Of a DNA stretch of 64,000 nucleotides, positions 1 through 64,000 are shown one piece after another (the first letter of the stretch is position 1; each line of letters begins with the position of its first letter). The position numbers were made by a program, and so were the translations under genes. This DNA comes from Candidatus Microgenomates bacterium (GTDB lineage: Bacteria; Patescibacteriota; Microgenomatia; Daviesbacterales; UBA10151). Location: assembly GCA_016182045.1 (NCBI GenBank), contig JACOYE010000009.1, positions 1,328-65,327 on the forward strand, in the 5' to 3' direction. The notes under the pieces are model-generated. The model had not been told where the DNA came from. It searched no databases and was given only the letters and a program-made list of their open reading frames with translations.

Positions 1-115
1 AAAATTTTTACCATTTTTTAATTAAGGATTACAGTGGTGAGCGAAGTCGAACCACTTTTTTGTGGGTAATTTCCAGGTTGTGTACCATAAGTCTGAATAT
101 TATAATAATTGAATA

Positions 116-433
116 ATGCTAAATGGGAAAAATAAAAAATACCTGCATATATCATTGATAATAGGAGTGGCGATTGTACTATTTGGATATTTACAATATA
201 AAGCAAAAGTTGAGGAAACTTATTCCCAAGAAAGAATTTATAATAATAAAGTTGAAAATTTACAAAAATGTCTTAATAATGCTGACAACAGACATGACAA
301 ACAAGGAATAGATTTATGTGAAAGTGTAGGAATGAATTCAACAAATTGTAGCTTACCGAACGATCAGATTCAACAATTAAGACAGGAGAGACAAAAGGAG
401 CGAGAAAACTGCTATAAGACATTTAAAGATTAA
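116..433 (+). CDS. hypothetical membrane-anchored protein
   Basis: ORF with an N-terminal hydrophobic segment (ISLIIGVAIVLFGYL) followed by a polar, coiled region. No recognisable family. Confidence 0.35.
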   Translation: MLNGKNKKYLHISLIIGVAIVLFGYLQYKAKVEETYSQERIYNNKVENLQKCLNNADNRHDKQGIDLCESVGMNSTNCSLPNDQIQQLRQERQKERENCYKTFKD

Positions 434-593
434 AACAACAATTTGCCATCTGTCATATCACCTAGGAGGTAGAGTAGGCTTGACACCTGCGGATTTTTTA
501 CCATTTTTGAGGCTAAGAAGCTATGGGTGATGTGGCCAAGCTAGGCTTGATAGATTGCATAAAGATCTAATCTCGTGTTAGAATAGACTTAAC

Positions 594-788
594 ATGAAAC
601 AAGCAAAAATTCCCACAAATATCTTTAATAAATATCCTGGCAAAAGGGTGGCTATTGTCGAAGGAAAAGTGATCGCCGCATCTTTTGATGCTACTGTTGC
701 TTATGAATCTGCCAAAAAGAAATATCCCAATAAAAAAATTAGCATTTTTGCAGTTCCCCGAAAAGAAGACAAGTACCTCCTGGTATGA
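594..788 (+). CDS. small protein, partner of the retropepsin-like protease (DUF5678-like)
   Basis: 64-aa ORF whose stop overlaps the next start (ATGA at 785-788). This matches the small-protein plus retropepsin pairing seen in prokaryotes. Confidence 0.45.
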   Translation: MKQAKIPTNIFNKYPGKRVAIVEGKVIAASFDATVAYESAKKKYPNKKISIFAVPRKEDKYLLV

Positions 789-1162
789 TTTTCCCCTATA
801 TTGATAACGAGCCTATTGTTCCGCTTGAAATTCAAACAGAGAATAGAGAATGGATTGAATTCCATGCTTATATAGATTCTGGTGCAGGCTATAGTGTTTT
901 CCATTCAGACCACGCGGAGTTGTTGGGTTTAAAGCTTGAGAATGGAAGAAGAGTTTACTTTACTGTTGGTGATGGTTCACAAATTCCCGCTTATGTTCAC
1001 AAAGTCAGTGTAAAGTTTGCAGGGAAAAAGTTTGAGGCACAAATAGCTTTCTCCTCCAGTCTGGGAGTAGGTACTAATCTCTTGGGTCTTGTTTCATTTT
1101 TTGACGAATTTTCATTCTGTTTTCATCACTTCAAGAAGTACGTTGAAATTAAGCAAAGATAA
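785..1162 (+). CDS. retropepsin-like aspartic protease
   Basis: Carries the IDSGAG (D-S/T-G-A) catalytic motif. At ~125 aa it is the size of a single-lobe retroviral-type protease. Confidence 0.65.
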   Translation: MIFPYIDNEPIVPLEIQTENREWIEFHAYIDSGAGYSVFHSDHAELLGLKLENGRRVYFTVGDGSQIPAYVHKVSVKFAGKKFEAQIAFSSSLGVGTNLLGLVSFFDEFSFCFHHFKKYVEIKQR

Positions 1163-1409
1163 TAAGCGGCAAGTTTTAGGACTTTCACTGGTGGTGAGTC
1201 AATCCTTCGACAAACTCAGTGTAAACTTTGTCTAATCCAATCGAACCATGAGAAATATTGTCCAAATTAAAATTTGGAATAACTTTTAATCAAGCTCACT
1301 GTTAGTTCATCGTCTGATAAGGCACGTTTAAGAATACTCTTTAATTTAGTGTTATTTCTCTTATATCTTTTAGTTGGTTTACAAAGACCGCAAGTAGATT
1401 TAGAAACTA

Positions 1410-1688
1410 TCATGTTAATTGAATTTTTAATTTTAGGTTTAGAGCTGAAGCTACTTTTTGTATAAGCCCAATTGACGGGTTAGCACTCATACTCTCCAGC
1501 CTGGAAATAACCGCCTGGGTGGTATTTGCCCTTTTAGCCAGATCTCTTTGTGAGATCTTTTTATGCAGCCTGGCTGCAATAAGTGCTCTGCTGATTTGAT
1601 ACTCAGCCTCTGACTCTTCCCAAGCCTTTTTAAACTCGGGATCTTTTAAACTTTCTTTAAGATGCTGTCTGAATGTGTATATTTTCAT
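1410..1688 (-). CDS. XRE-family HTH antitoxin (HigA-like)
   Basis: Helix-turn-helix motif ISQRDLAKRANTTQAVISRLE. It lies immediately downstream of the Gp49/HigB-like toxin. Confidence 0.7.
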   Translation of the reverse strand: MKIYTFRQHLKESLKDPEFKKAWEESEAEYQISRALIAARLHKKISQRDLAKRANTTQAVISRLESMSANPSIGLIQKVASALNLKLKIQLT

Positions 1689-1712
1689 ATTTTGATGATA
1701 TCCTAAAAGATA

Positions 1713-2060
1713 TCACTTTGTCAAGCTGTCAACTTCTTTTAACCGCACCAAAGCCACATTAATTTCTTTTGTAGGAGTTTTATTAGTCTTTTTAACAAAA
1801 GCGTGGAGCAATAAAACTTGTTTTTCCTGGCGGGTTACATATAAAATCCTTACACTATCTTCTCCTAAAATTCTGATCTCCCAGAGTGGAGTTCCAGTTA
1901 ACTTTTTAATATGTGGGGTAACAGAAGTTAATCCATACTCTTCTATATTAGAAAAAATTCTTAAAGCTTTAACTTTAGCTTTCAAATTAACATCTAGAAA
2001 CTCTTTTACAGGACTGTTACCAGAAAGTAAAATATAGTAATTAACTTTCCATTTATCCAT
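1713..2060 (-). CDS. RelE/ParE-superfamily toxin, Gp49/HigB-like (DUF891)
   Basis: Motifs typical of the phage Gp49-like HigB family: PHIKKL, LWEIRI, RILY and LLHAFVKKTNKTP. Confidence 0.7.
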   Translation of the reverse strand: MDKWKVNYYILLSGNSPVKEFLDVNLKAKVKALRIFSNIEEYGLTSVTPHIKKLTGTPLWEIRILGEDSVRILYVTRQEKQVLLLHAFVKKTNKTPTKEINVALVRLKEVDSLTK

Positions 2061-2065
2061 TGAGA

Positions 2066-2218
2066 CTATTTCTTTTCTTTTTTTAAGTCTCTTGTACTTA
2101 TTAAGACTACTAATGGTTTTCCAGACCGGGTTATAAGAATCTTTTTTCTACCAAAATGAACTTCATTTAAAACCTCTGCAAAATTTTGTCTGGCATATTT
2201 TGCTGTAACAGTTTTCAT
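2066..2218 (-). CDS. Phd/YefM-family antitoxin
   Basis: Internal Met start gives MKTVTAKYARQNFAEVLNEV...GKPLVVLIS, the Phd/YefM signature. The ORF-track start at 2254 adds 12 N-terminal residues with little support. Confidence 0.6.
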   Translation of the reverse strand: MKTVTAKYARQNFAEVLNEVHFGRKKILITRSGKPLVVLISTRDLKKEKK

Positions 2219-2474
2219 TAATAATATTCTATTAACTAAGAGTCTAAAATGCAAATTGTGTACATTTGATACACTTTGTATATATTGACAAGTAGATTTA
2301 AATACAGTTATTATTAAAAAGATATGCTAGACATCAATGTTACATACGGGAATAGCAAATTGAGTAATTGTAAAATGAGTAATTTTCATTTCCTCAAAGA
2401 ATAATTCCCAATAAAATAATTTAATTGGTTAGTTAAATTAGGCCTAATTAACTCCCGGAAAGCGGTGAGTTAAT

Positions 2475-2660
2475 ATGTCAACAATAAGCGGTGGTAGAAA
2501 AGGTCGAAAGATTGGACGTAACAAAGCAAAGTGCGAAAGATACAGGCTTTCCCACCGCCGAGAGAAAAATAAAATTAGAAAAATTCTGAAGCATCTTAAA
2601 AAGCATCCAAATAATACGGCTGCATTAAGGAGGATTGAAGAATTAAAAAGAATAATTTAA
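2475..2660 (+). CDS. small highly basic protein (hypothetical)
   Basis: 61 aa and rich in K and R. It directly precedes a GC-rich structured region. No family recognised. Confidence 0.3.
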   Translation: MSTISGGRKGRKIGRNKAKCERYRLSHRREKNKIRKILKHLKKHPNNTAALRRIEELKRII

Positions 2661-2664
2661 TAAC

Positions 2665-3030
2665 AGGTGGAGGGATAAGCTGACCCCCTCATAATTCCGC
2701 AAGGATAAGTAGAGTTCTGCAAGGTTGCGCGGCATCTAGGCGGGAAACTCCCGACGTAGGTCTAGTAACAACCAGCCTGTTTTGAAATTATTTTAATGGG
2801 TAGTGGCTGAATAATCCGCTATGCAGGGATAAAGCGGCTTCTGCTCCGATGAAAATCGGAGAGCCAACGGCAAGTGCTGAGGCTAAACAGGAGTGCTGGG
2901 AGCCAAAATTGGTTTGACCTGAACCCAAACCGGTCTAACTACTGCAGAGGCTCCAAAACTTGGAAGAGTAGGTTAAGAAGAGGAGAGAAGTCTCTGAATC
3001 AAGACAATTCTTCCCTACCCACTTATTTTT
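2665..3030. ncRNA. unclassified structured RNA candidate
   Basis: About 360 nt with GC content well above the AT-rich surroundings and no credible ORF. Several GNRA-capped hairpins are present (CTCCGAT-GAAA-ATCGGAG, CGGGA-AAC-TCCCG, GGTTTG...CAAACC). The class is unresolved. It is not RNase P, which lies at 34549-34909. Confidence 0.4.
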
Positions 3031-3083
3031 AAGCAAATTTTAGGATTTTTGGGAAATATTGTCTAGCATGGTAAGATTATTTT

Positions 3084-3542
3084 GTGAAGACTGTTTTTGT
3101 TATCATTGCAGTGTTTGCTGTTTTGGTAGCTAGTATCATTTATCTAAACAGATCGAAAATCCCCCAACCTGCTACTCAAATTTCAACCCCTACACCTGTA
3201 TTAGAAGAAAAAGTAAATATTAAAGCCACTTTCACCATCATTACCGGCAATATTACAAGAAGTTTTAGGGCTGAAAAATATCATAATCAATCACCTAATG
3301 TTTATATCCAAAATCCCGATCCTTCAGTTGTCTATGTCACCAAAAAAGGAATTAGATGGAGTGATTTTTTTAATACACTGCCAATGAAACTAACCAAAGA
3401 ATGCTTAACAACAGGCGATGGTGAGACTTTTTGTGATGGCAAAGATGGATCCTTAAAATTTTACCTAAATGATATTGAAACTCCAAATCTTTTAGAAGAG
3501 CAAATTAAAGAAGTTGATAAAGCTCTAATTAAATTTAACTAA
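3084..3542 (+). CDS. hypothetical secreted or membrane-anchored protein
   Basis: N-terminal transmembrane or signal segment (VFVIIAVFAVLVASIIYL). No recognisable domain. Confidence 0.45.
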   Translation: MKTVFVIIAVFAVLVASIIYLNRSKIPQPATQISTPTPVLEEKVNIKATFTIITGNITRSFRAEKYHNQSPNVYIQNPDPSVVYVTKKGIRWSDFFNTLPMKLTKECLTTGDGETFCDGKDGSLKFYLNDIETPNLLEEQIKEVDKALIKFN

Positions 3543-3564
3543 CTGGAAATGCTAAAATACAAGT

Positions 3565-4059
3565 ATGTCACACCACATACATGAGGATTATTTAAGATCT
3601 GCTCTTTTTGGGATACAGGATGGGCTGGTTTCCACCACTGGCGTGGTGGTGGGGATCTCCACCGGAGTTGAGGATAAAGCCATCATCATTTTGGCCTCTT
3701 TAGTGGCAGTCACAGTTGAGGCCTCGTCCATGGCAGCCGGACAATATTCTTCCGAAAAAGCAGTCCATCAGATGGATAAAACCGGAAAGCATACAGACAG
3801 CTTAATAGTAGGAGCTTTGATAATGTTTTTTGGATATTTATTGGGAGGAGTAGTCCCCATCATCCCCACTATTCTTTTTAACCAACCACAAGCCAGGATC
3901 ATTGCCATCATCGCAGCTTTTGTGGGACTTTTTCTTTTGGGGTATGCTAAAGGACAAATCGTAGAACACAAACCCTTAAGATCAGCTGCCGAGCTTTTTA
4001 TCATCGGAGCTCTTGCTACCACCATTGGTCTGGTAGTAGGATATTTATTCAGGGTTTAA
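3565..4059 (+). CDS. VIT1/CCC1-family (DUF125) Fe/Mn transporter
   Basis: N-terminal GIQDGLVSTTGVVVGIS motif and a polytopic membrane topology. Confidence 0.7.
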   Translation: MSHHIHEDYLRSALFGIQDGLVSTTGVVVGISTGVEDKAIIILASLVAVTVEASSMAAGQYSSEKAVHQMDKTGKHTDSLIVGALIMFFGYLLGGVVPIIPTILFNQPQARIIAIIAAFVGLFLLGYAKGQIVEHKPLRSAAELFIIGALATTIGLVVGYLFRV

Positions 4060-4727
4060 TCATATTTAGCAGATAAAAACTGACATTCCGGGAAAGAAAT
4101 ACAGCCGTATTTAATTACCTTGCTCATGGCAGCAAGTCTTTTGCCTAAAATTCTGGCAATTTTTTTATCTCCGTCCGAAAGTTGCTGATTACCCTTGTGT
4201 CCTGAAACATAAACTGCCCCGTAAGGAGAACCTGCATCAAAATCAGATCCCTCTCCCTGAACCGGATAAGGCACCCCTATGGGGATCATGCCCAAATTTA
4301 AAAGAGGGATCATGGTGGAAATAAGCGCCGCTTCCTCTCCGCCATGCATGGAGCCGGCAGAACAAAAAAAGGCAGCCGGTTTCCCGACCATGGTACCCTT
4401 GATAAATACGGGAGAAAGTTGATCTATAAATTGTTTAAGCTGGGAAGCAAAAGATCCAAAATGAACCGGTGTTCCAAAAGCCACCCCATCAGCAGATGTT
4501 AAATCCTCCAAGTTGGCCACAGGAACATCGGCAAAGACTTCCTTGGTTTTTTTTAGTTCCAGCTTGCTCTCAAAAAAACTATCCGGCAAAAGCTCTGGGA
4601 CTTGTTTTATTTCCACTTGTGCTCCTTCAATTTCTTCTGCCCCCTCAGCAATATATTTGGCAAGCTCAGCTGTATGTCCTGTAAATGAGTAAAACAAAAC
4701 TAGAATTTTAAATTTTGTTTCCACCAA
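4056..4727 (-). CDS. wrbA: NAD(P)H:quinone oxidoreductase WrbA (flavodoxin-like)
   Basis: Aligns along its full length with E. coli WrbA (ILVLFYSFTGHT, FGTPVHFGSFASQLKQFIDQ, SPYGA). Confidence 0.8.
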   Translation of the reverse strand: MVETKFKILVLFYSFTGHTAELAKYIAEGAEEIEGAQVEIKQVPELLPDSFFESKLELKKTKEVFADVPVANLEDLTSADGVAFGTPVHFGSFASQLKQFIDQLSPVFIKGTMVGKPAAFFCSAGSMHGGEEAALISTMIPLLNLGMIPIGVPYPVQGEGSDFDAGSPYGAVYVSGHKGNQQLSDGDKKIARILGKRLAAMSKVIKYGCISFPECQFLSAKYD

Positions 4728-5368
4728 TTCATGGTATCATGAAATCAATGGTCAAACAATCTCAATTTAATAGAATAGTTGAATTCGGAATCCCGATATT
4801 ACTGTTGTGGATGTTTTTTCAGTTTTATAACTTTGGAAAAGTTACCCCCTCAGAAATGATTAAAACCACCGGACTTTTGGCTATTAGTCTTTTAGGGATT
4901 ACCCTTCTGATCGGACCTCTTAGCAGAATACTACCCGGTCTGAATTTTCTGAAAGCCTTTCGGAAAACATGGGGCATCTTAAGTTTTGTAGCGGCTTTTA
5001 TGCATACTCTTTTAGTTTATACCTACTTTTTCAAATTTAATTTTTTGCGTTTTATAGATACGTCAAACCCAAAATATGGCGGGATTTTATCTGGGCTTTT
5101 AGCTTTAATAATCCTTCTTTTAGTCACCTTAACCTCCAACCAGAAAGCCATCGATAAACTGTCTCCCAGGATATGGAAGATTATTCAAACCACCAGCTAT
5201 TTAGCTTTAATTTTGGCTGTTTTGCACTTTTATCTGATGGAGCAGGCAGACGGAGCCTTGGTTATCAGAAGACTATTGGGGCAAATCACTTATGTGGCTG
5301 CTATTTTGGTAATCATACTGAGATTATTAATCCTGTTTTTGCCCTCTAAAAAAGAAGCTTCTCACTAG
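4715..5368 (+). CDS. ferric-reductase-like heme-binding membrane domain protein (MsrQ/YedZ-like)
   Basis: Six-TM protein with conserved His in TM helices (WGILSFVAAFMHTLLVY, LAVLHFYL), matching the YedZ/MsrQ architecture. The true start may be an internal Met. Confidence 0.55.
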   Translation: MFPPIHGIMKSMVKQSQFNRIVEFGIPILLLWMFFQFYNFGKVTPSEMIKTTGLLAISLLGITLLIGPLSRILPGLNFLKAFRKTWGILSFVAAFMHTLLVYTYFFKFNFLRFIDTSNPKYGGILSGLLALIILLLVTLTSNQKAIDKLSPRIWKIIQTTSYLALILAVLHFYLMEQADGALVIRRLLGQITYVAAILVIILRLLILFLPSKKEASH

Positions 5369-5452
5369 ATCAGCCATAAAGTTGCCCAACGCCACCATAC
5401 CTGCCAAAAGGACTGTAATGGTTTGTTCACAAACTCCACAAACCCATCCCAA

Positions 5453-6436
5453 TTATTTTCCTTTCATTTTTAAAACATGAGTTACGCCCTTAATAATAGC
5501 TTCTTTGGTTAAACCGAATTTTTCCAAAAGTTCATTTGGCTCGCCGGATTCACCAAATCTATCTTCAACTCCAATAATTTTTATAGGTACCGGATAATTT
5601 TGAGAAACTACCTCCGAAACAGCTGAACCTAATCCTCCATGGATTTGATGTTCTTCCACAGTTACAATTGCCCCACATTCTTCTGCAGCTTTTAGTATGG
5701 TATCTTTATCTAAAGGCTTAATAGTGTGGGAATTTATTACTCGAACACTAATTTTGTGCGATTCCAGCTCTTTCGCAGCTATTAAAGCTCTATACACCAT
5801 TTGACCGCAGGCGATCACAGCTACATCCTTACCATCTAGATAAATCTCTGCTTTACCAATCACAAATGGGGTTTGCTCTGTCGTGATAACAGGCACTTTT
5901 TCCCTGGATAACCTTATATAACAGGGTTGGGGATGATGAGCTATAGCTAAGGTAGCTTTTCTGGCTTCAATGGCATCTGTTGGACAAATCACCACCATAT
6001 TTGGTAAGGCTCTGGTGATGGCCATATCCTCCAAAGCCTGATGTGTAGCACCATCAGGGCCAACAGAAATACCAGCATGGGAACCAATAATTTTGACAGG
6101 TCTATCGTTATAACAAATGGTGGTTCTGATTTGTTCCCAATTCCTGCCTGGGGAAAACATGGCATAAGAGGTGATAAAGGGAATCTTTCCCACCGCTGCC
6201 ATGCCGGAGGCAACAGTTGCTAAATTTTGTTCAGCCACTCCCATCTCCACAAACCTGTCTGGAAATTTATCTTTAAAAGCTTGAGTCCTGGTTGACTCTG
6301 TCAAATCAGCACACAAAGCCACCACATTTTTATTCTCTTCACCAGCTAAAACTAAACCCTCTCCATATCCATTTCTGGAAGGCACTTGCTCAATATCTTC
6401 ATCAAACAGCTTTGTATTTAGATGTGGATCACTCAT
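5453..6436 (-). CDS. transketolase, C-terminal (pyrimidine-binding) subunit
   Basis: Transketolase pyrimidine-binding and C-terminal domains. It forms a split-tkt pair with the upstream ORF, overlapping it by 8 nt. Confidence 0.85.
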   Translation of the reverse strand: MSDPHLNTKLFDEDIEQVPSRNGYGEGLVLAGEENKNVVALCADLTESTRTQAFKDKFPDRFVEMGVAEQNLATVASGMAAVGKIPFITSYAMFSPGRNWEQIRTTICYNDRPVKIIGSHAGISVGPDGATHQALEDMAITRALPNMVVICPTDAIEARKATLAIAHHPQPCYIRLSREKVPVITTEQTPFVIGKAEIYLDGKDVAVIACGQMVYRALIAAKELESHKISVRVINSHTIKPLDKDTILKAAEECGAIVTVEEHQIHGGLGSAVSEVVSQNYPVPIKIIGVEDRFGESGEPNELLEKFGLTKEAIIKGVTHVLKMKGK

Positions 6437-7316
6437 GTTCGCTCCTAATCTTTCCTTGTAAGGTTCTTAGTTCTTTTAAGGCCACTTCTGCCTGATGGCC
6501 TTTTGGTGGAGCTCCTTTGACATCTCCCGCATCTGGTGGAATACCATGCCATTTGAAATCTTTCTCCATAAAATCTACCCCTTTCCCAGGAATAGTGTGA
6601 GCTATAATTACCACTGGTTTTTCATATATGGCCTTTGCTTCATTGCAGGCATCTATAATCTGTTCAAAATTATGCCCGTCAATTTCAAGTGCGTGCCAGC
6701 CAAAAGCTTCATACTTTTCCTTTAAAGGTTCCAAAGGCATGATATTTTCTGTAAAACCATCAATTTGAATATTATTTCTATCCATAATGGCAGTGATATT
6801 ATTCAGTTTATTTTTGCCGGCAAACATAACTGCCTCCCAGGTATTACCAGCATCTTGCTCTCCATCAGACATTAAACAATAAACCCATCTTTTGGAATTA
6901 TCCATCTTCAAAGCCAGAGCCATCCCACAAGCTTGAGATAAGCCGGAACCTAAGGGACCGGAAGTTGTTTCAACACCAGGAAGAGCACCTCTGTGTGGAT
7001 GACCCTGAAGTCTGGTACCCAACTTTCTTAAAGTTTTTAACTCTGAAACAGGAAAATATCCAGCATGTGCTAAAGTAGCATACCAAACAGGACAGATATG
7101 ACCATTTGATAAAACTAACATATCCCTTTCATCCCAGTTCGGATTTTTGGGATCATGTTTTAAAATATGAAAATACAAAGCAGTAAAAATATCTGCCATA
7201 CCCAAAGGACCTGCAGAGTGACCTGATCCAGCTTCAAGCAACATCTTGATGATATCCTGACGGACCAAATTGGCCTTTTCTTCTAATTTATGGAAATCAT
7301 CTATCTTTTTTGACAT
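6429..7316 (-). CDS. transketolase, N-terminal (TPP-binding) subunit
   Basis: TPP-binding region, including GHSAGPLGMADIF and the GDG...N motif. Confidence 0.85.
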   Translation of the reverse strand: MSKKIDDFHKLEEKANLVRQDIIKMLLEAGSGHSAGPLGMADIFTALYFHILKHDPKNPNWDERDMLVLSNGHICPVWYATLAHAGYFPVSELKTLRKLGTRLQGHPHRGALPGVETTSGPLGSGLSQACGMALALKMDNSKRWVYCLMSDGEQDAGNTWEAVMFAGKNKLNNITAIMDRNNIQIDGFTENIMPLEPLKEKYEAFGWHALEIDGHNFEQIIDACNEAKAIYEKPVVIIAHTIPGKGVDFMEKDFKWHGIPPDAGDVKGAPPKGHQAEVALKELRTLQGKIRSEHE

Positions 7317-7339
7317 ACGATAACTGTACCAGCAAATTC

Positions 7340-7999
7340 TTAAAGGGTAAAGGCTTGTTCCTCATCATTGTCAACTCTTAAATGAATATGTTTGCCCTCT
7401 TTTATTTCCCTGCCAAATTCTGTGATGGCCACCAATACTTCATGAGGTGAGTTGACAATTTTAAAAACAGACAAATCACCTTCCCGAAGATGCATATTTT
7501 TTTTAAAAGCTTCAATAATCTCATGCCAAAAATTACCGTAAAGAATCAATGGCTTGTGGTGACCAAAGTAAAGCCGAGCCAGACCCCAAGCCATACCAAA
7601 TTCAGAGATAGTCCCTGTCCCGCCATTTAAAACCACATAAACTTGTCCACGTTCCAAAAGCCTCAAAGTTCTTTCCACATAATTTTGGGTGATAACTTCC
7701 TCATCTACCTGATTTTGCGGATCTTTGCCTTCATACCTGATTATCTCTTTGGGGTAGAATGTCACCCCTGTCACTTTACCGCCTACTGCATGAGCACCTT
7801 CGGTGGCTGCTCTCATCACCCCTGGCCCTCCGCCATTAACCACCAAATAACCAGTTTGAGCCAATATTTTGGCCACATTAAAGGCATCTTTGTAAAGGTT
7901 ACTATTCACTGGCGCATCGGCAAATCCAAAAATGGCCACCCGGTCAATATTTCCCGCCTTCTCGTGATCTTTTGGATTTTCGCAGTTAAGGTTATCCAT
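7340..7999 (-). CDS. LOG-family (TIGR00730) nucleotide 5'-monophosphate phosphoribohydrolase
   Basis: GGGPGVM and LNGGTGTISE motifs of the LOG / lysine-decarboxylase-like family. Confidence 0.8.
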   Translation of the reverse strand: MDNLNCENPKDHEKAGNIDRVAIFGFADAPVNSNLYKDAFNVAKILAQTGYLVVNGGGPGVMRAATEGAHAVGGKVTGVTFYPKEIIRYEGKDPQNQVDEEVITQNYVERTLRLLERGQVYVVLNGGTGTISEFGMAWGLARLYFGHHKPLILYGNFWHEIIEAFKKNMHLREGDLSVFKIVNSPHEVLVAITEFGREIKEGKHIHLRVDNDEEQAFTL

Positions 8000-8639
8000 G
8001 TATTGCTTCCCACAATCTTTCTAAATTTTCATCAATATCTCCCTTAAAAAGAAACGATCCCACCGCCAAATTATCTACTCCAGCTTCCACCAAACTTTTT
8101 ACTGTTTGCGGATTTATTCCCCCATCTTCTCCAATCAAAAAATCATATTTTAATTTCAACTGTGCCAGTTTCTTGATTTTATCCAAAGTCTCCGGTATCA
8201 ATTTTTGTCCTTGAAATCCCGGACGTACTCCCATTACTAACACTAGATCTATTCTATCAAGAAACTCTAGTAATTTATCTACCTCAGTTTCAGGGTTTAT
8301 TGATAATCCAACTTGGATGTGATAATTTTTCACCTGCGTTATCAATTCAGCAGTATTTCCCACTTCAATAGGAAAAATGATCCTTTTAAATCCTAATTCA
8401 ACCAACTCATCAATCCAATCTTGTGGGTCAGCCACCATGAGTTGAGCTTCTTTTTGGGAATTAATGGGATATTTGGCAACCACCTCCAAGCCAATACTCA
8501 AATTTGGAACAAATTTATTGTCCATGAGGTCAATTTGTACCCAACCATCTTTGAAGGCACCGCTAGATTGAATCTGTTCTATCTGTTTTTTATAACCTTC
8601 TTCAGTTGTGGCAAATACTGTGGGTAAAATTTGTACCAT
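7992..8639 (-). CDS. rpe: ribulose-phosphate 3-epimerase
   Basis: Full-length Rpe similarity (DLMDNKFVPN, GVDNLAVGS). Confidence 0.85.
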   Translation of the reverse strand: MVQILPTVFATTEEGYKKQIEQIQSSGAFKDGWVQIDLMDNKFVPNLSIGLEVVAKYPINSQKEAQLMVADPQDWIDELVELGFKRIIFPIEVGNTAELITQVKNYHIQVGLSINPETEVDKLLEFLDRIDLVLVMGVRPGFQGQKLIPETLDKIKKLAQLKLKYDFLIGEDGGINPQTVKSLVEAGVDNLAVGSFLFKGDIDENLERLWEAIHG

Positions 8640-8732
8640 AAAGCTCTTCCCTTGTCAAAAATGATCATTTAGATCATTTTTGCAAGCGATCTCCTTCGTG
8701 AAGAAAAGTTTGAGATCAATTTTAACTTTTCT

Positions 8733-9191
8733 TCACTTCAGTCCGATTTCTATTTTTTTAATCTTTTCAATTCTCCTTATGTGCCTTTCTTCATTGGTAA
8801 ATGGGGTCTCCAGCCAAAGTTTAACGGCGTCGATAGCATCTTCCTCTTTTAAAAACCTTGCCCCCAAAGATAAAACATTGGCATCGTTATGCTGCCTGCC
8901 AAGTTTCACTATATCCAAGCTACCACCATAAAATACAGTAGTTCTAATATTGGGAAACTTATTGGCCACAATTGCCTCACCCTGACCTGATCCACCTAAA
9001 ATTATGGCCTTACTGCTTGGATCTTTTGAAACTGCTTGGGCTGCTTTGGAAATAAAGTCAGGATAATCATCTTCCGCATCCATTTGATATGCCCCGAAAT
9101 CTTCCACCTCATACCCTCCATCTTGCAGAAATTTTTTAATCTTTTCTTTTAACTCAAACCCAGCATGATCCGTTGCAAGATAAATTACCAT
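8733..9191 (-). CDS. rpiB: ribose-5-phosphate isomerase B
   Basis: RpiB/LacAB family (YLATDHAGFELK...). Confidence 0.85.
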   Translation of the reverse strand: MVIYLATDHAGFELKEKIKKFLQDGGYEVEDFGAYQMDAEDDYPDFISKAAQAVSKDPSSKAIILGGSGQGEAIVANKFPNIRTTVFYGGSLDIVKLGRQHNDANVLSLGARFLKEEDAIDAVKLWLETPFTNEERHIRRIEKIKKIEIGLK

Positions 9192-9197
9192 ACTTAT

Positions 9198-9230
9198 ATT
9201 GTAAATTGTAAATTGTAAATTGTAAATTGA
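9198..9230. repeat. tandem heptanucleotide repeat (TTGTAAA, about 4.5 copies)
   Basis: attgtaaattgtaaattgtaaattgtaaattga sits 7 nt upstream of the rpiB start codon on the minus strand. Read on the coding strand it gives repeated TACAAT, -10-like hexamers. Confidence 0.8.
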
Positions 9231-9310
9231 CTTGATATATTTTGTTATACTTGACTGGAAAATTTTCTTCTGCTATAAATGCTAATGCTTGTATAATAGC
9301 AAGTTCTCAA

Positions 9311-9345
9311 GAAAACTCGCCATGCGCGAGTTTTTTTGTGGGTTG
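9311..9345 (+). terminator. intrinsic-terminator-like hairpin plus T7; flanking-repeat copy 1
   Basis: ACTCGC-CATGC-GCGAGT stem-loop followed by TTTTTTT. It shares the 18-nt string CGCGAGTTTTTTTGTGGG with 11494-11512. Confidence 0.6.
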
Positions 9346-9381
9346 ACAACAAATATTAATAATAGTAATTTGATATAGGAT

Positions 9382-11481
9382 ATGCTTATCCGAATTGCAG
9401 TATTTTTACTAACCTTTGTTTTTTTATTAACCCCTATTCAAACCGCATTCGCAGACACTGTTACATTTAGCACTCCAGTCAATATCTCTAATACCCCTGG
9501 TCCATCAGAATTTCCAGCTCTCGCCGTCGATAAAAATGGCACAGCTCATGTTTTCTGGGTAGAAAGACATCAAGGATCGGTTTGGGACTACTCGCAAGCA
9601 AAAATTTTTTATGCGACAAAAACCGAGGATGATCCTTGGAGTGAACCTATTGCAATGTCTGGAGTCACGGTAGCTCAATATCTGCCTGTACCGGCTGTTG
9701 ACGAAAACGGTACTATCCATGTGGTTTGGAGGGCGCTAGATACCCAACTCCTCCAATCTGGTATGTTTTACGCAAAAAAGCCTAGGGGCGGCAGTTGGAG
9801 TGAACCAACAATAATTCCAGGCACCGTTGAAATTCCTAACTCCATTACAGACCCGGGTGGCCTTGCAGTTGATGAGAGTGGTACTTTACACTTGGTGTGG
9901 CACGGCGGGGATGGAGTTGATAATGGCTGGTATGCTACCAAGGCGCCTGCTGAAAACTGGACTGAACCCACCAAATTCTTAGAGGCTGCTTATTTGCCCG
10001 ATATTGTCGTGGGCCCAGACAGAACCCTTCACGTAGTCACTCACGCATTTGGCCGCATACGCTACACTACTAAACCATTAGCAGGTTCCTGGACCGACTT
10101 GGTAGAGATTCCAACTCCAATTTATCCTCAGATGCCAACTTTGGCCATCGACGCAAGTGGCAATGTACATCTTACATGGAATGATCAAGGACAAATTTCT
10201 TATATGTTCAAACCAATAGATGGTAATTGGAGTACTCCTATACAAGTATCCCTGCCACCACGCGACAACTTGGGATACCCATCGTTGCTGATGGCAGGCG
10301 AAACGCTGCATGTTGTTTGGCAGGGGTCTGTTAACATGGCTCAAATATTTTACGCCTCCAAATCCCTTCAGGGCGAATGGACTGCTCCAATCACTATTTC
10401 AACTAACCCCACGAATAAGGGTGCTGTTCAGCCGAGAATCGCCGTTGGAGGAGGCAGAGCTCACATTGTTTGGCTCGATGATTCAAGTATGTTGGGGACG
10501 CAAGACGGGCGGGAAATATTTTGGTCCACAGCTAATGTTGATACTACTTCTCCAGTCATAACTTACGCTATTACAGGAACACTAGGTAATAATGGTTGGT
10601 ATACATCTGATGTTAGTGTTTCATGGAATGTGAGTGATCCGGAATCTACAATTACCTCAACTAGTGGTTGTGATCCAAGTGCGGTCACTGCGGATACAGC
10701 AGGCATAACCTTCACCTGTAATGCTACTTCTGCCGGTGGAACAGCTTCCCAATCCGTTACAATCAAACGGGATTCGACCGCCCCCACTGTCACTGTCACC
10801 TCACCTGATAATTTTGCAGTAGTGCCAATGGGTACAACTTTAAATTTTAATGCCGATGATAATCTAAGCGCTCTTGTAAATGTTACAGGAAGCCTATCTG
10901 ACGGAACAACCATAATAAATGTCACAAATGGCTACACAATAACCCAGCCAGGTGTTTATACTCTGATAGTAGAGGCAACAGATAGTGCAGGAAATACTGC
11001 AACTGAGACCCGCTATTTCGTTGTTTATAATCCTTCCTCTGGTTTTGCATCAGGCAGTGGGGTATTTACTCCTGGTGGCCAAAGTAGTGATTTAGGTGAC
11101 AATCTTCCGGGTTTGGATAACAAAAGTCCAGCTAGGTTTGGTTTTGTTGTCAAATATAATCCGGGAGCTACAACTCCAGATGGCCAACTGGAATTCCAAT
11201 ACCGTCAGGGGAACTTTAACCTTAACTCAACCGGGGTTGATTGGTTGGTTATTGTCAACAATAATTGGGCCAAGTTTCAGGGAAACGCAACAATTAAAGG
11301 TTTAACTGGCGAATATCCTTTCAGGGTTGATGCAAGGGATGGCGATTTTGGTGGGGGGAATCAATCAGATCGTTTCATCATTAAAATTTGGTCTCCTGGT
11401 GCCAATCCTGATCTGGCAGACCCCATTTATAAAGCTTCTGGTGACCTAATGGGAGGAAACATAGTAATTCATACTCAGTAG
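9382..11481 (+). CDS. secreted repeat protein: 7-bladed beta-propeller-like region plus Ig-like (HYR/BIg-like) domain
   Basis: Signal peptide. Seven repeats of ~50 aa each end in an xHxVW motif (HVFWV, IHVVW, LHLVW, LHVVT, VHLTW, LHVVW, AHIVW). A Cys-containing Ig-like module follows (DTTSPV...SGC...FTC), then a C-terminal beta-rich region. Confidence 0.6.
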   Translation: MLIRIAVFLLTFVFLLTPIQTAFADTVTFSTPVNISNTPGPSEFPALAVDKNGTAHVFWVERHQGSVWDYSQAKIFYATKTEDDPWSEPIAMSGVTVAQYLPVPAVDENGTIHVVWRALDTQLLQSGMFYAKKPRGGSWSEPTIIPGTVEIPNSITDPGGLAVDESGTLHLVWHGGDGVDNGWYATKAPAENWTEPTKFLEAAYLPDIVVGPDRTLHVVTHAFGRIRYTTKPLAGSWTDLVEIPTPIYPQMPTLAIDASGNVHLTWNDQGQISYMFKPIDGNWSTPIQVSLPPRDNLGYPSLLMAGETLHVVWQGSVNMAQIFYASKSLQGEWTAPITISTNPTNKGAVQPRIAVGGGRAHIVWLDDSSMLGTQDGREIFWSTANVDTTSPVITYAITGTLGNNGWYTSDVSVSWNVSDPESTITSTSGCDPSAVTADTAGITFTCNATSAGGTASQSVTIKRDSTAPTVTVTSPDNFAVVPMGTTLNFNADDNLSALVNVTGSLSDGTTIINVTNGYTITQPGVYTLIVEATDSAGNTATETRYFVVYNPSSGFASGSGVFTPGGQSSDLGDNLPGLDNKSPARFGFVVKYNPGATTPDGQLEFQYRQGNFNLNSTGVDWLVIVNNNWAKFQGNATIKGLTGEYPFRVDARDGDFGGGNQSDRFIIKIWSPGANPDLADPIYKASGDLMGGNIVIHTQ

Positions 11482-11512
11482 AAAGCTCACGTCGCGAGTT
11501 TTTTTGTGGGAG
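11481..11512 (+). terminator. terminator-like element, flanking-repeat copy 2
   Basis: gaaagctcacgtcgcgagtttttttgtggg directly follows the stop codon. It is identical to copy 1 across the 18-nt GC-hairpin and T-run core. Confidence 0.55.
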
Positions 11513-11514
11513 CA

Positions 11515-11543
11515 TAGTCGAATGTATTTTCTTGTGCTATAAT
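11515..11543 (+). promoter_or_regulatory. extended -10 promoter (TGcTATAAT)
   Basis: tgctataat at 11535-11543. The -35 is weak. Confidence 0.45.
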
Positions 11544-11548
11544 CTAAC

Positions 11549-11770
11549 TATTCTTTCGGGGTTTTGTGTAAGTCAAAATCGGTGGTAAAACTCCACGATC
11601 CCGCACCGTCTGGTGCAGGAACGAACTGGTGAAAATCCAGTAGCGACCGTACAGTCGGAATGAAAGAAAGACGTCGTCCCCGCGAAAGCGGGGAACCATA
11701 AAATAATTATATGGATCCCAGACTTGATCTGGAATGACTGATGAATTTAGCCCCGAAAGGGGCTTTTTTG
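11549..11770 (+). ncRNA. orphan small RNA (~220 nt), class unknown
   Basis: Its own promoter lies upstream. It is GC-rich with multiple hairpins (GCACC-GTCT-GGTGC, ACTGG-TGAAAAT-CCAGT, CCCCGC-GAAA-GCGGGG). It ends in a canonical intrinsic terminator (AGCCCCGAAAGGGGCT plus T6 at 11749-11770). No + strand gene follows, and the minus-strand ORF over it looks spurious. Confidence 0.5.
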
Positions 11771-11898
11771 ATTCCTTCAGTCTCGAGCTTAACAATTTCT
11801 GAACGTGGTAAAATTCCAAAAGCGGTTTCTTTGAAGCTAGTTGCTGATTTAAGTTTAGTAGATTTTCTCACAGCTCAATTCTAACACAACAGTAGCTG

Positions 11899-12171
11899 TT
11901 ACCTAAAAAGAGCTCGAGCTTGTTTGCGAGAGATTTTTTCCCCTTCCAGACGCATAGTATGGTAGACATCTTCAGGAAGAAGATTTTTTACATCAGGTTT
12001 TTTACCCATATTTAAATAGCGTTTCTTAAAGGTTCTAAACGCTTGGATAAGGCTTTTGTTTTTATTCACTAATTGAATGCTGGTCATACACCTATTATAG
12101 CACTTTTTACTATTTCTAATCTGGCCTAGTGGTATAATCGAGCCTAACATATGGACGAACTCTGTCTCCAA
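11899..12171 (-). CDS. hypothetical small protein; possibly a truncated Fic N-terminal-like fragment
   Basis: The C-terminal HTMRLEGEKISRKQARALF resembles the xIEG motif of Fic-family N-terminal regions, but no Fic core follows. Low confidence. Confidence 0.25.
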   Translation of the reverse strand: METEFVHMLGSIIPLGQIRNSKKCYNRCMTSIQLVNKNKSLIQAFRTFKKRYLNMGKKPDVKNLLPEDVYHTMRLEGEKISRKQARALFR

Positions 12172-12184
12172 ACTTTTTTCTTAA

Positions 12185-12235
12185 AACGCTTGATTTTGCT
12201 GAGCACTCCGGTCAGGACCCATCCTATCGTTATAA
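12185..12235. repeat. conserved ~50-nt 3'-flank element, copy A
   Basis: ttgctgagcactccggtcaggacccatcctatcgttataacta abuts the stop codon of 12236..13006. It is about 75% identical to copy B at 13745-13797. Confidence 0.6.
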
Positions 12236-13006
12236 CTAAGTAATTAGTGACTCAAACTTTGGCACCAAGCTCTCAACTTCATTAATCATAGATTGAATTG
12301 TTTCAATTAGTATTTCTCCCTCAATAATGCCAGGCTCATTTAGAACAATATTAAATCTAAATTGCATATTTGGAATTGGTTTTGCATCTGGACCATCAAT
12401 AAAAAGCTCATCTCCAACCTTAAGTGGAAATAGTATATCTGCAGGCTTGATAAATAAAGGTATGGCAGGTACTTTCAAGTCAGGAAAAGCTTTGGTCGTT
12501 GATACTTGTAGATGTTTACCAATATCCATACTTCCAAATGAGGATCCTACCGTAACAAGTAATCGATGTTTATCAATATTATTCAGCTGAGAAATTCTCC
12601 ATAGATTAATGTTGCCTTCTTTGTATGGCTTAACTGAATCAATTATGTCTTTAGCTTGTTGTGAAATTCCTTCAGTTTTTTTAATTTTCTCTCGTTGATA
12701 ATGATCAAAATCTTGGGATATCGGAAAATAGATATGACGGCCTATGTTACCATTTCCAGAACCAATGGTGAAAAGCTGATAAGCTAAATAGTCCAAAGCA
12801 CTTCTTAAATTCTGGATGATATCTCCTGTTATAAAAGCAATCTTTTCCGGAACCTGCTCTGCTTTAACAAGATAATAAATTAAACGCTTTGATTGTGGAT
12901 CGGATTTAGTATCAATTTTGTAAGGTTGTGAATCAAAAAAAGATTTTACCTCTTTTTGCAATTCCTCTTTTAACTGCTTAGCGCGTTCAATTTTACTTGT
13001 CCACAT
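12236..13006 (-). CDS. hypothetical protein (256 aa), accessory-island gene
   Basis: Clean ORF with no recognisable family. Confidence 0.5.
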   Translation of the reverse strand: MWTSKIERAKQLKEELQKEVKSFFDSQPYKIDTKSDPQSKRLIYYLVKAEQVPEKIAFITGDIIQNLRSALDYLAYQLFTIGSGNGNIGRHIYFPISQDFDHYQREKIKKTEGISQQAKDIIDSVKPYKEGNINLWRISQLNNIDKHRLLVTVGSSFGSMDIGKHLQVSTTKAFPDLKVPAIPLFIKPADILFPLKVGDELFIDGPDAKPIPNMQFRFNIVLNEPGIIEGEILIETIQSMINEVESLVPKFESLIT

Positions 13007-13085
13007 AAATGTGATGGCTTACGATCACTTTAGGTGCCCATCTTAACTGGCACAAGTCGACTATGTGGGAACTTTTTATTCCTAT

Positions 13086-13655
13086 CTATAACTTCCATTC
13101 TTTAGTTAATTTTTTTACTAAATCCTCTATATATTGTTCTAGGGTTGTGAAATCTTTCCTTGGATTGACAATTAAGGAATATGTCTTGTCCGTATTTTCC
13201 AGATCAATTATCTTAAATCTTACCTCCCCATTTGATGACAGACTACTTCGCTTATGAGCAATAATTTCCTTTCCGTACTTTTCATCTGGATGTGCTGAAA
13301 GTCTATGCCTTTTTTCTTTTATTTCAATTATCCACTCATCAAAGACCGAAGACTTAGATAATTTTTTACCAAAATTTATACATGAAGCTATATAGGCATA
13401 CGTTGCTATTGCAGAGCTGAAAATTTTGTACTGCATATCACTATATTTAGGATGATCAGATGTAGCTAGTTCATTAAGTTGTGGAACATTATTTTCCTCA
13501 AAAACTCTTACTTGGGCTTCGGCGTAGGTTAAATAAAGATATAGAGCTGATAACAGAAATCCTCTTTTATACCATAAAAGATCTGTTTGCATTAATTTAT
13601 TAACAGATAAATAAAGAGAATTAAGATTATCGTATGTATAAGGAATATCTGGCAT
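13086..13655 (-). CDS. hypothetical protein (189 aa), accessory-island gene; possible HEPN-like Rx4-6H motif
   Basis: Clean ORF. An RHRLSAH (R-x5-H) motif sits in a predicted helical region. This is speculative. Confidence 0.45.
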   Translation of the reverse strand: MPDIPYTYDNLNSLYLSVNKLMQTDLLWYKRGFLLSALYLYLTYAEAQVRVFEENNVPQLNELATSDHPKYSDMQYKIFSSAIATYAYIASCINFGKKLSKSSVFDEWIIEIKEKRHRLSAHPDEKYGKEIIAHKRSSLSSNGEVRFKIIDLENTDKTYSLIVNPRKDFTTLEQYIEDLVKKLTKEWKL

Positions 13656-13744
13656 TTAAATTGAAGTATATCAGAAGCTAAAATTCTTTACACTTGGAAC
13701 TTAATTTAAGTTGTTACAATAGTCTAAAGTGTTAAAAAAAGCTG

Positions 13745-13797
13745 ATCGTCCAAGTTTGCTGAGCGTACCGGTCTAGGACCATTTAGTCCTATAACTA
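13745..13797. repeat. conserved ~50-nt 3'-flank element, copy B
   Basis: ttgctgagcgtaccggtctaggaccatttagtcctataacta abuts the stop codon of 13798..14394. Confidence 0.6.
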
Positions 13798-14394
13798 TTA
13801 TATCTTCTTAAGTCTTTTTATGATAGATTCGCAGATGTCTGAAAAAGTATTAGCCCAATGTTCGTTTATTTCCTCACCCTCAGATAATTCTTCATGCAAG
13901 TGGACAAAGTTTCTTAAATCTTTTATTAAATGTATTTTGTAAAATTCTTTCTCAGAAATTAGATTGTTACTTAAAGCCGCATCAAGTGCGATATCAAATT
14001 TTTCTTTTCCGGTATATTCTCTTAGCACAGCTTCGATCAGCGAACCATACAAGATAATTGTTGGTTTCCATAACCTATTTTTTAGACATACTTTTGCAGA
14101 TTTGTAATCTCGTTGAAGAAGAAGTCTCAATCTATTGTTGTTTATAAAATCAAAAGTCCTACTACCAGCAATCTTACGATAATCAATATCAGTTCTTTCA
14201 TATTGTTTCTTCATTCGATTTCTTTGAAATTCTCTGAAATTGTCTGAAACAATTTTTGCACCTGGATATTTACGTAAATAGTCAGCCTTACTCAAATCAT
14301 GTTTTTTTAACAGATGAGTGGTCATATTCGTAAATTCATTTTGGCACTCCAAACATTTAATCTTCATAGACATATTTGACAAGATCTTTCTCAA
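13798..14394 (-). CDS. MucR/Ros-like C2H2 zinc-finger protein with an unknown C-terminal domain
   Basis: The N-terminal KCLECQNEF...THLLKKH...YLRKYP matches the MucR/Ros zinc-finger signature. The C-terminal ~140 aa are unknown and contain RNFVHLH (R-x5-H). The gene starts 13 nt after the tRNA-Gln CCA end. Confidence 0.5.
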   Translation of the reverse strand: MRKILSNMSMKIKCLECQNEFTNMTTHLLKKHDLSKADYLRKYPGAKIVSDNFREFQRNRMKKQYERTDIDYRKIAGSRTFDFINNNRLRLLLQRDYKSAKVCLKNRLWKPTIILYGSLIEAVLREYTGKEKFDIALDAALSNNLISEKEFYKIHLIKDLRNFVHLHEELSEGEEINEHWANTFSDICESIIKRLKKI

Positions 14395-14406
14395 AAACTC
14401 TTAGCT

Positions 14407-14480
14407 TGGCTGCTGGGCTTGGATTTGAACCAAGATAGATAGCTCCAGAGGCTATCGTCCTACCGTTAGACGACCCAGCA
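14407..14480 (-). tRNA. tRNA-Gln (anticodon CUG), CCA encoded
   Basis: Manual fold: acceptor stem TGCTGGG paired with CCCAGCA (U1-A72), discriminator G73 and encoded CCA; D-arm GTCT-AACGGTA-GGAC; anticodon stem ATAGC paired with GCTAT around loop CTCTGGA; T-arm CTTGG-TTCAAAT-CCAAG. Confidence 0.8.
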
Positions 14481-14594
14481 ATATTTGGCAAAATTATAAG
14501 GACCTACTTCGCACTTCGGTGTGAAATATTTTACCTCGTGCTCGCAGAACCTGTTAATTCTCTCCGAGAATTATATCAATTTTTAAACTGGAAA

Positions 14595-14960
14595 CTAATG
14601 GGGGAATTTGCGGAGACCCCAGCCTGCTATTATGGCTGAGGCAGAAATTATTCCCAATAAAAAGGTGGGGAAGGCTGTTTTGGGTAATGTTTCAACACCA
14701 CCCTTTGTTCGCTCAGCTATTCTGCTGTAGGCGGAAGCTGGTGTAGGTGAGGGAGCCATGAAAGTATCCTGACCTAAAACTGAGGAAGGACTCGGAGACG
14801 ATGTTGGGCTACCTTCTATTTGAGCTACCTCAACCTGAGAGTTACTAACCTTTCGGGCTGAAAATCCACCACTAATTAAAAAATATCCCACTGCCAAGGC
14901 TGCTAATACAAGTCCAATAGTTATTAATCTAAGCCAACGAGGATCATCCATGTTGGGCAT
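14595..14960 (-). CDS. hypothetical membrane-anchored Pro/Ser-rich protein
   Basis: N-terminal TM segment and a low-complexity S/P-rich stretch. Co-directional with and downstream of gltX. Confidence 0.4.
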   Translation of the reverse strand: MPNMDDPRWLRLITIGLVLAALAVGYFLISGGFSARKVSNSQVEVAQIEGSPTSSPSPSSVLGQDTFMAPSPTPASAYSRIAERTKGGVETLPKTAFPTFLLGIISASAIIAGWGLRKFPH

Positions 14961-14984
14961 TCTATCACAAAGCTATGAGTCTTA

Positions 14985-16307
14985 TCAACTTGATGATTTC
15001 TCCAGATATGCTAAAGCTTCATTTGCTCTTTTTAAAGTCTCTTCTTCCCCCAATATTTTAACACTCTCAAAAAGCGGCGGGCTAACCAATTGGCCCGAGA
15101 TAGCCACTCTGATCAACTGGAAAGTTTGGGTCGCTGAAAGTCCATGGCTTTCACCAAATTGTCTGAATGTTTTTTCAAACATATCAGCCTTCCATGGTTT
15201 CTCCATCTTTTCCATCACCTCTAACATCTCTTTCAATAACTTCACTATGTCCAACCTTTTCTTAACCACTTTTTCAAATACCTCTTGTTCGTACTCCGGT
15301 TTTTCCCAGAGAAAATCTGTCAGCGGTATGAAATCCGATAACTTCTTAATCCTCTCTTTAACAAGCGGTATAACTTTATCTAGCTCCTCATCTGCTGGAT
15401 GTTCTAGTTTTCCTTGAGAGATATCCTTCAAATATTCTAAGATTTGAGTTTTGAGTTTTGAGTTTTGAGTTTTCCTAATATATTCTCCATTCATCCATTC
15501 CAGTTTCCGGACATCAAAAATGGCAGGGGCAGTATTTAAATCTTTCAAATCAAATTCTTCTATCATCTCCGACAGAGTTAAAATTTCTTTTCCAGAGGGA
15601 GGGGTCCATCCCAAAAGCACCAGGAAATTGATCAACGCCTCTGGTAAAAATCCATCTCTTTTATAATCTAAAACACCTATGCTTCCATGTCTTTTGGAAA
15701 GTTTACTTCTATCAGTTGCTAAAATATTGGGAGAGTGGGCAAACTGCGGAATATCCCATCCAAATGATTCATACAACATGATGTGTTTTGGTGTTGATGA
15801 AATCCAGTCTTCACCACGAGTCACATGAGAAATGTTCATCAGATGATCGTCAACCACGGAGGCCAAATGATAGGTGGGATATTCATCGGATTTTAAAATT
15901 ACAAAATCTTCCACCTGCCTATTCTCAAACTTAATGCTCTTATTACCCACTAAATCAATCCAGGAAGTTGAACCCTCTTTTTTTGTCTTAAAGAAAATTG
16001 CTTCTTCCTGTTGGTAAGCTTTATCAGAATTCAATAATTGAAGTGCATGTTCTTTATAAATATCCAATCGTTCTGACTGAAGGATTACTTTCTCGTCCCA
16101 ACTCAGACCAAGCCACTTTAAGCTATCATAAATGGCACTATAACTTTCCTCAACTTCCCTTTTTTTGTCGGTATCCTCAATTCTTAAAAGAAATTTACCC
16201 CTGTTGTGTTTTGCAAAAAGATAGGTAAAAAGTGCAGTTCTCATATTACCCACATGAGGATTACCGGTAGGTGATGGTGCATATCTTACTCTAACTTCCT
16301 CAGCCAT
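14985..16307 (-). CDS. gltX: glutamate--tRNA ligase
   Basis: Class I HIGH region (APSPTGNPHVGNMRTALF) and KMSKS-like motif (KLSKRHG). Confidence 0.85.
   Translation of the reverse strand: MAEEVRVRYAPSPTGNPHVGNMRTALFTYLFAKHNRGKFLLRIEDTDKKREVEESYSAIYDSLKWLGLSWDEKVILQSERLDIYKEHALQLLNSDKAYQQEEAIFFKTKKEGSTSWIDLVGNKSIKFENRQVEDFVILKSDEYPTYHLASVVDDHLMNISHVTRGEDWISSTPKHIMLYESFGWDIPQFAHSPNILATDRSKLSKRHGSIGVLDYKRDGFLPEALINFLVLLGWTPPSGKEILTLSEMIEEFDLKDLNTAPAIFDVRKLEWMNGEYIRKTQNSKLKTQILEYLKDISQGKLEHPADEELDKVIPLVKERIKKLSDFIPLTDFLWEKPEYEQEVFEKVVKKRLDIVKLLKEMLEVMEKMEKPWKADMFEKTFRQFGESHGLSATQTFQLIRVAISGQLVSPPLFESVKILGEEETLKRANEALAYLEKSSS
15445..15473. repeat. tandem heptamer (TGAGTTT x4) inside the gltX coding sequence
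   Basis: tgagttttgagttttgagttttgagtttt. It is read through as KLKTQ... on the coding strand. Confidence 0.7.
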
Positions 16308-16308
16308 A

Positions 16309-17349
16309 GTGCTTAGATTATACTACCAATGTATAATAAATATGTCCAAAAATATTATGACCTTAACTCAAACTGCCATTATCACCAAAAATATTATCAC
16401 CATAAGCGTATTGGCAACAGTTTTAAGTATCTTAAGCTTTATTGGTTACAAACTTTGGTATGCCTATTACTTGTCCGCCATTCCCCCAGTTGAGGAAAAA
16501 CCGGACTATAAATTTGGCAGTTTACCACCGATAGATTTCCCCGAGGCTACTGTTTCTTCCTCCAATTTTTCCTACAGTATCGATACCACCACCGGTAACC
16601 TCCCCAAAGTGGGGATAGATCCCGGCTTTGAAAAGATCATAAAAGTTTATTTTGTGATAAAACCCGTAGCTACCCTTTTATCTTCGGAGAAAAGTTTGGA
16701 TTTGGCTGAAAAATTCGCCATTTTCGCTCCTTTAGAAATCCTCTCTGAAACCTCTTATCAATTTCAGGAAAACGACAAAAATCTGAGGGTGGATATAGAT
16801 AGTGGAAATTTTATCTACACCAAGGAGTCTAGTCCATCTGCCAGAGAAAATCTTGATGATGAAGATAAGTTAGCTCAAGATTTTCAAAATATGCTCTCCT
16901 TTTTGGGAATCTCAAAGGATGAACTTAAAAATGGCCGGTCAAAAGTTATTATTTTAAATGATGAAGAGGGATTAGCTCAAATCTCCTTATGGCCAAAATT
17001 TTTTGATAAAAGAGAAGTCTTTACACCTCAGTTTAATAAATCTTTAGTAAACGCGGTGGTGAGAAGATCAGCAGATAATTTGGAGAATTATCTTGCCCTA
17101 AATTTTACATTCTGGAATGTTGATACTACCACCTTTGCAACTTACCCCACAAAATCTGCTGAGGCGGCTTTTGAGGACCTCAAATCTGGTAAGGGAGTGA
17201 TTACGATTGAACCATCCAAGCCACAGGTGTCCATCACCTCCATCTCTTTGGGGTATTATTTAGCAGATAACTATACTCTTTATCTTCAGCCAATTTATAT
17301 ATTTGAAGGACCTCAATTTGCATCCTATGTGTCGGCCGTCAATCAGTAA
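16309..17349 (+). CDS. hypothetical membrane-anchored protein
   Basis: TM segment near the N-terminus. The true start is probably an internal Met (MSKNIM or MTLTQ), because the called start abuts the gltX start. Confidence 0.45.
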   Translation: MLRLYYQCIINMSKNIMTLTQTAIITKNIITISVLATVLSILSFIGYKLWYAYYLSAIPPVEEKPDYKFGSLPPIDFPEATVSSSNFSYSIDTTTGNLPKVGIDPGFEKIIKVYFVIKPVATLLSSEKSLDLAEKFAIFAPLEILSETSYQFQENDKNLRVDIDSGNFIYTKESSPSARENLDDEDKLAQDFQNMLSFLGISKDELKNGRSKVIILNDEEGLAQISLWPKFFDKREVFTPQFNKSLVNAVVRRSADNLENYLALNFTFWNVDTTTFATYPTKSAEAAFEDLKSGKGVITIEPSKPQVSITSISLGYYLADNYTLYLQPIYIFEGPQFASYVSAVNQ

Positions 17350-18265
17350 AATCAGACCAGCTAAAGTTTGAGTAGGTCCAATCAATCAGTTTAGTGGTTT
17401 CTGCAAATCTATTATCACTGCCTAAAAGTACAATTAAAACCCGGTGTCCGTCCCTTTCGATTAAGGTGATTAAATTTTCCTTAGCTGCTTCTGTTTTACC
17501 GGTTTTAACACCCAAAACACCGACCACTTCCGATAGCAGTCTATTAAGGTTAGCTAACCTATGATTGTATCTTTTATCCAAAGAGACAATATTTGTTTGC
17601 TTAGTGGCAAAAATCCGGCTCAGTTGATAATCTTTCAAAGCCTCCTGGGTAATTTTGGCCATATCGGAGGCCGAGGAAAAATGTCTGGATGAATCGAATC
17701 CTGCCGGGTTATCAAAATGTGTATTTTTAAGATTCAGGTGTGAGGCTTTCTTATTCATGGCCGAAACAAAACCTATTATCCCTCCTGGGTAATTTTCTGC
17801 AATAGTATATGCCGCATCATTACCTGATGATAAAAGCATACCGTATAGTAGGGATCTGAAAGATAAATCCTCATCTCTAAAAAGTCCTACTTTGGTACCG
17901 GGAATACCAGCGCTATCAGAAACTTTCAAAACAGAATTCTGCTTAAAATACTCTACTCCCACCAAAGCCGTCATAATCTTGGTGGTTGAGGCAATGGGTA
18001 AGGGTAGGTTGATATCTTGTTGATATAAAATTGTATCTGTTTCCAAATCTTTAATTAAAATGGCCCGGGCGGAAATTTGAGGAAATGGTAAATTTTTCGA
18101 AACAGGTGGAATGTTATATTTTTGCACTCCTGCCACTTGGGCATTATTCTTAGGAATCTGTAAGCTTAATAATGCATCCCCTGTTATACTAACAACAAAA
18201 GGTAGAATACTAATAACAGCAACAGCAACAAATATTAGTCCAGTAGAATATAAATAATACTTCAT
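17339..18265 (-). CDS. dacA: D-alanyl-D-alanine carboxypeptidase (peptidase S11, PBP5-like)
   Basis: Signal or TM segment; SxxK motif (ASTTKIMTA), SGN-like motif (SSGND) and KTG motif (KTGKT). Confidence 0.75.
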   Translation of the reverse strand: MKYYLYSTGLIFVAVAVISILPFVVSITGDALLSLQIPKNNAQVAGVQKYNIPPVSKNLPFPQISARAILIKDLETDTILYQQDINLPLPIASTTKIMTALVGVEYFKQNSVLKVSDSAGIPGTKVGLFRDEDLSFRSLLYGMLLSSGNDAAYTIAENYPGGIIGFVSAMNKKASHLNLKNTHFDNPAGFDSSRHFSSASDMAKITQEALKDYQLSRIFATKQTNIVSLDKRYNHRLANLNRLLSEVVGVLGVKTGKTEAAKENLITLIERDGHRVLIVLLGSDNRFAETTKLIDWTYSNFSWSDFTD

Positions 18266-18355
18266 GCAATAATTTAAAAATTAAAGTGTAAAATGAAAAA
18301 TGACAGATTAAAATGTAAAATGTTCGATTAAATTTTTAATTTTACATTGTCATTT

Positions 18356-19729
18356 TTATTTTTTATTTTTAATATTTACATTTAGTCTTATATCAACTCT
18401 CTCCATATCTCTTGGGAAAAGGGCGGCCTCTCTGATATTTGCAAGACCTAAGATTTGCATGATCATTCTCTCCAGTCCAAAAGAAAATCCTCCCTCAGGC
18501 GGCATACCGTATTTGAAGGCCATTAAATACATCTCAAAATCTTTTGGATCCATGCCGTGAGACTTTATTGACTCGACCAATTGTTGATAGTCATTTATTC
18601 TTTGACTTCCAGACAGTATTTCAATCCCTTTAAATAGTAAATCATAACTTAGGCTGTATTCTGAATTTTTTGGATCCGGCATGGTGTAAAAAGGCTTGGC
18701 AGCAGTTGGGAAATGAGTGACAGTTATAAAATCAGAATTGTGTTTCTTTTTTGCCCATTTGCATAGATCCTGCTCATCTTGGGGTGTTAAATCTTTTTCT
18801 TTCTTATTGTCTCTACCATATTCTTTAAGAATAACTTCCTGAGCTTCTCTTAAAGTTAATCGGGGAATTTTATTATAGACAATCTCCTCTGCACCATATT
18901 CTTTAAGATATAGCTTGGATGAATTTTGAACATGCTCCACCATGCTTATGGCAATACTTTCATAAATATCCATTAATTCATCAAAGGAGGTAAATCCAAA
19001 TTCACAATCCATTTGAGTAACTTCCGCAAGATGCCTGGTAGTGACTGAAGGTTCTGCCCTATATGCTTTGGTAATTGTAAAAACCCTCTCAAAAACAGGA
19101 ACTAACATCTGCTTATAAAGCTGGGGGCTTTGGGTCAAAAATGCTTTATGTTCAAAATATTCTATCCTAAATACCTCCGCACCACCTTCTGTGGATGAGG
19201 CAGCAATGGTTGGAACAACAACTTCAGTACAACCTAATTTTTGACAAACTTGTCTAAATGAAGAAAGCAAAGCTTCTTGGACTTTAAAAATGGCCTTGAT
19301 TTTTGGGTGTCTTAAGCTGAGAGTACGCCAGTCTAAAAGAGTTGGCAGTTCCAAATTAAGAGTTGGACCTCCCATGTCAAATGGCAACTCCGAAGCTTTT
19401 GATAAAATCTCTATACTTTCTGCTGAAATTTCAATTTCTCCAGTGGGAATATTTTTATTGACCAGATTGGTAGGCCTTTTGTTTACCTTACCTATAATGC
19501 AAACCACATCTTGCGGGCTTATCTCACCTCCGAGGTGAGCTGAAGATGTAACCTTGCTCACACCTCGGAGGTGTGTGTCTTGGGATACAACTACTTGTAT
19601 TAACCCAGTTCTATCCAAAACATCCAAAAATAAAATCTTCCCGTGATCGCGCCTGGTCTGAATCCAACCGTAAATGGTCACTATTTCGCCAACTTTATCA
19701 TTACAATCTAAAATTAAAGTTCTTTCCAT
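18356..19729 (-). CDS. aspS: aspartate--tRNA ligase, archaeal/eukaryal-type (class IIb; could be AsnRS)
   Basis: N-terminal OB anticodon-binding fold; class II motifs; C-terminal GGFSFGLERMIM...FPRD. At ~457 aa it fits archaeal-type AspRS. Confidence 0.65.
   Translation of the reverse strand: MERTLILDCNDKVGEIVTIYGWIQTRRDHGKILFLDVLDRTGLIQVVVSQDTHLRGVSKVTSSAHLGGEISPQDVVCIIGKVNKRPTNLVNKNIPTGEIEISAESIEILSKASELPFDMGGPTLNLELPTLLDWRTLSLRHPKIKAIFKVQEALLSSFRQVCQKLGCTEVVVPTIAASSTEGGAEVFRIEYFEHKAFLTQSPQLYKQMLVPVFERVFTITKAYRAEPSVTTRHLAEVTQMDCEFGFTSFDELMDIYESIAISMVEHVQNSSKLYLKEYGAEEIVYNKIPRLTLREAQEVILKEYGRDNKKEKDLTPQDEQDLCKWAKKKHNSDFITVTHFPTAAKPFYTMPDPKNSEYSLSYDLLFKGIEILSGSQRINDYQQLVESIKSHGMDPKDFEMYLMAFKYGMPPEGGFSFGLERMIMQILGLANIREAALFPRDMERVDIRLNVNIKNKK
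19524..19574. repeat. pair of CACCTCCGAGGTG-type palindromic motifs inside the AspRS coding sequence
   Basis: ctcacctccgaggtgag ... ctcacacctcggaggtgtg. Locally GC-rich, it encodes SAHLGGEISPQD within the N-terminal domain. Confidence 0.6.
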
Positions 19730-19761
19730 CTGTCTTGCATCATATCAGTTGACGGGAACAG

Positions 19762-19790
19762 TTGACAAGATCAAAAATAATTGCTATATT
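19762..19790 (+). promoter_or_regulatory. consensus sigma70-like promoter (TTGACA-17-TATATT)
   Basis: ttgaca at 19762-19767, a 17-nt spacer, and tatatt at 19785-19790. Confidence 0.6.
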
Positions 19791-19796
19791 GCAAGA

Positions 19797-19935
19797 TATG
19801 CAAAAACCACAAGGAAGAAATTTTGGTTTCTTCTTTACCTTCGCTTAAGCGGAGGTTGGCCTGCCTGTCGGCAGACAGGTTTTTGCAAAGCTAACTAAAT
19901 TAGACTAACCTCCGAGATTATTGCGGAGGTTTTTT
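19797..19935 (+). ncRNA. ~140-nt leader or small RNA with two tandem intrinsic terminators
   Basis: Terminator 1 is CCTGTC-GGCA-GACAGG plus T5 (19858-19884). Terminator 2 is CCTCCG...CGGAGG plus T6 (19907-19935). CGGAGGTT at 19846-19853 can pair alternatively with AACCTCCG at 19901-19908. The element lies upstream of the ORF at 19966. Confidence 0.45.
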
Positions 19936-19965
19936 AGTGGGTTAAAAAGAAAGGAGGAGATAAAA

Positions 19966-20295
19966 ATGCCAGCAGAATTTGAACAAGGTAAATTTGACAG
20001 ATTTCATATAAAGCTGACTCAACCAGGTAACGAGGAGGTTCATATATTCACCTATTTATTAACTGAGAGTAGCTGTTTAGGCTATCATATTATTCGTGAT
20101 GGTAATGGCAAACTACCAGAAGATCTACTAAGAAGTATCGTAGAGGAAACACCTCCACATAGACAAGCTATCAGTAATCTCCGAAATTCTCTGCGGCTTT
20201 TAGGAAAAAAAAGGTTGATCAATGAATTACCAGAAGATAATCAACCACTAGTTATTTATCAAAGTGTTAAACGGGCAGTTGACAAAAGTAAATAG
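19966..20295 (+). CDS. hypothetical protein
   Basis: Strong RBS (AAGGAGGAG) 8 nt before ATG 19966. The ORF track starts earlier, at 19921, without an RBS. Confidence 0.5.
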   Translation: MPAEFEQGKFDRFHIKLTQPGNEEVHIFTYLLTESSCLGYHIIRDGNGKLPEDLLRSIVEETPPHRQAISNLRNSLRLLGKKRLINELPEDNQPLVIYQSVKRAVDKSK

Positions 20296-20451
20296 GTATT
20301 ATAGTATGGTTTTATTGTATGTCAAAAACAATTGCTATAGATTTAAAAAGAGTTGAAATTTTGTTTGGCCTCCTTATCTTGGCACTCCTTGGGGGTGCTA
20401 TTTTGGGAGGTCTTTTTAGGTAAAATTTAACCTAGAAAAGAAAGGAAATTA

Positions 20452-20475
20452 GACCTCCCGAAGGGGAGGTTTTTT
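20452..20475 (+). terminator. intrinsic terminator (CCTCCC-GAAG-GGGAGG plus T6)
   Basis: gacctcccgaaggggaggtttttt. Confidence 0.6.
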
Positions 20476-20486
20476 AATGGGGAAAT

Positions 20487-20720
20487 ATGGAAAGAATGGA
20501 AGGAGAAGAACGCAATTACCCTATTGGATCATTAAATGAGACTATACCCTTAAAGGGTGCTCCACCTCATTCAGACTATCAATCATTAGCAGGTAAACTA
20601 GCATTAAGAAAAGGTCAGGGTCTTGAATATCTTAAAAGGATAACTGACCCGCTTGTTTATGGAAAGAAATATGGTGACCCTGAAGAAAGAAAAAGAAGAA
20701 TAGATGATATAAATGCATAA
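20487..20720 (+). CDS. hypothetical protein
   Basis: 77-aa ORF with no recognisable family. Confidence 0.4.
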   Translation: MERMEGEERNYPIGSLNETIPLKGAPPHSDYQSLAGKLALRKGQGLEYLKRITDPLVYGKKYGDPEERKRRIDDINA

Positions 20721-20742
20721 ATTATAAAAGGAGGTGGATAAA

Positions 20743-21141
20743 ATGGCAAGATCAGAAGGAGAACCCGGTATGGAAGTAGCTATTCATCAAGATCCCGAGG
20801 AAAATATTGACCGTCTATATGCATCAATGGCTGCAATAGCTAAAATAGGACCAGAGCATGCTACTAGCGTCATATTGAAGACAAGACATTGGATTATTAA
20901 TTTCATACAGGGTGAAAGAGAGAAAATTGGAGATACTGTAAATAAAATCCCTCCTCAGTTAACAGAAGGTGATATGTTTAAAGAAGAAAATGCAATAATG
21001 TATGCGGGTATATTAACAACGCATCTGAGAGAAATGATTGGTAGAGGGGGGACACCTTTACCTGACAAAGCATTGGAAGTCGTTGGAGTCTTCAGTAAAT
21101 GGGTTCGTGAGAAATATAATAATGGTGAAGAAAATCGATAA
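20743..21141 (+). CDS. hypothetical protein
   Basis: RBS AAAGGAGGTG precedes ATG 20743. The called GTG at 20734 is less likely. Predicted helical protein. Confidence 0.45.
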   Translation: MARSEGEPGMEVAIHQDPEENIDRLYASMAAIAKIGPEHATSVILKTRHWIINFIQGEREKIGDTVNKIPPQLTEGDMFKEENAIMYAGILTTHLREMIGRGGTPLPDKALEVVGVFSKWVREKYNNGEENR

Positions 21142-21145
21142 TTAT

Positions 21146-22726
21146 CTAATTTATTTTTACATCTTTCACTTTTAATTGCAGTTTTTCATCCCCATTAAAG
21201 TCATTTAACTCTGGGATATATGCCAAATCAATTTGTTGACCATTTTGTAACATGCTTTGTAGATCCCCCATTCCAAAAGCAATGGCATCAAATCCGTCGA
21301 CCTTAAACTTCAGATGTTTGCCTTCACCTACTGTTCTTATATCTGAAACTTGCATCTTTCTTGTTGCAAAAATGGGTCTGGGATTTCCCAAACCAAATGG
21401 CTCAAATTTATTCAATTGGTCAACCAATCCTTTGGTCAGTTGTTTTCCATCTACTTCCGCCTCAATTTGCAAAACCCGTTCCACCTCGTCCGGCAAAGCA
21501 ATCACAATCTCCTCCAGTCTTTTTTTAAATAAAGTAATATTTTTGGTGGCAATGGAAAATCCGGCAGCTTTAGGATGACCCCCTACATCAACCAATAAAT
21601 CGGCATGTTTTCTAATCAGCTCCACAATGTTTACTCCATCAACGGATCTGGCTGATCCTTTAGAAACAGTCTCACCTAAAGATATAGCTATGCTGGGACG
21701 CAGGTACTCATCAGTAATCCTGCCAGCAATAAGACCAATTATTCCCGGCGACCACTTGTGAGATGTCAAAATATGAATTTTTTTACTTCGATCAATCAAA
21801 AGCTTGGCCTGCTCTATTGCGTCTGTTGTAAGCTGTTGACGGGTGGTATTGGTTTCAGATAAAAGTTTAGCCAGTTTTTTAGCTTTTTGCGGATCTTTTG
21901 TGCAAAGTAATCTTAAAGAATCTATGGCATGTTCAAGTCTTCCCATGGCATTAAGACGAGGCCCTAAAATATGGCCAACCTCATAAGATGAGATTTCTCC
22001 CAACATTAGTGATGATTCATTTATTAAAGATAAAAGTCCCAAGTTTGTTGTTCTATTTAGAATTTTAAATCCCTCGAAAACAAACGATCTACCTAAACCA
22101 ACAAGTGGCATTAAATCACAAACCGTGGCAAGGGATACAAATTGCAACAACTCTTCCCTTAATTCCCTTTTCACTATTCCCTCTATTAAACACCAAGCTA
22201 CCGCCGCTCCGCACATCTTGGTGGAATGAACTATCTCATATGCGACAGGTTTTTTATCTAAAGGTAGATGATGATCAGTAATAATCAAATCCAAACCAAT
22301 TTCTCTGGCATATTCTGCTTGTTCCAAGGCAACAATGCCATTATCAACCGTAACAACCAATGATGCGCCTTGATTCTTGGCAAAATCTAAACCCACTTTT
22401 GACAACCCGTATCCTTCTCTTTCTCTGTGCGGGATATATGGTAAAACCTTAGCACCCATCGATGTCAGCCCTTTGTATAGAATGGCTGATCCACAGATCC
22501 CATCAACATCATAATCCCCATATACTATTATCGGTTCTCCATTCTTAATGGCCTGCAAAATTCTTTTTTGAGCTTTTTCAGTTCCTGGAATCTTCAAATC
22601 TTTTTCAAAATCAGAAATCTTAGGATGAAAAAACTGATGCTTTTCTTCTTGAGTTATAAGTCCTCTATTAATTAATAGCTGCTTAATAAGATTATCTGAT
22701 TTTTTCGGGGCTATTCTCCACTTCAT
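21146..22726 (-). CDS. recJ: single-stranded-DNA-specific exonuclease RecJ (DHH/DHHA1)
   Basis: DHH motifs VYGDYDVDGICGSAIL and ITDHH; DHHA1-like C-terminal part. Confidence 0.8.
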   Translation of the reverse strand: MKWRIAPKKSDNLIKQLLINRGLITQEEKHQFFHPKISDFEKDLKIPGTEKAQKRILQAIKNGEPIIVYGDYDVDGICGSAILYKGLTSMGAKVLPYIPHREREGYGLSKVGLDFAKNQGASLVVTVDNGIVALEQAEYAREIGLDLIITDHHLPLDKKPVAYEIVHSTKMCGAAVAWCLIEGIVKRELREELLQFVSLATVCDLMPLVGLGRSFVFEGFKILNRTTNLGLLSLINESSLMLGEISSYEVGHILGPRLNAMGRLEHAIDSLRLLCTKDPQKAKKLAKLLSETNTTRQQLTTDAIEQAKLLIDRSKKIHILTSHKWSPGIIGLIAGRITDEYLRPSIAISLGETVSKGSARSVDGVNIVELIRKHADLLVDVGGHPKAAGFSIATKNITLFKKRLEEIVIALPDEVERVLQIEAEVDGKQLTKGLVDQLNKFEPFGLGNPRPIFATRKMQVSDIRTVGEGKHLKFKVDGFDAIAFGMGDLQSMLQNGQQIDLAYIPELNDFNGDEKLQLKVKDVKIN

Positions 22727-22735
22727 ATTATTCCA

Positions 22736-22794
22736 CCTCCGAGGTGTAATTGCTCGCCTCGCTGCGAAGCGGGCATTTCTTCACCTCGGAGGTG
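22736..22794. repeat. composite palindromic element in the recJ-cca intergenic region
   Basis: CACCTCCGAGGTG at 22736-22748, then GCTCGCCTCGCTGCGAAGCGGGC at 22752-22774, then CACCTCGGAGGTG at 22782-22794. Confidence 0.7.
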
Positions 22795-22844
22795 TATTGA
22801 TAGAGCAAATTGTATCACACACCCCAGGAGTGTAAAATGACTAC

Positions 22845-24254
22845 ATGGATTATAAATTACCTAATGAGGTAAAAATTATTTTAAATAAATTTCAAAAAGC
22901 TAATTTCCAAATTTATATTGTGGGAGGGGCTGTCCGTGACCTTTTAATGGGCAAGGTTGTAAGAGATTGGGATTTTACCACAGATGCTAAACCTGAGGAA
23001 ATTTTGAAAATAATCCCTGGGGGTTTTTATGACAATAAATTTGGTACGGTAGGTTTGGCAGTTGAGGATGGAGTATTTGAGATTACAACGATGAGGAAGG
23101 AGGGCGTCTACAAAGATTTCCGTCATCCTGACTCGGTTTCCTGGACCAATAAAATTGAGGAGGATTTAGGCAGACGAGATTTTACTGTCAATGCTATGGC
23201 ATTAGTTCCTAAAAGCGTCATTGCGAGCGAAGCGAAGCAATCTTCCACGGAAGATCGCCACGTCGCTAGCGCTCCTCGCGATGATAAATGGATGTTAGCA
23301 GATCCATTTCATGGACAACAGGACATCAAGGATAAACTGACTAGAGCAGTTGGAGATCCTAATACCCGTTTCCAAGAAGATGCTCTACGTCTAATAAGAG
23401 CTATCAGATTTGCCACAGAATTAGATTTTGACATAGATCCTAAAACTTTTGAGGCAATCCAAAAAAATGCTCCTCTTTTAAATGAGATTGCCAATGAAAG
23501 AGTTCGTGATGAGCTGTTTAAAATACTTGCCTCAGATAATGCTTATGAAGGAATCATCAAGTTAAGAGAGGCAAAATTACTACAAATTATTTTGCCGGAG
23601 CTGGAAAAATGCTTTGGTATTGTGCAGCAAGGACCAAAGCATGATAGAACTTATGATATTGGTGAACACTCTTTACTCACCCTTAAATACACCCCCTCTG
23701 GTGATTCATTAGTAAGATTGGCTTCTCTACTTCATGATATTGGTAAAACAGATACGGTAAAAGCTTCTCCCGATGGCAATGTCACTTTTTATCAGCATGA
23801 TGTGGTTGGCGGTGAGATTGTCAAAAAAATTGCCAAAAGATTTAATCTGTCTAAAAAACAAGCTGAAAAATTATCTCGATTAGTCAGATGGCACATGTTT
23901 ACAGTTTCAGAACACCAAACCGATTCTGCCATCAGAAGATTCATTAAAAATGTAGGTCTAGACAATATTAATGACATGATGGCACTACGAATCGGTGATA
24001 GATTAGGTGGTGGTACACAAACAGAAACCTCTTGGAGGATGGAAAAATTTCAACAAAGAATTAAACAGGTCCTCAAAAAACCATTTTCCATAACTGATCT
24101 TAAGGTTAATGGCAATGATGTGATGGAAGTACTTAACATAAAACCGGGCCCCAAAGTCGGCGAAATACTGCAGAAACTTTTTGAAGAAATCTTAGAAGAT
24201 TCTAATAAAAATAATCGTGATTATCTTTTAAATAGAATAAAGAATATAGAATAA
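22845..24254 (+). CDS. cca: CCA-adding enzyme (tRNA nucleotidyltransferase with HD domain)
   Basis: Pol-beta NTase head (IYIVGGAVRDLLMGK...DWDFTT) and an HD domain (LLHDIGK). Confidence 0.8.
   Translation: MDYKLPNEVKIILNKFQKANFQIYIVGGAVRDLLMGKVVRDWDFTTDAKPEEILKIIPGGFYDNKFGTVGLAVEDGVFEITTMRKEGVYKDFRHPDSVSWTNKIEEDLGRRDFTVNAMALVPKSVIASEAKQSSTEDRHVASAPRDDKWMLADPFHGQQDIKDKLTRAVGDPNTRFQEDALRLIRAIRFATELDFDIDPKTFEAIQKNAPLLNEIANERVRDELFKILASDNAYEGIIKLREAKLLQIILPELEKCFGIVQQGPKHDRTYDIGEHSLLTLKYTPSGDSLVRLASLLHDIGKTDTVKASPDGNVTFYQHDVVGGEIVKKIAKRFNLSKKQAEKLSRLVRWHMFTVSEHQTDSAIRRFIKNVGLDNINDMMALRIGDRLGGGTQTETSWRMEKFQQRIKQVLKKPFSITDLKVNGNDVMEVLNIKPGPKVGEILQKLFEEILEDSNKNNRDYLLNRIKNIE
23216..23286. repeat. 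GC-rich imperfect palindromic element inserted in-frame in cca
   Basis: cgtcattgcgagcgaagcgaagcaatctt...cgctagcgctcctcgcgatga. Its first 29 nt exactly equal the reverse complement of 24327-24355. It encodes SVIASEAKQSSTEDRHVASAPRDDK. Confidence 0.7.
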
Positions 24255-24261
24255 AGAGTTG

Positions 24262-24358
24262 AATCGTCATTGCGAGGAGTAAAACGACGAAGCAATCTTG
24301 ATAGAATTAAATTAAATAATCATTAAAAGATTGCTTCGCTTCGCTCGCAATGACGTAA
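24262..24358. repeat. MITE-like hairpin element with ~29-nt inverted arms, 3' of cca
   Basis: Left arm cgtcattgcgag[gagtaaaacgac]gaagcaatctt; right arm aagattgcttcgcttcgctcgcaatgacg; AT-rich loop between. Confidence 0.7.
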
Positions 24359-24410
24359 AATTTAATGGCCTAATTTTTCTTCCCAAAATAATTGAACAGT
24401 AATTTATTAT

Positions 24411-24435
24411 TCCATTGATTTAAATCATTAAAACA
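24411..24435. promoter_or_regulatory. palindromic operator-like motif, copy 1 (TCCATTGATTTAAATCATTAAAACA)
   Basis: Contains the 12-bp perfect palindrome TGATTTAAATCA, 15 nt upstream of ATG 24450. Confidence 0.6.
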
Positions 24436-24449
24436 GATAGAATTAAAGC

Positions 24450-24902
24450 ATGGGACAAATATCTAAATATCCTATCTCTAAAGACGTGGCTGATAGAATT
24501 TTTGATGTATTTATTAAGTCTTTCATTAAAGTTAAAAATGACAAGGATGCTCAAATTTTGGCCAATGATTTATTCACACCTACTGAAAGAATCATGTTGG
24601 CAAAAAGACTTGCTATTGCCTTTTGTTTAATGCAAGGATATGAATATAGAGAAATTTCCAAACTCTTAAGAGTAAGCGTAACTACTGTTGCGTCTGTAAA
24701 TATGACATTAAAATACGGTAGCAATGGTTATAGAACCATACTTGAGCGGATTAATAAAGAAGAAAAGCTTGAGGATCTATTCAAAAATATCGCCGAGAAA
24801 GTTTTAGCAATGGGTTCTTATGGCAAAGGTAGTGGGACTTGGAGATACTTACGAGCAGAAGTTCAAAAGTCTAGGGATAAAAAATTAAAAAAGCCATTTT
24901 GA
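24450..24902 (+). CDS. TrpR-like YerC/YecD-family HTH protein
   Basis: TPTERIMLAKRLAIAFCLMQGYEYREISKLLRVSVTTV is the YerC/YecD signature. Confidence 0.65.
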   Translation: MGQISKYPISKDVADRIFDVFIKSFIKVKNDKDAQILANDLFTPTERIMLAKRLAIAFCLMQGYEYREISKLLRVSVTTVASVNMTLKYGSNGYRTILERINKEEKLEDLFKNIAEKVLAMGSYGKGSGTWRYLRAEVQKSRDKKLKKPF

Positions 24903-24927
24903 TCCATTGATTTAAATCATTAAAACA
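24903..24927. promoter_or_regulatory. palindromic operator-like motif, copy 2
   Basis: tccattgatttaaatcattaaaaca sits between the upstream stop codon and ATG 24933. Confidence 0.6.
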
Positions 24928-24932
24928 AATAT

Positions 24933-25709
24933 ATGGGAGTTATAAAGCCGCCATGGATTTCCAAAAGATGGTTTAATAAAGTTCCTTTTAATTACTGTGA
25001 TCATTTTGGTGATAAGAAGCAACTGGCCACTATCTGTAAAATTTGTGATGAAGAAATTAAAACAATAGAAAAATATAGAAGAGAAGGTAAGGATCCTTAT
25101 GTTTGGGAAAACGTTTTTAAAGAGGTAGCTAATGATTTGGCGGAATCAATAAGACTCCTTTACCAGGGAGCTAAGAAATGGGGAATAGATTTGGATGGCT
25201 TACCGGATGTGGAAGAACCTGAACTACCAAGGTCAGATACTTATCCAATTTATCGCTTAGTTACAAAATATAGTGATGGAGTAAGACAAATAATCAAAGA
25301 GCTTGAAGCTGTACCAATTGAGACCGATACTGAATTATTAGAAAAATCTGTTGACGTCTTAGCCCATTCTGAACACTACATTGTTGCTAAAATAGGCAGA
25401 GCCTTAAGTAGCAGATGGAGATGGAAAAATGACCCAATTTTGGATGATACCCATGATGATAAGACGTCAGCATTCCTGGCATTTGTTGCAATAGAGAGAA
25501 ATTCAAGAGCTCTTCTTGCACTCTCTAAACACAAACCCCTAGGGCACTTAAGAACAAAAAATCTTAAACTGGCAAAGTTGAGTTTAGAGCTTTGCAGTGT
25601 GATCAAAGAAGAATTTTTCCCTGAATATAAATTAAATTATGAAGAATTTGGAGTCGAAGAATTAGATGTTTACCTGAAACGCCTTGGATCCATTGATTTA
25701 AATCATTAG
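24933..25709 (+). CDS. hypothetical protein with an N-terminal Cys cluster
   Basis: CDHFGDKKQLATICKICDEE. Helical, no recognisable family. Its last codons are encoded by motif copy 3. Confidence 0.45.
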   Translation: MGVIKPPWISKRWFNKVPFNYCDHFGDKKQLATICKICDEEIKTIEKYRREGKDPYVWENVFKEVANDLAESIRLLYQGAKKWGIDLDGLPDVEEPELPRSDTYPIYRLVTKYSDGVRQIIKELEAVPIETDTELLEKSVDVLAHSEHYIVAKIGRALSSRWRWKNDPILDDTHDDKTSAFLAFVAIERNSRALLALSKHKPLGHLRTKNLKLAKLSLELCSVIKEEFFPEYKLNYEEFGVEELDVYLKRLGSIDLNH

Positions 25710-25713
25710 AACA
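25689..25713. promoter_or_regulatory. palindromic operator-like motif, copy 3
   Basis: tccattgatttaaatcattagaaca overlaps the stop codon of 24933..25709. Confidence 0.5.
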
Positions 25714-25756
25714 TTTATAGACAATCCTTATCTTACTTATTCTTAAAAGAATACTA

Positions 25757-26641
25757 TTAATGACCCAGTTTCTCTTCCCACCAAACTAAAAGAGCTGTGG
25801 CATTAAAGATGGAGGAATAAGTTCCGGAGATGATCCCTATCAATAAGGCCACCACAAACCACCTAATGGTTTCCCCACCAAAAAGTAAAAGAGCTACCAA
25901 AACAAATACCACTGTCAGTGATGTGTTTAGGGACCTACCAAGTGTTTGAACAACAGATATATTGACAACATCAATAAATTTCTTGCCAATATTTTTTATT
26001 AAATTTTCTCTAATTCTATCAAACACCACAATGGTATCGTGAACCGAAAAGCCAATGATAGTTAAAAGCGCTGTTACAAAAAGAGTATCCACTTCAACAC
26101 CTAAAAATTTTCCCAAAATGGCGAATGCTCCTACTACTATTAAAACATCATGCAATAATGCCGCAATGGCGGCAATTCCAAATCTTAGGGAAGAAGTAGG
26201 TTTGGGAACTTTTCTAAAGGAAAATGAAATGTATAAAACAATGGCAATACTAGTTAAAATTAAAGCATAAATTGCCTTCTGACGAAGTTCAGATCCGATC
26301 ACCGGCCCCACATTCTCCACCCTTCTTTCCTCTATCTCACCATAATTTTTTGCCAAGCTGGTCTTGATAGCATCAAGTTGATCCTGCTCTAAAGGTTTTG
26401 TTCGAACAATATAGATATTCTTGCCTGCACTTGTTATTTGCCCGATTCCCACTCCCTTCTCTTCCACCACCTTTTTTAAATCTTCTACTTTAACTTCCTT
26501 TTCGATCTTGTATTCCAAGAGTGCCCCACCGGTAAAATCGATCCCCAATTTTAAACCCCCACTCATAAGAAAATAAAGACCTGGCAAAATCATCAGAAAG
26601 GAAAATATGAAGTACCAAATTTTATATCTCATCAAGTTCAT
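25757..26641 (-). CDS. secF: protein-export membrane protein SecF
   Basis: SecF signature GIDFTGG and the SecD/SecF TM topology. Confidence 0.8.
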   Translation of the reverse strand: MNLMRYKIWYFIFSFLMILPGLYFLMSGGLKLGIDFTGGALLEYKIEKEVKVEDLKKVVEEKGVGIGQITSAGKNIYIVRTKPLEQDQLDAIKTSLAKNYGEIEERRVENVGPVIGSELRQKAIYALILTSIAIVLYISFSFRKVPKPTSSLRFGIAAIAALLHDVLIVVGAFAILGKFLGVEVDTLFVTALLTIIGFSVHDTIVVFDRIRENLIKNIGKKFIDVVNISVVQTLGRSLNTSLTVVFVLVALLLFGGETIRWFVVALLIGIISGTYSSIFNATALLVWWEEKLGH

Positions 26642-26967
26642 TTTTTTTCTTTTTGACCTTTTTGTATATCTTCATGAAGCTCATTAATCAACCCATCTGC
26701 TGCTTTTTTAATTTTTTCCTCAATATTGTCCACTTTCTCATTCAAAAATTGCCATATCTTATCATGATCATCTTCATGAACATGTTTTAAAAATAATCTT
26801 TTATCTTCCTCTGCAAGTTGCGATAAAATTGCATCCAATATGGTGTGATGCAAGCTGGAGTCTATTAAATGAGCAAGATGTATTCTCTCCTCATCAGTTA
26901 AATCAAGCTTATCTAACTCGGCGGTGATAGTTTCTATTTTAACAATATGACTATAAAACTGTTTCAT
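26638..26967 (-). CDS. hypothetical acidic helical protein
   Basis: 109-aa ORF overlapping the secF start by 4 nt. No recognisable family. Confidence 0.4.
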   Translation of the reverse strand: MKQFYSHIVKIETITAELDKLDLTDEERIHLAHLIDSSLHHTILDAILSQLAEEDKRLFLKHVHEDDHDKIWQFLNEKVDNIEEKIKKAADGLINELHEDIQKGQKEKK

Positions 26968-27869
26968 GCTTCAGACTCCACTTTAATAGGACCTAAAGGG
27001 ATCTTATCTTGCGGATCATCAATAAAAAAGTACAATACAGGACCTTTCCTCATACCATGTGACAACCCTAAAAAATGCATCACCTCAGGAGAACCCCCCA
27101 AATGCTTACCAGTCCACTCTGCTGGTCCGGCATCACCCACAACTGCCACCACAGACTGACCTGTTTTGGGATTTACCACCAGCATTTTTCTAAATTTAAA
27201 AAAATCTCTGTATTTGGGGAAATTTTCTGCAAAACCTGGAGCCAAAAAAGTTTGAATTGCCAAATAGAACCTTTCTCTTTCTTTGTCTGCTTGGGAAAAT
27301 TCCTGTTTGGAAGGAGCAAAATATCCCCAGGCTCCCAGTCCCGGAGCCATACCGGATGAGCCAAACATGGCCCAATCGGATGTGTTTTCGGCATGAGCAT
27401 ATAAATTATCCCCAGGATAGCGATAAAGATGTTGCTCTCCTCCTATTAAGCCGTAATTTCTATTTAACTTGATACCTTCTAACTGGGCTGTTACTTTCAT
27501 ACCAAAACTTTTAGACAATAAATCTGTAATTGCTTCCTCATCCTTGGGATCGAACGGCCGAACTTCTTTAGGTACTATCTCATTAAGTTGAGCGGCCAAC
27601 AATAAATTTTGATCAAAACCTTTTAAGATATCATCCCTACTAACAGCCAGATTAGCTGCCGGTAAGCTATGTTGTGGAGGAGCAGTTAAAAGCAGTAATC
27701 CACCCAAAGAGCCAAGAGCCAATTTTTGAGGGGAGATATTTTTTGACAGCCAATTCAAAGACTGGTGATGTTTTTCCCACAGCTTTTGTTGGATGTTGCG
27801 GTGTTTAGCCACCCATTTTTTACGCAATCTCTCATAGTGTGGCCTTTTAGATATAAATGATTTTGCCAT
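26964..27869 (-). CDS. membrane-anchored protein with RlpA-like double-psi beta-barrel (DPBB) C-terminal region
   Basis: N-terminal TM segment; C-terminal VVAVVGDAGPAEWTGKHLGGSPEVMHFLG resembles the RlpA / 3D-domain core. Confidence 0.4.
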   Translation of the reverse strand: MAKSFISKRPHYERLRKKWVAKHRNIQQKLWEKHHQSLNWLSKNISPQKLALGSLGGLLLLTAPPQHSLPAANLAVSRDDILKGFDQNLLLAAQLNEIVPKEVRPFDPKDEEAITDLLSKSFGMKVTAQLEGIKLNRNYGLIGGEQHLYRYPGDNLYAHAENTSDWAMFGSSGMAPGLGAWGYFAPSKQEFSQADKERERFYLAIQTFLAPGFAENFPKYRDFFKFRKMLVVNPKTGQSVVAVVGDAGPAEWTGKHLGGSPEVMHFLGLSHGMRKGPVLYFFIDDPQDKIPLGPIKVESEA

Positions 27870-27873
27870 ATTT

Positions 27874-29175
27874 TTATTTAATAATTAACCTTAGAAAGGT
27901 TCTTGTTACTACAATTGCTGTAAACATAGACACTAATACCCCAATTGCCAAAGTAACGGCAAAACCTCTAATGATGGATGTCCCAAACAAATACAAGATG
28001 ATGGCCGTAATTATAGAGGAAACATTTGATGCCCAAATTGAGGACCAAGCCCTTTTAAATCCCAAATCCAAGGCTAAACTCTTACTTTTACCCCACCTTA
28101 TTTCCTCTTTCATCCTCTCAAATATTAAAATATTGGCATCAACTGCCATGCCTATTGATAAAATAAATCCGGCAATTCCTGCCAAAGTTAAGGTAATGGG
28201 AGGTAGAATAAAAAGCCCTGTTTTAAAAATTGCCAAAACCAAACCAGTATAAATCAGCAATGCCATATCAGCAACTATCCCCAAAAATCCATAAAAAATG
28301 GCCATATAGATTATCACAATACCAAGCCCGATAATACCAGCCACCAAACTTTTGTTGACTGACTCCTGACCCAAAGTTGGCCCGATCAGTCTTTGCTCTA
28401 AAATTCTAATCGGTACAGGTAAGGCCCCCGCATTTAGCTGAATTACCAATTCTTTAGCTTCTTGACTGGTAAATTGTCCTGTAATCACGGCTGAGCCTCC
28501 CACAATTTCCTGCCTCACAGTAGGTGCAGAAATTGGTTGACCATCCAGAAAAATCGGTAGGGCATTGCCAATGTTTCTTCTGGTAATTTCGGTAAATTTT
28601 TCGGCACCATCAGCAGTAAATTCAATGGCAACTTGCGGGCCGGATCCTCCCCCTTCAACTGTTCCAAAAGTGACTTGAGCTTTTTTTAAATCCGCCCCAG
28701 TCAAACCAGTTTCCCTACTTAAAAATATTAAAGGAATTCCAGATTTAGTAGCTTCTGTTTCTTGAGCAGATAAAGTAGCTGGTAATTCTCTAAATTCCAG
28801 CTGTGCTGTTTTACCCACTAAATTTGCAGCAGCTGAGGCATCTTTGATACCGGGCAGTTCCACCAAAATTCTTCTTTCGTCCCTAACTTTAGAACTTTGA
28901 ACTACCGCTTCTGACACTCCGAATAAATTTACTCTTCTTTCAATCACTTTTCTGGCAGATTCTAACGCATCATCTCTGTTTTGAGAATCAATCTTGTCCA
29001 TCTGGGTACCTAAAATCAGTTGCGTACCACCTTGTAAATCCAGACCCAATTTTAGAGGAAAACTTAACTCAAACTGTTTATCTAAAATCCGGATAGTGGG
29101 TAATTTTGGAAGATTTATGATTAAAGACAATAGGGTTATACCAACGATAACCCACGGCAAAATCTTATACTTCAT
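27874..29175 (-). CDS. secD: protein-export membrane protein SecD
   Basis: LGLDLQGGTQL motif, periplasmic P1 head and SecD TM bundle. Confidence 0.8.
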   Translation of the reverse strand: MKYKILPWVIVGITLLSLIINLPKLPTIRILDKQFELSFPLKLGLDLQGGTQLILGTQMDKIDSQNRDDALESARKVIERRVNLFGVSEAVVQSSKVRDERRILVELPGIKDASAAANLVGKTAQLEFRELPATLSAQETEATKSGIPLIFLSRETGLTGADLKKAQVTFGTVEGGGSGPQVAIEFTADGAEKFTEITRRNIGNALPIFLDGQPISAPTVRQEIVGGSAVITGQFTSQEAKELVIQLNAGALPVPIRILEQRLIGPTLGQESVNKSLVAGIIGLGIVIIYMAIFYGFLGIVADMALLIYTGLVLAIFKTGLFILPPITLTLAGIAGFILSIGMAVDANILIFERMKEEIRWGKSKSLALDLGFKRAWSSIWASNVSSIITAIILYLFGTSIIRGFAVTLAIGVLVSMFTAIVVTRTFLRLIIK

Positions 29176-29178
29176 TTC

Positions 29179-29775
29179 TTAAGCAATCACCCCTTCTAAT
29201 AACTCGTCTTCATCCCCCAAAAGCATCACCTTTGGTTGAACCAACACCCTTAAGATAAACGGATCTCTTCTTTTGACTCTAAATTTGAATTCAGCTTCAT
29301 CCATAAAAGAATAGTTAATCTCTGATTCTTTCTTGGCCTGTTCATCGGCAATGATGGCTTGCAGCTCGGGCAAGACAATGCTACCTACCACCAGAAGATC
29401 AACGTCCTCGGCAGAAGATTCCCCACCTTTTAAAAACCTGGTCGATATAAATGCGAACTTTATTTTGCCCAGTTTGGCTTTACTCTTGACAAGATTACCA
29501 CCTAACCCAGAAGTTTTTGCCACCATCCCCAAAAGCTCTCGGTAAAAAATATAATCCTTGCGAAATCGATATAATCTTCTATTGGCTCTCCATTCGGAGG
29601 AGACCACTCCATATTTCTCCATCCTTCCTAGCTCTCGTCGTACTGCATTAATCTCCTCTGAAACCCGGCGAACTATCTCACGCACATGAAATAACTGTTG
29701 GGGAGAAGTTAAAAAAAGCTGCAGTATTTTTACCCGGACTCTTGAGATAAATAATTCTTCTAACATTTTCACCAC
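29179..29775 (-). CDS. winged-helix transcriptional regulator with nucleotidyltransferase-like C-terminal region
   Basis: N-terminal wHTH (SRVRVKILQLF...VREIV). The C-terminal region carries a DVDLLVVGS pattern. Confidence 0.4.
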   Translation of the reverse strand: MVKMLEELFISRVRVKILQLFLTSPQQLFHVREIVRRVSEEINAVRRELGRMEKYGVVSSEWRANRRLYRFRKDYIFYRELLGMVAKTSGLGGNLVKSKAKLGKIKFAFISTRFLKGGESSAEDVDLLVVGSIVLPELQAIIADEQAKKESEINYSFMDEAEFKFRVKRRDPFILRVLVQPKVMLLGDEDELLEGVIA

Positions 29776-29790
29776 CTTTCTAGGCAGCGT

Positions 29791-30984
29791 TTAATAATTA
29801 ACCTTGGATCCCTCCGGGACAGTTTGAATCCAAATTTGCCCTCTGTTAAATTCAATCTCTTTACCATCCTCATCCACATACTTAGTTCTGGCGGTTCTGG
29901 AATTTTTAATCCATCTGCCTTCTATCACATTTCCATCCTGAAAAATTAAAACCCGACCTTGTCCAGTTGTTTTATAAAGCAGATGCACATTACCGGGATA
30001 ACCGTCATTGGCATTGGACTCCCGCATAAATTGCACCACAATATTTTTGGCAGTTAATTGTTGTTTATTATTCAGATCTATATGATCCTCACCATTCTTC
30101 CTTTTATATGAATTGGTGGCTGCATCATAATTCCACTCCACCTGATAATTTGGTTGGCTTTCCCAGAAATTAACCGTGATTTTGGAAGTTGTACCACCAC
30201 CCTTATCTTCCTTAAATTTCCAAGGAGCAAAATTCTTGTCCCATCTAATATTTGCAGAATCTGTGGCTACCCAACCTCTTTTGGCTCCCACCTCCCAAAG
30301 TTTAGCTGTTGTGGAATACATGGTATGTTCTGTGGCAACTGGATGACCCAATCTTTGATAATCGCGCCAAAATACAGGAAATCCTATACTAAATTGGTTT
30401 AGGTCTTTAATCCCATATCTTATTATTTGTCCCAGAGCATCAGCGGGACCTGGAGTGTTGGCTCCCCCAACATGGGCATACAGAGCATCATATTCAGACA
30501 GCCAATCAAGATAATAAGTCCTTGCTGATCTAACAGGGCCGACCTGAACATCTGACAGATTACAATAAAATAGTGCCATAAAGCGGGTAATACCACCTTC
30601 TGCTACAGCCTCATAAATAATATCAGCAGCTGTCAGGCCAGATTGTGGCCGTGCCTCGGTGTGATTTTCAATCATCACCGCCAAAGGACGTCTCTTTTCC
30701 CAAAACTCCTTGGCCTTTTTGGTATGTAACTCTCCATCCAAGGGACAGCCTTCCGTTCTGGGTTCATTTGGATCTTCTTCAAAAGCAGCAGTAGGTCCAG
30801 GTAAGACAGCTTTAAAATCTGCACCACCGTTTCTAACAGAAGGTGCCAGTTTATTAAAGATGGAATAGGATAAAGAGGTGGAGGTACTGAAGGCCACCAC
30901 TGCCAGGATGATTAAGACTAAAATCTTTTGTAAATTTGTTAACTCCCCAAAGGTTTCGGAAAAATTATTTATGACATTATTCAT
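29791..30984 (-). CDS. DUF3048 (YerB-like) lipoprotein/secreted protein
   Basis: PLAVMIEN...ARPQSGL..ADIIYEA.AEGGITRF is characteristic of DUF3048. Confidence 0.65.
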   Translation of the reverse strand: MNNVINNFSETFGELTNLQKILVLIILAVVAFSTSTSLSYSIFNKLAPSVRNGGADFKAVLPGPTAAFEEDPNEPRTEGCPLDGELHTKKAKEFWEKRRPLAVMIENHTEARPQSGLTAADIIYEAVAEGGITRFMALFYCNLSDVQVGPVRSARTYYLDWLSEYDALYAHVGGANTPGPADALGQIIRYGIKDLNQFSIGFPVFWRDYQRLGHPVATEHTMYSTTAKLWEVGAKRGWVATDSANIRWDKNFAPWKFKEDKGGGTTSKITVNFWESQPNYQVEWNYDAATNSYKRKNGEDHIDLNNKQQLTAKNIVVQFMRESNANDGYPGNVHLLYKTTGQGRVLIFQDGNVIEGRWIKNSRTARTKYVDEDGKEIEFNRGQIWIQTVPEGSKVNY

Positions 30985-31447
30985 CTTTTTGCCTCATCGC
31001 CTCATCAATCACCTGTTGTTCCTCTTTGGAAAACTGATATTTTTCAGCCTTTCCTTTAATAACCGGCTTGGCAAATACTCTGGTACTAGATCTGGCATGC
31101 AAACTGGTCACAATAATTCCTGTCCCTCCGTTATCTAATAAGGCAACTGAAAAACTCTGATCCCCTCCTGTATCTTCATAAGGGTTATAGCGTAAAAGCT
31201 CTACCTTTTGTATATGTATCAAGCTTTGTTTATCAAGCTGAAATAATTTACCTTCCAGTTCACCCAACTGATCCTTAAAATTTGTAACTGCCTTAGTTAT
31301 CTCTTCAAATTTTTTCCTGATATCTCTTTCGCCTGATTTTGGAAAAAGAGATTTCAAAAAACCTCTTAATTGCCAGATTAAAAAACTCAAAACCAAAAGC
31401 CAAACAAAAACTGCCAAAAGCAGCAACCAAACCCAATCCGAATACAT
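30977..31447 (-). CDS. DUF4446-family membrane-anchored protein
   Basis: N-terminal TM segment; RYNPYEDTGGDQSFSVALLD...TSLH matches DUF4446. Confidence 0.55.
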   Translation of the reverse strand: MYSDWVWLLLLAVFVWLLVLSFLIWQLRGFLKSLFPKSGERDIRKKFEEITKAVTNFKDQLGELEGKLFQLDKQSLIHIQKVELLRYNPYEDTGGDQSFSVALLDNGGTGIIVTSLHARSSTRVFAKPVIKGKAEKYQFSKEEQQVIDEAMRQKDE

Positions 31448-31615
31448 AAGTTACTCTTTTAATATACTGGATGAATACAAACTTTGTCAACCACAACTAT
31501 GTAAACTAGTTGTGGTCAATGAAGGATTTTTAAAAGCAAAATGGAGGCTGTACTAAACAAATCCTGCGTAAATCTTCCGATCCGGGATCGGAATAGATAT
31601 AACGAAACGGTATTC

Positions 31616-32017
31616 TTAAAGTAATTTAACAAATTTAAATTTGGTTTGTTTGATAAACTGTTCATCTGCTGTTATCAGTATTGTCCCATTAGCTTTGGCC
31701 ACAACTGCATATAACATATCATAAACAGAAGTTTTATATTTTTTAGCCAGTCTTGCTGCTTCTTTTACATCATCCTCTGTAGGGTGGTATATTTCAATTT
31801 GTGTTTTATAAATTATGGTTATAGACCTTGTAACTGCTCGTTGAGGAATAGTTGCTTTCGTAGCCAAAGTATTTGCCACTTCATATAAAAGAAGGTCTAA
31901 AGAGATGATTCGCTCAAGTCCATCTGAATGATTTTGAAATATTTCTTTTACCTTTATATGACCTTCTTCGTAGGGTAAAACTAGCTTATTAGCTACTGAT
32001 GCATCAATTACAATCAT
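31616..32017 (-). CDS. vapC: PIN-domain toxin VapC
   Basis: MIVIDASVA... with PIN-domain acidic residues. Overlaps the upstream antitoxin by 4 nt. Confidence 0.7.
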   Translation of the reverse strand: MIVIDASVANKLVLPYEEGHIKVKEIFQNHSDGLERIISLDLLLYEVANTLATKATIPQRAVTRSITIIYKTQIEIYHPTEDDVKEAARLAKKYKTSVYDMLYAVVAKANGTILITADEQFIKQTKFKFVKLL

Positions 32018-32304
32018 TCTTGATATCTTATTTCTCTTAAGGCTTTAACTGAATCGAAGCCCTTAGTGTATTTTGCATTTTCCTTTGCCACCTCTTCGAT
32101 TTCTTTCATCAACTGTTGAGTCCTTTCTTCCCCTCCTTGAGCGGTTTTAGACTCAACTACTTTTTCACCAGCTTCACGCAAAACTTTCGCCAAGCTTTTC
32201 TTTTCCTTAGCAGCTTTAATCTTTAGCTTGGTATGCAGCTCTTCAGGTAATCTAATATGAGTAGCAATCCAATTCATAATAGTGGTACTATTGTACCATA
32301 GCAA
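32014..32304 (-). CDS. vapB: ribbon-helix-helix antitoxin (VapB-like)
   Basis: RLPEELHTKLKIKAAKEKKSLAKVL is RHH-like. It precedes and overlaps vapC. The real start is probably the internal MNWIAT. Confidence 0.6.
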   Translation of the reverse strand: MLWYNSTTIMNWIATHIRLPEELHTKLKIKAAKEKKSLAKVLREAGEKVVESKTAQGGEERTQQLMKEIEEVAKENAKYTKGFDSVKALREIRYQE

Positions 32305-32394
32305 TATATTTTGTCAACCCAACGATTAGTTTTATCTCATAGTTTTAGGTTCAATTGGTGCTTGACAAGCGTGCATCGTGCGTGGTAGGCTCAA

Positions 32395-32739
32395 GTGTGC
32401 GTACTGGAATCTAACATGGCTATCCAGCAAACCAAGAAACAATCTGATTTGGAGAAAAGATTAAGGCTTCTTCGTCAACAAGTCTATGGGAAAGTTTCAG
32501 AACACTCTGAAAACTCAGTAAACCAGAGGGTCAGAAAGCCGGATAATCTGACTCTCAGATATTCTGATACACTAATTTCATCTGGTACTCCGAGTCATTC
32601 TGAACCATTCCGATCTGACATCACCTATCTTCGCCATGACCTTATCAAGATTGGTACGCTGGCCACTTTAGCTTTCGGTATCCAAGCAATCCTTTATTAT
32701 TTTTTACAAAATCATATAGTGAATTTAAATTTCTTTTGA
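32395..32739 (+). CDS. hypothetical protein with a C-terminal TM segment
   Basis: ORF with no recognisable family. Confidence 0.35.
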   Translation: MCVLESNMAIQQTKKQSDLEKRLRLLRQQVYGKVSEHSENSVNQRVRKPDNLTLRYSDTLISSGTPSHSEPFRSDITYLRHDLIKIGTLATLAFGIQAILYYFLQNHIVNLNFF

Positions 32740-32758
32740 GAGGAGGTGATATTACTTT

Positions 32759-32896
32759 ATGCAAATGTATTGCGTCAAATGCCGCACCAAAAGAGATGCT
32801 GAAAACGTTCAACAAGTTACCATGAAAAATGGCAAGAAAGCCTCAAAAGGTACTTGTCCGGTTTGTGGCACCTCAATGTTTAGAATTGGCGGCTAA
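32759..32896 (+). CDS. unannotated 45-aa C4 zinc-ribbon protein (DUF5679-like)
   Basis: Not in the ORF track because it is under 60 aa. RBS GAGGAGGTG lies 11 nt upstream. Translation is MQMYCVKCRTKRDAENVQQVTMKNGKKASKGTCPVCGTSMFRIGG*, with CxxC...CxxC. A terminator follows. Confidence 0.6.
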   Translation: MQMYCVKCRTKRDAENVQQVTMKNGKKASKGTCPVCGTSMFRIGG

Positions 32897-32930
32897 TTTA
32901 AGTGGTGAATGCATTCATCATTTCGATAGT

Positions 32931-32958
32931 CCCGCACCAGATGGTGCGGGATTTTCGT
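32931..32958 (+). terminator. intrinsic terminator
   Basis: CCCGCACC-AGAT-GGTGCGGG followed by ATTTTCGT. Confidence 0.6.
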
Positions 32959-32962
32959 GGCT

Positions 32963-34495
32963 TTAGGATTCATCTCTGGCCCGATACTGTAGTGCCTCAG
33001 CTATATGTTCGGTTAGAATATTTTCTGAAGAAGCCAAATCAGCAATTGTTCTTGCCAGTTTCAAAACTCTATGATAACCTCTGGCAGATAGATTCAAAGA
33101 AGAGATGGCCATTTTTAAAAGCTCTAATCCATCTTGGGTAATGGAACAATACTCCTTTATATCCTGATTGCTCATTTCCGAATTAGTTAAAATCCTACCT
33201 TTAAATCTATCTTGTTGAATTTTTCTTGCACCCCTCACCTTATCTCTGATTGTTTTAGAATCTTCTGCCACCAATTCGGCAGATAATTTATCCACCTCCA
33301 CTGCAGGTACTTCTAAATAGATATCAATCCGATCCAAGAGAGGTCCAGAAATCCTACGTTTATATTTGGCAATCTGTCCTGGCATACAGCTACAAGAGCG
33401 TTTTCTATCTCCCAAGAAACCACAAGGGCAGGGATTTTGAGCGGCCATCAGGATAAATTGGGCGGGAAAAGTCAAAGATCCTGAGGCACGAGAAATGGTG
33501 ATTTTATGATCCTCTAGAGGTTGGCGTAAGCTTTCCAAGACCTGCCGCGGGAACTCCGGCAACTCATCCATAAATAAAACTCCTCTGTGAGCCAAAGATA
33601 TCTCTCCAGGTCTTGGGGAATTTCCACCACCAATTAAACCTATATGAGAAGCGCTATGATGAGGTGATCTGAAGGGACGAGTAGTAATAAGTGATAAGCC
33701 ATTTGGCAAAAGTCCTGCAATAGAATAAATTTTGGTAGCTTCAATTGCCTCGGAAAAAGTTAAGGGAGGTAAAATGGAAGGAAAAGCTCTGGCAAGCATA
33801 GTTTTACCGGCACCTGGCGGACCTTTTAGTAAAATATTGTGTCCGCCGGCCGCCGCAATCTCTAAGGCCCTTTTGGCCTGTTCTTGTCCTTTGATCTGAG
33901 AAAAATCATATTCATAATTTAAATCATCATCTAAATTGAGTGGCGGTTTAGGAATTGGTTTTATGAATTCCTGTCCCAAAAGTATCTTGATCACCTGCTG
34001 TAAAGAATTGGGGGCAAAAACTTTAATTCCTTCAATGATGGCTGCCTCTCCTCCATTTTCTTTGGGAACTAAAATATTTTTGAAACCGATCTCTTTTGCC
34101 AGAATTGCCAATGGTAAAATGCCATGTGTTTTTCTCAATGTCCCATCTAAAGATACTTCACCAACCACCAAAGTTTCATTAAGATTCAAAGAAGAATTTT
34201 GATGAATAATTTGACCTGACGATAAAAGTAAACCCAAAGCTATTGGCAAATCAAAGTAGGGTCCTTCTTTTGGTAAATCTGCAGGAGCTAAATTAACAGT
34301 GATCTTTTTAGCTGGGAACTCTATGTCACAATTTCTGATGGCAGATCTGACTCTTTCTTTAGACTCCTCGACTGCTCGATCAGCTAAACCGACTATGGTA
34401 AATGAAGGTAAACCTTTAGAGGCTATATCAACTTCAACAGTGACTGTTATGGCATCTAGTCCAACGTTAGCGCCAGAAAAAATTTTGGCAAACAT
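32963..34495 (-). CDS. comM: YifB/ComM-family Mg-chelatase-like AAA+ ATPase
   Basis: N-terminal MFAKIFSGANVGLDAITVTVEVD, Walker A GPPGAGKT, and a ChlI-like C-terminal region. Confidence 0.8.
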   Translation of the reverse strand: MFAKIFSGANVGLDAITVTVEVDIASKGLPSFTIVGLADRAVEESKERVRSAIRNCDIEFPAKKITVNLAPADLPKEGPYFDLPIALGLLLSSGQIIHQNSSLNLNETLVVGEVSLDGTLRKTHGILPLAILAKEIGFKNILVPKENGGEAAIIEGIKVFAPNSLQQVIKILLGQEFIKPIPKPPLNLDDDLNYEYDFSQIKGQEQAKRALEIAAAGGHNILLKGPPGAGKTMLARAFPSILPPLTFSEAIEATKIYSIAGLLPNGLSLITTRPFRSPHHSASHIGLIGGGNSPRPGEISLAHRGVLFMDELPEFPRQVLESLRQPLEDHKITISRASGSLTFPAQFILMAAQNPCPCGFLGDRKRSCSCMPGQIAKYKRRISGPLLDRIDIYLEVPAVEVDKLSAELVAEDSKTIRDKVRGARKIQQDRFKGRILTNSEMSNQDIKEYCSITQDGLELLKMAISSLNLSARGYHRVLKLARTIADLASSENILTEHIAEALQYRARDES

Positions 34496-34548
34496 TTATC
34501 TTAGTATATAATAAACTGAAATTTTGGAGAATAATTGAAGTAAAAATA

Positions 34549-34909
34549 GTGCCTAGGAAGAGAGTAAGCCAGATTCTGTTTTCTCGCTTCGCGAAGCGAG
34601 TAGATGATCATTTATCTAATGCTCCTCATTTCGACTAGTTGGCGAGCAGCCTAAGTCGGTTCTAGGATTGCAGCGGGGAGGATTGCCCTTCGACTCGTCC
34701 CGATTACATCGGGACTCGCTCAGGGCTATAGCCCTTTGCTTATCGAATACCCTGTGGCTTGATCGTTTCACTCGGCGCCACCCGAATCGTCACTGTTGCT
34801 CTATACTCGCGGTCACCCGGTCTCGCCTTGCGGCGGACACCCTACTCTTTGCTGTCTGGACTTTCCTGTCCCGATTTAATCGGGACCGATCATCCTTCTT
34901 CCTAGGCTT
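34549..34909 (-). ncRNA. rnpB: RNase P RNA (bacterial type A-like)
   Basis: On the minus strand: P1 AGCCTAGGAAGA paired with TCTTCCTAGGC; P2 GATGATC with GATCATC; P3 hairpin GGTCCCGATTAAATCGGGAC; universally conserved ACAGGAAAGTCCAGAC (P4 5' strand); CAACAGTGA (J11/12-like); P4 3' strand CTAGAACCGACTTAG. A TATAAT -10 sits just upstream. The overlapping + strand ORF 34668-34967 is spurious. Confidence 0.8.
34583..34600. repeat. perfect GC palindrome CTCGCTTCGCGAAGCGAG embedded in rnpB
   Basis: It lies between the P2 3' strand and the P1 3' strand of the RNase P RNA and belongs to the same repeat family as the coding-region insertions. Confidence 0.6.
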
Positions 34910-34922
34910 ATATATTATACAC

Positions 34923-36005
34923 CTAAACTTTATTTGCTTCAATTATTTCTGTAGCCACTATCTGTAAAACTACTGCAATTGGAACTGCCAAAAGCGCCCC
35001 GGCAAATCCCAGAAGTCTAGATCCTATGGCGATGGCTAAAATTACCACCAAAGGATTAAGCCCAACTGCCCGTCTCATCACCTGAGGAACTATCAGATGA
35101 TTCTCCAGTTGCTGAATAACAAAGTACATTGCAGCAACTCCCAAAGCTAGGATCGGCGAAATAGTCAAAGCAATAATGATACCTGGTATTGATGAAATAA
35201 TTGGTCCTATCACCGGTATAACTTCCAATACGCCTGCTACCACAGCCAGCGGTATGGCAAAGGGGATATCTAAAATAATCAAACCCAAATAAGTAAGCAC
35301 TCCCACGATCAAGCTAAGCAGTATCTGACCGCGAAGCCAAGCGCCTAATTTTTCCTCTATTTGAACAATCAGTTTTTTGACTCTTTCTTCTCTGCCTATA
35401 AAAACAGAAGCCGCTTTAGTTTCCAAATTATCTCTTTCAACTAAAAGATAAAAGGTTAACACCAAAAGAAAAATAATAGCCAAAAGATTATCAAATATAC
35501 CCAAGGTGATGGAAAAGACATTCTTTGATAAGGCAGCCAGCTCTGATTGAACAACAGACCTGTCGATATTTAAAATACTAAAAACTTGTGCCAGTATGGG
35601 AGGCAGTGAACTAACCAAATGTGTTGTTTGCTCAATCAGTGGCGGCAAGATACTAAATAGTAATCCCCCAATCAAGGATATAATAATAATGTAGGTAATA
35701 CCAATACTTAAGGCTTTCGGCATCTTAGCTTTGGTAAATAAATTAACCAAAGGATTAAGTGCAGACATTAAAATTATTCCTATAAAAATAATAACTAGAA
35801 GATCACGGATTAAATAAAGCGCCCAAAGACCCAAGATAAAAGCTGCAATAAAAATTATTGTTTTATGTGAGATATCAATTTTTTGTATCATCAGCTTGAT
35901 GATACCATCCTGCAACCATTTTTGCCACATTATCTGGAAAATTCTTACGTTTTTCGTCAGAAAAAGGAAAGCTCTGCTTATCAAGAATATCAAACCAATA
36001 GACAT
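34923..36005 (-). CDS. AI-2E family transporter (PerM/YhhT, UPF0118)
   Basis: 8-TM permease with AI-2E conserved motifs. Start uncertain, since it overlaps the miaA 3' end by ~130 nt as called. Confidence 0.65.
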   Translation of the reverse strand: MSIGLIFLISRAFLFLTKNVRIFQIMWQKWLQDGIIKLMIQKIDISHKTIIFIAAFILGLWALYLIRDLLVIIFIGIILMSALNPLVNLFTKAKMPKALSIGITYIIIISLIGGLLFSILPPLIEQTTHLVSSLPPILAQVFSILNIDRSVVQSELAALSKNVFSITLGIFDNLLAIIFLLVLTFYLLVERDNLETKAASVFIGREERVKKLIVQIEEKLGAWLRGQILLSLIVGVLTYLGLIILDIPFAIPLAVVAGVLEVIPVIGPIISSIPGIIIALTISPILALGVAAMYFVIQQLENHLIVPQVMRRAVGLNPLVVILAIAIGSRLLGFAGALLAVPIAVVLQIVATEIIEANKV

Positions 36006-36900
36006 TTTTTTCTTTTTTAAACCAGGTTAATTGCCTTCTGATATAGCCGTGAATTTTGTTTTGCATGATTTCAATTAAACCCTGATCTCCCTCGATCACC
36101 CTTATTTTCCCATCTAAATAATCAGCCAATACTCCATATTCCAATCCCAACTGCCTCATTCTTTTTAAACTGAGTCCCCCTTTATACAATCTTTTTGCTT
36201 CCTCAACCATTCCCTGGTTTAGCCTTTTAACTACACGTTCATCTGATCCTTGATAAAGAATCCTCCTTGATGCGGTCAGTCCAATCTTTAAAGTATTAAG
36301 ACCACCTCGGATGGTGGCCCGTAGGGACTCCTCCGAGATGAATTCAGCTGATGCAAGCTCTATAGCCCTAACCAGTCTTCTTGGATTTTGTCTATCAGAA
36401 TCATTCATTTTCTTCCATCTTTGGGGGGAAAGTTTTTGTAATCTTGCCTGCAATTGAGACAGAGGTAACTTCTCCAGCTCTTTTCTTAACTTTAAATTTG
36501 GTGGAATTGCCAAAGCAGGTAATCCTTCAAGCAGGGCCTTCAGGTATAACCCCGTCCCACCAACTACAATAGGTAGCTTGCCTCTTTCCCTTATTTCCCC
36601 AATTACCCTATTTGCATCCTTGACATAATCAAAAACTGTATATTGCTTTTTAGGACTAATCACATCATGCATCCACACCCTAATCCCCCCAATCTCCCAA
36701 AACCCCTGTCCCTTCTTCCAGTTTCCATCTTCCAGTTTCCATCTTCCGCTGGGTAGTTTACCCGTCCCTATATCAAGTCCCACATAAACTTGTCTAGAAT
36801 CACAAGAAACCAATTCCCCATCAAATTTTTTGGCCAAAATTAATGCCAAATCAGTTTTGCCTGTGGATGTTGGACCCAAGATAACTAAAAGTTTTTTCAT
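35875..36900 (-). CDS. miaA: tRNA dimethylallyltransferase
   Basis: P-loop ILGPTSTGKT plus DSRQVY. Contains an in-frame 15-nt tandem duplication at 36728-36757. Confidence 0.8.
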   Translation of the reverse strand: MKKLLVILGPTSTGKTDLALILAKKFDGELVSCDSRQVYVGLDIGTGKLPSGRWKLEDGNWKKGQGFWEIGGIRVWMHDVISPKKQYTVFDYVKDANRVIGEIRERGKLPIVVGGTGLYLKALLEGLPALAIPPNLKLRKELEKLPLSQLQARLQKLSPQRWKKMNDSDRQNPRRLVRAIELASAEFISEESLRATIRGGLNTLKIGLTASRRILYQGSDERVVKRLNQGMVEEAKRLYKGGLSLKRMRQLGLEYGVLADYLDGKIRVIEGDQGLIEIMQNKIHGYIRRQLTWFKKEKNVYWFDILDKQSFPFSDEKRKNFPDNVAKMVAGWYHQADDTKN

Positions 36901-36948
36901 TTCTCAAGATTATACTGTAACTGCTTAGAACTTTGGTACAATTATTCA

Positions 36949-38286
36949 ATGAAGATTGCCATATTGGGTGCTGGTTTTACCGGACTTTCTGCTGCCTTTA
37001 GACTTTTACAAAAAGGTTATCAGGTGACTATTTTTGAGAAGGAAGAAAGTTCAGGCGGATTGGCCGTGGGGTTTAAATTAGCCAACTGGCAGTGGAGTTT
37101 AGAAAAAGGTTATCATCACTGGTTTACCAATGATGATTCCATTTTGCATTTGGCCAAAGAGATAAATCACCAGGTAATCATTGAACGTCCTAGTACAGAT
37201 GTTTTTACTCATGGTAAGCGTTTACCTTTTGATAGTGCGACCACCCTGATAAATTTTAGATACCTACCAATTATTGACAGAGTCCGGGTAGCTTTAATCT
37301 TGGCATTTTTAAAAATACTACCAAGCCATCATTTACTTGATGGTAAAAAAGCTTTACCTTGGATCAGAAAATTTATGGGGGAAAAATCCACCAAACTTAT
37401 CTGGAACCCCCTTTTTACTTCTAAATTTGGCAAGTTTAGTGAACAGATTGCTCTCACCTGGTTTTGGGCCAGAATTAAAAAAAGAACCCCTTCTTTGGCT
37501 TATCCCCAAGAAGGATTTCAAGCTTTTGCCGATCATCTAGGTAAAGAGATTAAAAAAATGGGTGGGGAAATCTTGCTAAATACTCAAGTTGTCGAATTGG
37601 TAAGTAGAAATAACGATGTTGTTGTTAAAACTACCAACTACCCGCTTCGCGACTTTCGTCGACGCAGGCGCGAGGCGAGCCAACTACCAACTACCAACTA
37701 CTATTTCGACAAAGTAATAGTTACTTTACCCTCTCCTATCTTTACAAAAATTGCCCATGGACTGCCCAAGCAATACACGGATAGAATAACCTCAATTCCT
37801 CATCTGCATGCTCAGGTATTAATCCTGATTTTAAACAAACCTTTTATGGATAAAACCTATTGGTTAAATATTACAGAAAAGGATTTCCCTTTCTTGATCT
37901 TGGCAGAACATACCAACTTTATGGATTCCAAATACTATGGCGGACAACATATCTTATATATAGGCAATTATCTGCCGCCTGATCATCCGTATCTTAAGAT
38001 GACTGTGAAAGAATTATTAAAAGTTTTTGACCCTTTTCTTAAAAAGATAAATCCAAACTACCAACTACATACTACAAACTACCAACTATTCATTGGTCCT
38101 TTTGCCCAGCCCATTGTCACAGTTGACTACCCAAACTTGATTCCATCATTTACAACTCCACTAAAAGGAGTTTATCTTGCCAACTTAGACATGGTCTATC
38201 CTTGGGATAGGGGAACAAATTATGCTGTTGAGCTGGGAGAGAAAATTGCTGATATGATAGATAAAGATCATGCCAAAGTTAAATAA
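36949..38286 (+). CDS. FAD-dependent oxidoreductase (amine-oxidase / phytoene-desaturase-like Rossmann fold)
   Basis: Dinucleotide-binding motif IAILGAGFTGLSAA...IFEKE. First gene of the GT-C cluster. Confidence 0.65.
   Translation: MKIAILGAGFTGLSAAFRLLQKGYQVTIFEKEESSGGLAVGFKLANWQWSLEKGYHHWFTNDDSILHLAKEINHQVIIERPSTDVFTHGKRLPFDSATTLINFRYLPIIDRVRVALILAFLKILPSHHLLDGKKALPWIRKFMGEKSTKLIWNPLFTSKFGKFSEQIALTWFWARIKKRTPSLAYPQEGFQAFADHLGKEIKKMGGEILLNTQVVELVSRNNDVVVKTTNYPLRDFRRRRREASQLPTTNYYFDKVIVTLPSPIFTKIAHGLPKQYTDRITSIPHLHAQVLILILNKPFMDKTYWLNITEKDFPFLILAEHTNFMDSKYYGGQHILYIGNYLPPDHPYLKMTVKELLKVFDPFLKKINPNYQLHTTNYQLFIGPFAQPIVTVDYPNLIPSFTTPLKGVYLANLDMVYPWDRGTNYAVELGEKIADMIDKDHAKVK
37641..37681. repeat. 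GC-rich palindromic element inserted in-frame in the FAD-oxidoreductase gene
   Basis: cccgcttcgcgactttcgtcgacgcaggcgcgaggcgagcc is ~75% GC in an AT-rich gene and encodes PLRDFRRRRREAS. It shares end motifs CCCGCTTCGC...GCGAGGCGAGCC with 54102-54130 and 22752-22774. Confidence 0.7.
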
Positions 38287-39874
38287 GCAATTTCTTCTAT
38301 TAGCATTAATCATCATAATTGGGTCATTTTTACGCTTCTACAAACTGGACTGGGGTGAGGGATTATTTACTCACCCGGATGAATATCATATAGCTAGCTC
38401 TGTTAGGCAATTATCTTTTCCTTCTCAGATGAATCCACATTTTTTCAATTATGGAACAGTCATTATTTACCTAAATTTTCTTACTAAAGAGATTTTGCAA
38501 AACTTTAATCTGGATCCATTTTTGATTGGACGTTTTTATTCAAGCTTATTCTCAACACTAACTATCTTCGTAATATACAAAATCAGTAGATTTATTCTGG
38601 ATAAAAAATGGGCTCTTGTGTCAGCATTGTTAGTTGCCATCACTCCAGGACTAATTCAGCAAGCTCATTTTTCAACACCCGAATCCACCCTCACATTCTT
38701 TATTACTTCAGCGCTGCTATTTCTTCTTCACTTTATTAGAGATGGCAGGCTAAATTATCTACTTCTTTCATCCGTTTTTTTAGGATTAGGTATGGGGACT
38801 AAAGTTGTGGCAATTCTTTTTTTGCCATTATTCATATTAGGAATAATTATCAAATCTTTAAAAAAGCCCTCAAATTTACTGCTGCTTGTGGCTGCTGCCA
38901 CCATTACCACCATCACCATATTTGCCATATCTTCACCATTCGTTTTTCTAGACTTCTCAAGTTGGCGTTCCTCATTCAATTATGAGCAATCACTGGCAAT
39001 GGGAAAAATACCGATTTTCTACACCAGACAATTTATTAATACTTATCCCATTCTTTTTCAGCTAGAAAAAATCTTGCCGTTTACTTTGGGGATACCACAG
39101 TCAATTTTCGCTGTCTTTGGTTTTATCTTTATTCCCTTCTTGTTAATCAGAAAATTTAAGCCAGATTTGTTCATTATTTTATTAGTATTCTTAATTTTTT
39201 TTCTTACCAACGCACTTCTTTTTACCAAATGGACTCGCTTTGTTACCCCCACTTTTCCTTTTTTTGCAATTTTTACCTCCCTTTTCCTGCAAGAAATATC
39301 AAAGAAAGCTCGCTCTTTAGGATTGATATTAACTACTGTCACAGCTATCCTAACAATAATCTGGTCATGGGCATTCTTTTCAATTTACTTAAATCATGAT
39401 GTCCGTATTGAAGCTGATAAGTGGCTAAAGTCGCAACTGCCAAAAGAGTCTGTTTTTTTGGTGGAAGGAGGAAACATCGTTGATTTACCATTGACTGGCT
39501 CTGAAAGAATATCTCTAGATTTTTACCATCTGGAGGATGATCCAGCTGTCAGGCAAAAAATAATCGAGACCCTAGCCAGATCTGATTATTTTCTTATTCA
39601 ATCTCGTCGAGTTTTTTTAAATCATCAAAGACTCTCCACTCTTTATCCTAAAACAGCTCGCTTCTATGATGCTCTTTTTAGTGGCCAACTGGGATTTGAG
39701 CAAATTAAGCAGTTTCATTCCTATCCCCGCCTATCTTTGGGAGCTTTCATTTGGGAGTTTCCTGATGAACAAGCAGAAGAAACCTGGTCTGTTTTTGATC
39801 ATCCAATCATTCGAATTTTCCAGAAAAAAGTAAAATTAACTAAGGAGGATTATGAAAAAATTATTGAGCAATAA
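38270..39874 (+). CDS. GT-C-fold membrane glycosyltransferase (GT39/GT83, PMT/ArnT-like), paralog 1
   Basis: Many TM helices; conserved first-loop motif LRFYKLDWGEGLFTHPDEYH; C-terminal soluble domain. Confidence 0.65.
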   Translation: MPKLNKQFLLLALIIIIGSFLRFYKLDWGEGLFTHPDEYHIASSVRQLSFPSQMNPHFFNYGTVIIYLNFLTKEILQNFNLDPFLIGRFYSSLFSTLTIFVIYKISRFILDKKWALVSALLVAITPGLIQQAHFSTPESTLTFFITSALLFLLHFIRDGRLNYLLLSSVFLGLGMGTKVVAILFLPLFILGIIIKSLKKPSNLLLLVAAATITTITIFAISSPFVFLDFSSWRSSFNYEQSLAMGKIPIFYTRQFINTYPILFQLEKILPFTLGIPQSIFAVFGFIFIPFLLIRKFKPDLFIILLVFLIFFLTNALLFTKWTRFVTPTFPFFAIFTSLFLQEISKKARSLGLILTTVTAILTIIWSWAFFSIYLNHDVRIEADKWLKSQLPKESVFLVEGGNIVDLPLTGSERISLDFYHLEDDPAVRQKIIETLARSDYFLIQSRRVFLNHQRLSTLYPKTARFYDALFSGQLGFEQIKQFHSYPRLSLGAFIWEFPDEQAEETWSVFDHPIIRIFQKKVKLTKEDYEKIIEQ

Positions 39875-41519
39875 TCAGTATTTTTATTTAGTGATCATCC
39901 TAATTATTGCAGCAACTTTGAGATTCTATGGCCTTAACTGGGATCAAAACCAACATCTTCACCCAGATGAGAGGATGATAACGATGGTGAGTTTGAATAT
40001 CCGTTTACCTCAAGATAAATATGAATGGCAGAATATTATGACGCCACAAAGTGTTCTTAATCCAAAATTTTTTGCTTATGGCAATTTTCCTATTTATCTT
40101 TTAAAAATTAGCGGATCTTTATTGGGACAAATTGATCACAAATTATCCACTTACGATGGGATAAACTTATTGGGAAGAATCTGGTCTGTGATTTTTGATA
40201 TTGGTATTATAATCATACTTTTCCTTTTAGGTAAAAAATTATTCAGTGAAATAATAGGAATATTTTCAGCCTTTTTCTATACTATCTCGGTTTTAGCAAT
40301 TCAACTGGCTCATTTTTATGCTGTTGATACACCCTTAACTTTTTTCATATTATTGACACTTTATCAAAGTATCAGATTTTATGAGAGGCCAACCAAACTA
40401 AGAGCAGTTTTTGTGGGGTTTTTATTTGGTCTCTCCCTGTCCATCAAAACAAGTGCATTACTTTTGGTCTCATCAATTGGCATTGCCTTAGCTGTCCCTC
40501 ACATTTGGTTCCCTCATTTGCCATTATTTATGAAAAAACTTCTTATGAATGGACTGATTATTATTGCCATCAGCATAATAACTTTTGTAATATTTGAACC
40601 TTTCGCTTTGATCGACTTTTCTAGCTTTTGGAGTCAAACTCAAGAACAACGAAGAATGACCTATGATCCATTTACCTTTCCCTATACCTTACAATATGTG
40701 GGAAAAATCCCCTATATTTATGAAATAAAAAATATCTTTCTTTGGGGAGAGGGCCCAATTCTTGCCACACTATCATTTATCAGCATTTTCTATTTCACAT
40801 ATCTAGCACTTAAAAAATACAGGCAACCAGTTTGGGCAAAGGAATTAATCCTTGTGATATTTTTTTGGGTGTATTTTTTTGTGGTGGGAAATTTTTCCAT
40901 CGGTTTTATGCGCTATATGCTTCCTATTTATCCTATATTTTGTCTGGCAGCAGCAGTTTTATTTTATGCTGTTTTCAAAAGATTACCCATTATTCTTTAT
41001 TCTTTATTCATAATTCTATCACTGATCTGGCCTTTATCATTTATTAATATTTATTCACAACCAAACACCAGAGTCTTAGCAACAGATTGGATCAATAAAA
41101 ATATTCCATTGGGTTCAACTATAGCTACCGAGCATTGGGATGATGGTTTGCCTCTTGGTACTCAAGACAATTACAAAGTTTTAGAATTACCAATGTATGA
41201 ACCGGATGCGCCCGCTAAATGGGATAAGATTAATCAAATATTACAAGAAACAGAATATATAATTATTGCATCAAACAGACTTTATACCCCATTACAAAAA
41301 CTTACCAACTGCTCAAAACTTCCTCCTGGCCGTTGTTATACTCAAACAGCCCAGTATTATAAAAAATTATTTGACGGTTCTTTGGGTTTTAAAAAAATTG
41401 CCGAATTTTCAATTTACCCAAAAATTCCATTTCTAAATATTGAAATTGAAGATCAAAATGCCGATGAATCATTCACTGTCTATGATCATCCAAAAGTTTT
41501 GATTTTTAAAAAATCATAA
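39852..41519 (+). CDS. GT-C-fold membrane glycosyltransferase (GT39/GT83-like), paralog 2
   Basis: Paralogous first-loop motif LRFYGLNWDQNQHLHPDERM. Confidence 0.65.
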   Translation: MKKLLSNNQYFYLVIILIIAATLRFYGLNWDQNQHLHPDERMITMVSLNIRLPQDKYEWQNIMTPQSVLNPKFFAYGNFPIYLLKISGSLLGQIDHKLSTYDGINLLGRIWSVIFDIGIIIILFLLGKKLFSEIIGIFSAFFYTISVLAIQLAHFYAVDTPLTFFILLTLYQSIRFYERPTKLRAVFVGFLFGLSLSIKTSALLLVSSIGIALAVPHIWFPHLPLFMKKLLMNGLIIIAISIITFVIFEPFALIDFSSFWSQTQEQRRMTYDPFTFPYTLQYVGKIPYIYEIKNIFLWGEGPILATLSFISIFYFTYLALKKYRQPVWAKELILVIFFWVYFFVVGNFSIGFMRYMLPIYPIFCLAAAVLFYAVFKRLPIILYSLFIILSLIWPLSFINIYSQPNTRVLATDWINKNIPLGSTIATEHWDDGLPLGTQDNYKVLELPMYEPDAPAKWDKINQILQETEYIIIASNRLYTPLQKLTNCSKLPPGRCYTQTAQYYKKLFDGSLGFKKIAEFSIYPKIPFLNIEIEDQNADESFTVYDHPKVLIFKKS

Positions 41520-41521
41520 TT

Positions 41522-43690
41522 GTGAATAAGAAAAATATTTTAATATCTGTACTTTTTTGTATGCTTCTGATTATCTTCTGGCTATCTATAGGCAGGAAAG
41601 TGGAACTGGAAATTCATACTGGAAGTGTAAGCACTGTCTGGCAAAATAATAAACTTCTCGTCCAAAGGCAATCTAATCTTGAAAACATTAACTCTGCTTC
41701 TTTATTTATTCAAAATGATGCTGATGCTATATGGGTTACCCCATTTAGAAACCAAGAGGTGAGGATTTTCTATACCAATGGTCAATCTGAATCTTTGTAT
41801 TTTAAAAAACCAACCGCCTCTGACTTGATCGAACAACTTAAGCTACAACTTTCACCTTCACATCCTCCCTTTGCTGCAAAAGTACTCTACCGAGATCAAA
41901 GTTTTACAACTCAACTAACAATTCCTATAAAAAATGGTGAGCGAATAGAAAAAATTGTTCTTACGCTTTGGAATCCTACAGAAATAAAAATAGAGATAGG
42001 AACAGATTCTGAAAAAAGTCTATCCCTTTGGGCTCGACCAAAAATTCATCATGATGGGACAATAACAACTCCTCTCGGTACTACACCATTCATGCTATCT
42101 GTTAACAAATCCTCGTCATATTATCTTCAAATTATTCTTAGTTTATTAACAAGAAGTATTTTTGGCACTTTCATATTACTTGGGATATTTTTACCTTTTA
42201 CCAAGCTGAAATTTACAGTACCTAAATTTCATCTAGGAAAATTTTCGCAGCAAATATTAGTTTACTCTTTACCTATTATTGTTTTCCTTATTACTTCTTA
42301 TATAGCGGTTAATTATTTTGAAAAAATCCCGCACTCTCAAGATGAAGTTGCATATCTTTTTCAGGCAAAAATTTTTTCTCGCGGAGAACTGTTTGCCTAC
42401 TCTTTACCCAACGATCTAAGAAGATTTTTTGATCATGAATTTATTATCAATGACGGACAGTGGTTTGGTAAATATCCTCCGGGAACTTCTCTTTTGCTGA
42501 CAGTTGGCGAACTCTTTAGGATCCCATACCTTATCAACCCTCTTATTTCAGCTGTAAATATTTTTATATTAATAAAGCTTGCAAAAAAAATTGTACCAGT
42601 TCATATGGCGCTATTGACTGCTATCTTACTTGGATTATCTCCTTTCTTTCTACTTATCTCCAGTAGTTATTTAAGTCACCCCAGTGCTCTTCTTTTTATC
42701 CTACTGTCTCTTTTAGGATTTGTTAACATTCAAAATAATCCTAATAATAAACAAGAGTGGGTGCTTTTGGGATTTGGCATTGGATTTCTCTCTTTAATAA
42801 GACCGATTAATGCAGTTCTGATAGGAGTAGTATTTGCGATACCTCTAGTAAAATCTTTTTTTCAATATTTTAGGAATGCTAGTTTAGCACTTTTTGTTGT
42901 CCTAATTTTTTTAGCAATAAATATGTTTTATAATTTTAACCTTACAGGAAATCCCTTTTTATCTCCTTACCAGCTTTATAGTAAATACGATATGTTAGGT
43001 TTTGGGATACGAGGGACGGATTTCGGCAGTGAATTTGCCTTGAGCGATGCTTTTAGAAATTTCAGCTTCAACATCCACTCACTTCTTGATATGCTATTTC
43101 GATGGCCTAGCTTCCTAACATTAGCATTTATTCCTTTTGCTTTTATGGGTAGATTTCGCAAAAAGGCTTTCTTTTTAACACTCCTTTTTATATCTCAGGT
43201 TGGTCTATACTTTTTTCACTTCCATGAAGGAACATTCTACGGACCAAGATTTTGGTTTGAGGTTATATGGATCATTCCGCTTTTAACAGTCATGGGTCTT
43301 GCTACATTACCAAGAATATTTCCGTCTGTACGAAATATCTTACTAGTTTCTCACACTATATTAATTACACTATTAATTTTTACTATAATAAATTTTGCCT
43401 ATATCCTGCCTCAATTCAAAGGATTCAATGGGATGCAACCAATAAGCACCCTTCCTGTAAAGACACCCGCTCTCATTTTTATTTCAGATGTTGATGACAA
43501 CTGGGTAAATTATAGTCGATATTTTATCGAGCAAAATCCGTTCTTAGATACCCCTGTTATTTTTGCTCGAGATCAAGCTCTACATAATATCTCTAATAGT
43601 TTACCTCCATTATCTAATACATCTTTAATGCGTTTTTTTTCTGACAGATACTTCTATATCCTCCGAGGAAATTCCTTATCGGAAATATGA
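41522..43690 (+). CDS. large polytopic membrane protein, probable GT-C-type glycosyltransferase
   Basis: 722 aa and more than 12 TM helices. Carries a DE-containing loop (SQDEVAYLFQAKIF) analogous to the GT-C catalytic loop. Confidence 0.45.
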   Translation: MNKKNILISVLFCMLLIIFWLSIGRKVELEIHTGSVSTVWQNNKLLVQRQSNLENINSASLFIQNDADAIWVTPFRNQEVRIFYTNGQSESLYFKKPTASDLIEQLKLQLSPSHPPFAAKVLYRDQSFTTQLTIPIKNGERIEKIVLTLWNPTEIKIEIGTDSEKSLSLWARPKIHHDGTITTPLGTTPFMLSVNKSSSYYLQIILSLLTRSIFGTFILLGIFLPFTKLKFTVPKFHLGKFSQQILVYSLPIIVFLITSYIAVNYFEKIPHSQDEVAYLFQAKIFSRGELFAYSLPNDLRRFFDHEFIINDGQWFGKYPPGTSLLLTVGELFRIPYLINPLISAVNIFILIKLAKKIVPVHMALLTAILLGLSPFFLLISSSYLSHPSALLFILLSLLGFVNIQNNPNNKQEWVLLGFGIGFLSLIRPINAVLIGVVFAIPLVKSFFQYFRNASLALFVVLIFLAINMFYNFNLTGNPFLSPYQLYSKYDMLGFGIRGTDFGSEFALSDAFRNFSFNIHSLLDMLFRWPSFLTLAFIPFAFMGRFRKKAFFLTLLFISQVGLYFFHFHEGTFYGPRFWFEVIWIIPLLTVMGLATLPRIFPSVRNILLVSHTILITLLIFTIINFAYILPQFKGFNGMQPISTLPVKTPALIFISDVDDNWVNYSRYFIEQNPFLDTPVIFARDQALHNISNSLPPLSNTSLMRFFSDRYFYILRGNSLSEI

Positions 43691-43708
43691 ACAATACTCA
43701 CTCATTAG

Positions 43709-44788
43709 TTACATAAGGTACTTAAATAGTCTAAGAATTCCCTGTTTCCAGCCAGCTGTATGGGTTATACCGGAAGTATGAGTTTTTATCTCCTTATAAT
43801 TTTTTAGATACCAATCATATGCTTTAATAAGTGCTTGTGCATTCGAATATTTTGGTTTCCAATTGAGTGTTTCCTTAAGTTTTTCTATAGAAACAAACGA
43901 ATCTTTATCTGCAGTATCATAAACCCATTGATATAAAGGAGACAATTTTAGCTTATCAAAAAGCCACAATAATTTTTTGATTAACCACGCAGGTGTTGGA
44001 AAAACTTTAGACCCGGATTTTGCAAATTTGAAAAGCTCCCCTAAATCCTTTTTTACTGTCCCAAACTTCTCGGCACCAATATTAAATACCCCATTGTAAG
44101 ATCCTTTATTCCCCCGGCAAAACAGATAAATTACCTCAACCAAATCATCCACATCTAATAGTTGATATCTGTTACCTCCGTTTCCTATCACAGGAATTTT
44201 CTTACCGTCATGAATCCAGTCGAATAGAATCTCAAAAACTCCCAACCTGCCTGTTCCCACAAAAGTTTTTGGTCTTATTACTGTAATTGGCATTCCTTCT
44301 TCTATTGCTTGAAAGCATAAATCCTCGGCAATTATTTTTGACTCCCCATATGGCCCAACCCCAATTCTGGGATCCTCCTCTTCTATCGGATGTTTTTTGG
44401 GAATACCGTAAACTGCGGTAGAAGAAATAAAAATCACTCTTCTTACTTTGTGTTTTTTGGTAAGTTCCAAAACATTTTTTGTACCATTAATATTGGTCGT
44501 ATAGATATCCTCTTTCCCCCAAAGTGGCAGAGCTGCGGCAGCATGAATAACAATATCTGCGCCTTTTATAAGTGGGTCTAATTTTTTCTTATTACGAACA
44601 TCACAATGGGCAAGTTTGTAGTTTCCCCTATATTCCTTTGTATTAAATTGTTGAATATCCAAAAGTGTTAATGCGTATCCTTTCTTATTAAGATAGGTGG
44701 TAAGGTGTAATCCTAAAAATCCGGCTCCTCCGGTAATTACAACTTTCATAAAATGATAGAATATAGTATATAATATTTTTAGACTCAC
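43709..44788 (-). CDS. NAD-dependent epimerase/dehydratase (extended SDR; UDP-hexose 4-epimerase-like)
   Basis: VVITGGAGFLGLHL Rossmann motif and YxxxK. Confidence 0.75.
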   Translation of the reverse strand: MSLKILYTIFYHFMKVVITGGAGFLGLHLTTYLNKKGYALTLLDIQQFNTKEYRGNYKLAHCDVRNKKKLDPLIKGADIVIHAAAALPLWGKEDIYTTNINGTKNVLELTKKHKVRRVIFISSTAVYGIPKKHPIEEEDPRIGVGPYGESKIIAEDLCFQAIEEGMPITVIRPKTFVGTGRLGVFEILFDWIHDGKKIPVIGNGGNRYQLLDVDDLVEVIYLFCRGNKGSYNGVFNIGAEKFGTVKKDLGELFKFAKSGSKVFPTPAWLIKKLLWLFDKLKLSPLYQWVYDTADKDSFVSIEKLKETLNWKPKYSNAQALIKAYDWYLKNYKEIKTHTSGITHTAGWKQGILRLFKYLM

Positions 44789-44789
44789 A

Positions 44790-45329
44790 ATGAATATTGG
44801 TTTTGACCTGGATAAAATTTTTATAGATTATCCACCTTTTATTCCTGGTGCCCTAATTGACTATTTGTATAAAGACAAATCCAATGGTATCTTGCGGTAT
44901 CGCCTTCCATCAAAAGGCGAACAGTTAATCAGGCTTTTAACCCACATTTCCTTTCTTCGACCTCCCATTATGACAAACATGGCAATGATCCAAAGAGAGG
45001 AGTCTAAGAATGGTAATAAATTCTACCTTATTTCAAGCAGATTCAGTTTTTTAAAACAACAAACCGAAAAAATTATAGAAAAATATGGCTTTGATAAAAT
45101 TTTTGATGATATGTTTTTTAATTTTGCAGATCAACAGCCTCATCTTTTTAAAAGTGAAGTTGTCAGACAATTAAAACTTGATCGTTACATTGACGATGAT
45201 TTACCTCTACTTCTGTTTCTCTCAAAACAAAATAAAAAGGTCGTCTTTTATTGGCTTAATAACAAAGAGAAAAAGAAAATTAAGGACAACCTCTTTGCCA
45301 TAACGCAACTTTCTGATATCCTATCATAA
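44790..45329 (+). CDS. hypothetical protein
   Basis: 179-aa ORF with no recognisable family. Confidence 0.4.
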   Translation: MNIGFDLDKIFIDYPPFIPGALIDYLYKDKSNGILRYRLPSKGEQLIRLLTHISFLRPPIMTNMAMIQREESKNGNKFYLISSRFSFLKQQTEKIIEKYGFDKIFDDMFFNFADQQPHLFKSEVVRQLKLDRYIDDDLPLLLFLSKQNKKVVFYWLNNKEKKKIKDNLFAITQLSDILS

Positions 45330-45341
45330 GTTAATCCTTTT

Positions 45342-47444
45342 ATGTTTATTTCTGATATACCTTCCATCCTTAGCTTTTGGTTTACTTTTTTCCTGATGGG
45401 AATTATTTTTCTGCCTCTGACACTACTTATCTTTTCTTCTTATTTGGACCGTGGATATATTTTTTCAAAAATTTTGGCAATACTTTTATTAAGCTACACC
45501 ATTTGGCTGCTTGCAAGTTTAAAAATTTTATCATTTACTTCTTTAAATATAATTTTGTTGCTAGGGCTATTTTTAATGATTAATCTTTATTCGGCCCGTA
45601 AATTCAAATTTATCAGCATTTTTAAATCTCATTGGAAAATATTCCTTTTTGAAGAATTTTTATTTTTGGCAGGACTCATATTTTGGAGCTTTATCAGAGC
45701 GTATGAACCATCCATTCATGGGTTGGAAAAATTTATGGACTTTGGATTTATCAATTCCATTTTACGTTCTGAATATTTTCCTCCCAAAGATTTATGGCTG
45801 ACTCCCGAAACAATCAACTATTATTATTTTGGTCACTTAACCGTCGCTGTTTTAACCAAATTATCTTTTCTTAATCCTACTGTAACATATAATTTGATGC
45901 TTGCAGCAATTTTTGGATTAACATTATCTACCTCATTTTCCATCGGCACCAGCTTGTATAGTTTTTTTTCAAAAAATACTTCTGCCATTTTTTTAGCAGG
46001 GGTGTTAAGTACATTTTTGGTTACTCTGGCTGGAAATCTTCAAACGATTTACGCCTTTTTTAAAAATTACCCTAATCCTGATTTACCTGTTCCTTTTTGG
46101 CAGCTTGAGCCAATGTTAAATTTTTCGGGCTATTGGTACCCAAATGCGACTCGTTTTATCCCCAATACCATACATGAATTCCCCATTTATTCTTTTGTCG
46201 TCTCCGACCTTCATGGTCATGTTTTAAACATCCCTTTTGTCTTCCTGATGATCGGTTTTTTAATCAAATTATATTATCAAACTAAAATTCATTTTAGGGA
46301 TTATCTTTTGATTAGTGGATTGCTTGGTGTTTTTTTAATGACTAATGTTTTGGATGGCCCCATCTACCTTATACTGATTGTACTTCTGCTTTTTTTCAAA
46401 CAGGCAAAATTCAGCTTAAATTCAATAATTTCCGCATCCAAACAAATCTTTTTAATTATTATATTTATGCTGTTTTTTTCCCTTCCCTTTTGGCTGGCCT
46501 TTAAACCGTTTTCCTCAGGAATAGGAGTCTTGTGTTCCCCTAATTTTTTAACACAGATTGGCAGATTTGGTCCATTAATATTTGAGGCAGATCACTGTGC
46601 CAGATCGCCTTTTTGGATGCTTCTTATTCTTTACGGCTTCTTTTATTTTATTTTTTTAACCTATCTTTTTAAGGTATTAAAATTAAGGATACCTAACATG
46701 TTAAAGAAAATACCTATGCTCTCACCTACTGATAGACTCATACTCATCTTTACCCTTTTTGCAACGGTAGCAATTATTATTCCGGAAATAGTCTACGTTA
46801 AGGATATATATCCAGGCCATTATCGTGCCAATACGGTTTTTAAATTTGGCTATCAGGCATTTATCATCTTGGCTATAGTAAGCGGCTATGCTATAACTCG
46901 TCTCATTAGGATAAAGCCTCCCATTCTTTACCGACTTTTATCTGTATTCCTTTTTTGTCTGATAGCTATATATCCCTATTTTGCCATTAATTCTTATTAT
47001 AATGGTTTAAAAAATTATCAGGGCCTTGATGGACTATCCTATCTGGAGACACTATATCCGTCTGATTATCGAGCCATTCTTTGGTTAAAAGAAAATATTC
47101 AAGGTCAGCCGGTTATCCTGGAAGCCCAAGGAGATTCATATACTGATTATGCCAGGGTTTCATCAAACACAGGACTGCCCACAGTAATAGGTTGGCCGGT
47201 ACATGAATGGTTATGGAGAGGAAGTCCTGAGGATGGTAGCAAAAGAAGTGATGAAGTCACCTTACTTTATGAAGATCAAGATCTAGAACAAACTAAAGAA
47301 TTGATTAAAAAATATAATATATCTTTGATCTTTATTGGATCCTTAGAGAGACAAAAGTATATAAATTTAAATGAAGATAAGTTTATCAGCTTGGGTAAAG
47401 TCATATTTAGAGATAATCAAACTGTTGTCTACCAGCTAAATTGA
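45342..47444 (+). CDS. YYY-domain (TIGR03662 / DUF2298) polytopic membrane protein
   Basis: Conserved TINYYYFGHL motif, many TM helices and a C-terminal soluble domain. Confidence 0.6.
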   Translation: MFISDIPSILSFWFTFFLMGIIFLPLTLLIFSSYLDRGYIFSKILAILLLSYTIWLLASLKILSFTSLNIILLLGLFLMINLYSARKFKFISIFKSHWKIFLFEEFLFLAGLIFWSFIRAYEPSIHGLEKFMDFGFINSILRSEYFPPKDLWLTPETINYYYFGHLTVAVLTKLSFLNPTVTYNLMLAAIFGLTLSTSFSIGTSLYSFFSKNTSAIFLAGVLSTFLVTLAGNLQTIYAFFKNYPNPDLPVPFWQLEPMLNFSGYWYPNATRFIPNTIHEFPIYSFVVSDLHGHVLNIPFVFLMIGFLIKLYYQTKIHFRDYLLISGLLGVFLMTNVLDGPIYLILIVLLLFFKQAKFSLNSIISASKQIFLIIIFMLFFSLPFWLAFKPFSSGIGVLCSPNFLTQIGRFGPLIFEADHCARSPFWMLLILYGFFYFIFLTYLFKVLKLRIPNMLKKIPMLSPTDRLILIFTLFATVAIIIPEIVYVKDIYPGHYRANTVFKFGYQAFIILAIVSGYAITRLIRIKPPILYRLLSVFLFCLIAIYPYFAINSYYNGLKNYQGLDGLSYLETLYPSDYRAILWLKENIQGQPVILEAQGDSYTDYARVSSNTGLPTVIGWPVHEWLWRGSPEDGSKRSDEVTLLYEDQDLEQTKELIKKYNISLIFIGSLERQKYINLNEDKFISLGKVIFRDNQTVVYQLN

Positions 47445-47457
47445 AAGGTGTCAGTAT

Positions 47458-48252
47458 TTAACTTGAGGCAGATGAGTATTGTTTTAATGAATAATTCCAT
47501 ATTTTTAATGAAAAAAATAATAAAAATAAAGCAAATACTATAGAGTAAATAATCAGTGCGGGTGAAAGTAATCCCAGAAAAGCTTTAGCGGGAAAACTCA
47601 TCATTAACCCCACCGGTATGATAAATGTTAGAAATCCTCGTAAAGGTTCCCGATAAATATCAATTGGGAAACGACCCATCCCCACAATATCCCGATACAT
47701 CATAATGGCATGATCTACTTCTGTGGTTAAAACTGCCAGTGCTAACACCAGAATATGAAATGATAAAGCAATGGTAAAACCTACACCAATTAACCCAAGG
47801 TACAAGACAGTGCTAGGAAGGCTAATCATTTGTAAACGACTCATATAAAAAACAATTGCTCCAAATAGTGGGATCAAGGTAATAAAATCAATTAAATCCG
47901 GACCACCCATTAAGCTTCTGTATAAAGAATTTATAGGTTTAACTAGATAAAAATCAAAAGTGCCTAACACGACGGCCTGCCTAAAACGATACACCTCACG
48001 AAATAGCAGTTGCGAAATAATATCTATCAAGTTAAATGATAAAAAGAAAAATATAGTCTGATCCAAACTATATCCTGCCAAAGCCTTAGTCTTACTGACT
48101 AAAATAACAATAAACAAAGTAAATATGGCAAATCTTAAGATTTTGCCTATTAAAAAAATTGTTAAGGCAAAACGATTGTTAAGTTGTGTTTGAAAACCAT
48201 TGATGGCAAATCTTAGCCAAACTTTAAAATATTTGTTAAAACTAGTTACCAT
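47458..48252 (-). CDS. ABC-2-type transporter permease
   Basis: 6-TM permease, paired with an adjacent paralog and an ABC ATPase. Confidence 0.5.
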   Translation of the reverse strand: MVTSFNKYFKVWLRFAINGFQTQLNNRFALTIFLIGKILRFAIFTLFIVILVSKTKALAGYSLDQTIFFFLSFNLIDIISQLLFREVYRFRQAVVLGTFDFYLVKPINSLYRSLMGGPDLIDFITLIPLFGAIVFYMSRLQMISLPSTVLYLGLIGVGFTIALSFHILVLALAVLTTEVDHAIMMYRDIVGMGRFPIDIYREPLRGFLTFIIPVGLMMSFPAKAFLGLLSPALIIYSIVFALFLLFFSLKIWNYSLKQYSSASS

Positions 48253-49051
48253 AAGCAGTATATCTTTTTAAACCAGCATCCAATATTTTAAGTATTAAAA
48301 GCAAACTTACTAATATCCAAAAAGATAAAATGATAAATCCTTTAATGATTTCAGCTGGAGGTAATGTTCCTAAATAAATTCTTGAGGGAAAATAGATTAA
48401 ATAAGGAAAAGGTGTCAGAAGTAGTGTATCAGTCAGAATCCTTGGCAAAATATCTATAGGGAAAAGTCCTCCCCCGAAACCTTCCAAAATTATGGTCACC
48501 AAAAATAAAGGTCCCCAAGCACTTTCCACCCAAAAGGCCAACATTCCTATTATAAAAGCAATAGCAAAATAGAGTAGTAATCCTAAACTAGCAGACATTA
48601 CAAATAAAAGTAATATTAATGGATCTTGTTGATAAATTATTGGAGGTTTTAGAATGGTGATCAGTAAAATTATCTCCACTAGGACAAAAGAGATATTAAG
48701 TAGTTTATCTGCCAAATCTCTTGAAAAATAATACCTAACAAACCCTAAAGGTTTGACCAAAAAATTAACCACCGACCCTTCATTGATATGTCCTGCTATA
48801 TCTATCGCCCGCGATGATAAAATGACGGCCCTTATTAAAGCTGCCACCATAATATAAGTCAAAATTGAGGATTGGGTATAACCAAAAACTTGAGTTTGAG
48901 ATTGAAAGACAGTCCACCAGATGAAGTAGACGAGTAATAGTTGCAAAACAGATCGTACACGCCAAAGTGTAAAATTTAATCTGTACACTAAACCTTGTTC
49001 CCAGCTAATCTTAAAAACTGCCCAGTATTTGCTAATCATTGGATTTCCCAA
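48242..49051 (-). CDS. ABC-2-type transporter permease
   Basis: 6-TM permease. Confidence 0.5.
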   Translation of the reverse strand: MGNPMISKYWAVFKISWEQGLVYRLNFTLWRVRSVLQLLLVYFIWWTVFQSQTQVFGYTQSSILTYIMVAALIRAVILSSRAIDIAGHINEGSVVNFLVKPLGFVRYYFSRDLADKLLNISFVLVEIILLITILKPPIIYQQDPLILLLFVMSASLGLLLYFAIAFIIGMLAFWVESAWGPLFLVTIILEGFGGGLFPIDILPRILTDTLLLTPFPYLIYFPSRIYLGTLPPAEIIKGFIILSFWILVSLLLILKILDAGLKRYTAYGN

Positions 49052-49325
49052 AAATCCAGGGTGTAGAGGATTTGATTTTAAATCTCGGTGTCTTCTTCTT
49101 AAAACCTTTGATTTCTGTTAATCTGATTACTCTGACAACAGTATCTGTACCAACCTTAAGCTCCTTTGCGATACTTCTTATTGACAATCTATCTTCCAAT
49201 AAATTCACAATCTGGAAGCGATTCTTTATCATTCTCATTTCTGAGGGAGTTAATAATTTGGGCAAAATTTCAGTTGGTATTTGAATGTTTTTATCTATCT
49301 TTGGCTTACTCATGTATCCATACAA
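49032..49325 (-). CDS. TrpR-like YerC/YecD-family HTH protein (second copy)
   Basis: LTPSEMRMIKNRFQIVNLLEDRLSIRSIAKELKVGTDTVVRV. It sits between the ABC ATPase and the permeases. Confidence 0.55.
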   Translation of the reverse strand: MYGYMSKPKIDKNIQIPTEILPKLLTPSEMRMIKNRFQIVNLLEDRLSIRSIAKELKVGTDTVVRVIRLTEIKGFKKKTPRFKIKSSTPWIFGKSND

Positions 49326-50306
49326 TCATACACCACTACTAAAGACTTGTCTAATGATATCTTCGATCTGTGGATCCTCAATTGTTAGATCGGCTACATG
49401 AAACTTATTTAATAGCCGACCTGATCTTTTTGCTGTTTCATTGTACGGCACATCAATCACAGCATGTAATCTAGTGAACTCCTTAACTTGACCAATTGAT
49501 TCTAACTGCTTTTTTTCAACTTCTGATTCAAAATCGACCTTGATTACCTTATGAGATGAAAATTTTTCAACTATATTTTTAAGCAAGCCATCATAAATAA
49601 TTTTCCCTTGATCGATAATAATTACTCTTTTGGTAAGCTGTTGCACATCTCCCATATAATGGGAAGTCAAAATGATGGTGGCATTAAACATTTTGTTATA
49701 TTCTCTTATAAAATCGCGCATGTTTTTCTGTGCTACCACATCTAATCCAATTGTTGGTTCATCTAAAAATAATACTCTTGGGGAGTGGAGTAAGGCTGCC
49801 ACCAGTTCACACTTCATCCTCTGACCTAAAGATAATTTTCTGACCTGGATTTTTAATATATCTTCAATCTCTAACATTTCAGATAACTGCTTTATTACCT
49901 TTTTAAATTGACCATCATCTATCTCATAGATCTCTTTATTTAAAATAAAACTTTCCCAGGCAGGTAAATCCCACCAGAGTTGATTTTTTTGACCCATGAT
50001 AAGTGTGAATTGTTTTTGAAATGCAGTTTGTCTTTTAAAAGGCTCAAATCCCAAAACTGACACTTGACCAGAAGTTGAATATAAAAGCCCTGATAAAACT
50101 TTCAAGGTGGTAGTTTTACCTGCTCCATTTGGTCCAATAAATCCCACCAACTCCCCTTCATCTATCTCAAAAGAAATATTATCTACAGCTTTTACTTCGT
50201 AATACTTTCGATAAAATAATGATTTAACTGATCCCCAAAACCCAGGTTCCTTTTGATTAACCTGGTAGTATTTTTTTAAATTTTTTACGAGAATTACAGG
50301 GGGCAC
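49326..50306 (-). CDS. ABC transporter ATP-binding protein
   Basis: Walker A GPNGAGKTT, signature LSLGQRMK, and Walker B LFLDEPT. Confidence 0.85.
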   Translation of the reverse strand: MPPVILVKNLKKYYQVNQKEPGFWGSVKSLFYRKYYEVKAVDNISFEIDEGELVGFIGPNGAGKTTTLKVLSGLLYSTSGQVSVLGFEPFKRQTAFQKQFTLIMGQKNQLWWDLPAWESFILNKEIYEIDDGQFKKVIKQLSEMLEIEDILKIQVRKLSLGQRMKCELVAALLHSPRVLFLDEPTIGLDVVAQKNMRDFIREYNKMFNATIILTSHYMGDVQQLTKRVIIIDQGKIIYDGLLKNIVEKFSSHKVIKVDFESEVEKKQLESIGQVKEFTRLHAVIDVPYNETAKRSGRLLNKFHVADLTIEDPQIEDIIRQVFSSGV

Positions 50307-50311
50307 AAAAT

Positions 50312-50584
50312 CTACTTTATCAATCTTTTAAGAGTTTTACCAGCTGTAAAACCTGGAATTTTTTTATTGGGAATCTGAATTGGTTCTCCGGTTTGAGGAT
50401 TTCTACCCCTTCTGGCCGCTCTGGATCTAATTAGAAAGGTGCCAAACCCCGTCACGACCACCTTTTCTCCTCTTGTTAAAGCATCACGGATCAAATTAAA
50501 GGTACTATCTAAAGCATCAGCAGCTGCTCTTTTTGTTAAATTGGCCTTTTTGGCAACCTTCTCAACCAACTCTTTTTTAGTCAT
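50312..50584 (-). CDS. hup: DNA-binding protein HU
   Basis: HU/IHF fold (GFGTF...RNPQTGE...IPA). Confidence 0.85.
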   Translation of the reverse strand: MTKKELVEKVAKKANLTKRAAADALDSTFNLIRDALTRGEKVVVTGFGTFLIRSRAARRGRNPQTGEPIQIPNKKIPGFTAGKTLKRLIK

Positions 50585-51979
50585 ATGAAAAATAACTTAC
50601 CAGAAGTTTATCCTTTTGTAAAGCCCCAAATAATCTTGCTGTATAATCTATATATGCTAGTTAAAAAACATTTGGGTATTTTATTAGTATTCATCTTTTT
50701 CTTTTCAATTTTTACCTATCATACTTTATATAGACATTGGACTTATAATTCCCATGCTTTTGATTTAGGTATCTATACTCAAGTTATTTACCTTTATAGT
50801 CAAGGGCTAACCCCTCTAAGTACTTTAAAACACATGAATATCTTAGGCGATCATTTTGGAGTAATTCTATTTTTATTATCACCAATTTATAAATTATTTC
50901 CCTTTCCAGAAGCCTTACTTGTTATCCAAGCTTTATTTGTCTCACTTAGTGGAATATTCATCTATCTTATCGCTTTGGATAAACTTAAAGATAAACTAAA
51001 GACTATTTTAATAACTGGGGTTTATCTTTCTTTTTCTGGAATTTTAACTGCTGTAAATTTCGATTTTCACCTGGCAACTCTCTCGGTTTTACCTTTATCA
51101 ATAATGCTTTACAGTTGGTATTTTAAAAAGTGGAAACTCTATTTTATAAGCTTATTTTTAGGCCTACTTTTTAAAGAAGATGTACCTCTTTTTATAGTAG
51201 GATTAGGGTTATTCGCAATTTTAAAAAAGCAAAGGCGTTTGGGAGTTTTAACTGTAATATTTGGATTACTAAGTTATCACATTATTAAATACCAAATCAT
51301 GGGTAGAATTTCTCCGGGTGCAGAAAATGCCTATATCAATACTGTATCTTTTTCTTCAATTTCTTCAATGTTTGACTCTCCAACTAAAATTCATACCTTG
51401 AAAAGTTTGTATGGGCAGTTTCTTTTCCTACCATTTCTGTCTCTCTTAAGCTGGCTAACTATAATTCCATACCTATTTATCAGATTCTCATCCACACAAC
51501 CTCACTACTGGGGCTTAAATTTTCACTATAATGCCAATTTGGCACCATTTTTGGCAACCAGTGCAATTTTTGTTTTATCAAAAATTCAAATCCCCAGATA
51601 TCAAATGATTGCTTATTTAATCGTAGCTTTAACTACGGAGAATTTATTTTTTAACAAATTTGTTTCTAATACCCTACAGTTTAATATCCAAGCTACCCAA
51701 CGTTTTAATTACATAAATAATGCTTTACAAACCTTTCCAACCGAAGCAGCTATCTCTGCTCAATCTCCTATAGTCCCTCATTTATCTAACAGAAACAAGG
51801 TATACCTTTATCCAGAAGTTTTAGATGCAGATTATATTATTGTGGATGAAAAATTAAACCACTATCCAATGAAGGTTAATGAATTTGAAGATAGAATTGC
51901 TTCCATTAAAACCTCATCAGAATGGATTTTAGAAAAACAAGTTAATAGTCTACTTATATTTAGGAGGGTAAGGTCATAG
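50585..51979 (+). CDS. polytopic membrane protein (DUF2079-like; possible GT-C glycosyltransferase)
   Basis: 464 aa and ~12 TM helices. Family assignment is tentative. Confidence 0.35.
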   Translation: MKNNLPEVYPFVKPQIILLYNLYMLVKKHLGILLVFIFFFSIFTYHTLYRHWTYNSHAFDLGIYTQVIYLYSQGLTPLSTLKHMNILGDHFGVILFLLSPIYKLFPFPEALLVIQALFVSLSGIFIYLIALDKLKDKLKTILITGVYLSFSGILTAVNFDFHLATLSVLPLSIMLYSWYFKKWKLYFISLFLGLLFKEDVPLFIVGLGLFAILKKQRRLGVLTVIFGLLSYHIIKYQIMGRISPGAENAYINTVSFSSISSMFDSPTKIHTLKSLYGQFLFLPFLSLLSWLTIIPYLFIRFSSTQPHYWGLNFHYNANLAPFLATSAIFVLSKIQIPRYQMIAYLIVALTTENLFFNKFVSNTLQFNIQATQRFNYINNALQTFPTEAAISAQSPIVPHLSNRNKVYLYPEVLDADYIIVDEKLNHYPMKVNEFEDRIASIKTSSEWILEKQVNSLLIFRRVRS

Positions 51980-53306
51980 TGGTATCTGAAAATCTTGTTT
52001 CTCTGATGGCAGTCACTTTCACAGCACCCGGCACCATCACTTCTTTGGAAATTCTATCTAAAATATCATGAGTTAATTTTGGCAGTTCATCATCCGAGAC
52101 TTTATCTGGAAAAACTACCACCCTGACCTCTCTTCCAGCTTGCAATGCAAAAGCCTTATCCACTCCCTCAAATGATGTGGCAATTTTTTCAATATCTGAA
52201 AGTCTTTTAATATAATCTTCTACATTTTCATGTCTGGCCCCTGGCCTTCCACCAGAAATAGCATCAGCAATATAAACTAGGATTGATTCTACCGAAGAAA
52301 AAGGTTGATCTTCATGATGCTCTGCAATACAATTAACCACTTCCTGAGGCATTCCAAATTTTTTGGCAACCTGCACTCCTTTCTCAACATGAGTCCCTTC
52401 ATCTCCTTCTGTAACTACCTTACCCACATCATGAAGTAAACACCCAAGTCTAACCACATTAGCATCTGCCCCGATCTCTTTGGCCAGAGCTACCCCAATT
52501 CTGGTTTCCTCCAGAGTATGTTGAATTAAATTCTGTCCGAAAGAAAATCTATACTTGAATCGTCCCAATATTTTTACTAAATCAACAGGCAGATTATAAA
52601 CTCCGGCATCTTGACAGAGTTTTTCACCTGTCTCCAGCATGATTTTTTCAAAATCTTGTTCAGTTCTTTTGACAATCTCCTCAATTCTTTGGGGTTGAAT
52701 TCTACCATCTGCAATTAATCTTTCCAAAGAAACTTTGGCAATCTCTCTTCTGACAGAATCAAAAGAAGATAAAATTAAACTGTCGGGAATCTCATCATCC
52801 ATGATTACATCCACTCCTGTGGCTTGCTCAAAAGTCCTGACATTTCTGCCCTCTTTGCCAATAATCCTTCCCTTAATCTCCTCATCAGGCAATTTAACTC
52901 TTGAAGTGGTAAACTCAGAGATATAGTCTGTAAAACCATGTACCATCGTATCAGCTAAAATTTCTTTGGCCTTTTCATCGGCTGTGAGTTTGATCTCTTC
53001 CTCCACCTCTTTTATTTTCTTGGAAATTTCAACCGCTAAATCTTTTTCAATTTGTTCTAAAAGAATTTTCTTTGCTTCATCCGACTGCATAGAAGATGCT
53101 TTCTCCAGTTTAAAGACAAGATCTTTTCGGATCTTTTCTAATTGTTCCAATCTCTCATCAATTAATTTTTGCTTTTCCCCGATTTGCCTCTCTCGTTCTT
53201 CTAAAATACCTTCTCTTTTGGCAAGCTCTGCTTCACGATGTGAAAAGTCTCCACCAGACAAAGTAGTAGAAGGACTAATATTTTTAGGACCAAATGTACG
53301 TTGCAT
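51960..53306 (-). CDS. rny: ribonuclease Y (KH plus HD domains)
   Basis: KH domain GRIIGKEGRNVR and HD motif LLHDVGK. No N-terminal TM segment in this ORF. Confidence 0.75.
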   Translation of the reverse strand: MQRTFGPKNISPSTTLSGGDFSHREAELAKREGILEERERQIGEKQKLIDERLEQLEKIRKDLVFKLEKASSMQSDEAKKILLEQIEKDLAVEISKKIKEVEEEIKLTADEKAKEILADTMVHGFTDYISEFTTSRVKLPDEEIKGRIIGKEGRNVRTFEQATGVDVIMDDEIPDSLILSSFDSVRREIAKVSLERLIADGRIQPQRIEEIVKRTEQDFEKIMLETGEKLCQDAGVYNLPVDLVKILGRFKYRFSFGQNLIQHTLEETRIGVALAKEIGADANVVRLGCLLHDVGKVVTEGDEGTHVEKGVQVAKKFGMPQEVVNCIAEHHEDQPFSSVESILVYIADAISGGRPGARHENVEDYIKRLSDIEKIATSFEGVDKAFALQAGREVRVVVFPDKVSDDELPKLTHDILDRISKEVMVPGAVKVTAIRETRFSDTTMTLPS

Positions 53307-53423
53307 AAATTTTGAAGAATCAAAAAGATACTTCGATTACTCGAAGTTTTGAGGAGTTAAAATTTTAAAGAATACTTTCTTCATATTTTTGCTCACTCTT
53401 AATCTGATCCTCTAAATACTATT

Positions 53424-54077
53424 TTACTTCTTTTTATTCAGATTTTCAACCACTTCTTTAACCACCTCATATTCAAAACCTCTTCTCATCAAAAACTCAT
53501 ATGCTTTTTTGCGAAATTCCATGGAGTCCAGATTTTTCCATTTACTGGCCTTCCGCTCCAAAGCACTTTCTGCCAACTCAGTTTGATTACCATCTCCTTT
53601 CAATGCCTCTATGATTATGTTCCGATCGACACCTTTTTGTAGAAGCTCTGCGGTGATTGCTCGATTACCTTTATATTTTGATATCCGCTTTGATCTAACC
53701 CATTCTTTAGCAAATTTCTCATCATCCACCATTCCTTTCTGTCGCAGTTTCTGAATTAATAGTTCCACAACAACTTCTGAAATCTCCTCTTTATCTTTAA
53801 CTTTTCTTTTAAAAGATAGACTTCTTAAATAGTTTCTGACTTCTTTTTCAGAACGGGGTCTAATATTCCATAACCTGTACATTCGTTCCATCAGCTTCCC
53901 AACTTCCGCCTCAAACAACAGCTTTTCCACATCTGATTCCTCAAGTAACTTCCCAGGGACTAAACGGTATTCCACTACCAAATCCTCATCTGCCCCAAAA
54001 GCAAAAGCACCATCTAGATAAATATTAAAACGTCGTGGATTTTTCTTTTGAGACTCTACTGAAGTAATTTTGGACAT
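53424..54077 (-). CDS. recX: regulatory protein RecX
   Basis: Three-repeat helical RecX architecture, downstream of recA. Confidence 0.65.
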   Translation of the reverse strand: MSKITSVESQKKNPRRFNIYLDGAFAFGADEDLVVEYRLVPGKLLEESDVEKLLFEAEVGKLMERMYRLWNIRPRSEKEVRNYLRSLSFKRKVKDKEEISEVVVELLIQKLRQKGMVDDEKFAKEWVRSKRISKYKGNRAITAELLQKGVDRNIIIEALKGDGNQTELAESALERKASKWKNLDSMEFRKKAYEFLMRRGFEYEVVKEVVENLNKKK

Positions 54078-55186
54078 TAAGCAGCAACTTCTTCAATTAT
54101 ACCCGCTTCGCCCGCGAAGCGAGGCGAGCCAGTTTCTTCCTCTTTTCCAACAACCATTTCTTTCCCTTCCTTTTGTTTACCCCAGGCTTCCCTTATTTCT
54201 TTTTCCAAATTTAGGGCCTCTTTCTTATTGGCTTTTAAGTAATCTATTGCAGCTTGTCTGCCCTGACCCAACATGATTTCATTCCATTTTATAAAGGCTC
54301 CTGACTTTTGTAGAATTCCAAGCTCCAATCCCACATCCAAAAGTTCTCCTTCGTGAGAAATTCCATTTTCATCCATATCAAATTCGGCAATTCTAAATGG
54401 GGGAGCCACTTTATTTTTGACAACCTTAACTCTGTGTCTTGAACCAACCACTGTGTCTCCCACTTTGATATTTTCAATTTTTCTAATATCTAGTCTAACT
54501 GATGTATAGAATTTTAAAGCTAATCCACCTGGAGTAGTCTCCGGGTTCCCAAACATCACTCCAATTTTTTGTCTTAACTGGTTAGTAAAAATAATAATCG
54601 TATTTGTATTTGATACTGCTCCGGTTAATTTTCTTAAAGCCTGAGACATCAGTCTTGCCTGCATACCCATCACAGCATCTCCCATCTCCCCTTCAAGCTC
54701 TGCCCTAGGCACCAAAGCTGCAACTGAGTCTATTACCAATACATCAATTCCGCCAGATCTGATCAAAGCCTCTGCAATTTCTAAAGCCTGCTCGCCAGTA
54801 TCTGGTTGGGAAATTAAAAGATCATCTAAATTAACACCTATCTTTTGTGCTCTTTGGGGATCCAAAGCATGCTCTGCATCAATAAATGCTGCCACTCCAC
54901 CTCTTTTTTGTGCCTCAGCTATAACATGAAGACAGACTGTGGTTTTTCCGCCTGCCTCTGGGCCAAAAACTTCAATAATCCTGCCTCTTGGCAAACCTCC
55001 AACTCCTAAAGCAAGATCTAAAGCGATAGAACCTGTGGGGATAACTTGGGTAGTCAGTTTCTCTGCTCTTTCACCCAACCGCATAATAGAACCAGTACCA
55101 TATTGCTTTTGGATCTGTTGCATGGCCGCGGCAATTGCAGCTTTACGGGCCTCATCATTGGGTTGTGCCATAATCCTATTATACAA
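54077..55186 (-). CDS. recA: recombinase RecA
   Basis: Walker [10 protein letters not shown] and the L1/L2 loop regions. The C-terminal tail contains a GC-rich element insertion. Confidence 0.9.
54102..54130. repeat. GC-rich palindromic element in-frame in the recA C-terminal tail
   Basis: cccgcttcgcccgcgaagcgaggcgagcc encodes SPRFAGEAG within the RecA tail. Confidence 0.7.
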
Positions 55187-55302
55187 AATTTAAATCCTAC
55201 CACAATACCCCAAAATCTACATGTATTGTTGTATGGATACATCAATCATTGTGTCGTAGGGTAGAGCAGAATATAAAAACCTGGTAAAATAGAAAGCTGT
55301 GA

Positions 55303-55374
55303 CGGAGACTAGTTCATCGGTAGAACGCTCGCATGGGGTGCGAGAAGTACGGGGTTCAATTCCCCGGTCTCCGA
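55303..55374 (+). tRNA. tRNA-Pro (anticodon GGG)
   Basis: Manual fold: acceptor stem CGGAGAC paired with GTCTCCG (the C1-G72 pair typical of bacterial tRNA-Pro), then U8 A9; D-arm GTTC-ATCGGTA-GAAC; anticodon stem CTCGC paired with GCGAG around loop ATGGGGT; T-arm CGGGG-TTCAATT-CCCCG; discriminator A. No CCA is encoded. Confidence 0.8.
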
Positions 55375-55381
55375 CTTTTAT

Positions 55382-56158
55382 ATGAAACTAATCTCATTAA
55401 ATACCTGGGGTGGAAAAGTTTACAAACCACTTATAAAATTTATCCAAGATTACTCAAAAGATACGGATATCTTTTGTTTTCAGGAAGTTTTCTACACTAA
55501 CTCCAATATTAAAGAGGATTTTGGTTTTAGAACCAATTTACTTAATGAAATAAAGAAAATTCTAAAAGATCATATCTGCTTTTTTGCCCCCACCATAGAC
55601 AATTATCTGGTGGGAAGCTTTAAAAAAGAGTTTACAAATTATCATCTATCTTCGGGGTTAGCAATCTTTATTAATAAAAATCTTCAGGTAAAATCAGCTG
55701 GAGATTTTTTTGTTTTTAGACAAAAAAATGATTATGAGTTAGGAAATTACAATACCATGCCCAGAAATATTCAATTTATCAATTTTACTAAAAGCAATAA
55801 AAAATTCACTATTTGTAATGTGCATGGAATTTGGGTAGATAAAGATAAGGGCGATACTCCTTCCAGAATAAAACAATCAGAAATGATACAGAAATTTTTA
55901 GATAACGAGGCGGGAGAGAAAATAGTGTTAGGAGATTTTAATTTAACATTAAATACTGAAAGTATAAGGATTTTAGAAGAAAATTTAAGGAATTTAATCA
56001 AGGAATATAAAATTTTATCTACCAGAAGTAAGTTCTTCCCCGGAGATGAAAGGTATGCTGATTTTACTCTAGTCTCATCAGGGATCAAAGTGATCTATTT
56101 TCAAGTTCCTAATATTGAAGTATCTGATCATCTTCCAATGATACTGGAATTTTTATGA
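55382..56158 (+). CDS. endonuclease/exonuclease/phosphatase (EEP) family protein, paralog 1
   Basis: CFQEV, GDFN and SDH motifs of the EEP fold. Confidence 0.7.
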   Translation: MKLISLNTWGGKVYKPLIKFIQDYSKDTDIFCFQEVFYTNSNIKEDFGFRTNLLNEIKKILKDHICFFAPTIDNYLVGSFKKEFTNYHLSSGLAIFINKNLQVKSAGDFFVFRQKNDYELGNYNTMPRNIQFINFTKSNKKFTICNVHGIWVDKDKGDTPSRIKQSEMIQKFLDNEAGEKIVLGDFNLTLNTESIRILEENLRNLIKEYKILSTRSKFFPGDERYADFTLVSSGIKVIYFQVPNIEVSDHLPMILEFL

Positions 56159-56219
56159 ATGATTGTTCCAATGTTGATGAAATCCATCTGTTTAGGATAG
56201 AATCTACCAATGGAGTGAT

Positions 56220-56849
56220 ATGAAACAGTCCTTGCGAATAATCGATATTTCTTTACCCATCGGCGAGAAAATGGTAATTTTCCCCAACAACCCTCCTGTT
56301 AAATTCAAACCTCTGAGAACACCTACTACCTACATTTCTGAGATCACATTTGGATCTCACACAGGAACTCATATCGATGTTCCCAGGCATATTTCTAAAA
56401 AGGGAATCGGTGTAGACAAAATTAATTTAGATCAACTTATTGGACCCTGTAGGGTTTTAGACATGACCCATTGTAAAGTATCTATCACTACTGATGATTT
56501 TAGAAAAGAAGATATCCAAAAGCAAGAACGAATTTTAGTTAAAACTAATAATTCTCTAAAGGGTTTTAAAAAGTTTTATCCAGATTATATTTATCTTGAT
56601 GGAGATGCGGCAGAATTTTTGGCTTCTAAAAAAATTGTCCTTTTTGGCATTGATTCTTTATCAGTCAAAAAGCAAGGTTCACCTGATACAAGACCACATA
56701 CAGAGCTTTTAAAAAACAATATTGTCATTATAGAAGGCCTAGATTTATCAGAAGTTACTCCGGGCCAATATGATATTTTCTGTCTACCTTTAAAACTAGT
56801 CGGATTTGATGGGGCTCCTGCTAGAACAATTCTTATAAATTCAACATGA
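56220..56849 (+). CDS. cyclase-family protein (kynurenine-formamidase-like)
   Basis: HTGTHIDVPRH metal-binding motif. Confidence 0.7.
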   Translation: MKQSLRIIDISLPIGEKMVIFPNNPPVKFKPLRTPTTYISEITFGSHTGTHIDVPRHISKKGIGVDKINLDQLIGPCRVLDMTHCKVSITTDDFRKEDIQKQERILVKTNNSLKGFKKFYPDYIYLDGDAAEFLASKKIVLFGIDSLSVKKQGSPDTRPHTELLKNNIVIIEGLDLSEVTPGQYDIFCLPLKLVGFDGAPARTILINST

Positions 56850-57631
56850 AGCTTATTTCTTTAAACACCTATGGTGGTAAATATTTTAAACCACTGATCA
56901 ATTTCATTAGACAGTTTGAAAGTGATATTGACATATTTTGTTTTCAAGAAGTTTTCAGTACAACTTCCAACTTCAAACAATTTCCAGAATATAGAGCCAA
57001 TTTACTGGAAGAAATATCGAAAATCTTACCAGAGTTTAATTACTTTTTTAATCCAGTAATGGAAGAATTGGATACCTATGCAAACCCGGTAGATTTCGAT
57101 TTAAAGCATGGCCTGGCAATATTTGTAAAAAAGGATATTTTATTAAAAAATTATCAAACCTTCTTTCTTTATAAAGATAGTGTTGTCAAAATAATTAAAA
57201 AAGATTTTTCAGATATCCCTGTTAATATCCAATTGCTAAGTTTTATAAAAAAAGATACAGAATTTATAGTTTGTAATTTTCATGGTACCGCTTATCCCGG
57301 ATCTAAGTTGGATACTTCTCAAAGAATTGAACAATCACAAAAGATTATGGATCTTCTTAAAGAAAAGGTTGGTGCAAAAATAGTTGTGGGAGATTTTAAC
57401 TTGATGCCCAATACACAAAGTGTCAATATCCTAGAAAAGGATTTGATAAATTTAATCAAGGAATACAATATAGACAAAACCAGATCTAGATTGTCTCCAT
57501 TTTATGGAAAATCTGATTTTCAAAAATTTGCAGATTATACATTTGTCACAAATGATGTTAATGTTGAAAAATTTGAAGTTCCTGAAGTGGAAATCTCTGA
57601 CCACCTACCAATGATTCTTGAATTTTCCTGA
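56846..57631 (+). CDS. EEP family protein, paralog 2
   Basis: Paralogous to 55382-56158, with the same motif set. Overlaps the cyclase stop by 4 nt. Confidence 0.7.
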   Translation: MKLISLNTYGGKYFKPLINFIRQFESDIDIFCFQEVFSTTSNFKQFPEYRANLLEEISKILPEFNYFFNPVMEELDTYANPVDFDLKHGLAIFVKKDILLKNYQTFFLYKDSVVKIIKKDFSDIPVNIQLLSFIKKDTEFIVCNFHGTAYPGSKLDTSQRIEQSQKIMDLLKEKVGAKIVVGDFNLMPNTQSVNILEKDLINLIKEYNIDKTRSRLSPFYGKSDFQKFADYTFVTNDVNVEKFEVPEVEISDHLPMILEFS

Positions 57632-57655
57632 ATAATTAACTATTATTTAACATCT

Positions 57656-58210
57656 ATGGCTGTTGAGTCTACAATGCTCGCTCTGGGAACAAAAGCTCCT
57701 AATTTTAATTTAGTGGATGTAGTATCCAATCAACCGATCTCTCTTGAAACATTTAAAGATAAAAAGGCTTTACTTGTCATGTTTATCTGCAGACACTGCC
57801 CTTATGTTAAACATGTGCAAAATGAGTTAACCAAGCTAGGAAGGGATTACCTGGATAAAAGTATTGGCATTGTTGCAATATCAGCAAATGATCCAGCCGC
57901 ATATCCAGAGGATGCGCCAGAATCTTTAAAAGAACAGGCAGAGGAATTAGGATTTACCTTTCCTTATTGTTTTGACGATACCCAGACTACCGCTAAATCT
58001 TATACAGCAGCATGCACTCCTGATTTCTTTCTATTTGATGAAGATAGAAAACTTGCATACAGAGGTCAACTTGATGACTCACGACCAAACAGTGGCATCC
58101 CGGTCACTGGAAAAGATTTAAGAGATGCCATAGATGCTCTATTAAATAACCAACCTATCAACCCTGATCAAAAACCCAGTATGGGATGCTCTATTAAATG
58201 GAGATCTTGA
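57656..58210 (+). CDS. thioredoxin-fold redoxin (AhpC/TSA-like thiol-disulfide oxidoreductase)
   Basis: Active-site CRHCP within a thioredoxin fold. Confidence 0.6.
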   Translation: MAVESTMLALGTKAPNFNLVDVVSNQPISLETFKDKKALLVMFICRHCPYVKHVQNELTKLGRDYLDKSIGIVAISANDPAAYPEDAPESLKEQAEELGFTFPYCFDDTQTTAKSYTAACTPDFFLFDEDRKLAYRGQLDDSRPNSGIPVTGKDLRDAIDALLNNQPINPDQKPSMGCSIKWRS

Positions 58211-58215
58211 ATTGT

Positions 58216-58240
58216 TCCATTGATTTAAATCATTAGAACA
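58216..58240. promoter_or_regulatory. palindromic operator-like motif, copy 4
   Basis: tccattgatttaaatcattagaaca sits between the redoxin stop codon and the acyP ATG at 58254. Confidence 0.6.
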
Positions 58241-58253
58241 TTTTGTTAATAAA

Positions 58254-58535
58254 ATGCTAAAGCATCTAAATATTAGAGTTTACGGTAGAGTACAAGGCGT
58301 ATTTTTTAGAGTAACTGCAAAGGAAGAAGCAGAAAAACTTGGGATTAAGGGTTTTGCCAAGAATGAACCCGATGGGTCTTTGTATATTGAGGCTGAAGGA
58401 GAAGAGAAAGAGTTGAATAAATTCTTAAGATGGTGTCATGATGGTCCGCAAGCTGCCAAGGTAGATAAGATAGAAATCAGCCAAGGACAGCTTAAAAATT
58501 TTTCGGAATTTGGCAGAGATTTTATTGATTATTAA
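58254..58535 (+). CDS. acyP: acylphosphatase
   Basis: VxGxVQGVxFR signature (VYGRVQGVFFRV). Confidence 0.8.
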   Translation: MLKHLNIRVYGRVQGVFFRVTAKEEAEKLGIKGFAKNEPDGSLYIEAEGEEKELNKFLRWCHDGPQAAKVDKIEISQGQLKNFSEFGRDFIDY

Positions 58536-58539
58536 TATG

Positions 58540-59658
58540 TTAAACAATTCTTTCCCAAGGAAATTCTTCGCGGCCGAAGTGACCATAAATAGCAGTGGGC
58601 AAATAGATTGGTCTTTGCAAATCCAATCCTTCCAAGATACCTTCCACTGATGTATCTAAAATTTTATTCATAAAAGAAATTAAAACTTTATGAGATTTTT
58701 TAGCAGTCCCAAAAGTTTCCACCTCTTGCATAGTTGGTCTTTTTGCTCCAATAAAATATGCAAGTCTTACTTCTGCCTTATCTGCCAATTTATTTGCCAC
58801 CACATTTTTGGCCAAAAACCTGGCAGCATATGCTCCAGATCTATCAACTTTTGTTGGGTCTTTTCCTGAAAAACATCCTCCGCCAACTCTGGCGTATCCA
58901 CCATATGTATCTACTACAATTTTTCTACCTGTCACCCCACAATCAGATGCCGGCCCTCCCCAATGCCAAACACCAGTACCATTAACTATCAAATCCTTTA
59001 TATTTATCTTGAAGCCATACTGATCTAAAACTGGAATTACCACTGTATTATAAAGTTCCTTCTTAACCTGATTTAGGTTGATTGATTCCTCATGTGGTAC
59101 TGCTATCACTACTTGCAAAACCCTTACTGGCTTACCATTTTTATATTCAATGGTAACTTGACTCTTACCATCCGGTCTTAAATAAGGAACCAATTTTTCT
59201 TCTCTAACTTGATCCATTCTTTTTGTTAAACCGTGGGCCAAAGTTATCGGCAGTGGCATAAATTGAGGGGTCTCTCTGCAGGCGAACCCGAACATCATTC
59301 CTTGATCACCGGCACCTTTATCTTTCTTGACACCTACGGCAATTTCTGGCGATTGTTCATGAACATATACTTCAATAGGGGATTTGTCAGAAAAATTATA
59401 CAAAGAATCTGTATATCCTAGTCTTCTTATTTGCTCTTTGGCAATTTTTTTGAAATCTACTTTTGCGTTGGCTGTTACCTCTCCGGCAATAACTACCCTG
59501 TTAAAACCAACCAATGTCTCGCAAGCGACATGACCATATCTGTCTTGGGCCAAAACTGCATCTAAAATAGCATCAGAAATTTGGTCACAAATTTTATCTG
59601 GATGACCGGCACAGACAGATTCAGATGTAAATGTAGTTATACCGTTACTTTTTATCAT
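58540..59658 (-). CDS. metK: S-adenosylmethionine synthase
   Basis: ESVCAGHPDKICDQISD and GGGAFSGKD-like motifs. Confidence 0.9.
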   Translation of the reverse strand: MIKSNGITTFTSESVCAGHPDKICDQISDAILDAVLAQDRYGHVACETLVGFNRVVIAGEVTANAKVDFKKIAKEQIRRLGYTDSLYNFSDKSPIEVYVHEQSPEIAVGVKKDKGAGDQGMMFGFACRETPQFMPLPITLAHGLTKRMDQVREEKLVPYLRPDGKSQVTIEYKNGKPVRVLQVVIAVPHEESINLNQVKKELYNTVVIPVLDQYGFKINIKDLIVNGTGVWHWGGPASDCGVTGRKIVVDTYGGYARVGGGCFSGKDPTKVDRSGAYAARFLAKNVVANKLADKAEVRLAYFIGAKRPTMQEVETFGTAKKSHKVLISFMNKILDTSVEGILEGLDLQRPIYLPTAIYGHFGREEFPWERIV

Positions 59659-59716
59659 AAGAACCTCGCTTCGCGAGAACCTTGCGATAGTTCCGACTTC
59701 GTCGTAATAACTATCT

Positions 59717-59855
59717 AAAAAAACCTCTCATTCGAGAGGCTTAAGTTTCCTCATCCGCCATTAGGCGAGACGGGCACATCTTCCTCTCGGATTGGCACCG
59801 TTTCTTTTCGGTTGCCGTCATGCACCATACGGTACATGAACTCTTGATGCATTAT
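59717..59855 (-). promoter_or_regulatory. SAM-I-clan (S-box-like) riboswitch with terminator, upstream of metK
   Basis: Read on the minus strand: P1 and J1/2 ATCAAGAG; a GCAACC-GAAAAGAAA-CGGTGCCAATCC core matching SAM-I GCAACC...GGUGCCAAUUCC; 3' P1 GGATGAG; then terminator CCTCTC-GAAT-GAGAGG plus T7. P2 is divergent and lacks the GGAGGGA k-turn. Confidence 0.6.
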
Positions 59856-59876
59856 TAGTAAACCATAAATTGTCTA

Positions 59877-61298
59877 CTATTGCAAGGCGTCAGTATTTAC
59901 ACCTTCTTTAAAATCAATTTCCGGATATTTATGTAAAATTTCAGAAAGTGTCTTTTTCAATTTTATATATTCCTCTACATCTTTAGCCTCATATTTTACT
60001 GTTAAGTATGGACCATTTTGAGAAGCACGGATTACTGCCATTAAATCTTCGGTATCAAAACGCACACCATCAATCTCAACATAAGAAGCAGTTGGATAAA
60101 TTGCTTTAATATCTTTGGCAATTCCCTCAGAGACAAGTTTAAACTTGATGCTATCTGGACAACCAACTTTAATCTCCGGGCTACTGTGGTATTTTGGCAA
60201 CTCATCAACGACCTGATCTAAGGACTTGCCCACCCGAGTTAAATATGCCAAAAGCCGCAGTGTCGCATATGCCTCATCATCATGTCCGTAAAAATTATCC
60301 GCAAAAAACATATGACCTGATAATTCCCCTGCAAAAGGAGCTCTTTCTTCTTTTAATTTGGCCTTAATGAATGAGTGGCCAGTTACCCATATTACCGGCT
60401 CTCCACCATGAGCTTCAATCACGTCTCTAGTTTGTTTTGAACAAAGAACATTAAAAACAATTTTTGCACCCGGCATAAAATCTAAAACATCCATGGCAAA
60501 TATTGCTACCAGTGTATCATTCCAAATGAGTCTTCCGGAAGAATCCACTATCCCCATCCGATCCCCATCAGTATCATAAGAAAATCCAATATCTGCCTTT
60601 TCTTTTTTGACTCTTTCAGCCAGTCTTTCTTGAACTTCCCGCTCAGTTGGATCTGCAGTTCCTAGAGGAAAAGTTCCGTCAAGCTCTGTATGCTGCTCAA
60701 TAACTTCACATCCGGCCTCTTGCAAAATTTTTGGTAAAAACATACCCGCAGTTCCATAAATTGTATCTACCACCACTTTAAATTTACCAATTTTCCCGGC
60801 TCTTCTTAAAATATCTTTTTTATATTCCGGAAAAATATCCTTTTTTATTAAAGTGGCTTTTCTATTAAACTTTTTAAACTGTCCATCTTTGGCAATTTCT
60901 TTTAATTTCTGAATTTCCGGGCCAGTCATGGTATCGGAAAAACCAACAGCCATCTTAAGACCATTATATTGAGCTGGATTATGAGAAGCCGTAATCATGG
61001 CTGCTCCTTTAAAACGAAGCGGATATTGAGCAAAATAAACAATCTGGGCCAAAGATAAACCTATATCAACAACATCAACGCCACTATCTAGAAGTCCTTT
61101 AATGAATGCTTTAGTGTATGCTTCAGAAGTAGTTCTATTATCTCTTCCCACAACTACTTCCCAAATTCTTCTTTGGTACAAAAAAGTTGCATAAGCTTTA
61201 CCTAAAAGCTCCATCACTTCTTCATTTAAATCTGTTCCAGAAACTCCGCGCAGATCATAGCCGCGGAATATGTGATCATTAATTGTTGCTTTAGCCAT
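59877..61298 (-). CDS. phosphoglucomutase/phosphomannomutase (alpha-D-phosphohexomutase)
   Basis: Active-site TASHNPAQYNG. Confidence 0.8.
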   Translation of the reverse strand: MAKATINDHIFRGYDLRGVSGTDLNEEVMELLGKAYATFLYQRRIWEVVVGRDNRTTSEAYTKAFIKGLLDSGVDVVDIGLSLAQIVYFAQYPLRFKGAAMITASHNPAQYNGLKMAVGFSDTMTGPEIQKLKEIAKDGQFKKFNRKATLIKKDIFPEYKKDILRRAGKIGKFKVVVDTIYGTAGMFLPKILQEAGCEVIEQHTELDGTFPLGTADPTEREVQERLAERVKKEKADIGFSYDTDGDRMGIVDSSGRLIWNDTLVAIFAMDVLDFMPGAKIVFNVLCSKQTRDVIEAHGGEPVIWVTGHSFIKAKLKEERAPFAGELSGHMFFADNFYGHDDEAYATLRLLAYLTRVGKSLDQVVDELPKYHSSPEIKVGCPDSIKFKLVSEGIAKDIKAIYPTASYVEIDGVRFDTEDLMAVIRASQNGPYLTVKYEAKDVEEYIKLKKTLSEILHKYPEIDFKEGVNTDALQ

Positions 61299-61432
61299 AA
61301 AGGTGTGCTTTTTATACTAACATTTAGAGAAAAAGTGAGCAACTGTTAATTATCCCTTAATCGGAATGGTTTGCTCTAATGATTCGTATCATTTAAATAG
61401 GGTTAAGCGGTGGGGTAATTTTTAACTCGCCG

Positions 61433-62533
61433 TTACCATACCTTCCTAGCTACTTTTGAAACCAATCTCAATTTCTTTTCTTGATCCTTAAATGATAAAT
61501 TATTTCCTCTAGCAACAGATGCAAACCCGCATTGAGTGCTTATTGCCAGTCGTTCTTTTGGTACGAATCGCGCTGCTTCTTCTATCCTTCTTATAATATC
61601 TTTTGGGTTTTCTAATACTGGCGTTTTTGTAGATATGAGACCTAACACCACTATTTTGTCCTCTGGCACATGAGCCAAAGGAGAAAAATCACCAGCTCTA
61701 TCGCTATCAAATTCTAATAATAATCTGTCTACTTTGGCTTTTTTAAATACTATTTTAGCAATTTTCTCATACCCGCCTCTTGCCATGAAACGATTCTTAT
61801 CATTGCCCCTGCATATATGAAGACCTTTTATTCCTGAAAAATCTTCTAATACTTTATTTATCATTTCTACACCATCACTAACTAAAGTATCTGGATTTAA
61901 CCCTTTAGCCTTAAACCATTCTTGTTGAATCGGATCAAGTAGCATCCCAAACTCTGGTGCATCTATTTGTATGTAGGTAACACCAATCCGCTCTAGTTCA
62001 GCCACACCCTCTTTTAATATTCGAGTAACTTCTTTTAAATACTCTAAAGGTGAAGGATAAATTTTGTCAGAAATCCCAGGTACAAAATAATAACTCATCA
62101 TTGTTGGGCTGGGAATAGTGATTTTTTTGGGTTTGTCTGTGATGCTTCTCAAGAATGAGAATTCATCAACAGAGATGTCATGTTTTTTCTGCAATTTTTT
62201 TACTACCCCAACTGTTACCGGATCTATAATTTTATTTCCCTGCATATCAAACCAAATAACTGTATTGCCTTTGATATTCCACTTAAATCCATCAACTGCT
62301 TTCACAAAATTATGGCAAAATACCGGCCTTCGCATTTCTCCATCGGTCAAAACATCAACCCCTACCTTTTCCTGAATACCAACAGCTTCTTTTACTGCTT
62401 TATCTTCAAATCTAACAAATTCTTCATGTGTAATTTTTCCCTCTTTTATTAGAGTTTGAGCTTCTAGTAGAAATTTAGGCCTTAGCATACTCCCAATAAC
62501 TTCTGCCCTAATAATTTTGGGGTTTATTTTCAT
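61433..62533 (-). CDS. metE: cobalamin-independent methionine synthase catalytic-domain-only protein (core MetE-like)
   Basis: 366 aa with full-length similarity to the MetE C-terminal (UroD-like) domain, including the Zn-ligand region. Confidence 0.65.
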   Translation of the reverse strand: MKINPKIIRAEVIGSMLRPKFLLEAQTLIKEGKITHEEFVRFEDKAVKEAVGIQEKVGVDVLTDGEMRRPVFCHNFVKAVDGFKWNIKGNTVIWFDMQGNKIIDPVTVGVVKKLQKKHDISVDEFSFLRSITDKPKKITIPSPTMMSYYFVPGISDKIYPSPLEYLKEVTRILKEGVAELERIGVTYIQIDAPEFGMLLDPIQQEWFKAKGLNPDTLVSDGVEMINKVLEDFSGIKGLHICRGNDKNRFMARGGYEKIAKIVFKKAKVDRLLLEFDSDRAGDFSPLAHVPEDKIVVLGLISTKTPVLENPKDIIRRIEEAARFVPKERLAISTQCGFASVARGNNLSFKDQEKKLRLVSKVARKVW

Positions 62534-63366
62534 AACTCCTCCTTTTGAATAATGACTCTAAGTGAAATAGGACCGTAATCCATTATATGACCCTTAACAA
62601 AATCAGCATCAACTCTTTCCCATTTTTTTTGAGTTAATGTTGGAGGTTCAGCATCAGTAACCAAAAATTTTCTTATGCCTGGTATTGAACACACTACGCT
62701 CCCAAACTCTCCTTTTGAGAAAGCTGCTGTAAATGAAGGAATCAAGAGAGGAACTATTTCTGGTCTAGTAAATTGTAACCTTTCTTCTGATGCTCTGATA
62801 AAATTTGGAGTCGTAGATCTTTGGTAATCAGCAATAACAATATGCCCTAAAGGTACAGTTATACGCAGGAATTCTCTCATAACCATACCTAATCTATCTA
62901 TACTTGCCATCTGATGAGTAGCATTGTGACATATTACAAGATCAAATGAATTATCTGGAACAGGTATACTTTCTACAGGTGATGTAATAACATTAATAGT
63001 TTGTCCATCATTTAAAACTTTTAATGCTTCCTCTTTTGCATGGCTGGTCATTATTTCATCTCCATCATGAAACCAAACGCTTTGTACGCCTAAACCTAAA
63101 AACTCTCTTCCTAATCTTCCAGGTCCACACATAGCATCAAGTATCCGTATTCTTCCAATACTATCTTGACCAAACATCCTTTGGACTTCTAAAGCAAGCA
63201 ACAAATCATCTGCTGACTCTGGGTAATCACACCCCTCTATGTAGGCTCTGGCTTCTCCCTCATCAAATATTTCAGACTTTTCAGGAACTCGGACACTAAA
63301 GTCAAAGCCCCTAAGGCCAAAAGGGTCAGAATCAAATTGTCTTACTTTTAATTCTTCTTGCGTCAT
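62530..63366 (-). CDS. class I SAM-dependent methyltransferase
   Basis: Motif I ILDAMCGPGRLG. Translationally coupled to the core-metE gene by a 4-nt overlap. Confidence 0.6.
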   Translation of the reverse strand: MTQEELKVRQFDSDPFGLRGFDFSVRVPEKSEIFDEGEARAYIEGCDYPESADDLLLALEVQRMFGQDSIGRIRILDAMCGPGRLGREFLGLGVQSVWFHDGDEIMTSHAKEEALKVLNDGQTINVITSPVESIPVPDNSFDLVICHNATHQMASIDRLGMVMREFLRITVPLGHIVIADYQRSTTPNFIRASEERLQFTRPEIVPLLIPSFTAAFSKGEFGSVVCSIPGIRKFLVTDAEPPTLTQKKWERVDADFVKGHIMDYGPISLRVIIQKEEL

Positions 63367-63390
63367 ATTTTCTCCTTTTAGAGCTTTTCA

Positions 63391-63705
63391 TTAAAAAAGC
63401 CCTTGCCTAATCACCAAAAATGATGATCAGACAAGGGCCTTCAAAGGCGGTACCACCTTGTTTTCCATTATTGCCATTAAAAAACTCACCGTGTGGTGAG
63501 TCTCGAAATTTTAGCAAAAATGCTTATTCTCGAGTGCTCCGATTTCTTACGACACACTCATGCGTTGTTACGGTTCGCACCCGGCAAAGCTTTTGGCTTA
63601 CAACTCCAGAGGGTAATTCGAATAAATTGCTTGGTAAGCTTTCTCCAACCGCTTACTCTCAAATGACCCCAATTTACTCTACTATTTCTCTATCACAGTC
63701 TTTAC
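63391..63705 (-). promoter_or_regulatory. T-box leader (tRNA-sensing riboswitch) with promoter and terminator
   Basis: Read on the minus strand: promoter TTGACA-16-TATACT; AGTAGAGTA Stem-I-base motif; T-box sequence AACAAGGTGGTACCGCC (consensus AGGGUGGNACCGCG). A canonical antiterminator (A1 CAAGG with CCTTG, UGGU bulge, A2 GCC-UUUGAA-GGC) is mutually exclusive with the terminator GCCCTTG...CAAGGGC plus T6. A candidate AUG-A specifier lies ~160 nt from the TSS. Confidence 0.7.
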
Positions 63706-63753
63706 AATATTTAATTGTTAATATAAGTATACCACAAAAAGTCAAGGTGTCAA

Positions 63754-63975
63754 CTATGGGATAATAAACTCCCACGGTTCTTTTTTATTTTTAGTTTCTT
63801 TGGCTTTAACTACAATTTTGCCCTCTTCTTTTAAACCAGGAATTAACTTCTCATTCATCCTATTAAGGATATTGTCGCTTGCTGAAAAAGGCACTATAGA
63901 AGCTCCAGAGGGTATGCTTTTGTTTACCTCGGGATGAGTAGTTATAAAATCTGCAAGCTTCGCAGTAAGTCTCAT
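63754..63975 (-). CDS. partial ORF at the window edge (hypothetical)
   Basis: The ORF runs toward the window end. Its 5' extent and identity cannot be assessed. Confidence 0.2.
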   Translation of the reverse strand: MRLTAKLADFITTHPEVNKSIPSGASIVPFSASDNILNRMNEKLIPGLKEEGKIVVKAKETKNKKEPWEFIIP

Positions 63976-64000
63976 GTTTTTATCAAGCTGTTGTTTGTTA

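Follow-up and report, generated by a model that had tools for sequence, protein, structure and literature searches.

A GC-rich segment of 39 nt, inserted in a flavoenzyme gene of the analysed window (the whole 64,000-nt stretch of DNA), is probably one member of a family of tiny palindromic repeats dispersed through genomes, and is probably translated and tolerated by its host. The segment is an insertion with defined borders and without target-site duplication. It belongs to a dispersed sequence family, and copies of this family occur in excess in heptanucleotide arrays.

The 39-nt insert and its host gene

The host gene (ORF 36949..38286, 445 aa) matches Pfam Amino_oxidase (1.6e-26) and NCBIfam PRK07233 (1.4e-109), and the top PDB fold matches of its protein are 2ive/2ivd (TM 0.74-0.77). 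The homolog alignment contains 28 sequences, i.e. the query and 27 of 120 listed homologs. The gene appears to be intact at the sequence level, with P0001 keeping all residues that are invariant across the 28 sequences. It overlaps the first (38270..39874) of two downstream membrane-protein ORFs, the second being 39852..41519; in two orthologs, the ORFs that follow the gene have Pfam PMT_2 matches. The features of this region are as follows.

36949 to 38286, plus strand: host gene, a FAD-dependent oxidoreductase of the amine-oxidase / protoporphyrinogen-oxidase fold (from the ORF, profile matches, alignment and fold match)
37630 to 37640, plus strand: left part of array 1, ACTACCA ACTA, coding for the end of beta-strand 224-230
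37641 to 37679, plus strand: inserted palindromic element of 39 nt, CCCGCTTCGC-GACTTTCGTCGACGCAGGC-GCGAGGCGAG (from ortholog DNA comparison and the arm pattern)
37643 to 37651, plus strand: predicted left arm of the hairpin, CGCTTCGCG
37669 to 37677, plus strand: predicted right arm of the hairpin, CGCGAGGCG
37680 to 37701, plus strand: right part of array 1, CCA ACTACCA ACTACCA ACTAC, coding for beta-strand 248-253
38054 to 38088, plus strand: array 2, five imperfect units, with the peptide NYQLHTTNYQL

An earlier note on this DNA had described a GC palindrome of 41 nt in the oxidoreductase gene. The quoted 41-mer is present in frame at 37641-37681 on the plus strand and has an Arg-rich product; however, the true insertion comprises only 39 nt (37641-37679). 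Its borders are ambiguous by up to 2 nt at its own site, as 37642-37680 or 37643-37681 are equally possible, and the CCCGC...GCGAG ends of the element are fixed by the copy in a distant ortholog (P0090). The G+C content of the insert is 72%, whereas that of the window is 36.8%. The coding product is PLRDFRRRRREAS, an Arg-rich peptide of 13 residues with five consecutive Arg. The insert is an imperfect palindrome with a 9-bp stem (CGCTTCGCG/CGCGAGGCG) including one T.G pair. Folding as RNA gave an MFE of -19.6 kcal/mol (z = -3.2 against shuffles); folding as DNA is weaker (z = -1.8). The bottom strand of the insert holds d(GCGAAGC), a motif of stable mini-hairpins. No terminator, promoter or Rfam family was found at the insert site.

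The segment occurs in none of the homologs in the 28-sequence alignment, and comparison with the DNA of the closest ortholog showed a clean gap of 39 nt. In the AlphaFold2 model of the host protein (mean pLDDT 83.8), residues 233-238 and 240-242 fall below 50; they are located between two beta-strands, 224-230 and 248-253. The predicted structure, a check that the earlier note had suggested, places the insert at the tip of a beta-hairpin, in a surface loop of low model confidence. The same protein loop holds different inserts in other orthologs.

An assembly or sequencing artefact might be considered, since the source is a contig of a metagenome-assembled genome and the protein is alone in its 90% cluster. 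However, the insert keeps the reading frame exactly, independent copies obtained in different studies and with different assemblers have matching borders, and three copies lie on one contig; an artefact is hardly credible.

Filled and empty sites

The window site reads GTTAAA ACTACCA ACTA[39 nt]CCA ACTACCA ACTACCA ACTAC TATTTC, and array 1 minus the insert is (ACTACCA)x4.7, 33 nt. The closest listed ortholog (L121, 78% amino acid identity) has GTTAAA (ACTACAA)x4.7 CATTTC at this place, an uninterrupted array of 33 nt without the insert. The sequence AACTACCAACTAC occurs at 37629, 37682, 37689 and 38056, with a one-mismatch copy at 38077; these five matches, against 0.05 expected, are all inside the host gene. 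The recurrence of the flank elsewhere in the gene, which had been described as a peptide repeat, reflects a heptanucleotide repeat at the DNA level and not a peptide repeat as such. The heptamers of array 2 are read in a frame other than those of array 1, and their unit sequence varies between lineages. A heptamer-repeat signature was found in about half of 119 homologs.

The insert resembles further copies within the window, as the earlier note had raised. A search for the arm pair CCGCTTCGC...GCGAGGCGAGC gave three occurrences within the window and none in 100 shuffles. The additional features are listed below.

22753 to 22773, minus strand: third family copy, 21 nt, intergenic
34583 to 34600, plus strand: related perfect palindrome CTCGCTTCGCGAAGCGAG inside the RNase P RNA gene (34549-34905, minus strand)
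54102 to 54128, plus strand: second family copy, 27 nt, in the 3' end of recA (recA on the minus strand), with a peptide of 10 letters (not shown)

The window copies are single, with CCCGC...GCGAG ends and no inverted partner nearby, and two of the three lie in coding sequence. The intergenic copy is itself enclosed by a larger inverted repeat, whose arms are CACCTCCGAGGTG and CACCTCGGAGGTG.

Three further sites could be compared in the filled and empty states. The 27-nt copy at the 3' end of recA is missing in L126, and the palindrome of the RNase P RNA gene is missing in L121; L126 and L121 derive from one sample. In the equivalent protein loop of the flavoenzyme, the distant ortholog P0090 has a 21-nt variant, CCCGCTTCGCAGCGAGGCGAG, inside a (KCGGAAG)n heptamer array, and its relative P0107 is empty at this site. 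No duplication was found at any of the four pairs (host gene, recA, RNase P RNA, and P0090 versus P0107); the last three have no duplicated base beyond an ambiguity of 1-2 nt. The junctions loosely follow R^C(C/G): A|CC and A|CG were each found three times, with single cases of G|TC, G|CT, G|CC and G|CA. The closest relative shares no more than 78% (flavoenzyme) to 93% (RecA) protein identity, so that gain in the window lineage and precise loss in the relative are indistinguishable at each site.

These data bear on MITE-type transposition, in which copies of AACTACCAACTAC or the 7-bp CAACTAC would represent a target-site duplication and the arrays would be the built-up footprints of repeated insertion and excision. 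Identical CAACTAC heptamers do immediately flank the element; moreover, elements recur in heptamer arrays and element-free arrays also exist. The earlier note had likewise mentioned a duplication of the flanking aactaccaactac, and its caution in not asserting one was justified: the flanking 13-mers belong to a pre-existing array, which measures 33 nt both in the filled site (minus the insert) and in the empty site. These equal lengths, together with the three further filled/empty pairs, reject target-site duplication. An event of 39+7 nt would also break the reading frame, and array 2, which carries no element, is gap-free in 27 of the 28 aligned homologs, with only P0062 having four extra residues. 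A MITE-type origin is therefore very improbable.

The family across genomes and its link to heptamer arrays

The genome-collection scan revealed at least 120 loci. The family has imperfect 10-nt arms, CCCGCTTCGC...GCGAGGCGAG, around a centre of 1, 7, 10 or 19 nt, which gives element sizes of 21, 27, 30 or 39 nt, each a multiple of three. The arm CCCGCTTCGC and the reverse complement of the right arm, CTCGCCTCGC, are terminal inverted repeats that differ at two positions. For the pattern of 17 G/C and 4 A/T positions, the number expected by chance is estimated to be of the order of 100 in the high-GC part of the collection but about 0.1 in the low-GC part; many high-GC matches were set aside because chance predicts them, namely those in high-GC genomes with long arbitrary centres. 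A phage vector was considered and rejected, as only 4 matches were found in 2.9 million viral contigs, all of them high-GC.

Among the matches listed, 87 copies are in loci below 50% G+C, mostly of Patescibacteria, and the recurrent centres are few (A, C, CCGCGAA, CGACTCA and CGGAGCTTCA). Elements of 21, 27 or 30 nt predominate among these matches, the host-gene copy being of 39 nt, and the core lengths fit 3n elements in 75 of the 87 low-GC copies listed. Open stretches of at least 150 codons hold 40 of 84 low-GC copies among the matches listed, in both orientations and all six frames. In-frame inserts were found in the flavoenzyme, RecA, CopA and ArgS, and a related palindrome in the RNase P RNA. 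Many of the listed copies are centred in larger, copy-specific palindromes. The centre of the 30-nt class showed mixed pair types and no clear compensatory covariation that would point to selection on the hairpin.

The link to heptamer arrays was assessed by excising the copies in silico and scoring arrays of at least three units that contain or abut the junction. Among the matches listed, this applies to 6 of 89 copies, against 0.34 expected (Poisson P = 1.7e-6); an earlier strict test on exact 7-nt runs in the flanks gave a weak signal. Excision gives continuous near-perfect heptamer arrays for the window copy, for L024 (CopA), for L033, and for one copy of L088 (ArgS). The P0090 site is a further case beyond these six, with a continuous array across the junction as seen from the alignment with the empty P0107. 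The composite of array and element in L024 is an insertion of 15 aa relative to the solved CopA structure 3j09. As 83 of the 89 listed copies are outside heptamer arrays, the arrays are a favoured context and are not required.

A local de novo origin, with the palindrome arising in the repeat tract itself when replication slipped or a hairpin led to template switching, is also very improbable. Tandem repeats are prone to slippage, and the larger copy-specific palindromes could be extended by template switching. However, identical arms occur at unrelated loci and in many lineages, and nothing in the insert resembles the heptamers around it. Moreover, the identical 23-nt centre of the host-gene copy was found again, with near-identical arms, in an unrelated gene of another organism on a metagenome contig.

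Another explanation is an adaptive protein feature, where the Arg-rich 13-mer was selected for contact with a membrane, a nucleic acid or a partner and the palindrome is incidental. The run of five Arg at an exposed hairpin tip is in line with this idea, as are the membrane-protein ORFs downstream of the host gene and the PMT_2 matches downstream in two orthologs. However, the DNA family is read in all six frames, and intergenic DNA and an RNA gene carry it as well; the segment is in no aligned ortholog; the peptide (PLR...EAS) is dictated by the conserved arms; and the confidence of the model is low at the insert. Selection for the peptide is thus unlikely, though less so than the explanations above.

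An RNA-level device is slightly less probable than the adaptive one. The mRNA hairpin might pause ribosomes, alter stability, or be bypassed or recoded like 'byp'; the 'byp' elements of Magnusiomyces mitochondria (Lang et al. 2014) are reportedly related to GC clusters and skipped by the ribosome, not translated. The predicted RNA hairpin is indeed stable, and the repeated flanking codons could in principle be take-off and landing sites. However, the insert is in frame and stop-free, so that bypass is unneeded; it has no T-run, terminator or Rfam match; and the copies occur in either orientation relative to their host genes.

Proposed origin and comparison with known systems

A copy of a dispersed palindromic element, tolerated and translated, is the preferred explanation. 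The 39-nt copy would have entered a pre-existing (ACTACCA)4.7 array without duplication, leaving the phase of the array undisturbed; this array probably codes for both strands of a solvent-exposed beta-hairpin in a flavoenzyme of the PPO/amine-oxidase type. With an element length of 3n and a stop-free frame, the 13 codons would simply be translated. The product would add a 13-residue, probably disordered, Arg-rich loop to the hairpin tip, which the enzyme seems to tolerate. The element is presumably neutral or selfish rather than adaptive. It might spread as DNA, by way of its hairpin and without creating duplications. One candidate is a single-strand 'peel-and-paste' route with a trans-acting enzyme of the HUH/Y1 type, and no Y1/HUH transposase domain was found among the 20 small ORFs of the window; another is copying between arrays via template switching or gene conversion. 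Selection would then let copies in coding sequence persist where the length is 3n, the frame has no stop and the loop is permissive.

A wider view can be offered only tentatively: the Patescibacteria and some low-GC uncultured lineages may have a two-part system that remodels protein loops at the DNA level, consisting of in-gene arrays evolving in concert and duplication-free palindromes. The arrays in conserved genes would evolve in concert, so that the unit changes by lineage but the array persists; and the cross-phylum palindromes of 21-39 nt would prefer heptamer arrays and hairpin loops. If so, the family would be among the smallest mobile elements described, and its 3n size classes would suggest selection for a life in genes. 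The defined sequence of the family, its filled/empty sites, its array preference and its host range together enable co-occurrence searches for a mobilising enzyme and population tests in metagenomic reads. The elements and arrays also add segments that are rich in Arg, Ala, Ser and Pro, or periodic with seven residues, to housekeeping proteins of the candidate phyla; annotation, alignment and structure prediction need to allow for such segments.

The literature searched contained nothing relevant on the arm sequences, nor any relevant account of repeats of palindromic or hairpin type from Patescibacteria or from the candidate phyla radiation. MITEs (about 100-400 bp) also have terminal inverted repeats, whereas the present family is of 21-39 nt and has no target-site duplication. 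The IS200/IS605-derived PATEs insert without duplication 3' of a fixed tetra- or pentanucleotide, have subterminal hairpins and depend on TnpA in trans. The duplication-free insertion of the present family fits this scheme; its junctions have only a loose R^C(C/G) in common, and no TnpA was found among the 20 small window ORFs. The palindromic coding repeats of Methanocaldococcus jannaschii are not known to be linked to heptamer arrays. These repeats (Suyama et al. 2005, mentioned in PMC2229807) are also short and palindromic, with open frames fused into protein genes; however, they are archaeal and of a different sequence family.

The REP/REPIN sequences, mobilised by RAYT (Y1 HUH) transposases, are also imperfect GC-rich palindromes of 20-40 nt with many copies, no duplication and arm asymmetry; however, they are extragenic, with a GTAG-type head and inverted doublets, and flank a RAYT gene (PMC3116915). 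Neither such a head nor inverted doublets were seen here, two of the three window copies lie in coding sequence, and the 20 small window ORFs contained no Y1/HUH domain. The GC clusters of yeast mitochondria, e.g. GC42, are GC-rich hairpins of ~40 nt in a very AT-rich genome, whose units merge or shuffle and are sometimes coding; they differ in being organellar and mostly intergenic, with a putative AG target duplication (PMC4478555).

The closest analogues are the SDR elements of Nostoc and the RPEs of Rickettsia. The small dispersed repeats SDR1-8 of Nostoc punctiforme were reportedly described by Elhai et al. in 2008 (Genome Res 18:1484). As summarized in PMC5861425 and PMC3116915, the SDRs are dispersed repeats of 21-27 nt that carry a palindrome at the centre; they often sit within tandem heptanucleotide or other repeats and are sometimes nested, and their mobility was deduced from filled and empty sites. 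PMC5861425 gives the Nostocaceae as their only hosts. By contrast, the present family is spread over many low-GC phyla, the Patescibacteria among them, so it is an analogue at most and not a member. Its sizes are 3n, and its copies often interrupt conserved protein genes in frame and are also found within an RNA gene. The RPEs (Ogata et al. 2000, as outlined in the review PMC2229807) are palindromic repeats of 105-146 bp, reported there from Rickettsia only, that lie in frame in conserved protein genes and also in the RNase P (M1) and tmRNA genes. That outline also presents them as translated, tolerated and seen as selfish DNA; the present elements differ in being of 21-39 nt, GC-rich in AT-rich genomes, and cross-phylum. 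To the long-standing question of how very short dispersed repeats such as REP, RPE and Nostoc SDR sequences move, the present family brings a sequence-defined case whose borders are exact and whose 10-nt arms insert without duplication, together with several clean filled/empty sites in conserved genes, a statistically supported preference for heptanucleotide arrays and a very broad range of uncultured bacterial hosts.

An insertion in a flavoenzyme loop

The FAD-dependent oxidoreductase gene (flavoenzyme) carries a dispersed palindromic element, inserted precisely, in frame and without duplication in a repeat array; the array codes for a tolerant loop. The GC palindrome which the earlier note had seen in this coding sequence was located at 37641-37681 on the plus strand of the window, as a 41-mer within ORF 36949..38286. 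The ORF encodes a 445-aa protein, which matches Pfam Amino_oxidase (1.6e-26) and NCBIfam PRK07233 (1.4e-109); the homolog search showed 100% identity to an annotated FAD-dependent oxidoreductase of Candidatus Microgenomates bacterium. The segment is translated as PLRDFRRRRREAS and forms an imperfect palindrome, with a 9-bp stem (CGCTTCGCG/CGCGAGGCG) including one T.G pair. Folded as RNA, it has an MFE of -19.6 kcal/mol (z = -3.2 against shuffles); whereas the signal as DNA is weaker (z = -1.8). The counted G+C content is 72% in the 39 inserted bases, compared with 36.8% in the window. No terminator-like site, promoter-like site or Rfam family was found at the insert site, and the opposite strand there has no ORF of at least 60 aa.

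The homolog search returned more than 6,000 proteins; the best 120 have 407-442 aa, and 27 of them were aligned with the query. In this 28-sequence alignment, 13 residues of the window protein are common to no homolog, and no ortholog with the identical segment was found. The closest ortholog among the best 120 is P0002 (78% identity; locus L121). The array at L121 is uninterrupted and reads GTTAAA (ACTACAA)x4.7 CATTTC; whereas the window reads GTTAAA ACTACCA ACTA[39 nt]CCA ACTACCA ACTACCA ACTAC TATTTC. Judged by this comparison, the insertion is exactly 39 nt long. The flavoenzyme site alone allows its placement at 37641-37679, 37642-37680 or 37643-37681. Every unit of the array differs concertedly, with ACTACAA in L121 and ACTACCA in the window. 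The flanking repeats had been considered as a possible target-site duplication; however, the array (array 1) measures 33 nt both with and without the insert, and therefore there was no duplication.

An AlphaFold2 model of the window protein (mean pLDDT 83.8, pTM 0.86) agrees with the suggested surface-loop position, placing the insert between strands 224-230 and 248-253 with pLDDT below 50. The protein has the fold known from protoporphyrinogen oxidase, monoamine oxidase and phytoene desaturase (2ive/2ivd, TM 0.74-0.77). The hairpin carrying the insert is presumably the exposed beta-meander of the FAD-binding domain, before the "D-x-V-I-x-T-x-P" strand. In the enzyme family, this loop typically has about 18 residues fewer than in the window protein, and several orthologs (for example, P0016, P0103 and P0090) have other inserts encoded by GC palindromes in the same loop. 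All residues invariant in the 28-sequence alignment are present in the window protein, and therefore the gene looks functional.

Heptanucleotide arrays

Five matches to the 13-mer AACTACCAACTAC were found in the window (one with a mismatch), against 0.05 expected, and all are in the flavoenzyme gene. The 13-mers flanking the insert belong to a tandem array of heptanucleotides. Without the GC segment, array 1 (37630-37640 plus 37680-37701) reads ACTACCA ACTACCA ACTACCA ACTACCA ACTAC; these 33 nt encode TTNYQLPTTNY. The peptide repeat was noticed twice in the gene because the repeat exists at the DNA level; it recurs at 38054-38088 (array 2), read in another frame. The commonest tandem-repeat period in the window is 7.

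Tandem arrays of the window besides array 1
38054-38088: array 2, flavoenzyme gene, imperfect five-unit array of the same unit ACTACCA, other frame (NYQLHTTNYQL)
9198-9229: perfect (ATTGTAA)x4.6 array, just upstream of ORF 8733..9191
15443-15473, minus strand: perfect (CAAAACT)x4.4 array inside gltX (glutamyl-tRNA synthetase), peptide KTQNSKLKTQ
36714-36747: perfect period-14 array in ORF 35875..36900, syntenic with an IPPT (miaA-type) gene

The array 2 segment directly precedes the conserved GPFAQP motif (homologs P0001-P0120) and is gap-free in 27 of the 28 aligned homologs. Its unit varies by lineage (ACCAACT, ACAAACT, ATCACTT, TCAAATT, AATTCTA and others). Fitted to heptamer-encoded peptides, the segment agrees at best in 7.3 of 12 residues, compared with 4.5 of 12 in control segments, and a fit of at least 8 was obtained for 61/119 homologs and 2/550 controls. 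Such a pattern suggests that a coding tandem repeat is evolving in concert.

A dispersed family of elements

Three occurrences of the arm pair CCGCTTCGC...GCGAGGCGAGC were counted in the window, and none in 100 shuffles.

Family copies, a related palindrome and RNA features of the window
Copy 1: 39 nt, flavoenzyme gene
54102-54128: copy 2, 27 nt, in the RecA C-terminal tail, opposite to the coding strand, 10-letter peptide
22753-22773: copy 3, 21 nt, intergenic, enclosed in a larger inverted repeat CACCTCCGAGGTG...CACCTCGGAGGTG
34583-34600: related perfect palindrome CTCGCTTCGCGAAGCGAG, in the RNase P RNA gene (34549-34905, minus strand)
11548-11675: FMN riboswitch (86.7 bits)
14410-14480 and 55303-55374: tRNA genes

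Filled and empty sites were also found elsewhere. The closest RecA (93% identity; L126, same sample as L121) lacks exactly the 27 nt, and the tails are correspondingly shorter in most close homologs. The RNase P RNA of L121 lacks the palindrome, and none of the palindromes listed above was found in 23 kb of relative sequence. The fourth pair, from a remote branch of the enzyme family, is the homolog P0090 (Daviesbacteria, 56% identical), with CCCGCTTCGCAGCGAGGCGAG in the same flavoenzyme loop, and its relative P0107 without it. The P0090 element is likewise flanked by a heptamer array, (KCGGAAG)n, which returns to phase once the element is taken out. This copy fixes the element ends as CCCGCTTCGC-N-GCGAGGCGAG. 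The element consists of two 10-nt arms, which differ at 2 positions, around a centre of 1, 7, 10 or 19 bases.

Other palindromes and inserts were also observed. The CACCTCCGAGGTG...CACCTCGGAGGTG repeat occurs twice, enclosing copy 3 at 22740-22800 and an unrelated 23 nt at 19525-19573. Compared with that of the closest relative, the RNase P RNA gene of the window has two extra pieces: CTCGCTTCGCGAAGCGAG plus TA (34583-34602), and about 37 nt with the hairpin GTCCCGATTACATCGGGAC (34690-34726). ORF 22845..24254, taken to be a CCA-adding enzyme gene, holds another GC-rich palindromic element type, GTCATTGCGAGCGAAGCGAAGCAATC...GATCGCCACGTCGCTAGCGCTCCTCGCGATGA (peptide VIASEAKQSSTEDRHVASAPRDD, ~23216-23285); its first half recurs as an exact reverse complement shortly after the end of the ORF (~24328-24354), and a similar element fills the flavoenzyme loop of P0016. 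A GC-rich palindrome at 19849-19885 is of the CCTGCCTG...CAGACAGG type, which in other genomes is a frequent outer layer around family copies. The GC-rich segment CCTCGCTTCGCGAGAACCTTGCGATAGTTCCGACTTCGTCG (59667-59710), which contains CGCTTCGCG, lies between one ORF that ends at 59658 and another that starts at 59877. The RecA homologs P0135 (L127:5380-5420), P0138 and P0166 have a different SASSVLGEAG-like stretch of about 10 extra residues at the tail position of copy 2, which could be a decayed or different insert.

The arm-pair scan, with one genome per species, gave at least 120 loci, including at least 87 family copies in loci below 50% G+C; the estimated chance expectation for this low-GC part of the collection is about 0.1 matches. 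Scattered high-GC matches with long arbitrary centres are due to chance. Among the matches listed, the centres take a few recurrent forms, and most low-GC copies are in Patescibacteria (Daviesbacteria, Levybacteria, Roizmanbacteria, Curtissbacteria, Saccharibacteria, Moranbacteria, Falkowbacteria and others); the other host labels are Omnitrophota, WOR-3, Bacteroidota, Elusimicrobiota, Pirellulales and Gammaproteobacteria. Nitrospira loci (55-58% G+C, above the 50% cut-off) hold further copies with recurrent 28-nt centres. Among viral contigs only four matches were obtained, each from a contig of high G+C. In the metagenome collection, the 23-nt centre of copy 1 has one match, with near-identical arms and within an unrelated 399-aa ORF.

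Core lengths of 22, 28 and 31 dominate among the low-GC copies listed, which with the P0090 borders correspond to elements of 21, 27 and 30 nt. The element length is a multiple of three in 75/87 of these copies, and 40 of 84 fall within open stretches of 150 codons or more, where both orientations and each of the six frames are represented. One of these frames would read TGA in the commonest centre, and there the copies listed have variant centres. Larger, copy-specific palindromes surround many of the low-GC copies listed.

Each copy was also excised in silico, and junctions lying within or beside heptamer arrays of three or more units were scored. Six of the 89 copies listed were such cases, compared with an expectation of 0.34 (Poisson P = 1.7e-6); one of the six, L085, is an A-rich low-complexity tract and perhaps no true array. 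Since the array cases exceed expectation, heptamer arrays are a favoured context, and most copies lie outside them. Excision left a continuous near-perfect array across the junction in the window, in L024 (a Daviesbacteria CopA, in which the composite as a whole inserts 15 residues when compared with the solved structure 3j09 of CopA), in L033 and at one of the two copies in the ArgS gene of L088; comparison with the empty P0107 gave the same for P0090. The homolog P0003 (75% identical) has the same ACTACCA array with a different GC hairpin (GCCCC-TTCG-GGGGC); its insert is 19 nt and its array is one unit shorter, and therefore the frame is kept. The arginyl-tRNA synthetase gene at L088:3575-5635 is from a MAG labelled Gammaproteobacteria; its two copies each lie at a CTGA|CGA junction adjoining heptamer repeats (CTGACGA; CTGATAG), and a CCTGCCTTGCCGGCAGGCAGG palindrome is located nearby.

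Possible mechanism and known systems

We infer that the element is selfish or neutral DNA which is translated through. Selection might filter the copies surviving in genes, favouring 3n lengths, open frames and permissive loops. The elements may move by single-strand transposition through HUH/Y1 enzymes, as in REP-RAYT and IS200/IS605, which they resemble in the lack of duplication, the hairpin and the conserved arm asymmetry. However, the targets follow only a loose rule (a purine, then mostly C), and no HUH/Y1 transposase gene was found among 20 small ORFs of the window. A covariation analysis of the centre of the 30-nt class gave mixed pair types, with no clear sign of compensatory change. 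For the array-embedded copies, template switching or gene conversion between arrays might be an alternative to such transposition.

The individual insert is probably ordinary selfish DNA; what deserves attention is the family with its borders and host range, and also its association with coding-sequence heptamer arrays that appear to evolve in concert. A literature search found neither the arm sequences nor, for Patescibacteria, repeats of this kind. The nearest analogue is the SDR family of Nostoc, with elements of 21-27 nt that are reportedly often inside heptameric repeats and inferred to be mobile. SDRs are reported as not found outside Nostocaceae (PMC5861425). The Rickettsia RPEs are likewise inserted in-frame in conserved protein genes and in RNase P RNA; however, they are larger (105-146 bp) (PMC2229807). 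The REP/REPIN elements are similar in size and in the lack of duplication; whereas they are extragenic, have a GTAG-type head and are accompanied by RAYT genes (PMC3116915). The GC clusters of yeast mitochondria are also GC hairpins in an AT genome, with merging units (PMC4478555).

What the first reader, a model, noticed from the sequence alone, without database searches (positions are those of the whole stretch)
54102..54130. Palindromic element inserted in-frame in the RecA C-terminal tail
The last ~20 codons of recA include cccgcttcgcccgcgaagcgaggcgagcc (translated ...[10 protein letters not shown]...). It shares both termini (CCCGCTTCGC ... GCGAGGCGAGCC) with the element in the FAD-oxidoreductase gene and with the recJ-cca intergenic copy. 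The RecA C-terminal tail is a variable, regulatory, acidic region, so this is a plausible tolerated insertion point. It is direct evidence that the element spreads into essential genes.
Basis: seen in the sequence. Interest (0 to 1): 0.65.

Follow-up and report, generated by a model that had tools for sequence, protein, structure and literature searches.

The report
Tiny palindromic insert in recA tail
A 27-base GC-rich palindromic mini-element has inserted in frame into the floppy C-terminal tail of RecA in this Daviesbacteria (CPR) genome, and the identical 27-mer sits in frame in many other housekeeping genes in bacteria labelled as unrelated phyla, so it is one copy of a widespread and apparently undescribed family of very small mobile repeats.

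Summary
The string lies at 54102-54130 and is translated as [10 protein letters not shown] near the end of recA (54077-55171, minus strand).

Comparison with a sister genome sets the unit at 27 nt (54102-54128): CCCGCTTCGC + 7 nt + GCGAGGCGAG. None of the 119 closest RecA homologues has it. The sister genome (RecA 93% identical) has an empty site in recA. It also has an unambiguous empty site for the 39-nt copy in the FAD-oxidoreductase gene, with no target duplication.

The same 27-mer occurs verbatim in more than 115 metagenome contigs and in genomes labelled Pirellulales, Omnitrophota, Gammaproteobacteria and Patescibacteria. About half of the copies lie inside long open frames, including GatB, IF-2, MurG, a NifS-like enzyme and an M24 peptidase. 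Family members measure 21, 27 or 30 nt, so 87% are multiples of 3. The 27-mer has no stop codon in any frame. Copies insert at purine|pyrimidine steps in either orientation, often between units of heptamer arrays or at hairpin tips.

Best reading: a non-autonomous hairpin mini-element, tolerated because it adds nine residues beyond the folded RecA domains. The mobilising machinery is unknown. The closest analogues are Rickettsia RPEs, intragenic REPs and cyanobacterial SDRs, but the element is not a tested member of any of them.

The parts
54102..54128 (+). The 27-nt element proper: CCCGCTTCGC-CCGCGAA-GCGAGGCGAG. The orientation is defined by the CCCGC end. It is read on the minus strand as (G)SPRFAGEA(G).
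   Evidence: Exact match. Boundaries follow the 10+N+10 rule fixed by the FAD empty site. The sister recA has ACT GGT at the junction. The identical 27-mer is present in more than 115 metagenome contigs.
54077..55171 (-). recA, the host gene. Its stop codon overlaps the recX start (TAATG).
   Evidence: ORF list. P0001 is 100% identical. Pfam RecA covers residues 12-266 and RecA_C covers 275-330 of 364. Homology to PDB structures ends at about residue 329-340.
54101..54129 (+). Insertion junction: A54101 | element | C54129, a purine|pyrimidine step (TATA|CCAG).
   Evidence: Across 115 copies of the 27-mer, the base before the element is G or A in 93 and the base after it is C or T in 101. These flanking bases already exist in the empty sites.
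53424..54077 (-). recX, the downstream gene, translationally coupled to recA. The element ends 22 nt before the recA stop.
   Evidence: ORF list. Pfam RecX_HTH1-3. The sister genome has the same overlapping arrangement.
37641..37679 (+). 39-nt family member (10+19+10) in frame in the FAD-dependent oxidoreductase. It adds PLRDFRRRRREAS.
   Evidence: Sequence. The sister genome L124 has an exact empty site, ACTA|CAAACTA. The insert is absent from the aligned homologues inspected (rows for 44 of the 119 printed).
37627..37701 (+). Heptamer array (ACTACCA/CCAACTA)n into which the 39-nt copy is inserted. The array exists without the core in the sister genome.
   Evidence: TRF reports 37680-37701 with period 7. 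Pattern search. Alignment.
22753..22773 (-). 21-nt family member (10+1+10) in the recJ/cca spacer. It sits at the tip of a larger hairpin.
   Evidence: Sequence. The 21-nt class recurs in many genomes.
22734..22794 (.). Composite hairpin: 13-bp arms CACCTCCGAGGTG (22734-22746) and CACCTCGGAGGTG (22782-22794) enclose the 21-mer.
   Evidence: RNA fold of -44 to -47 kcal/mol, z about -5.8 to -6.0. The spacer is 118 nt here, against 27 nt in L259 and 57 nt in the P0242 locus.

Best explanation
The recA segment is a copy of a very small, non-autonomous, hairpin-forming mobile DNA element. It has two conserved 10-nt imperfect inverted arms (CCCGCTTCGC ... GCGAGGCGAG) and a short variable centre.

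Shown:
- It was inserted precisely, without target duplication, at a purine|pyrimidine step inside a Gly codon of the RecA C-terminal tail.
- It is 27 nt long and has no stop codon in any of the six frames.

Inferred:
- It is simply translated as nine extra residues in a region beyond the folded domains.
- It persists as a neutral or nearly neutral passenger.
- Mobilisation is in trans, by an enzyme encoded elsewhere. The most likely type recognises hairpins in single-stranded DNA and leaves no duplication (HUH/Y1, as in IS200/IS605 TnpA or RAYT). Structured DNA such as heptamer arrays and hairpin tips would be favoured targets.

I put the 'mobile mini-element, translated passenger' reading at about 0.8. 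I put the specific HUH-type mechanism at only about 0.3.
For: Presence/absence:
- Only 1 of the 120 closest RecA proteins has the insert, and its tree neighbours lack it.
- The sister genome (sample SRR6505742) has an empty site in recA (L003). A contig from the same sample has one in the FAD gene (L124).
- The recJ/cca spacer is 60-90 nt shorter in relatives.

Precision: the FAD pair shows an insert of exactly 39 nt (10+19+10) between ACTA and CMAACTA, with no duplication.

Not a local invention:
- The identical 27-mer is present in at least 115 metagenome contigs with GC from 0.29 to 0.57.
- It is also in genome bins labelled Pirellulales, Omnitrophota, Gammaproteobacteria and Falkowbacteria. 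A sibling 27-mer is shared by Daviesbacteria and Nitrospira.

Coding tolerance:
- 100 of 203 non-redundant copies in low-GC contigs lie in open frames of at least 200 codons.
- Pfam confirms the hosts GatB (twice), DegT, M24 peptidase, PurT-like, PCMT, class-V aminotransferase, MurG, IF-2 and an epimerase.
- Length is a multiple of 3 in 82 of 94 copies: 42 of 42 inside ORFs and 40 of 52 outside. Chance hits in high-GC genomes give only 2 of 18.

Translation and selection: frame use is non-uniform (chi-square p = 1.3e-4). The charge-neutral SPRFAGEA frame is commonest and the Arg-rich frames are rarest.

DNA-level rather than RNA-level behaviour: orientation relative to the host ORF is 52:48.

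Independent hits in permissive loops:
- Two GatB genes carry the 27-mer 3 codons apart in opposite orientation.
- RecA tails of P0015, P0018 and P0046 carry other inserts of about 10 aa at the same point.

Target context:
- The flanks are R|Y.
- Junction flanks show period-7 self-similarity in 10% of copies against 0.6% of controls.
- Perfect 7-nt inverted arms lie within 5 nt of the junction in 8.3% against 0.4%.

Permissive site: the insert lies beyond RecA_C and beyond homology to solved structures.
Against: - No mobilising enzyme was identified. About 65 ORFs of the window gave no transposase, integrase or HUH Pfam hit. The gene between two copies in L043 is not a transposase by my reading.
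- The element lacks the GTAG/CGTC tag of REPs.
- No transposition event was observed directly. The closest empty recA allele is from a genome only 93% identical at the protein level, so timing is unknown, and the recA boundaries are ambiguous by about one codon.
- The search patterns fixed the arms, so variation in the arms, and therefore the true family breadth and decay, was not measured.
- Taxon labels come from metagenome bins.
- Translation of the nine residues is inferred, not shown.
Confidence: 0.8

Rival explanations
1. Same insertion, different means of spread. Copies move by homologous or microhomology-mediated gene conversion from other copies, for instance between heptamer arrays of the same unit, and not by a dedicated transposase.
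For: The FAD copy sits in an (ACTACMA)n array that already existed in the sister genome. The same array plus core occurs in a Daviesbacteria CopA gene (L027) and in L231. No transposase was found in the window.
Against: The recA copy, and roughly 80% of all copies, have no repeat or homology at their flanks. Identical units in genomes labelled as different phyla need a means of entry that does not depend on homology.
Confidence: 0.15
2. The insert is kept because it does something. One version: a strong mRNA hairpin 22 nt before the recA stop and recX start tunes recA/recX expression or mRNA stability. Another version: the nine residues retune the autoregulatory RecA tail.
For: The sense-strand RNA folds at -19.3 kcal/mol over 53 nt. 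recA and recX overlap as TAATG. In E. coli the RecA C-terminal tail is autoinhibitory (established knowledge, from memory). Three further Daviesbacteria RecA proteins have inserts of about 10 aa at the same point.
Against: The fold z-score is only -1.9, and 12 of 200 shuffles do as well. The insert is absent from 119 of 120 relatives. The same 27-mer sits in either orientation in dozens of unrelated genes and in intergenic DNA. The other RecA-tail inserts have unrelated sequence.
Confidence: 0.08
3. The segment is ancestral and was deleted in relatives, or it arose locally by slippage or quasi-palindrome templating.
For: The tail is variable in length, and 'AG' or 'GEAG' before (I/V)IEE recurs in some relatives.
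Against: 119 of 120 homologues lack it, including all near neighbours. It is 81% G+C by count of the string, in a 37% GC genome. It is identical over 27 nt to copies in unrelated genomes.
Confidence: 0.03
4. Assembly or sequencing artefact, such as a chimeric join at a short repeat or an adaptor-like sequence.
For: The window is from a metagenome-assembled genome and no reads are available.
Against: Both flanks are recA, in frame, and colinear with the sister gene. The unit is only 27 nt long, so a chimeric join at a repeat would not restore recA sequence in frame on both sides (inference). The same unit is present in assemblies from many projects and pipelines, with different flanks.
Confidence: 0.02
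5. The element is not translated. It is removed from the mRNA or bypassed by the ribosome, as with mitochondrial byp elements.
For: GC-rich hairpins inserted in genes of AT-rich genomes are bypassed in Magnusiomyces mitochondria (from memory).
Against: All 42 ORF-embedded copies from the genome-contig scan are multiples of 3. The 27-mer has no stops. Frame use is biased against Arg-rich readings, as expected if the element is translated.
Confidence: 0.02

Closest known systems
Rickettsia palindromic elements (RPEs)
   Same: Palindromic repeats that insert in frame into unrelated housekeeping genes and are read through as extra peptide. Nearly half of RPE copies lie in ORFs (review PMC10969869). 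About half of the copies of this family do too.
   Different: RPEs are about 100-150 bp, are confined to Rickettsia, and carry a CGTC end tag (PMC3733652). This unit is 21-39 nt, has no such tag, and occurs in genomes labelled as many phyla.
REP / REPIN elements with RAYT transposases
   Same: Imperfect GC-rich palindromes of 20-40 nt with a conserved mismatch in the stem. Some REPs lie inside genes, many of them replication and repair genes (PMC3733652). Both are thought to be mobilised in trans.
   Different: REPs are defined by a GTAG or CGTC tag, are mostly extragenic and are species-specific. Here there is no tag, half the copies are in ORFs, units are identical across phylum labels, and no RAYT was seen in 64 kb.
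Cyanobacterial small dispersed repeats (SDR; Elhai et al. 2008, Genome Res 18:1484)
   Same: Described from memory, because the paper was not retrievable: 21-27 nt hairpin repeats that are mobile, nest inside other repeats and inside heptamer tandem arrays, and have no known enzyme. This element shows the same size range, nesting and link to heptamer arrays.
   Different: SDRs were reported only in Nostocaceae (PMC5861425). Sequence relatedness could not be tested. This family is GC-rich, measures 21/27/30 nt, and is common inside protein-coding genes.
Mitochondrial GC clusters and byp elements of yeasts
   Same: GC-rich hairpins that invade genes of AT-rich genomes (from memory).
   Different: Those are organellar. 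Byps are skipped by the ribosome. Here the length is a multiple of 3, there are no stops, and frame bias points to translation.
MITEs derived from DDE transposons (for example Correia, ERIC)
   Same: Short non-autonomous repeats with inverted ends that can fuse in frame with ORFs (PMC10969869).
   Different: MITEs are longer than 100 bp as a rule and make target-site duplications. No duplication is seen here, and the upstream CC is part of the element.

Membership tests
Rickettsia palindromic elements | Palindromic repeat of about 100-150 bp | tested here: not met
   The unit is 27 nt in recA. Other copies are 21 and 39 nt.
Rickettsia palindromic elements | In-frame insertion in protein-coding genes, read through as peptide | tested here: met
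   The recA ORF is intact across the insert. 100 of 203 copies lie in long open frames. Translation itself is inferred.
Rickettsia palindromic elements | CGTC tetranucleotide at one end (PMC3733652); restricted to Rickettsia | tested here: not met
   The ends are CCCGC and GCGAG. The host is Daviesbacteria.
REP/REPIN-RAYT | Imperfect palindrome of 20-40 nt | tested here: met
   The arms CGCTTCGC and GCGAGGCG pair with one G-T. Predicted DNA hairpins are -4.8 to -11.5 kcal/mol.
REP/REPIN-RAYT | GTAG or CGTC tag at one end | tested here: not met
   Neither tag is at either end of any of the three window copies.
REP/REPIN-RAYT | A RAYT (Y1 HUH) gene in the genome, typically flanked by REPs | tested here: inconclusive
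   No Y1_Tnp or other transposase hit in about 65 ORFs of the 64-kb window. The rest of the genome was not available.
REP/REPIN-RAYT | Predominantly extragenic, species-specific families | tested here: not met
   About 50% of copies are in ORFs. Identical units occur in bins labelled as several phyla.
Cyanobacterial SDR | Dispersed hairpin repeat of 21-27 nt | tested here: met
   The main classes are 21, 27 and 30 nt.
Cyanobacterial SDR | Nested insertion into heptamer tandem arrays and into other repeats | tested here: met
   FAD empty site inside an (ACTACMA)n array. Period-7 flanks in 10% of copies against 0.6% of controls, and inverted-arm flanks in 8.3% against 0.4%.
Cyanobacterial SDR | Sequence identity to SDR1-8; Nostocaceae hosts | not testable with these tools
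   The Elhai 2008 paper (PMC2527708) is not held.
DDE-type MITE | Target-site duplication flanking terminal inverted repeats | tested here: not met
   There is no duplication at the FAD site. The CC preceding the core is invariant in 113-114 of 115 copies, so it belongs to the element and is not a duplication.

The most novel reading that the evidence does not exclude
The recA insert is one copy of an undescribed family of frame-neutral hairpin mini-elements found in genomes labelled as many phyla. The units measure 21, 27 or 30 nt. The 27-mer and the 21-mer have no stop codon in any frame (the 30-mer is open in five of six). The arms are identical in Patescibacteria, Omnitrophota, Nitrospira, Planctomycetes and others.

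These elements colonise loops and tails of core proteins (RecA, IF-2, GatB, MurG), nest in heptamer arrays and hairpin tips, and move between distant lineages by machinery not yet identified. That would amount to an SDR-like system far outside the cyanobacteria.
Probability: 0.45. Interest if true: 0.8.

Novelty: new variant of a known kind. Interest (0 to 1): 0.6.

Why it matters
- It shows that protein-coding genes of reduced CPR genomes, including recombination and translation genes, are being lengthened by selfish DNA only 21-39 nt long.
- It gives a concrete, searchable signature (CCCGCTTCGC-N-GCGAGGCGAG, length a multiple of 3). That signature can flag such inserts in annotation and in alignments, and it could explain some of the lineage-specific loops in CPR proteins.
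- It raises a testable question: how do identical 27-mers come to lie in distant phyla, and which enzyme moves them?
- It offers natural insertion scans of permissive sites in RecA, GatB, IF-2 and other proteins.

Tried and rejected
- **Rfam.** A gathering-level scan of the window and permissive scans of both hairpins found no RNA family. The only hits were generic hairpin matches to miRNA models, far below threshold.
- **Literature.** Searches for the DNA strings, the encoded peptides and descriptive terms found no description. The Elhai 2008 SDR paper could not be retrieved.
- **Transposase in the window.** Pfam on about 65 ORFs found none.
- **A RAYT-like gene between two inverted copies in Nitrospira locus L043.** The 522-aa ORF there reads like an outer-membrane efflux protein. 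This is my reading; no Pfam run was made.
- **2-nt CC target duplication.** Rejected, because CC precedes the core in 113-114 of 115 copies whatever follows it.
- **Shared ancestry of the window's insert with the inserts of about 10 aa in P0015 and P0018.** Rejected. They sit in another clade, and their DNA differs apart from the last 12 nt. Their left half matches a different dispersed module, TTCGGCAAGCTCAG.
- **The 18-nt palindrome in the RNase P RNA gene as a family member.** It lies in a variable region of the model and cannot be called an insertion.
- **Phage vector.** Only 13 hits in 2.9 million viral contigs, so there is no sign that phages are the main carriers.
- **Strand bias as a clue to mechanism.** None was seen; orientation relative to host ORFs is 52:48.

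Full report
**1. The observation**

It is unique in the window, and no shuffle produced a match. It lies in recA (ORF 54077..55186 on the minus strand). The database protein P0001, 100% identical, starts at the ATG at 55171 and has 364 aa. The tail reads ...[25 protein letters not shown].

The window has 36.8% G+C, and this segment is one of nine short islands with at least 80% G+C. Both termini recur far more often than chance:
- CCCGCTTCGC with up to 1 mismatch: 7 matches against 0.53 expected.
- GCGAGGCGAGCC with up to 1 mismatch: 3 matches against 0.02 expected.

The two termini are paired at three places:
- recA;
- 37641-37681, in the FAD-dependent oxidoreductase ORF;
- 22751-22773 on the minus strand, in the recJ/cca spacer.

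Two other left-terminus hits are not members. One is inside the RNase P RNA gene and one is upstream of metK.

**2. Is it an insertion?**

The organism is a Daviesbacteria/Microgenomates (CPR) bacterium, judging by the source names of the best RecA hits. Among the 120 best RecA homologues (84-93% identity), only the window's own protein has SPRFAGEAG. Most are 351-358 aa against 364 aa here.

On an NJ tree of the conserved core, the window's RecA groups with P0003, P0008, P0009, P0011, P0020 and P0028. None of these has an insert.

The closest relative is P0003 (93% identical; contig from sample SRR6505742, locus L003). It reads ...GAA GAA ACT GGT TCA TTA GAA GAA..., where the window reads ...GAA GAA ACT GG[C TCG CCT CGC TTC GCG GGC GAA GCG GG]T ATA ATT GAA GAA....

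A contig from the same sample (L124) carries the orthologous FAD gene with an unambiguous empty site. It has AAAACTACAAACTA|CAAACTACAAACTAC, against AAAACTACCAACTA|CCCGCTTCGC-19 nt-GCGAGGCGAG|CCAACTACCAACTAC in the window. That insert is exactly 39 nt and has no target duplication. This fixes the unit as 10 + N + 10.

Applied to recA, the rule gives 27 nt (54102-54128), or nine codons inserted inside a Gly codon. The inferred ancestral tail is [11 protein letters not shown], as in P0060 (EETGIIEEAV).

The third copy, of 21 nt, sits at the tip of a 61-nt composite hairpin. The spacer that holds it is 118 nt here, against 27 nt and 57 nt in two relatives. So for all three window copies, the relatives examined lack the element.

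**3. It is not a private element**

After setting aside high-GC genomes, whose hits have irregular spacers and look like chance, the hits fall into discrete classes:
- 21 nt, with centre A or C;
- 27 nt, with centre CCGCGAA (exactly the recA copy) or CGACTCA;
- 30 nt, with centre C-RRAGCTYY-A.

The bins carrying them are labelled as follows:
- Patescibacteria of several classes;
- Omnitrophota;
- Nitrospira, including contigs of 241-503 kb;
- Pirellulales;
- Gammaproteobacteria;
- Bacteroidota;
- Elusimicrobiota;
- WOR-3.

It gave 115 usable copies in contigs with GC from 0.29 to 0.57.

In these copies, the two bases before the core are CC in 113-114 of 115. CC is therefore part of the element and not a target duplication. 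The base before the element is a purine in 93 of 115, and the base after it is a pyrimidine in 101 of 115. Both empty sites show that these flanking bases pre-exist. The element therefore goes in at R|Y steps. The site is TA|CC in recA, in the FAD gene, in a Daviesbacteria CopA gene (L027) and in one GatB gene.

Only 13 viral contigs carry the pattern.

**4. Relation to coding sequence**

- Of 203 non-redundant copies in low-GC contigs, 100 lie in open frames of at least 200 codons. Orientation relative to the frame is 52:48.
- Pfam confirms that ten such frames carrying the identical 27-mer are real genes. They are GatB (two genomes), a DegT-family aminotransferase (insert inside the GD|EVI motif), an M24 peptidase, a PurT-like ATP-grasp enzyme, PCMT, a class-V aminotransferase, MurG, IF-2 and an epimerase.
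- The two GatB inserts are three codons apart in the same loop and in opposite orientation, so they are independent.
- In the scan that left the centre free, length is a multiple of 3 in 82 of 94 low-GC copies. That is 42 of 42 inside long frames and 40 of 52 outside them. The high-GC chance hits give 2 of 18, which serves as an internal control.
- By direct reading, the 27-mer has no stop codon in any of its six frames.
- Frame use among 62 ORF-embedded copies is uneven (chi-square p = 1.3e-4). The charge-neutral reading SPRFAGEA, the one used in RecA, is commonest (21). The two Arg-rich readings are rarest (3 and 5).

Together these results say three things. The family's standard sizes preserve reading frame. 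Copies inside genes are read through. What we see has been filtered by selection on the peptide.

**5. Target context**

The FAD copy lies between units of an (ACTACMA)n heptamer array that exists without the core in the sister genome. Many other copies lie between units of unrelated heptamer arrays, such as TTGAAAA, TCTAATT and TAACTTT. Others lie at the centre of longer palindromes such as CCTGCCTGCCGG...AGGCAGG.

Quantitatively:
- Junction flanks show period-7 self-similarity in 10% of 180 copies, against 0.6% of control positions. No other period stands out.
- Perfect 7-nt inverted arms lie within 5 nt of the junction in 8.3% of copies, against 0.4% of controls.

Most copies, including the recA one, sit in ordinary sequence. 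The window itself is rich in period-7 arrays: at least eight, some inside genes.

**6. Why RecA tolerates it**

Pfam RecA covers residues 12-266 and RecA_C covers 275-330 of 364. Alignment to solved RecA structures stops at about residue 329-340. The insert occupies residues 349-357. The tail is the most variable part of the protein among the 120 homologues.

Three other Daviesbacteria RecA proteins (P0015, P0018, P0046) have inserts of 10-11 aa at the same point. P0015 and P0018 belong to a different clade. Their DNA is unrelated over the first two thirds, and its left half matches another dispersed GC-rich module, TTCGGCAAGCTCAG. The tail has therefore been hit more than once, which is best explained by survivorship at a permissive site.

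That the E. coli tail is an acidic autoregulatory flap is established knowledge, which I cite from memory. Whether the nine residues (one Arg, one Glu, net charge 0) change regulation here is untested.

**7. Mechanism**

Shown: precise insertion; no target duplication; R|Y junctions; either orientation; conserved imperfect arms with a variable centre; preference for structured DNA; identical units in genomes labelled as distant phyla.

Inferred: a trans-acting enzyme moves the element.
- DDE transposases are unlikely, because there is no duplication.
- A hairpin-recognising single-strand transposase of the HUH/Y1 type fits the anatomy best. No such gene was found in the 64 kb, and the element lacks the REP tags. 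I put this specific mechanism at about 0.3.
- Spread by gene conversion between arrays is possible for array-embedded copies, but not for recA.
- A regulatory role for the mRNA hairpin (-19.3 kcal/mol, z = -1.9) just upstream of the overlapping recA stop and recX start cannot be excluded. It is not needed, and it is not supported by the element's distribution.

**8. Comparison with known systems, and novelty**

In behaviour this element resembles three known systems:
- Rickettsia palindromic elements, which insert in frame into housekeeping genes (PMC10969869);
- intragenic REPs, many of which lie in replication and repair genes (PMC3733652);
- cyanobacterial SDRs, which are 21-27 nt and nest in heptamer arrays (Elhai 2008, from memory; reported as restricted to Nostocaceae in PMC5861425).

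It fails the size and tag criteria for RPE and REP. It lacks the target duplication of MITEs. It could not be compared in sequence with the SDRs.

Full-text searches for the DNA strings, the encoded peptides and descriptive terms found nothing.

I rate it as a new variant of a known kind. The recA case alone is an ordinary example of a tolerated in-frame repeat insertion. The family behind it has several features a specialist would probably find surprising: units of 21, 27 and 30 nt that preserve reading frame, identical units under many phylum labels, and frequent residence in core genes.

**9. Caveats**

- The arms were fixed by the search patterns, so divergence in the arms and the true family size are unknown.
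- Taxon labels are those of metagenome bins.
- Open frames were taken stop-to-stop, so some N-terminal copies may lie upstream of the true start.
- The nearest empty recA allele belongs to a different species-level lineage.
- No reads were available to test heterogeneity.

Noticed in passing
window 23217-23285 (cca gene 22845..24254, +): A second, different GC-rich palindromic insert of about 69 nt (gtcattgcgagcgaagcgaagcaatc...cgctcctcgcgatgat) is read in frame as VIASEAKQSSTEDRHVASAPRDD. It lies in the loop between RRDFTVNAMAL and DPFHGQ of the CCA-adding enzyme. In 121 aligned sequences (the window's protein plus 120 homologues), 67 have the modal short loop (26 residues between the anchors) and 14 are shorter. 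About 40 carry longer, diverse inserts (VIPAKAGIQ, SKHLRGE...HLGGE and others), so the loop looks like a hotspot.
   Followed up: partly
window 22734-22794 (recJ/cca spacer): The 21-nt copy sits at the tip of a hairpin with perfect 13-bp arms, CACCTCCGAGGTG and CACCTCGGAGGTG (-44 to -47 kcal/mol, z about -6). The arm next to recJ supplies GGAGGTG 6 nt before the recJ ATG, and the other arm is its anti-SD-like complement. The hairpin could therefore mask the recJ ribosome-binding site. The whole structure is missing from relatives, whose spacers are 27 and 57 nt.
   Followed up: partly
window 9198-9229, 15443-15473, 18277-18383, 24234-24257, 36714-36747, 37680-37701, 38054-38088, 40990-41017: There are unusually many period-7 tandem arrays; period 7 is the commonest period in the TRF output. 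Some are inside genes. (CAAACTA)5 lies near the 3' end of the FAD gene. (TTTGAGT)4.4 lies in the GluRS gene, by position between the catalytic and anticodon-binding domains. This recalls the STRR heptamer repeats of heterocystous cyanobacteria.
   Followed up: partly
window 34583-34600 (inside RNase P RNA gene 34549-34905, -): A perfect 18-nt palindrome, CTCGCTTCGCGAAGCGAG, closely resembles the element's arms. It occupies a variable region of the RNase P model just 5' of the P4 3' strand. It may be a native helix or a related insertion.
   Followed up: partly
L001 4042-4075 and L002 3196-3230 (recA 3' ends of P0015 and P0018); P0046: Other Daviesbacteria RecA proteins carry unrelated inserts of 10-11 aa (SASSVLGEAG, SASSLLGEGAG, SSRSADGAGAG) at the same point of the tail. 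Part of their DNA matches another dispersed GC-rich module, TTCGGCAAGCTCAG, seen in L123, L155, L172 and L258.
   Followed up: partly
FAD-oxidoreductase homologues P0123, P0127, P0136: The same surface loop, and a neighbouring one, of this enzyme carries other lineage-specific inserts (YQPPLRGPATNY, SSARYAARRVVRLQ, TTKQSDLRDSPRRMTV). This suggests repeated colonisation.
   Followed up: no
L003 about 4870-4925 (recX-rny spacer of the sister genome): The sister genome lacks the recA and FAD inserts but has a different GC-rich palindromic element (gtcattgcgaggagcgaagcgacgtagcaatc) in the recX-rny spacer, where the window has none. Presence/absence therefore runs in both directions.
   Followed up: no
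L145/L246 and L254 (GatB genes): The identical 27-mer is inserted in the same beta-hairpin loop of GatB in two distant genomes, three codons apart and in opposite orientation (PASPAKRGE against [10 protein letters not shown]).
   Followed up: yes
window 55382-56158 and 56846-57631: Two Exo_endo_phos (EEP) family genes lie just upstream of recA. An EEP gene is also next to recA in relatives (L003 and the P0046 locus). It is probably a conserved repair neighbour, and no link to the element was found.
   Followed up: no
window 11548-11675; 1410-2060; 31616-32017: An FMN riboswitch (Rfam, 86.7 bits); a Gp49-like/HTH pair that looks like a toxin-antitoxin module; and a PIN-domain gene.
   Followed up: no

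Follow-up and report, generated by a model that had tools for sequence, protein, structure and literature searches.

Tyrosine-specific T-box leaders, such as that of Bacillus tyrS (RF00230), possess a Stem I with a K-turn, a specifier loop carrying UAC, an AG bulge and a distal loop. Their antiterminator contains a UGGN bulge and is mutually exclusive with an intrinsic terminator, and thus they act by transcriptional attenuation. The TBDB gives a rule for the specifier position, and UAC makes up 99% of the tyrosine specifiers (PMC7778990). In Firmicutes, yxjH/yxjG genes are under methionine T-box/S-box control: AUG T-boxes precede yxjH in Lactobacilli (PMC6004538; PMC2494555), and the Lactobacillus gene, controlled by its Met-T-box, is induced in methionine-deficient medium and co-transcribed with luxS (PMC6004538). 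Price et al. (2021) described short MetE homologues without the folate-binding domain, among them MesD, which is confined to aerobic bacteria and for which the partner MesX is obligatory (PMC7857596). In E. coli numbering, the Zn ligands are His641, Cys643, Glu665 and Cys726, and homocysteine is bound by Ser433, Glu484 and Asp599 (Price et al., PMC7857596). In the clostridial ubiG-mccBA operon, a cysteine-specific T-box precedes ubiG, a class I SAM-dependent methyltransferase gene co-transcribed with homocysteine-processing enzymes (PMC6004538; for the role of the operon, PMC2940859).

We analyzed a stretch of 64,000 nucleotides (the window) from a bacterium of the Candidate Phyla Radiation (CPR). 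It contains a unit in which a T-box leader precedes the genes of a class I SAM-dependent-type methyltransferase (MT) and of a single-domain MetE homologue (ME), with all elements on the minus strand. The promoter is of the sigma-70 type (63726-63753), and it is as strong as the preliminary description had proposed: the -35 element TTGACA (63753-63748), a 16-nt spacer and a TG-extended -10 element TATACT (63731-63726) give 11 of 12 matches. Transcription would start at about 63719, and the promoter scan and the terminator scan of the leader were in agreement. MT (278 aa, 63366-62530) is preceded by the ribosome-binding site GGAG (63375-63372), and ME (366 aa) is encoded at 62533-61433. The stop codon of MT and the start codon of ME share ATGA. 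Such 4-nt overlaps were seen again at other loci.

The leader (63430-63705) comprises Stem I, Stem II, Stem IIA/B, extra hairpins and the antiterminator. It matched the full RF00230 model (1-219, from 63705 to 63430) with 79.7 bits; the E-value was 9.8e-18 when only the leader was scanned and 1.3e-15 over the whole window. Since this is less than the Rfam gathering score of 93 bits, a cutoff that reflects curation and not a structural feature, a default Rfam scan of the window missed the T-box. The SAM riboswitch discussed below was not reported by that scan either; permissive scans brought up both. Thus, the match to the T-box family foreseen in the preliminary description was obtained over the full model, at a score under the gathering score. 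Orthologous leaders scored 44-99 bits, and two of them, at loci L007 (93.8) and L037 (99.4), exceeded the gathering score.

Stem I (63600-63705), which has a K-turn base, a specifier loop, an AG bulge and a distal loop, was assessed by covariation. In an alignment of 15 leaders, 20 of its 24 pairs showed compensatory changes, and 93% of the Stem I cells were paired, compared with 70% after shuffling and 35-48% after sliding; none of 500 shuffles matched the observed values. Variants with a truncated Stem I are present among the orthologous leaders. A lineage-specific insertion (63481-63559) consists of the hairpins X1 (63559-63532) and X2 (63531-63505) and a GC hairpin with a U-run (63504-63481), which is pause- or terminator-like. 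The insertion folds with a z-score of -4.2 and is kept across loci, its covariation having been judged by eye.

The antiterminator (63431-63461) is composed, in this order, of ACAAGG, the 7-nt T-box bulge UGGUACC, GCCU, UUGA, AGGC and CCUUGU, and its inner helix covaries. Within it, AAGGUGGUACCGCC was located at 63459-63446, and UGGU (63455-63452) is complementary to the ACCA 3′ end of tRNA. The competing intrinsic terminator (63393-63442), a 22-bp stem followed by U6, was calculated at -40.8 kcal/mol for the folded segment, with a z-score of -8.5, and 13 of its 22 pairs showed compensatory changes in 14 leaders. The antiterminator and the terminator covary around one invariant common strand, CCCUUG. 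These results agree with the antiterminator/terminator switch of the preliminary description, and on this basis the leader is predicted to be a T-box transcription attenuator working by antitermination.

The preliminary description had also named a candidate AUG specifier. AUG was absent from both the 3′ side (GAAUUACC) and the 5′ side (AAAUAGUA) of the specifier loop, whose sequence is GAA-U-UAC-C. The tyrosine codon UAC (63615-63613) occupies bases 2-4 from the 3′ end of the specifier bulge, in the '+0' frame. UAC was unchanged in all 17 readable orthologous leaders, including the truncated-Stem-I variants, while the neighboring bases vary and the flanking helices covary. In place of the usual conserved purine, the base that follows varies between the leaders (C, U, G or A). 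The UGGU of the bulge fits the discriminator A73 of the operon-encoded tRNA-Tyr genes of sister loci; no tRNA-Tyr gene was found in the window. From these features, the specificity of the T-box is predicted to be tyrosine. Other triplets were considered as the specifier and rejected: UUA (Leu) is present in some leaders only, ACN (Thr) would abut the helix without a spacer and is at odds with the tRNA-Tyr/TyrRS context, and CUC/CUU sits in a covarying helix strand.

Thus, it is hardly credible that an AUG T-box senses the charging of tRNA-Met and controls a methionine synthase fed with methyl groups by the coupled MT. That yxjH, of the same family as ME, stands under AUG T-boxes in Lactobacilli (PMC6004538; PMC2494555), and that metK nearby has a probable SAM riboswitch, would suit such control. 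However, the sequence already contradicts it through a loop that lacks AUG and an invariant UAC, and the orthologous operons hold tRNA-Tyr(GUA) and TyrRS genes, not those for tRNA-Met or MetRS. Because of this specifier and these operons, dual RNA control by tRNA-Met charging and SAM does not hold as it was first put.

Compared with the described tyrosine leaders, the T-box of the window has MT and ME alone under its control and no tyrosine gene. In addition, it scores under the Rfam cutoff, lacks the conserved purine after the specifier, and has two or three additional hairpins that follow Stem IIA/B and precede the antiterminator. Its host is a CPR bacterium, and sister loci also have a tRNA-Tyr gene under the T-box.

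In related Patescibacteria (CPR) genomes, the gene order is T-box, (tRNA-Tyr), MT, ME and TyrRS. TyrRS, of the bacterial or the archaeal type, adjoins the pair in 17 of the 24 assessable CPR loci. Genes for tRNA-Tyr (GUA, A73) separate the leader from MT in five loci (L004, L007, L022, L028 and L036), and the T-box of L028 has no genes other than tRNA-Tyr, MT and ME under its control. The tyrosine elements persist through rearrangement: tyrS is found upstream or downstream of the pair, and tRNA-Tyr before or after it. The type of MT is constant although the types of tRNA-Tyr and TyrRS differ between loci. A DAHP synthase gene adjoins the pair in L003, L018 and L026, and a prephenate-dehydrogenase-like gene in L009. 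These neighbors hint at a tie to tyrosine that is more direct than an inherited context. In the lineage of L017, a SAM-I riboswitch (49.5 bits, cutoff 44.4) stands in place of the T-box on the same gene pair.

MT is followed by ME in 33 of the 34 assessable loci, in CPR bacteria and DPANN archaea and down to about 29% MT identity; the exception is L019, where ME is not downstream of MT. At 29-33% MT identity, the synteny was still seen in CPR and in Nanoarchaeia. No tyrosine genes were seen near the DPANN copies of the pair. Some operons contain extra ORFs (114 aa in L001, 319 aa in L002, 90 aa in L037 and small ORFs in L040 and L041), which showed no mutual homology and no Pfam matches. A search for MT–ME fusion proteins among the longer matches of the MT profile gave none; in these matches, generic methyltransferase domains are joined to radical-SAM/B12, to ThiF or to unknown regions. 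More distant MT relatives have a 415-aa partner, which was considered as a hidden MetE/UROD barrel and turned out to be a PaaK/ANL-type adenylating enzyme of a different system. In the literature searched, we found neither a description of the T-box/(tRNA-Tyr)/MT/ME/TyrRS arrangement nor a paper on T-box riboswitches in CPR/Patescibacteria.

TyrRS was not found in the 64-kb window by tblastn. Apart from metK, the rest of the window showed no methionine-cycle, folate or aromatic-pathway gene when the translations were read by eye. The absence of tyrS and the score under the Rfam cutoff would be expected if the T-box were a decaying leftover of a lost tyrS operon, with MT an unrelated methylase that lies beside ME by chance. 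We regard this as very improbable. None of promoter, specifier, bulge or terminator is damaged, and the covariation indicates purifying selection on the leader. Furthermore, T-boxes without tyrS (79.7 bits in the window, 74 in L001, 90 in L002, 89 in L008 and 85 in L028) score as high as those with it, and three or more lineages have retained the T-box in the absence of tyrS. The synteny of MT and ME covers two domains of life, and thus the possibility raised beforehand that MT is a chance neighbor did not materialize.

Pfam assigned only Meth_synt_2 to ME (PF01717, 77.3 bits, cutoff 21), and the N-terminal Meth_synt_1 domain is absent. With the ATGA overlap, this upholds the earlier account of a methyltransferase translationally coupled to a MetE of the catalytic domain only. 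The best PDB match of ME was the Listeria YxjG-like structure 1ypx (3.4e-51), and ME is 52-56% identical to widespread proteins named 'methionine synthase II family' by NCBI. ME missed the NCBIfam cutoffs of the PRK06520 subfamily (256 vs 313 bits) and of the PRK06233 equivalog (227 vs 576 bits). On these comparisons, ME is classified as a diverged member of the YxjG/YxjH 'methionine synthase II' family. It shares riboswitch-type attenuation with the Firmicutes yxjH/yxjG genes of this family, which differ in the AUG specifier (UAC here) and in having no methyltransferase partner, and the identity is moderate. The literature searched held nothing relevant on the biochemistry of YxjG/YxjH.

Like MesD, ME is a short MetE homologue from which the folate-binding domain is missing, its Zn and homocysteine residues are conserved, and a gene of another family lies next to it. 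However, it matched the MesD structure 3rpd only at 2e-21, and its neighbor is a class I methyltransferase and not DUF1852. The hosts are CPR and DPANN organisms and not aerobic bacteria, and a dependence of ME on MT is putative. ME also fell far under the cutoffs of the NCBIfam 'methionine synthase' equivalogs PRK04326, PRK09121, PRK00957 and PRK01207. Judged by the 3rpd match and the NCBIfam models, ME probably lies outside MesA–D.

Every Zn- and homocysteine-binding residue listed by Price et al. is present in ME, and S15, E66, D191, H239, C241, E274 and C335 were invariant in 25 aligned homologues. ME would be a Zn-dependent homocysteine S-methyltransferase, whose most likely task is to turn the homocysteine produced by SAM-dependent methylation back into methionine. 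In keeping with this, the pair is under a SAM-I riboswitch in L017, and yxjH of Lactobacillus responds to a shortage of methionine in the medium (PMC6004538). CPR and DPANN organisms appear to encode their sole recognizable homocysteine methyltransferase as part of the MT–ME module. ME orthologues from larger genomes of other phyla (52-56% identity) occur without MT. Therefore, the function of MT may have nothing to do with ME.

MT matched the Pfam families Methyltransf_25 (47 bits, cutoff 27) and Methyltransf_11 (44 bits, cutoff 21), and the MT family is confined to CPR/DPANN. Its SAM-binding motifs are intact (D77-x-x-x-G81-P-G83), with G81-P-G83 of the GxGxG-type motif I and D101, the acidic residue after strand 2, invariant in 94 sequences. 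The AF2 model (pLDDT 91.6) gave 1411 methyltransferase fold matches. The top ones were NovO and CouO, small-molecule methyltransferases that C-methylate a phenolic ring derived from tyrosine, at about 16% identity and a TM-score of 0.66, with generic small-molecule methyltransferases close behind. According to sequence and modelled fold, MT is a predicted class I, SAM-binding methyltransferase of the small-molecule type and the fixed, translationally coupled partner of ME. The concern that it might be an rRNA or tRNA methylase was not substantiated.

This resemblance also bears on whether the target of MT is tRNA-Tyr or TyrRS, the machinery that decodes tyrosine, with ME only recycling homocysteine locally. 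The presence of tRNA-Tyr and TyrRS in the operon, and the L028 T-box that controls only tRNA-Tyr, MT and ME, would fit such a role, yet we consider it quite improbable. In addition to a fold and sequence unlike those of RNA methyltransferases, the pair occurs in DPANN without tyrosine genes, and the partner type stays constant while the tRNA-Tyr and TyrRS types differ.

The claim that MT supplies the methyl group of ME is doubtful, because its SAM-binding signature is intact and a methyl group derived from SAM gives no net methionine. Price et al. argue likewise for Mmp10 (PMC7857596). The two proteins might still form a two-component SAM:homocysteine methyltransferase, like MmuM/HMT, in which MT binds SAM, or forms a methylated intermediate from it, and passes the methyl to homocysteine on ME, so that SAM is balanced against methionine and no net synthesis results. 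The intact SAM-binding motifs with the invariant D101, the overlapping genes with their deep synteny, and the similarity to MesD, which depends on its partner MesX (PMC7857596), are consistent with this proposal. However, each turn would yield another SAH, the L017 riboswitch turns the pair on at low SAM, which would be unusual for enzymes that consume SAM, and ME orthologues exist solo. Thus, we hold it to be rather unlikely.

The arrangement of a class I methyltransferase gene and homocysteine enzymes in one transcript behind a T-box recalls ubiG-mccBA. There, the enzymes are cystathionine synthase and lyase, which convert methionine to cysteine, and the amino acid of the T-box, cysteine, fits the pathway product, whereas tyrosine has no obvious fit here. 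The antisense transcript of ubiG-mccBA is S-box-controlled.

Tyrosine would fit if the substrate of MT were tyrosine itself, a compound derived from it or a phenolic, and if the pair took part in supplying or handling tyrosine. The methyl carrier or donor could, for example, be a methylated aromatic, in a reaction that yields or spares tyrosine while making methionine. Membership in the tyrosine regulon would then be functional and not historical. The link to tyrosine elements outlasts the rearrangements of tyrS and tRNA-Tyr, DAHP synthase or the prephenate-dehydrogenase-like gene adjoins the pair in four loci, three or more lineages keep the T-box in the absence of tyrS, and the top fold matches of MT are NovO and CouO. 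On the other hand, generic small-molecule methyltransferases match the fold nearly as well at that low identity, ME has a complete homocysteine site and solo orthologues in other phyla, the DPANN copies have no tyrosine genes nearby, and a SAM riboswitch replaces the T-box in one lineage. We give direct tyrosine chemistry a minor share of our belief.

We are equally tentative about a related proposal, that MT and ME constitute a fifth, partner-dependent type of core methionine synthase specific to CPR/DPANN symbionts with ultra-small genomes, with a methyl supply or substrate tied to tyrosine/aromatic metabolism. If this were true, the chemical tie would explain the lasting wiring to the tyrosine T-box, tRNA-Tyr, TyrRS and DAHP synthase. 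A corollary would be a T-box whose targets include the gene for the tRNA that it binds.

The leader of metK, in a separate transcription unit two genes downstream on the minus strand, matched the SAM-I/IV riboswitch (RF01725, 59855-59733) with 35.1 bits against a cutoff of 41.1 (E-value 3.7e-4 locally and 0.068 window-wide). Its core and terminator are conserved in the metK leaders of L001 and L002, three sequences in all. The SAM riboswitch on metK announced in the preliminary description is thus retained as a probable SAM-I/IV element, with a score that stays below the cutoff.

On balance, we lean toward the view that the locus is a tyrosine-specific T-box attenuator on a conserved MT/ME module, a shortened CPR operon from which tyrS has moved away and in which tyrosine control was kept. 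Stem I would offer the UAC codon to the GUA anticodon of tRNA-Tyr. When tRNA-Tyr is uncharged, its ACCA end would pair with the UGGU bulge and stabilize the antiterminator, and transcription would read through into MT and ME. With charged tRNA-Tyr, this pairing would not occur and the 22-bp terminator would form. The ancestral CPR order would have been T-box, (tRNA-Tyr), MT, ME and tyrS, and tyrS would have left in the lineage of the window while MT and ME, a conserved two-protein module of prokaryotes with ultra-small genomes, retained tyrosine control. Against this explanation, we counted the T-box score under the Rfam threshold, the lack of a conserved purine after the specifier, the missed NCBIfam cutoffs, the DAHP synthase and prephenate-dehydrogenase-like neighbors, the ME orthologues without MT and locus L019.

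T-box specifiers are routinely used to assign the function of downstream genes. Here, the specifier indicates tyrosine and the enzyme methionine. Therefore, either this annotation logic fails or an unrecognized link between tyrosine and methyl recycling exists. With these findings, the range of T-box riboswitches comes to include the Candidate Phyla Radiation, where forms with a truncated Stem I and tRNA genes under T-box control are also present. The module also bears on the question of the methyl donors of short MetE enzymes, and on how the obligate symbionts of CPR and DPANN sustain SAM-dependent methylation.

The operon lies on the minus strand, at the window's right-hand end. Its promoter comes close to the consensus (TTGACA, 16 nt, TG-n-TATACT; 11 of 12 matches; 63753-63726), and a leader of some 350 nt separates it from two ORFs. 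The first, which possesses an upstream GGAG ribosome-binding site, encodes a class I SAM-dependent-type methyltransferase of 278 aa (MT; 63366-62530). The second encodes a MetE homologue of 366 aa (ME; 62533-61433), and its start codon overlaps with the stop codon of MT in the sequence ATGA. The strong promoter, leader and two-gene operon of the preliminary description were thus confirmed. On the 3′ side of ME, a phosphoglucomutase-type gene, which probably has a promoter of its own, is followed by metK. An identical MT sequence is recorded for a "Candidatus Microgenomates bacterium", which places the host in the Candidate Phyla Radiation (CPR; Patescibacteria).

The T-box proposed for this leader was examined with the covariance model. 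An Rfam scan at default thresholds reported no T-box in the window. In a permissive scan, RF00230 matched over its full length (model 1-219) at 63705-63430 (minus strand) with 79.7 bits, which falls below the gathering score of 93; a search of only the leader gave E 9.8e-18, and one of the complete window 1.3e-15. The leaders of related loci scored 44-99 bits, two of them above the Rfam cutoff. The 3′ domain is canonical, with the antiterminator sequence ACAAGG[UGGUACC]GCCU-UUGA-AGGC-CCUUGU, whose 3′ strand doubles as the 5′ half of a terminator with a 22-bp stem and U6. Folding of the segment around this terminator gave -40.8 kcal/mol (z -8.5). When 15 leaders were aligned, compensatory changes were observed in 20 of the 24 pairs of Stem I. 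Paired cells amounted to 93% versus 70% in column shuffles, none of 500 shuffles reached the observed values, and the proportion dropped to 35-48% when the partners were slid. Covariation extends to the terminator and to the inner helix of the antiterminator, and the strand common to terminator and antiterminator is invariant. On this comparative evidence, we conclude that the T-box in the window is real.

Extra hairpins are conserved between Stem IIA/B and the antiterminator (63481-63559, minus strand). Covariation of one of them, X1 (GAGUGUGUCG...CGGAGCACUC), was judged by eye across the loci, and X1 is also present in a Phe T-box at the related locus L016. A GC hairpin with U6 in the same segment resembles a pause site or a terminator inside the leader.

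On its 3′ side, the specifier loop has the sequence GAA-U-UAC-C, and the CUCU strand of the basal helix comes next. UAC (63615-63613, minus strand) occupies bases 2-4 from the bulge end. TBDB reads specifiers in this "+0" frame, where UAC accounts for 99% of Tyr specifiers (PMC7778990). Each of the 17 orthologous leaders with a readable loop has UAC unchanged, while the flanking bases vary and the adjacent helices covary. Three of the UAC leaders have a truncated Stem I, with UAC in the terminal loop. The AUG suggested previously was found in neither strand of the window specifier loop. Thus, the specifier is assigned to tyrosine, not methionine, and the leader RNA is classified as a Tyr-specific T-box, a known class, with lineage-specific insertions. 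UUA was rejected because it is not conserved, ACN because no spacer would remain, and CUC/CUU because it is part of a paired strand. The base 3′ of the specifier differs from the usual conserved purine.

T-boxes with truncated Stem I were observed at L006 3559-3787, L027 540-770 (= L035 836-1066) and L016 306-465, each related locus being numbered in its own coordinates. Their specifier lies in a terminal 7-9-nt loop, and they resemble actinobacterial short-Stem-I T-boxes. The L016 specifier is UUC (Phe), and this T-box lies upstream of three small ORFs without Pfam match.

We compared 33 unique CPR loci taken from metagenomes and reference genomes. In five loci (L004 3845-3933; L007 3804-3889; L022 630-715; L028 3410-3495; L036 4808-4895), the T-box is separated from MT by a tRNA-Tyr gene, which belongs to the T-box-controlled transcript and lies 16-110 nt ahead of the MT start; in a sixth, tRNA-Tyr is 3′ of ME. 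The anticodon is GUA in all six. The five copies 5′ of MT carry the discriminator A73, complementary to the U of UGGU. The L028 copy has no space for a promoter of its own. Of the 24 assessable CPR loci, 17 have a TyrRS gene next to MT-ME, usually immediately 3′ of ME and in two 5′ of MT. The enzyme is of bacterial type in most loci and of archaeal/eukaryotic type in L006 (5952-7058) and L012 (5392-6552), where the best PDB matches were Plasmodium, Leishmania and archaeal enzymes. This tRNA-Tyr and TyrRS content independently confirms the tyrosine specifier.

No TyrRS gene was found in the window, and the layout without tyrS is common to the window, L001 and L002; L008 (Saccharibacteria) and L028 show it again, independently. 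All five operons have T-boxes that keep UAC and score 74-90 bits, no worse than those preceding tyrS. DAHP synthase adjoins the MT-ME pair in L003, L018 and L026. L009 possesses a 74-nt tRNA-Tyr (2140-2213) with C1-G72 and a short variable arm, and a prephenate-dehydrogenase-like gene lies 3′ of it; in other lineages, bacterial TyrRS and long-arm tRNA-Tyr occupy the same operon position. The GTDB records of L001, L002 and L006 are titled 'uncultured Gammaproteobacteria bacterium', and these titles look mislabelled given the CPR-type operon and CPR-like neighbours.

ME matches the catalytic MetE domain (PF01717) alone, in agreement with the catalytic-domain-only MetE described before. Its closest structure is 1ypx (Listeria, YxjG/YxjH-like; 3.4e-51), and the match to the MesD structure 3rpd is weaker (2e-21). 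The Zn ligands H239, C241, E274 and C335 and the homocysteine-binding residues S15, E66 and D191 are invariant in 25 homologues; the full list of functional residues by Price et al. (PMC7857596) was checked and all are present. The family has >7,800 matches under the NCBI name "cobalamin-independent methionine synthase II family", and members from Acidobacteria, Gemmatimonadetes, Armatimonadota, Thermoplasmata and other groups share 52-56% identity with the window ME. ME is placed as a diverged member of a known, biochemically uncharacterised family outside MesA–D. From residue conservation, orthology and regulation, ME probably methylates homocysteine to methionine within SAM recycling. In Lactobacilli, the ME homologue yxjH is co-transcribed with luxS under a Met-specific T-box and induced in methionine-deficient medium (PMC6004538), whereas the window ME lies under a UAC (Tyr) T-box.

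ME follows MT in 33 of the 34 loci that reach far enough (31 CPR and 3 from the archaeal DPANN group), so that co-location of MT by chance is not borne out. The exception is L019 (594-2160), without ME within 667 nt downstream. MT carries only generic class I methyltransferase domains with an intact SAM-binding signature. Its confident AlphaFold model (pLDDT 91.6) best matches the solved structures of NovO and CouO at ~16% identity, generic small-molecule methyltransferases following close behind. NovO and CouO C-methylate a tyrosine-derived aminocoumarin ring; the modelled likeness gives a lead and does not classify MT. When 1.84 billion representative proteins were searched with a profile, only about 14 clusters fell below 1e-30. 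A further tier, at 29-33% identity, keeps the signature residues of the family and again has a Meth_synt_2 gene 3′. In Patescibacteria, these distant copies again occur with a UAC T-box (up to 99.4 bits), tRNA-Tyr and TyrRS. In DPANN (Candidatus Nanoarchaeia), they adjoin a divergent AsnC/Lrp regulator gene, and no tyrosine genes were found nearby. Intergenic palindromes of TTGAATAATATTCAA type between the two genes (L040 1790-1850, L041 4520-4560, L045 2995-3060) are likely operator sites. In more distant MT relatives (L042 261-2311, L043 5001-7504), the partner is a 415-aa PaaK/ANL-type adenylating enzyme, not a MetE homologue, and some are fused to a response-regulator receiver domain.

No MT adjoins the ME orthologues of an Armatimonadota MAG, a Thermoplasmata MAG and a 4.4-Mb genome. 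Neighbour-joining grouped the CPR MEs in a single clade and placed those of DPANN among the solo MEs. Therefore, MT is no general requirement of the ME enzyme family, but an add-on seen in ultra-small genomes. MT might be a methyl relay balancing SAM against methionine, a major SAM-consuming enzyme whose homocysteine is recycled by ME, or an enzyme with a role tied to tyrosine. Supply of the methyl group by MT, as proposed in the preliminary description, is doubtful, since methyl transfer from SAM yields no net methionine; Price et al. used this argument against Mmp10 (PMC7857596).

Upstream of metK (59658-58540), a SAM-I/IV-like element scored 35.1 bits, under the threshold of 41.1; its core is conserved in the metK leaders of L001 and L002 and a terminator is present, and it is a probable riboswitch. 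Of the dual RNA control by tRNA-Met and SAM in the preliminary description, SAM control of metK is thus plausible, but the second input is tRNA-Tyr. In L017, MT-ME is preceded not by a T-box but by a SAM-I riboswitch (454-555; 49.5 bits, cutoff 44.4), which has a terminator of its own, and tyrS is not adjacent.

The window also contains an FMN riboswitch (11548-11675, plus strand; 86.7 bits). Since no plus-strand ORF >47 aa was found downstream, the next sizeable genes being on the opposite strand, it may be an orphan or remnant. RNase P RNA (34549-34905, minus strand) scored 107 bits, barely above the Rfam cutoff of 100, and has large deletions when compared with the class A model; the group-I-intron-like match immediately beside it (34326-34547, minus strand; 21 bits, E 0.49) is very weak.

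Sequence and comparison together establish a transcriptional T-box switch predicted to control MT and ME. Read-through would be expected when tRNA-Tyr is uncharged, and the switch would govern both as a single translationally coupled unit. The most economical reading of the link to tyrosine is that, early in the history of CPR, the MT-ME pair joined an operon of the form T-box–tRNA-Tyr–tyrS; after joining, Tyr-tRNA charging would have become its sole transcriptional input, kept after tyrS relocated. In favour of a more direct tie, the link outlasts operon rearrangements and the swap of TyrRS for the archaeal-type enzyme, holds down to 32% MT identity, and has aromatic-pathway genes close to the pair; direct tyrosine-related chemistry for MT is considered unlikely. 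As far as the literature searched shows, the fixed MT–ME module shared by CPR and DPANN, its setting among tyrosine-decoding genes, a tyrosine T-box over a methionine-synthase-like operon, and tRNA-Tyr genes under T-box control are new. With tRNA-Tyr inside the transcript, the T-box would regulate the gene of its own ligand.
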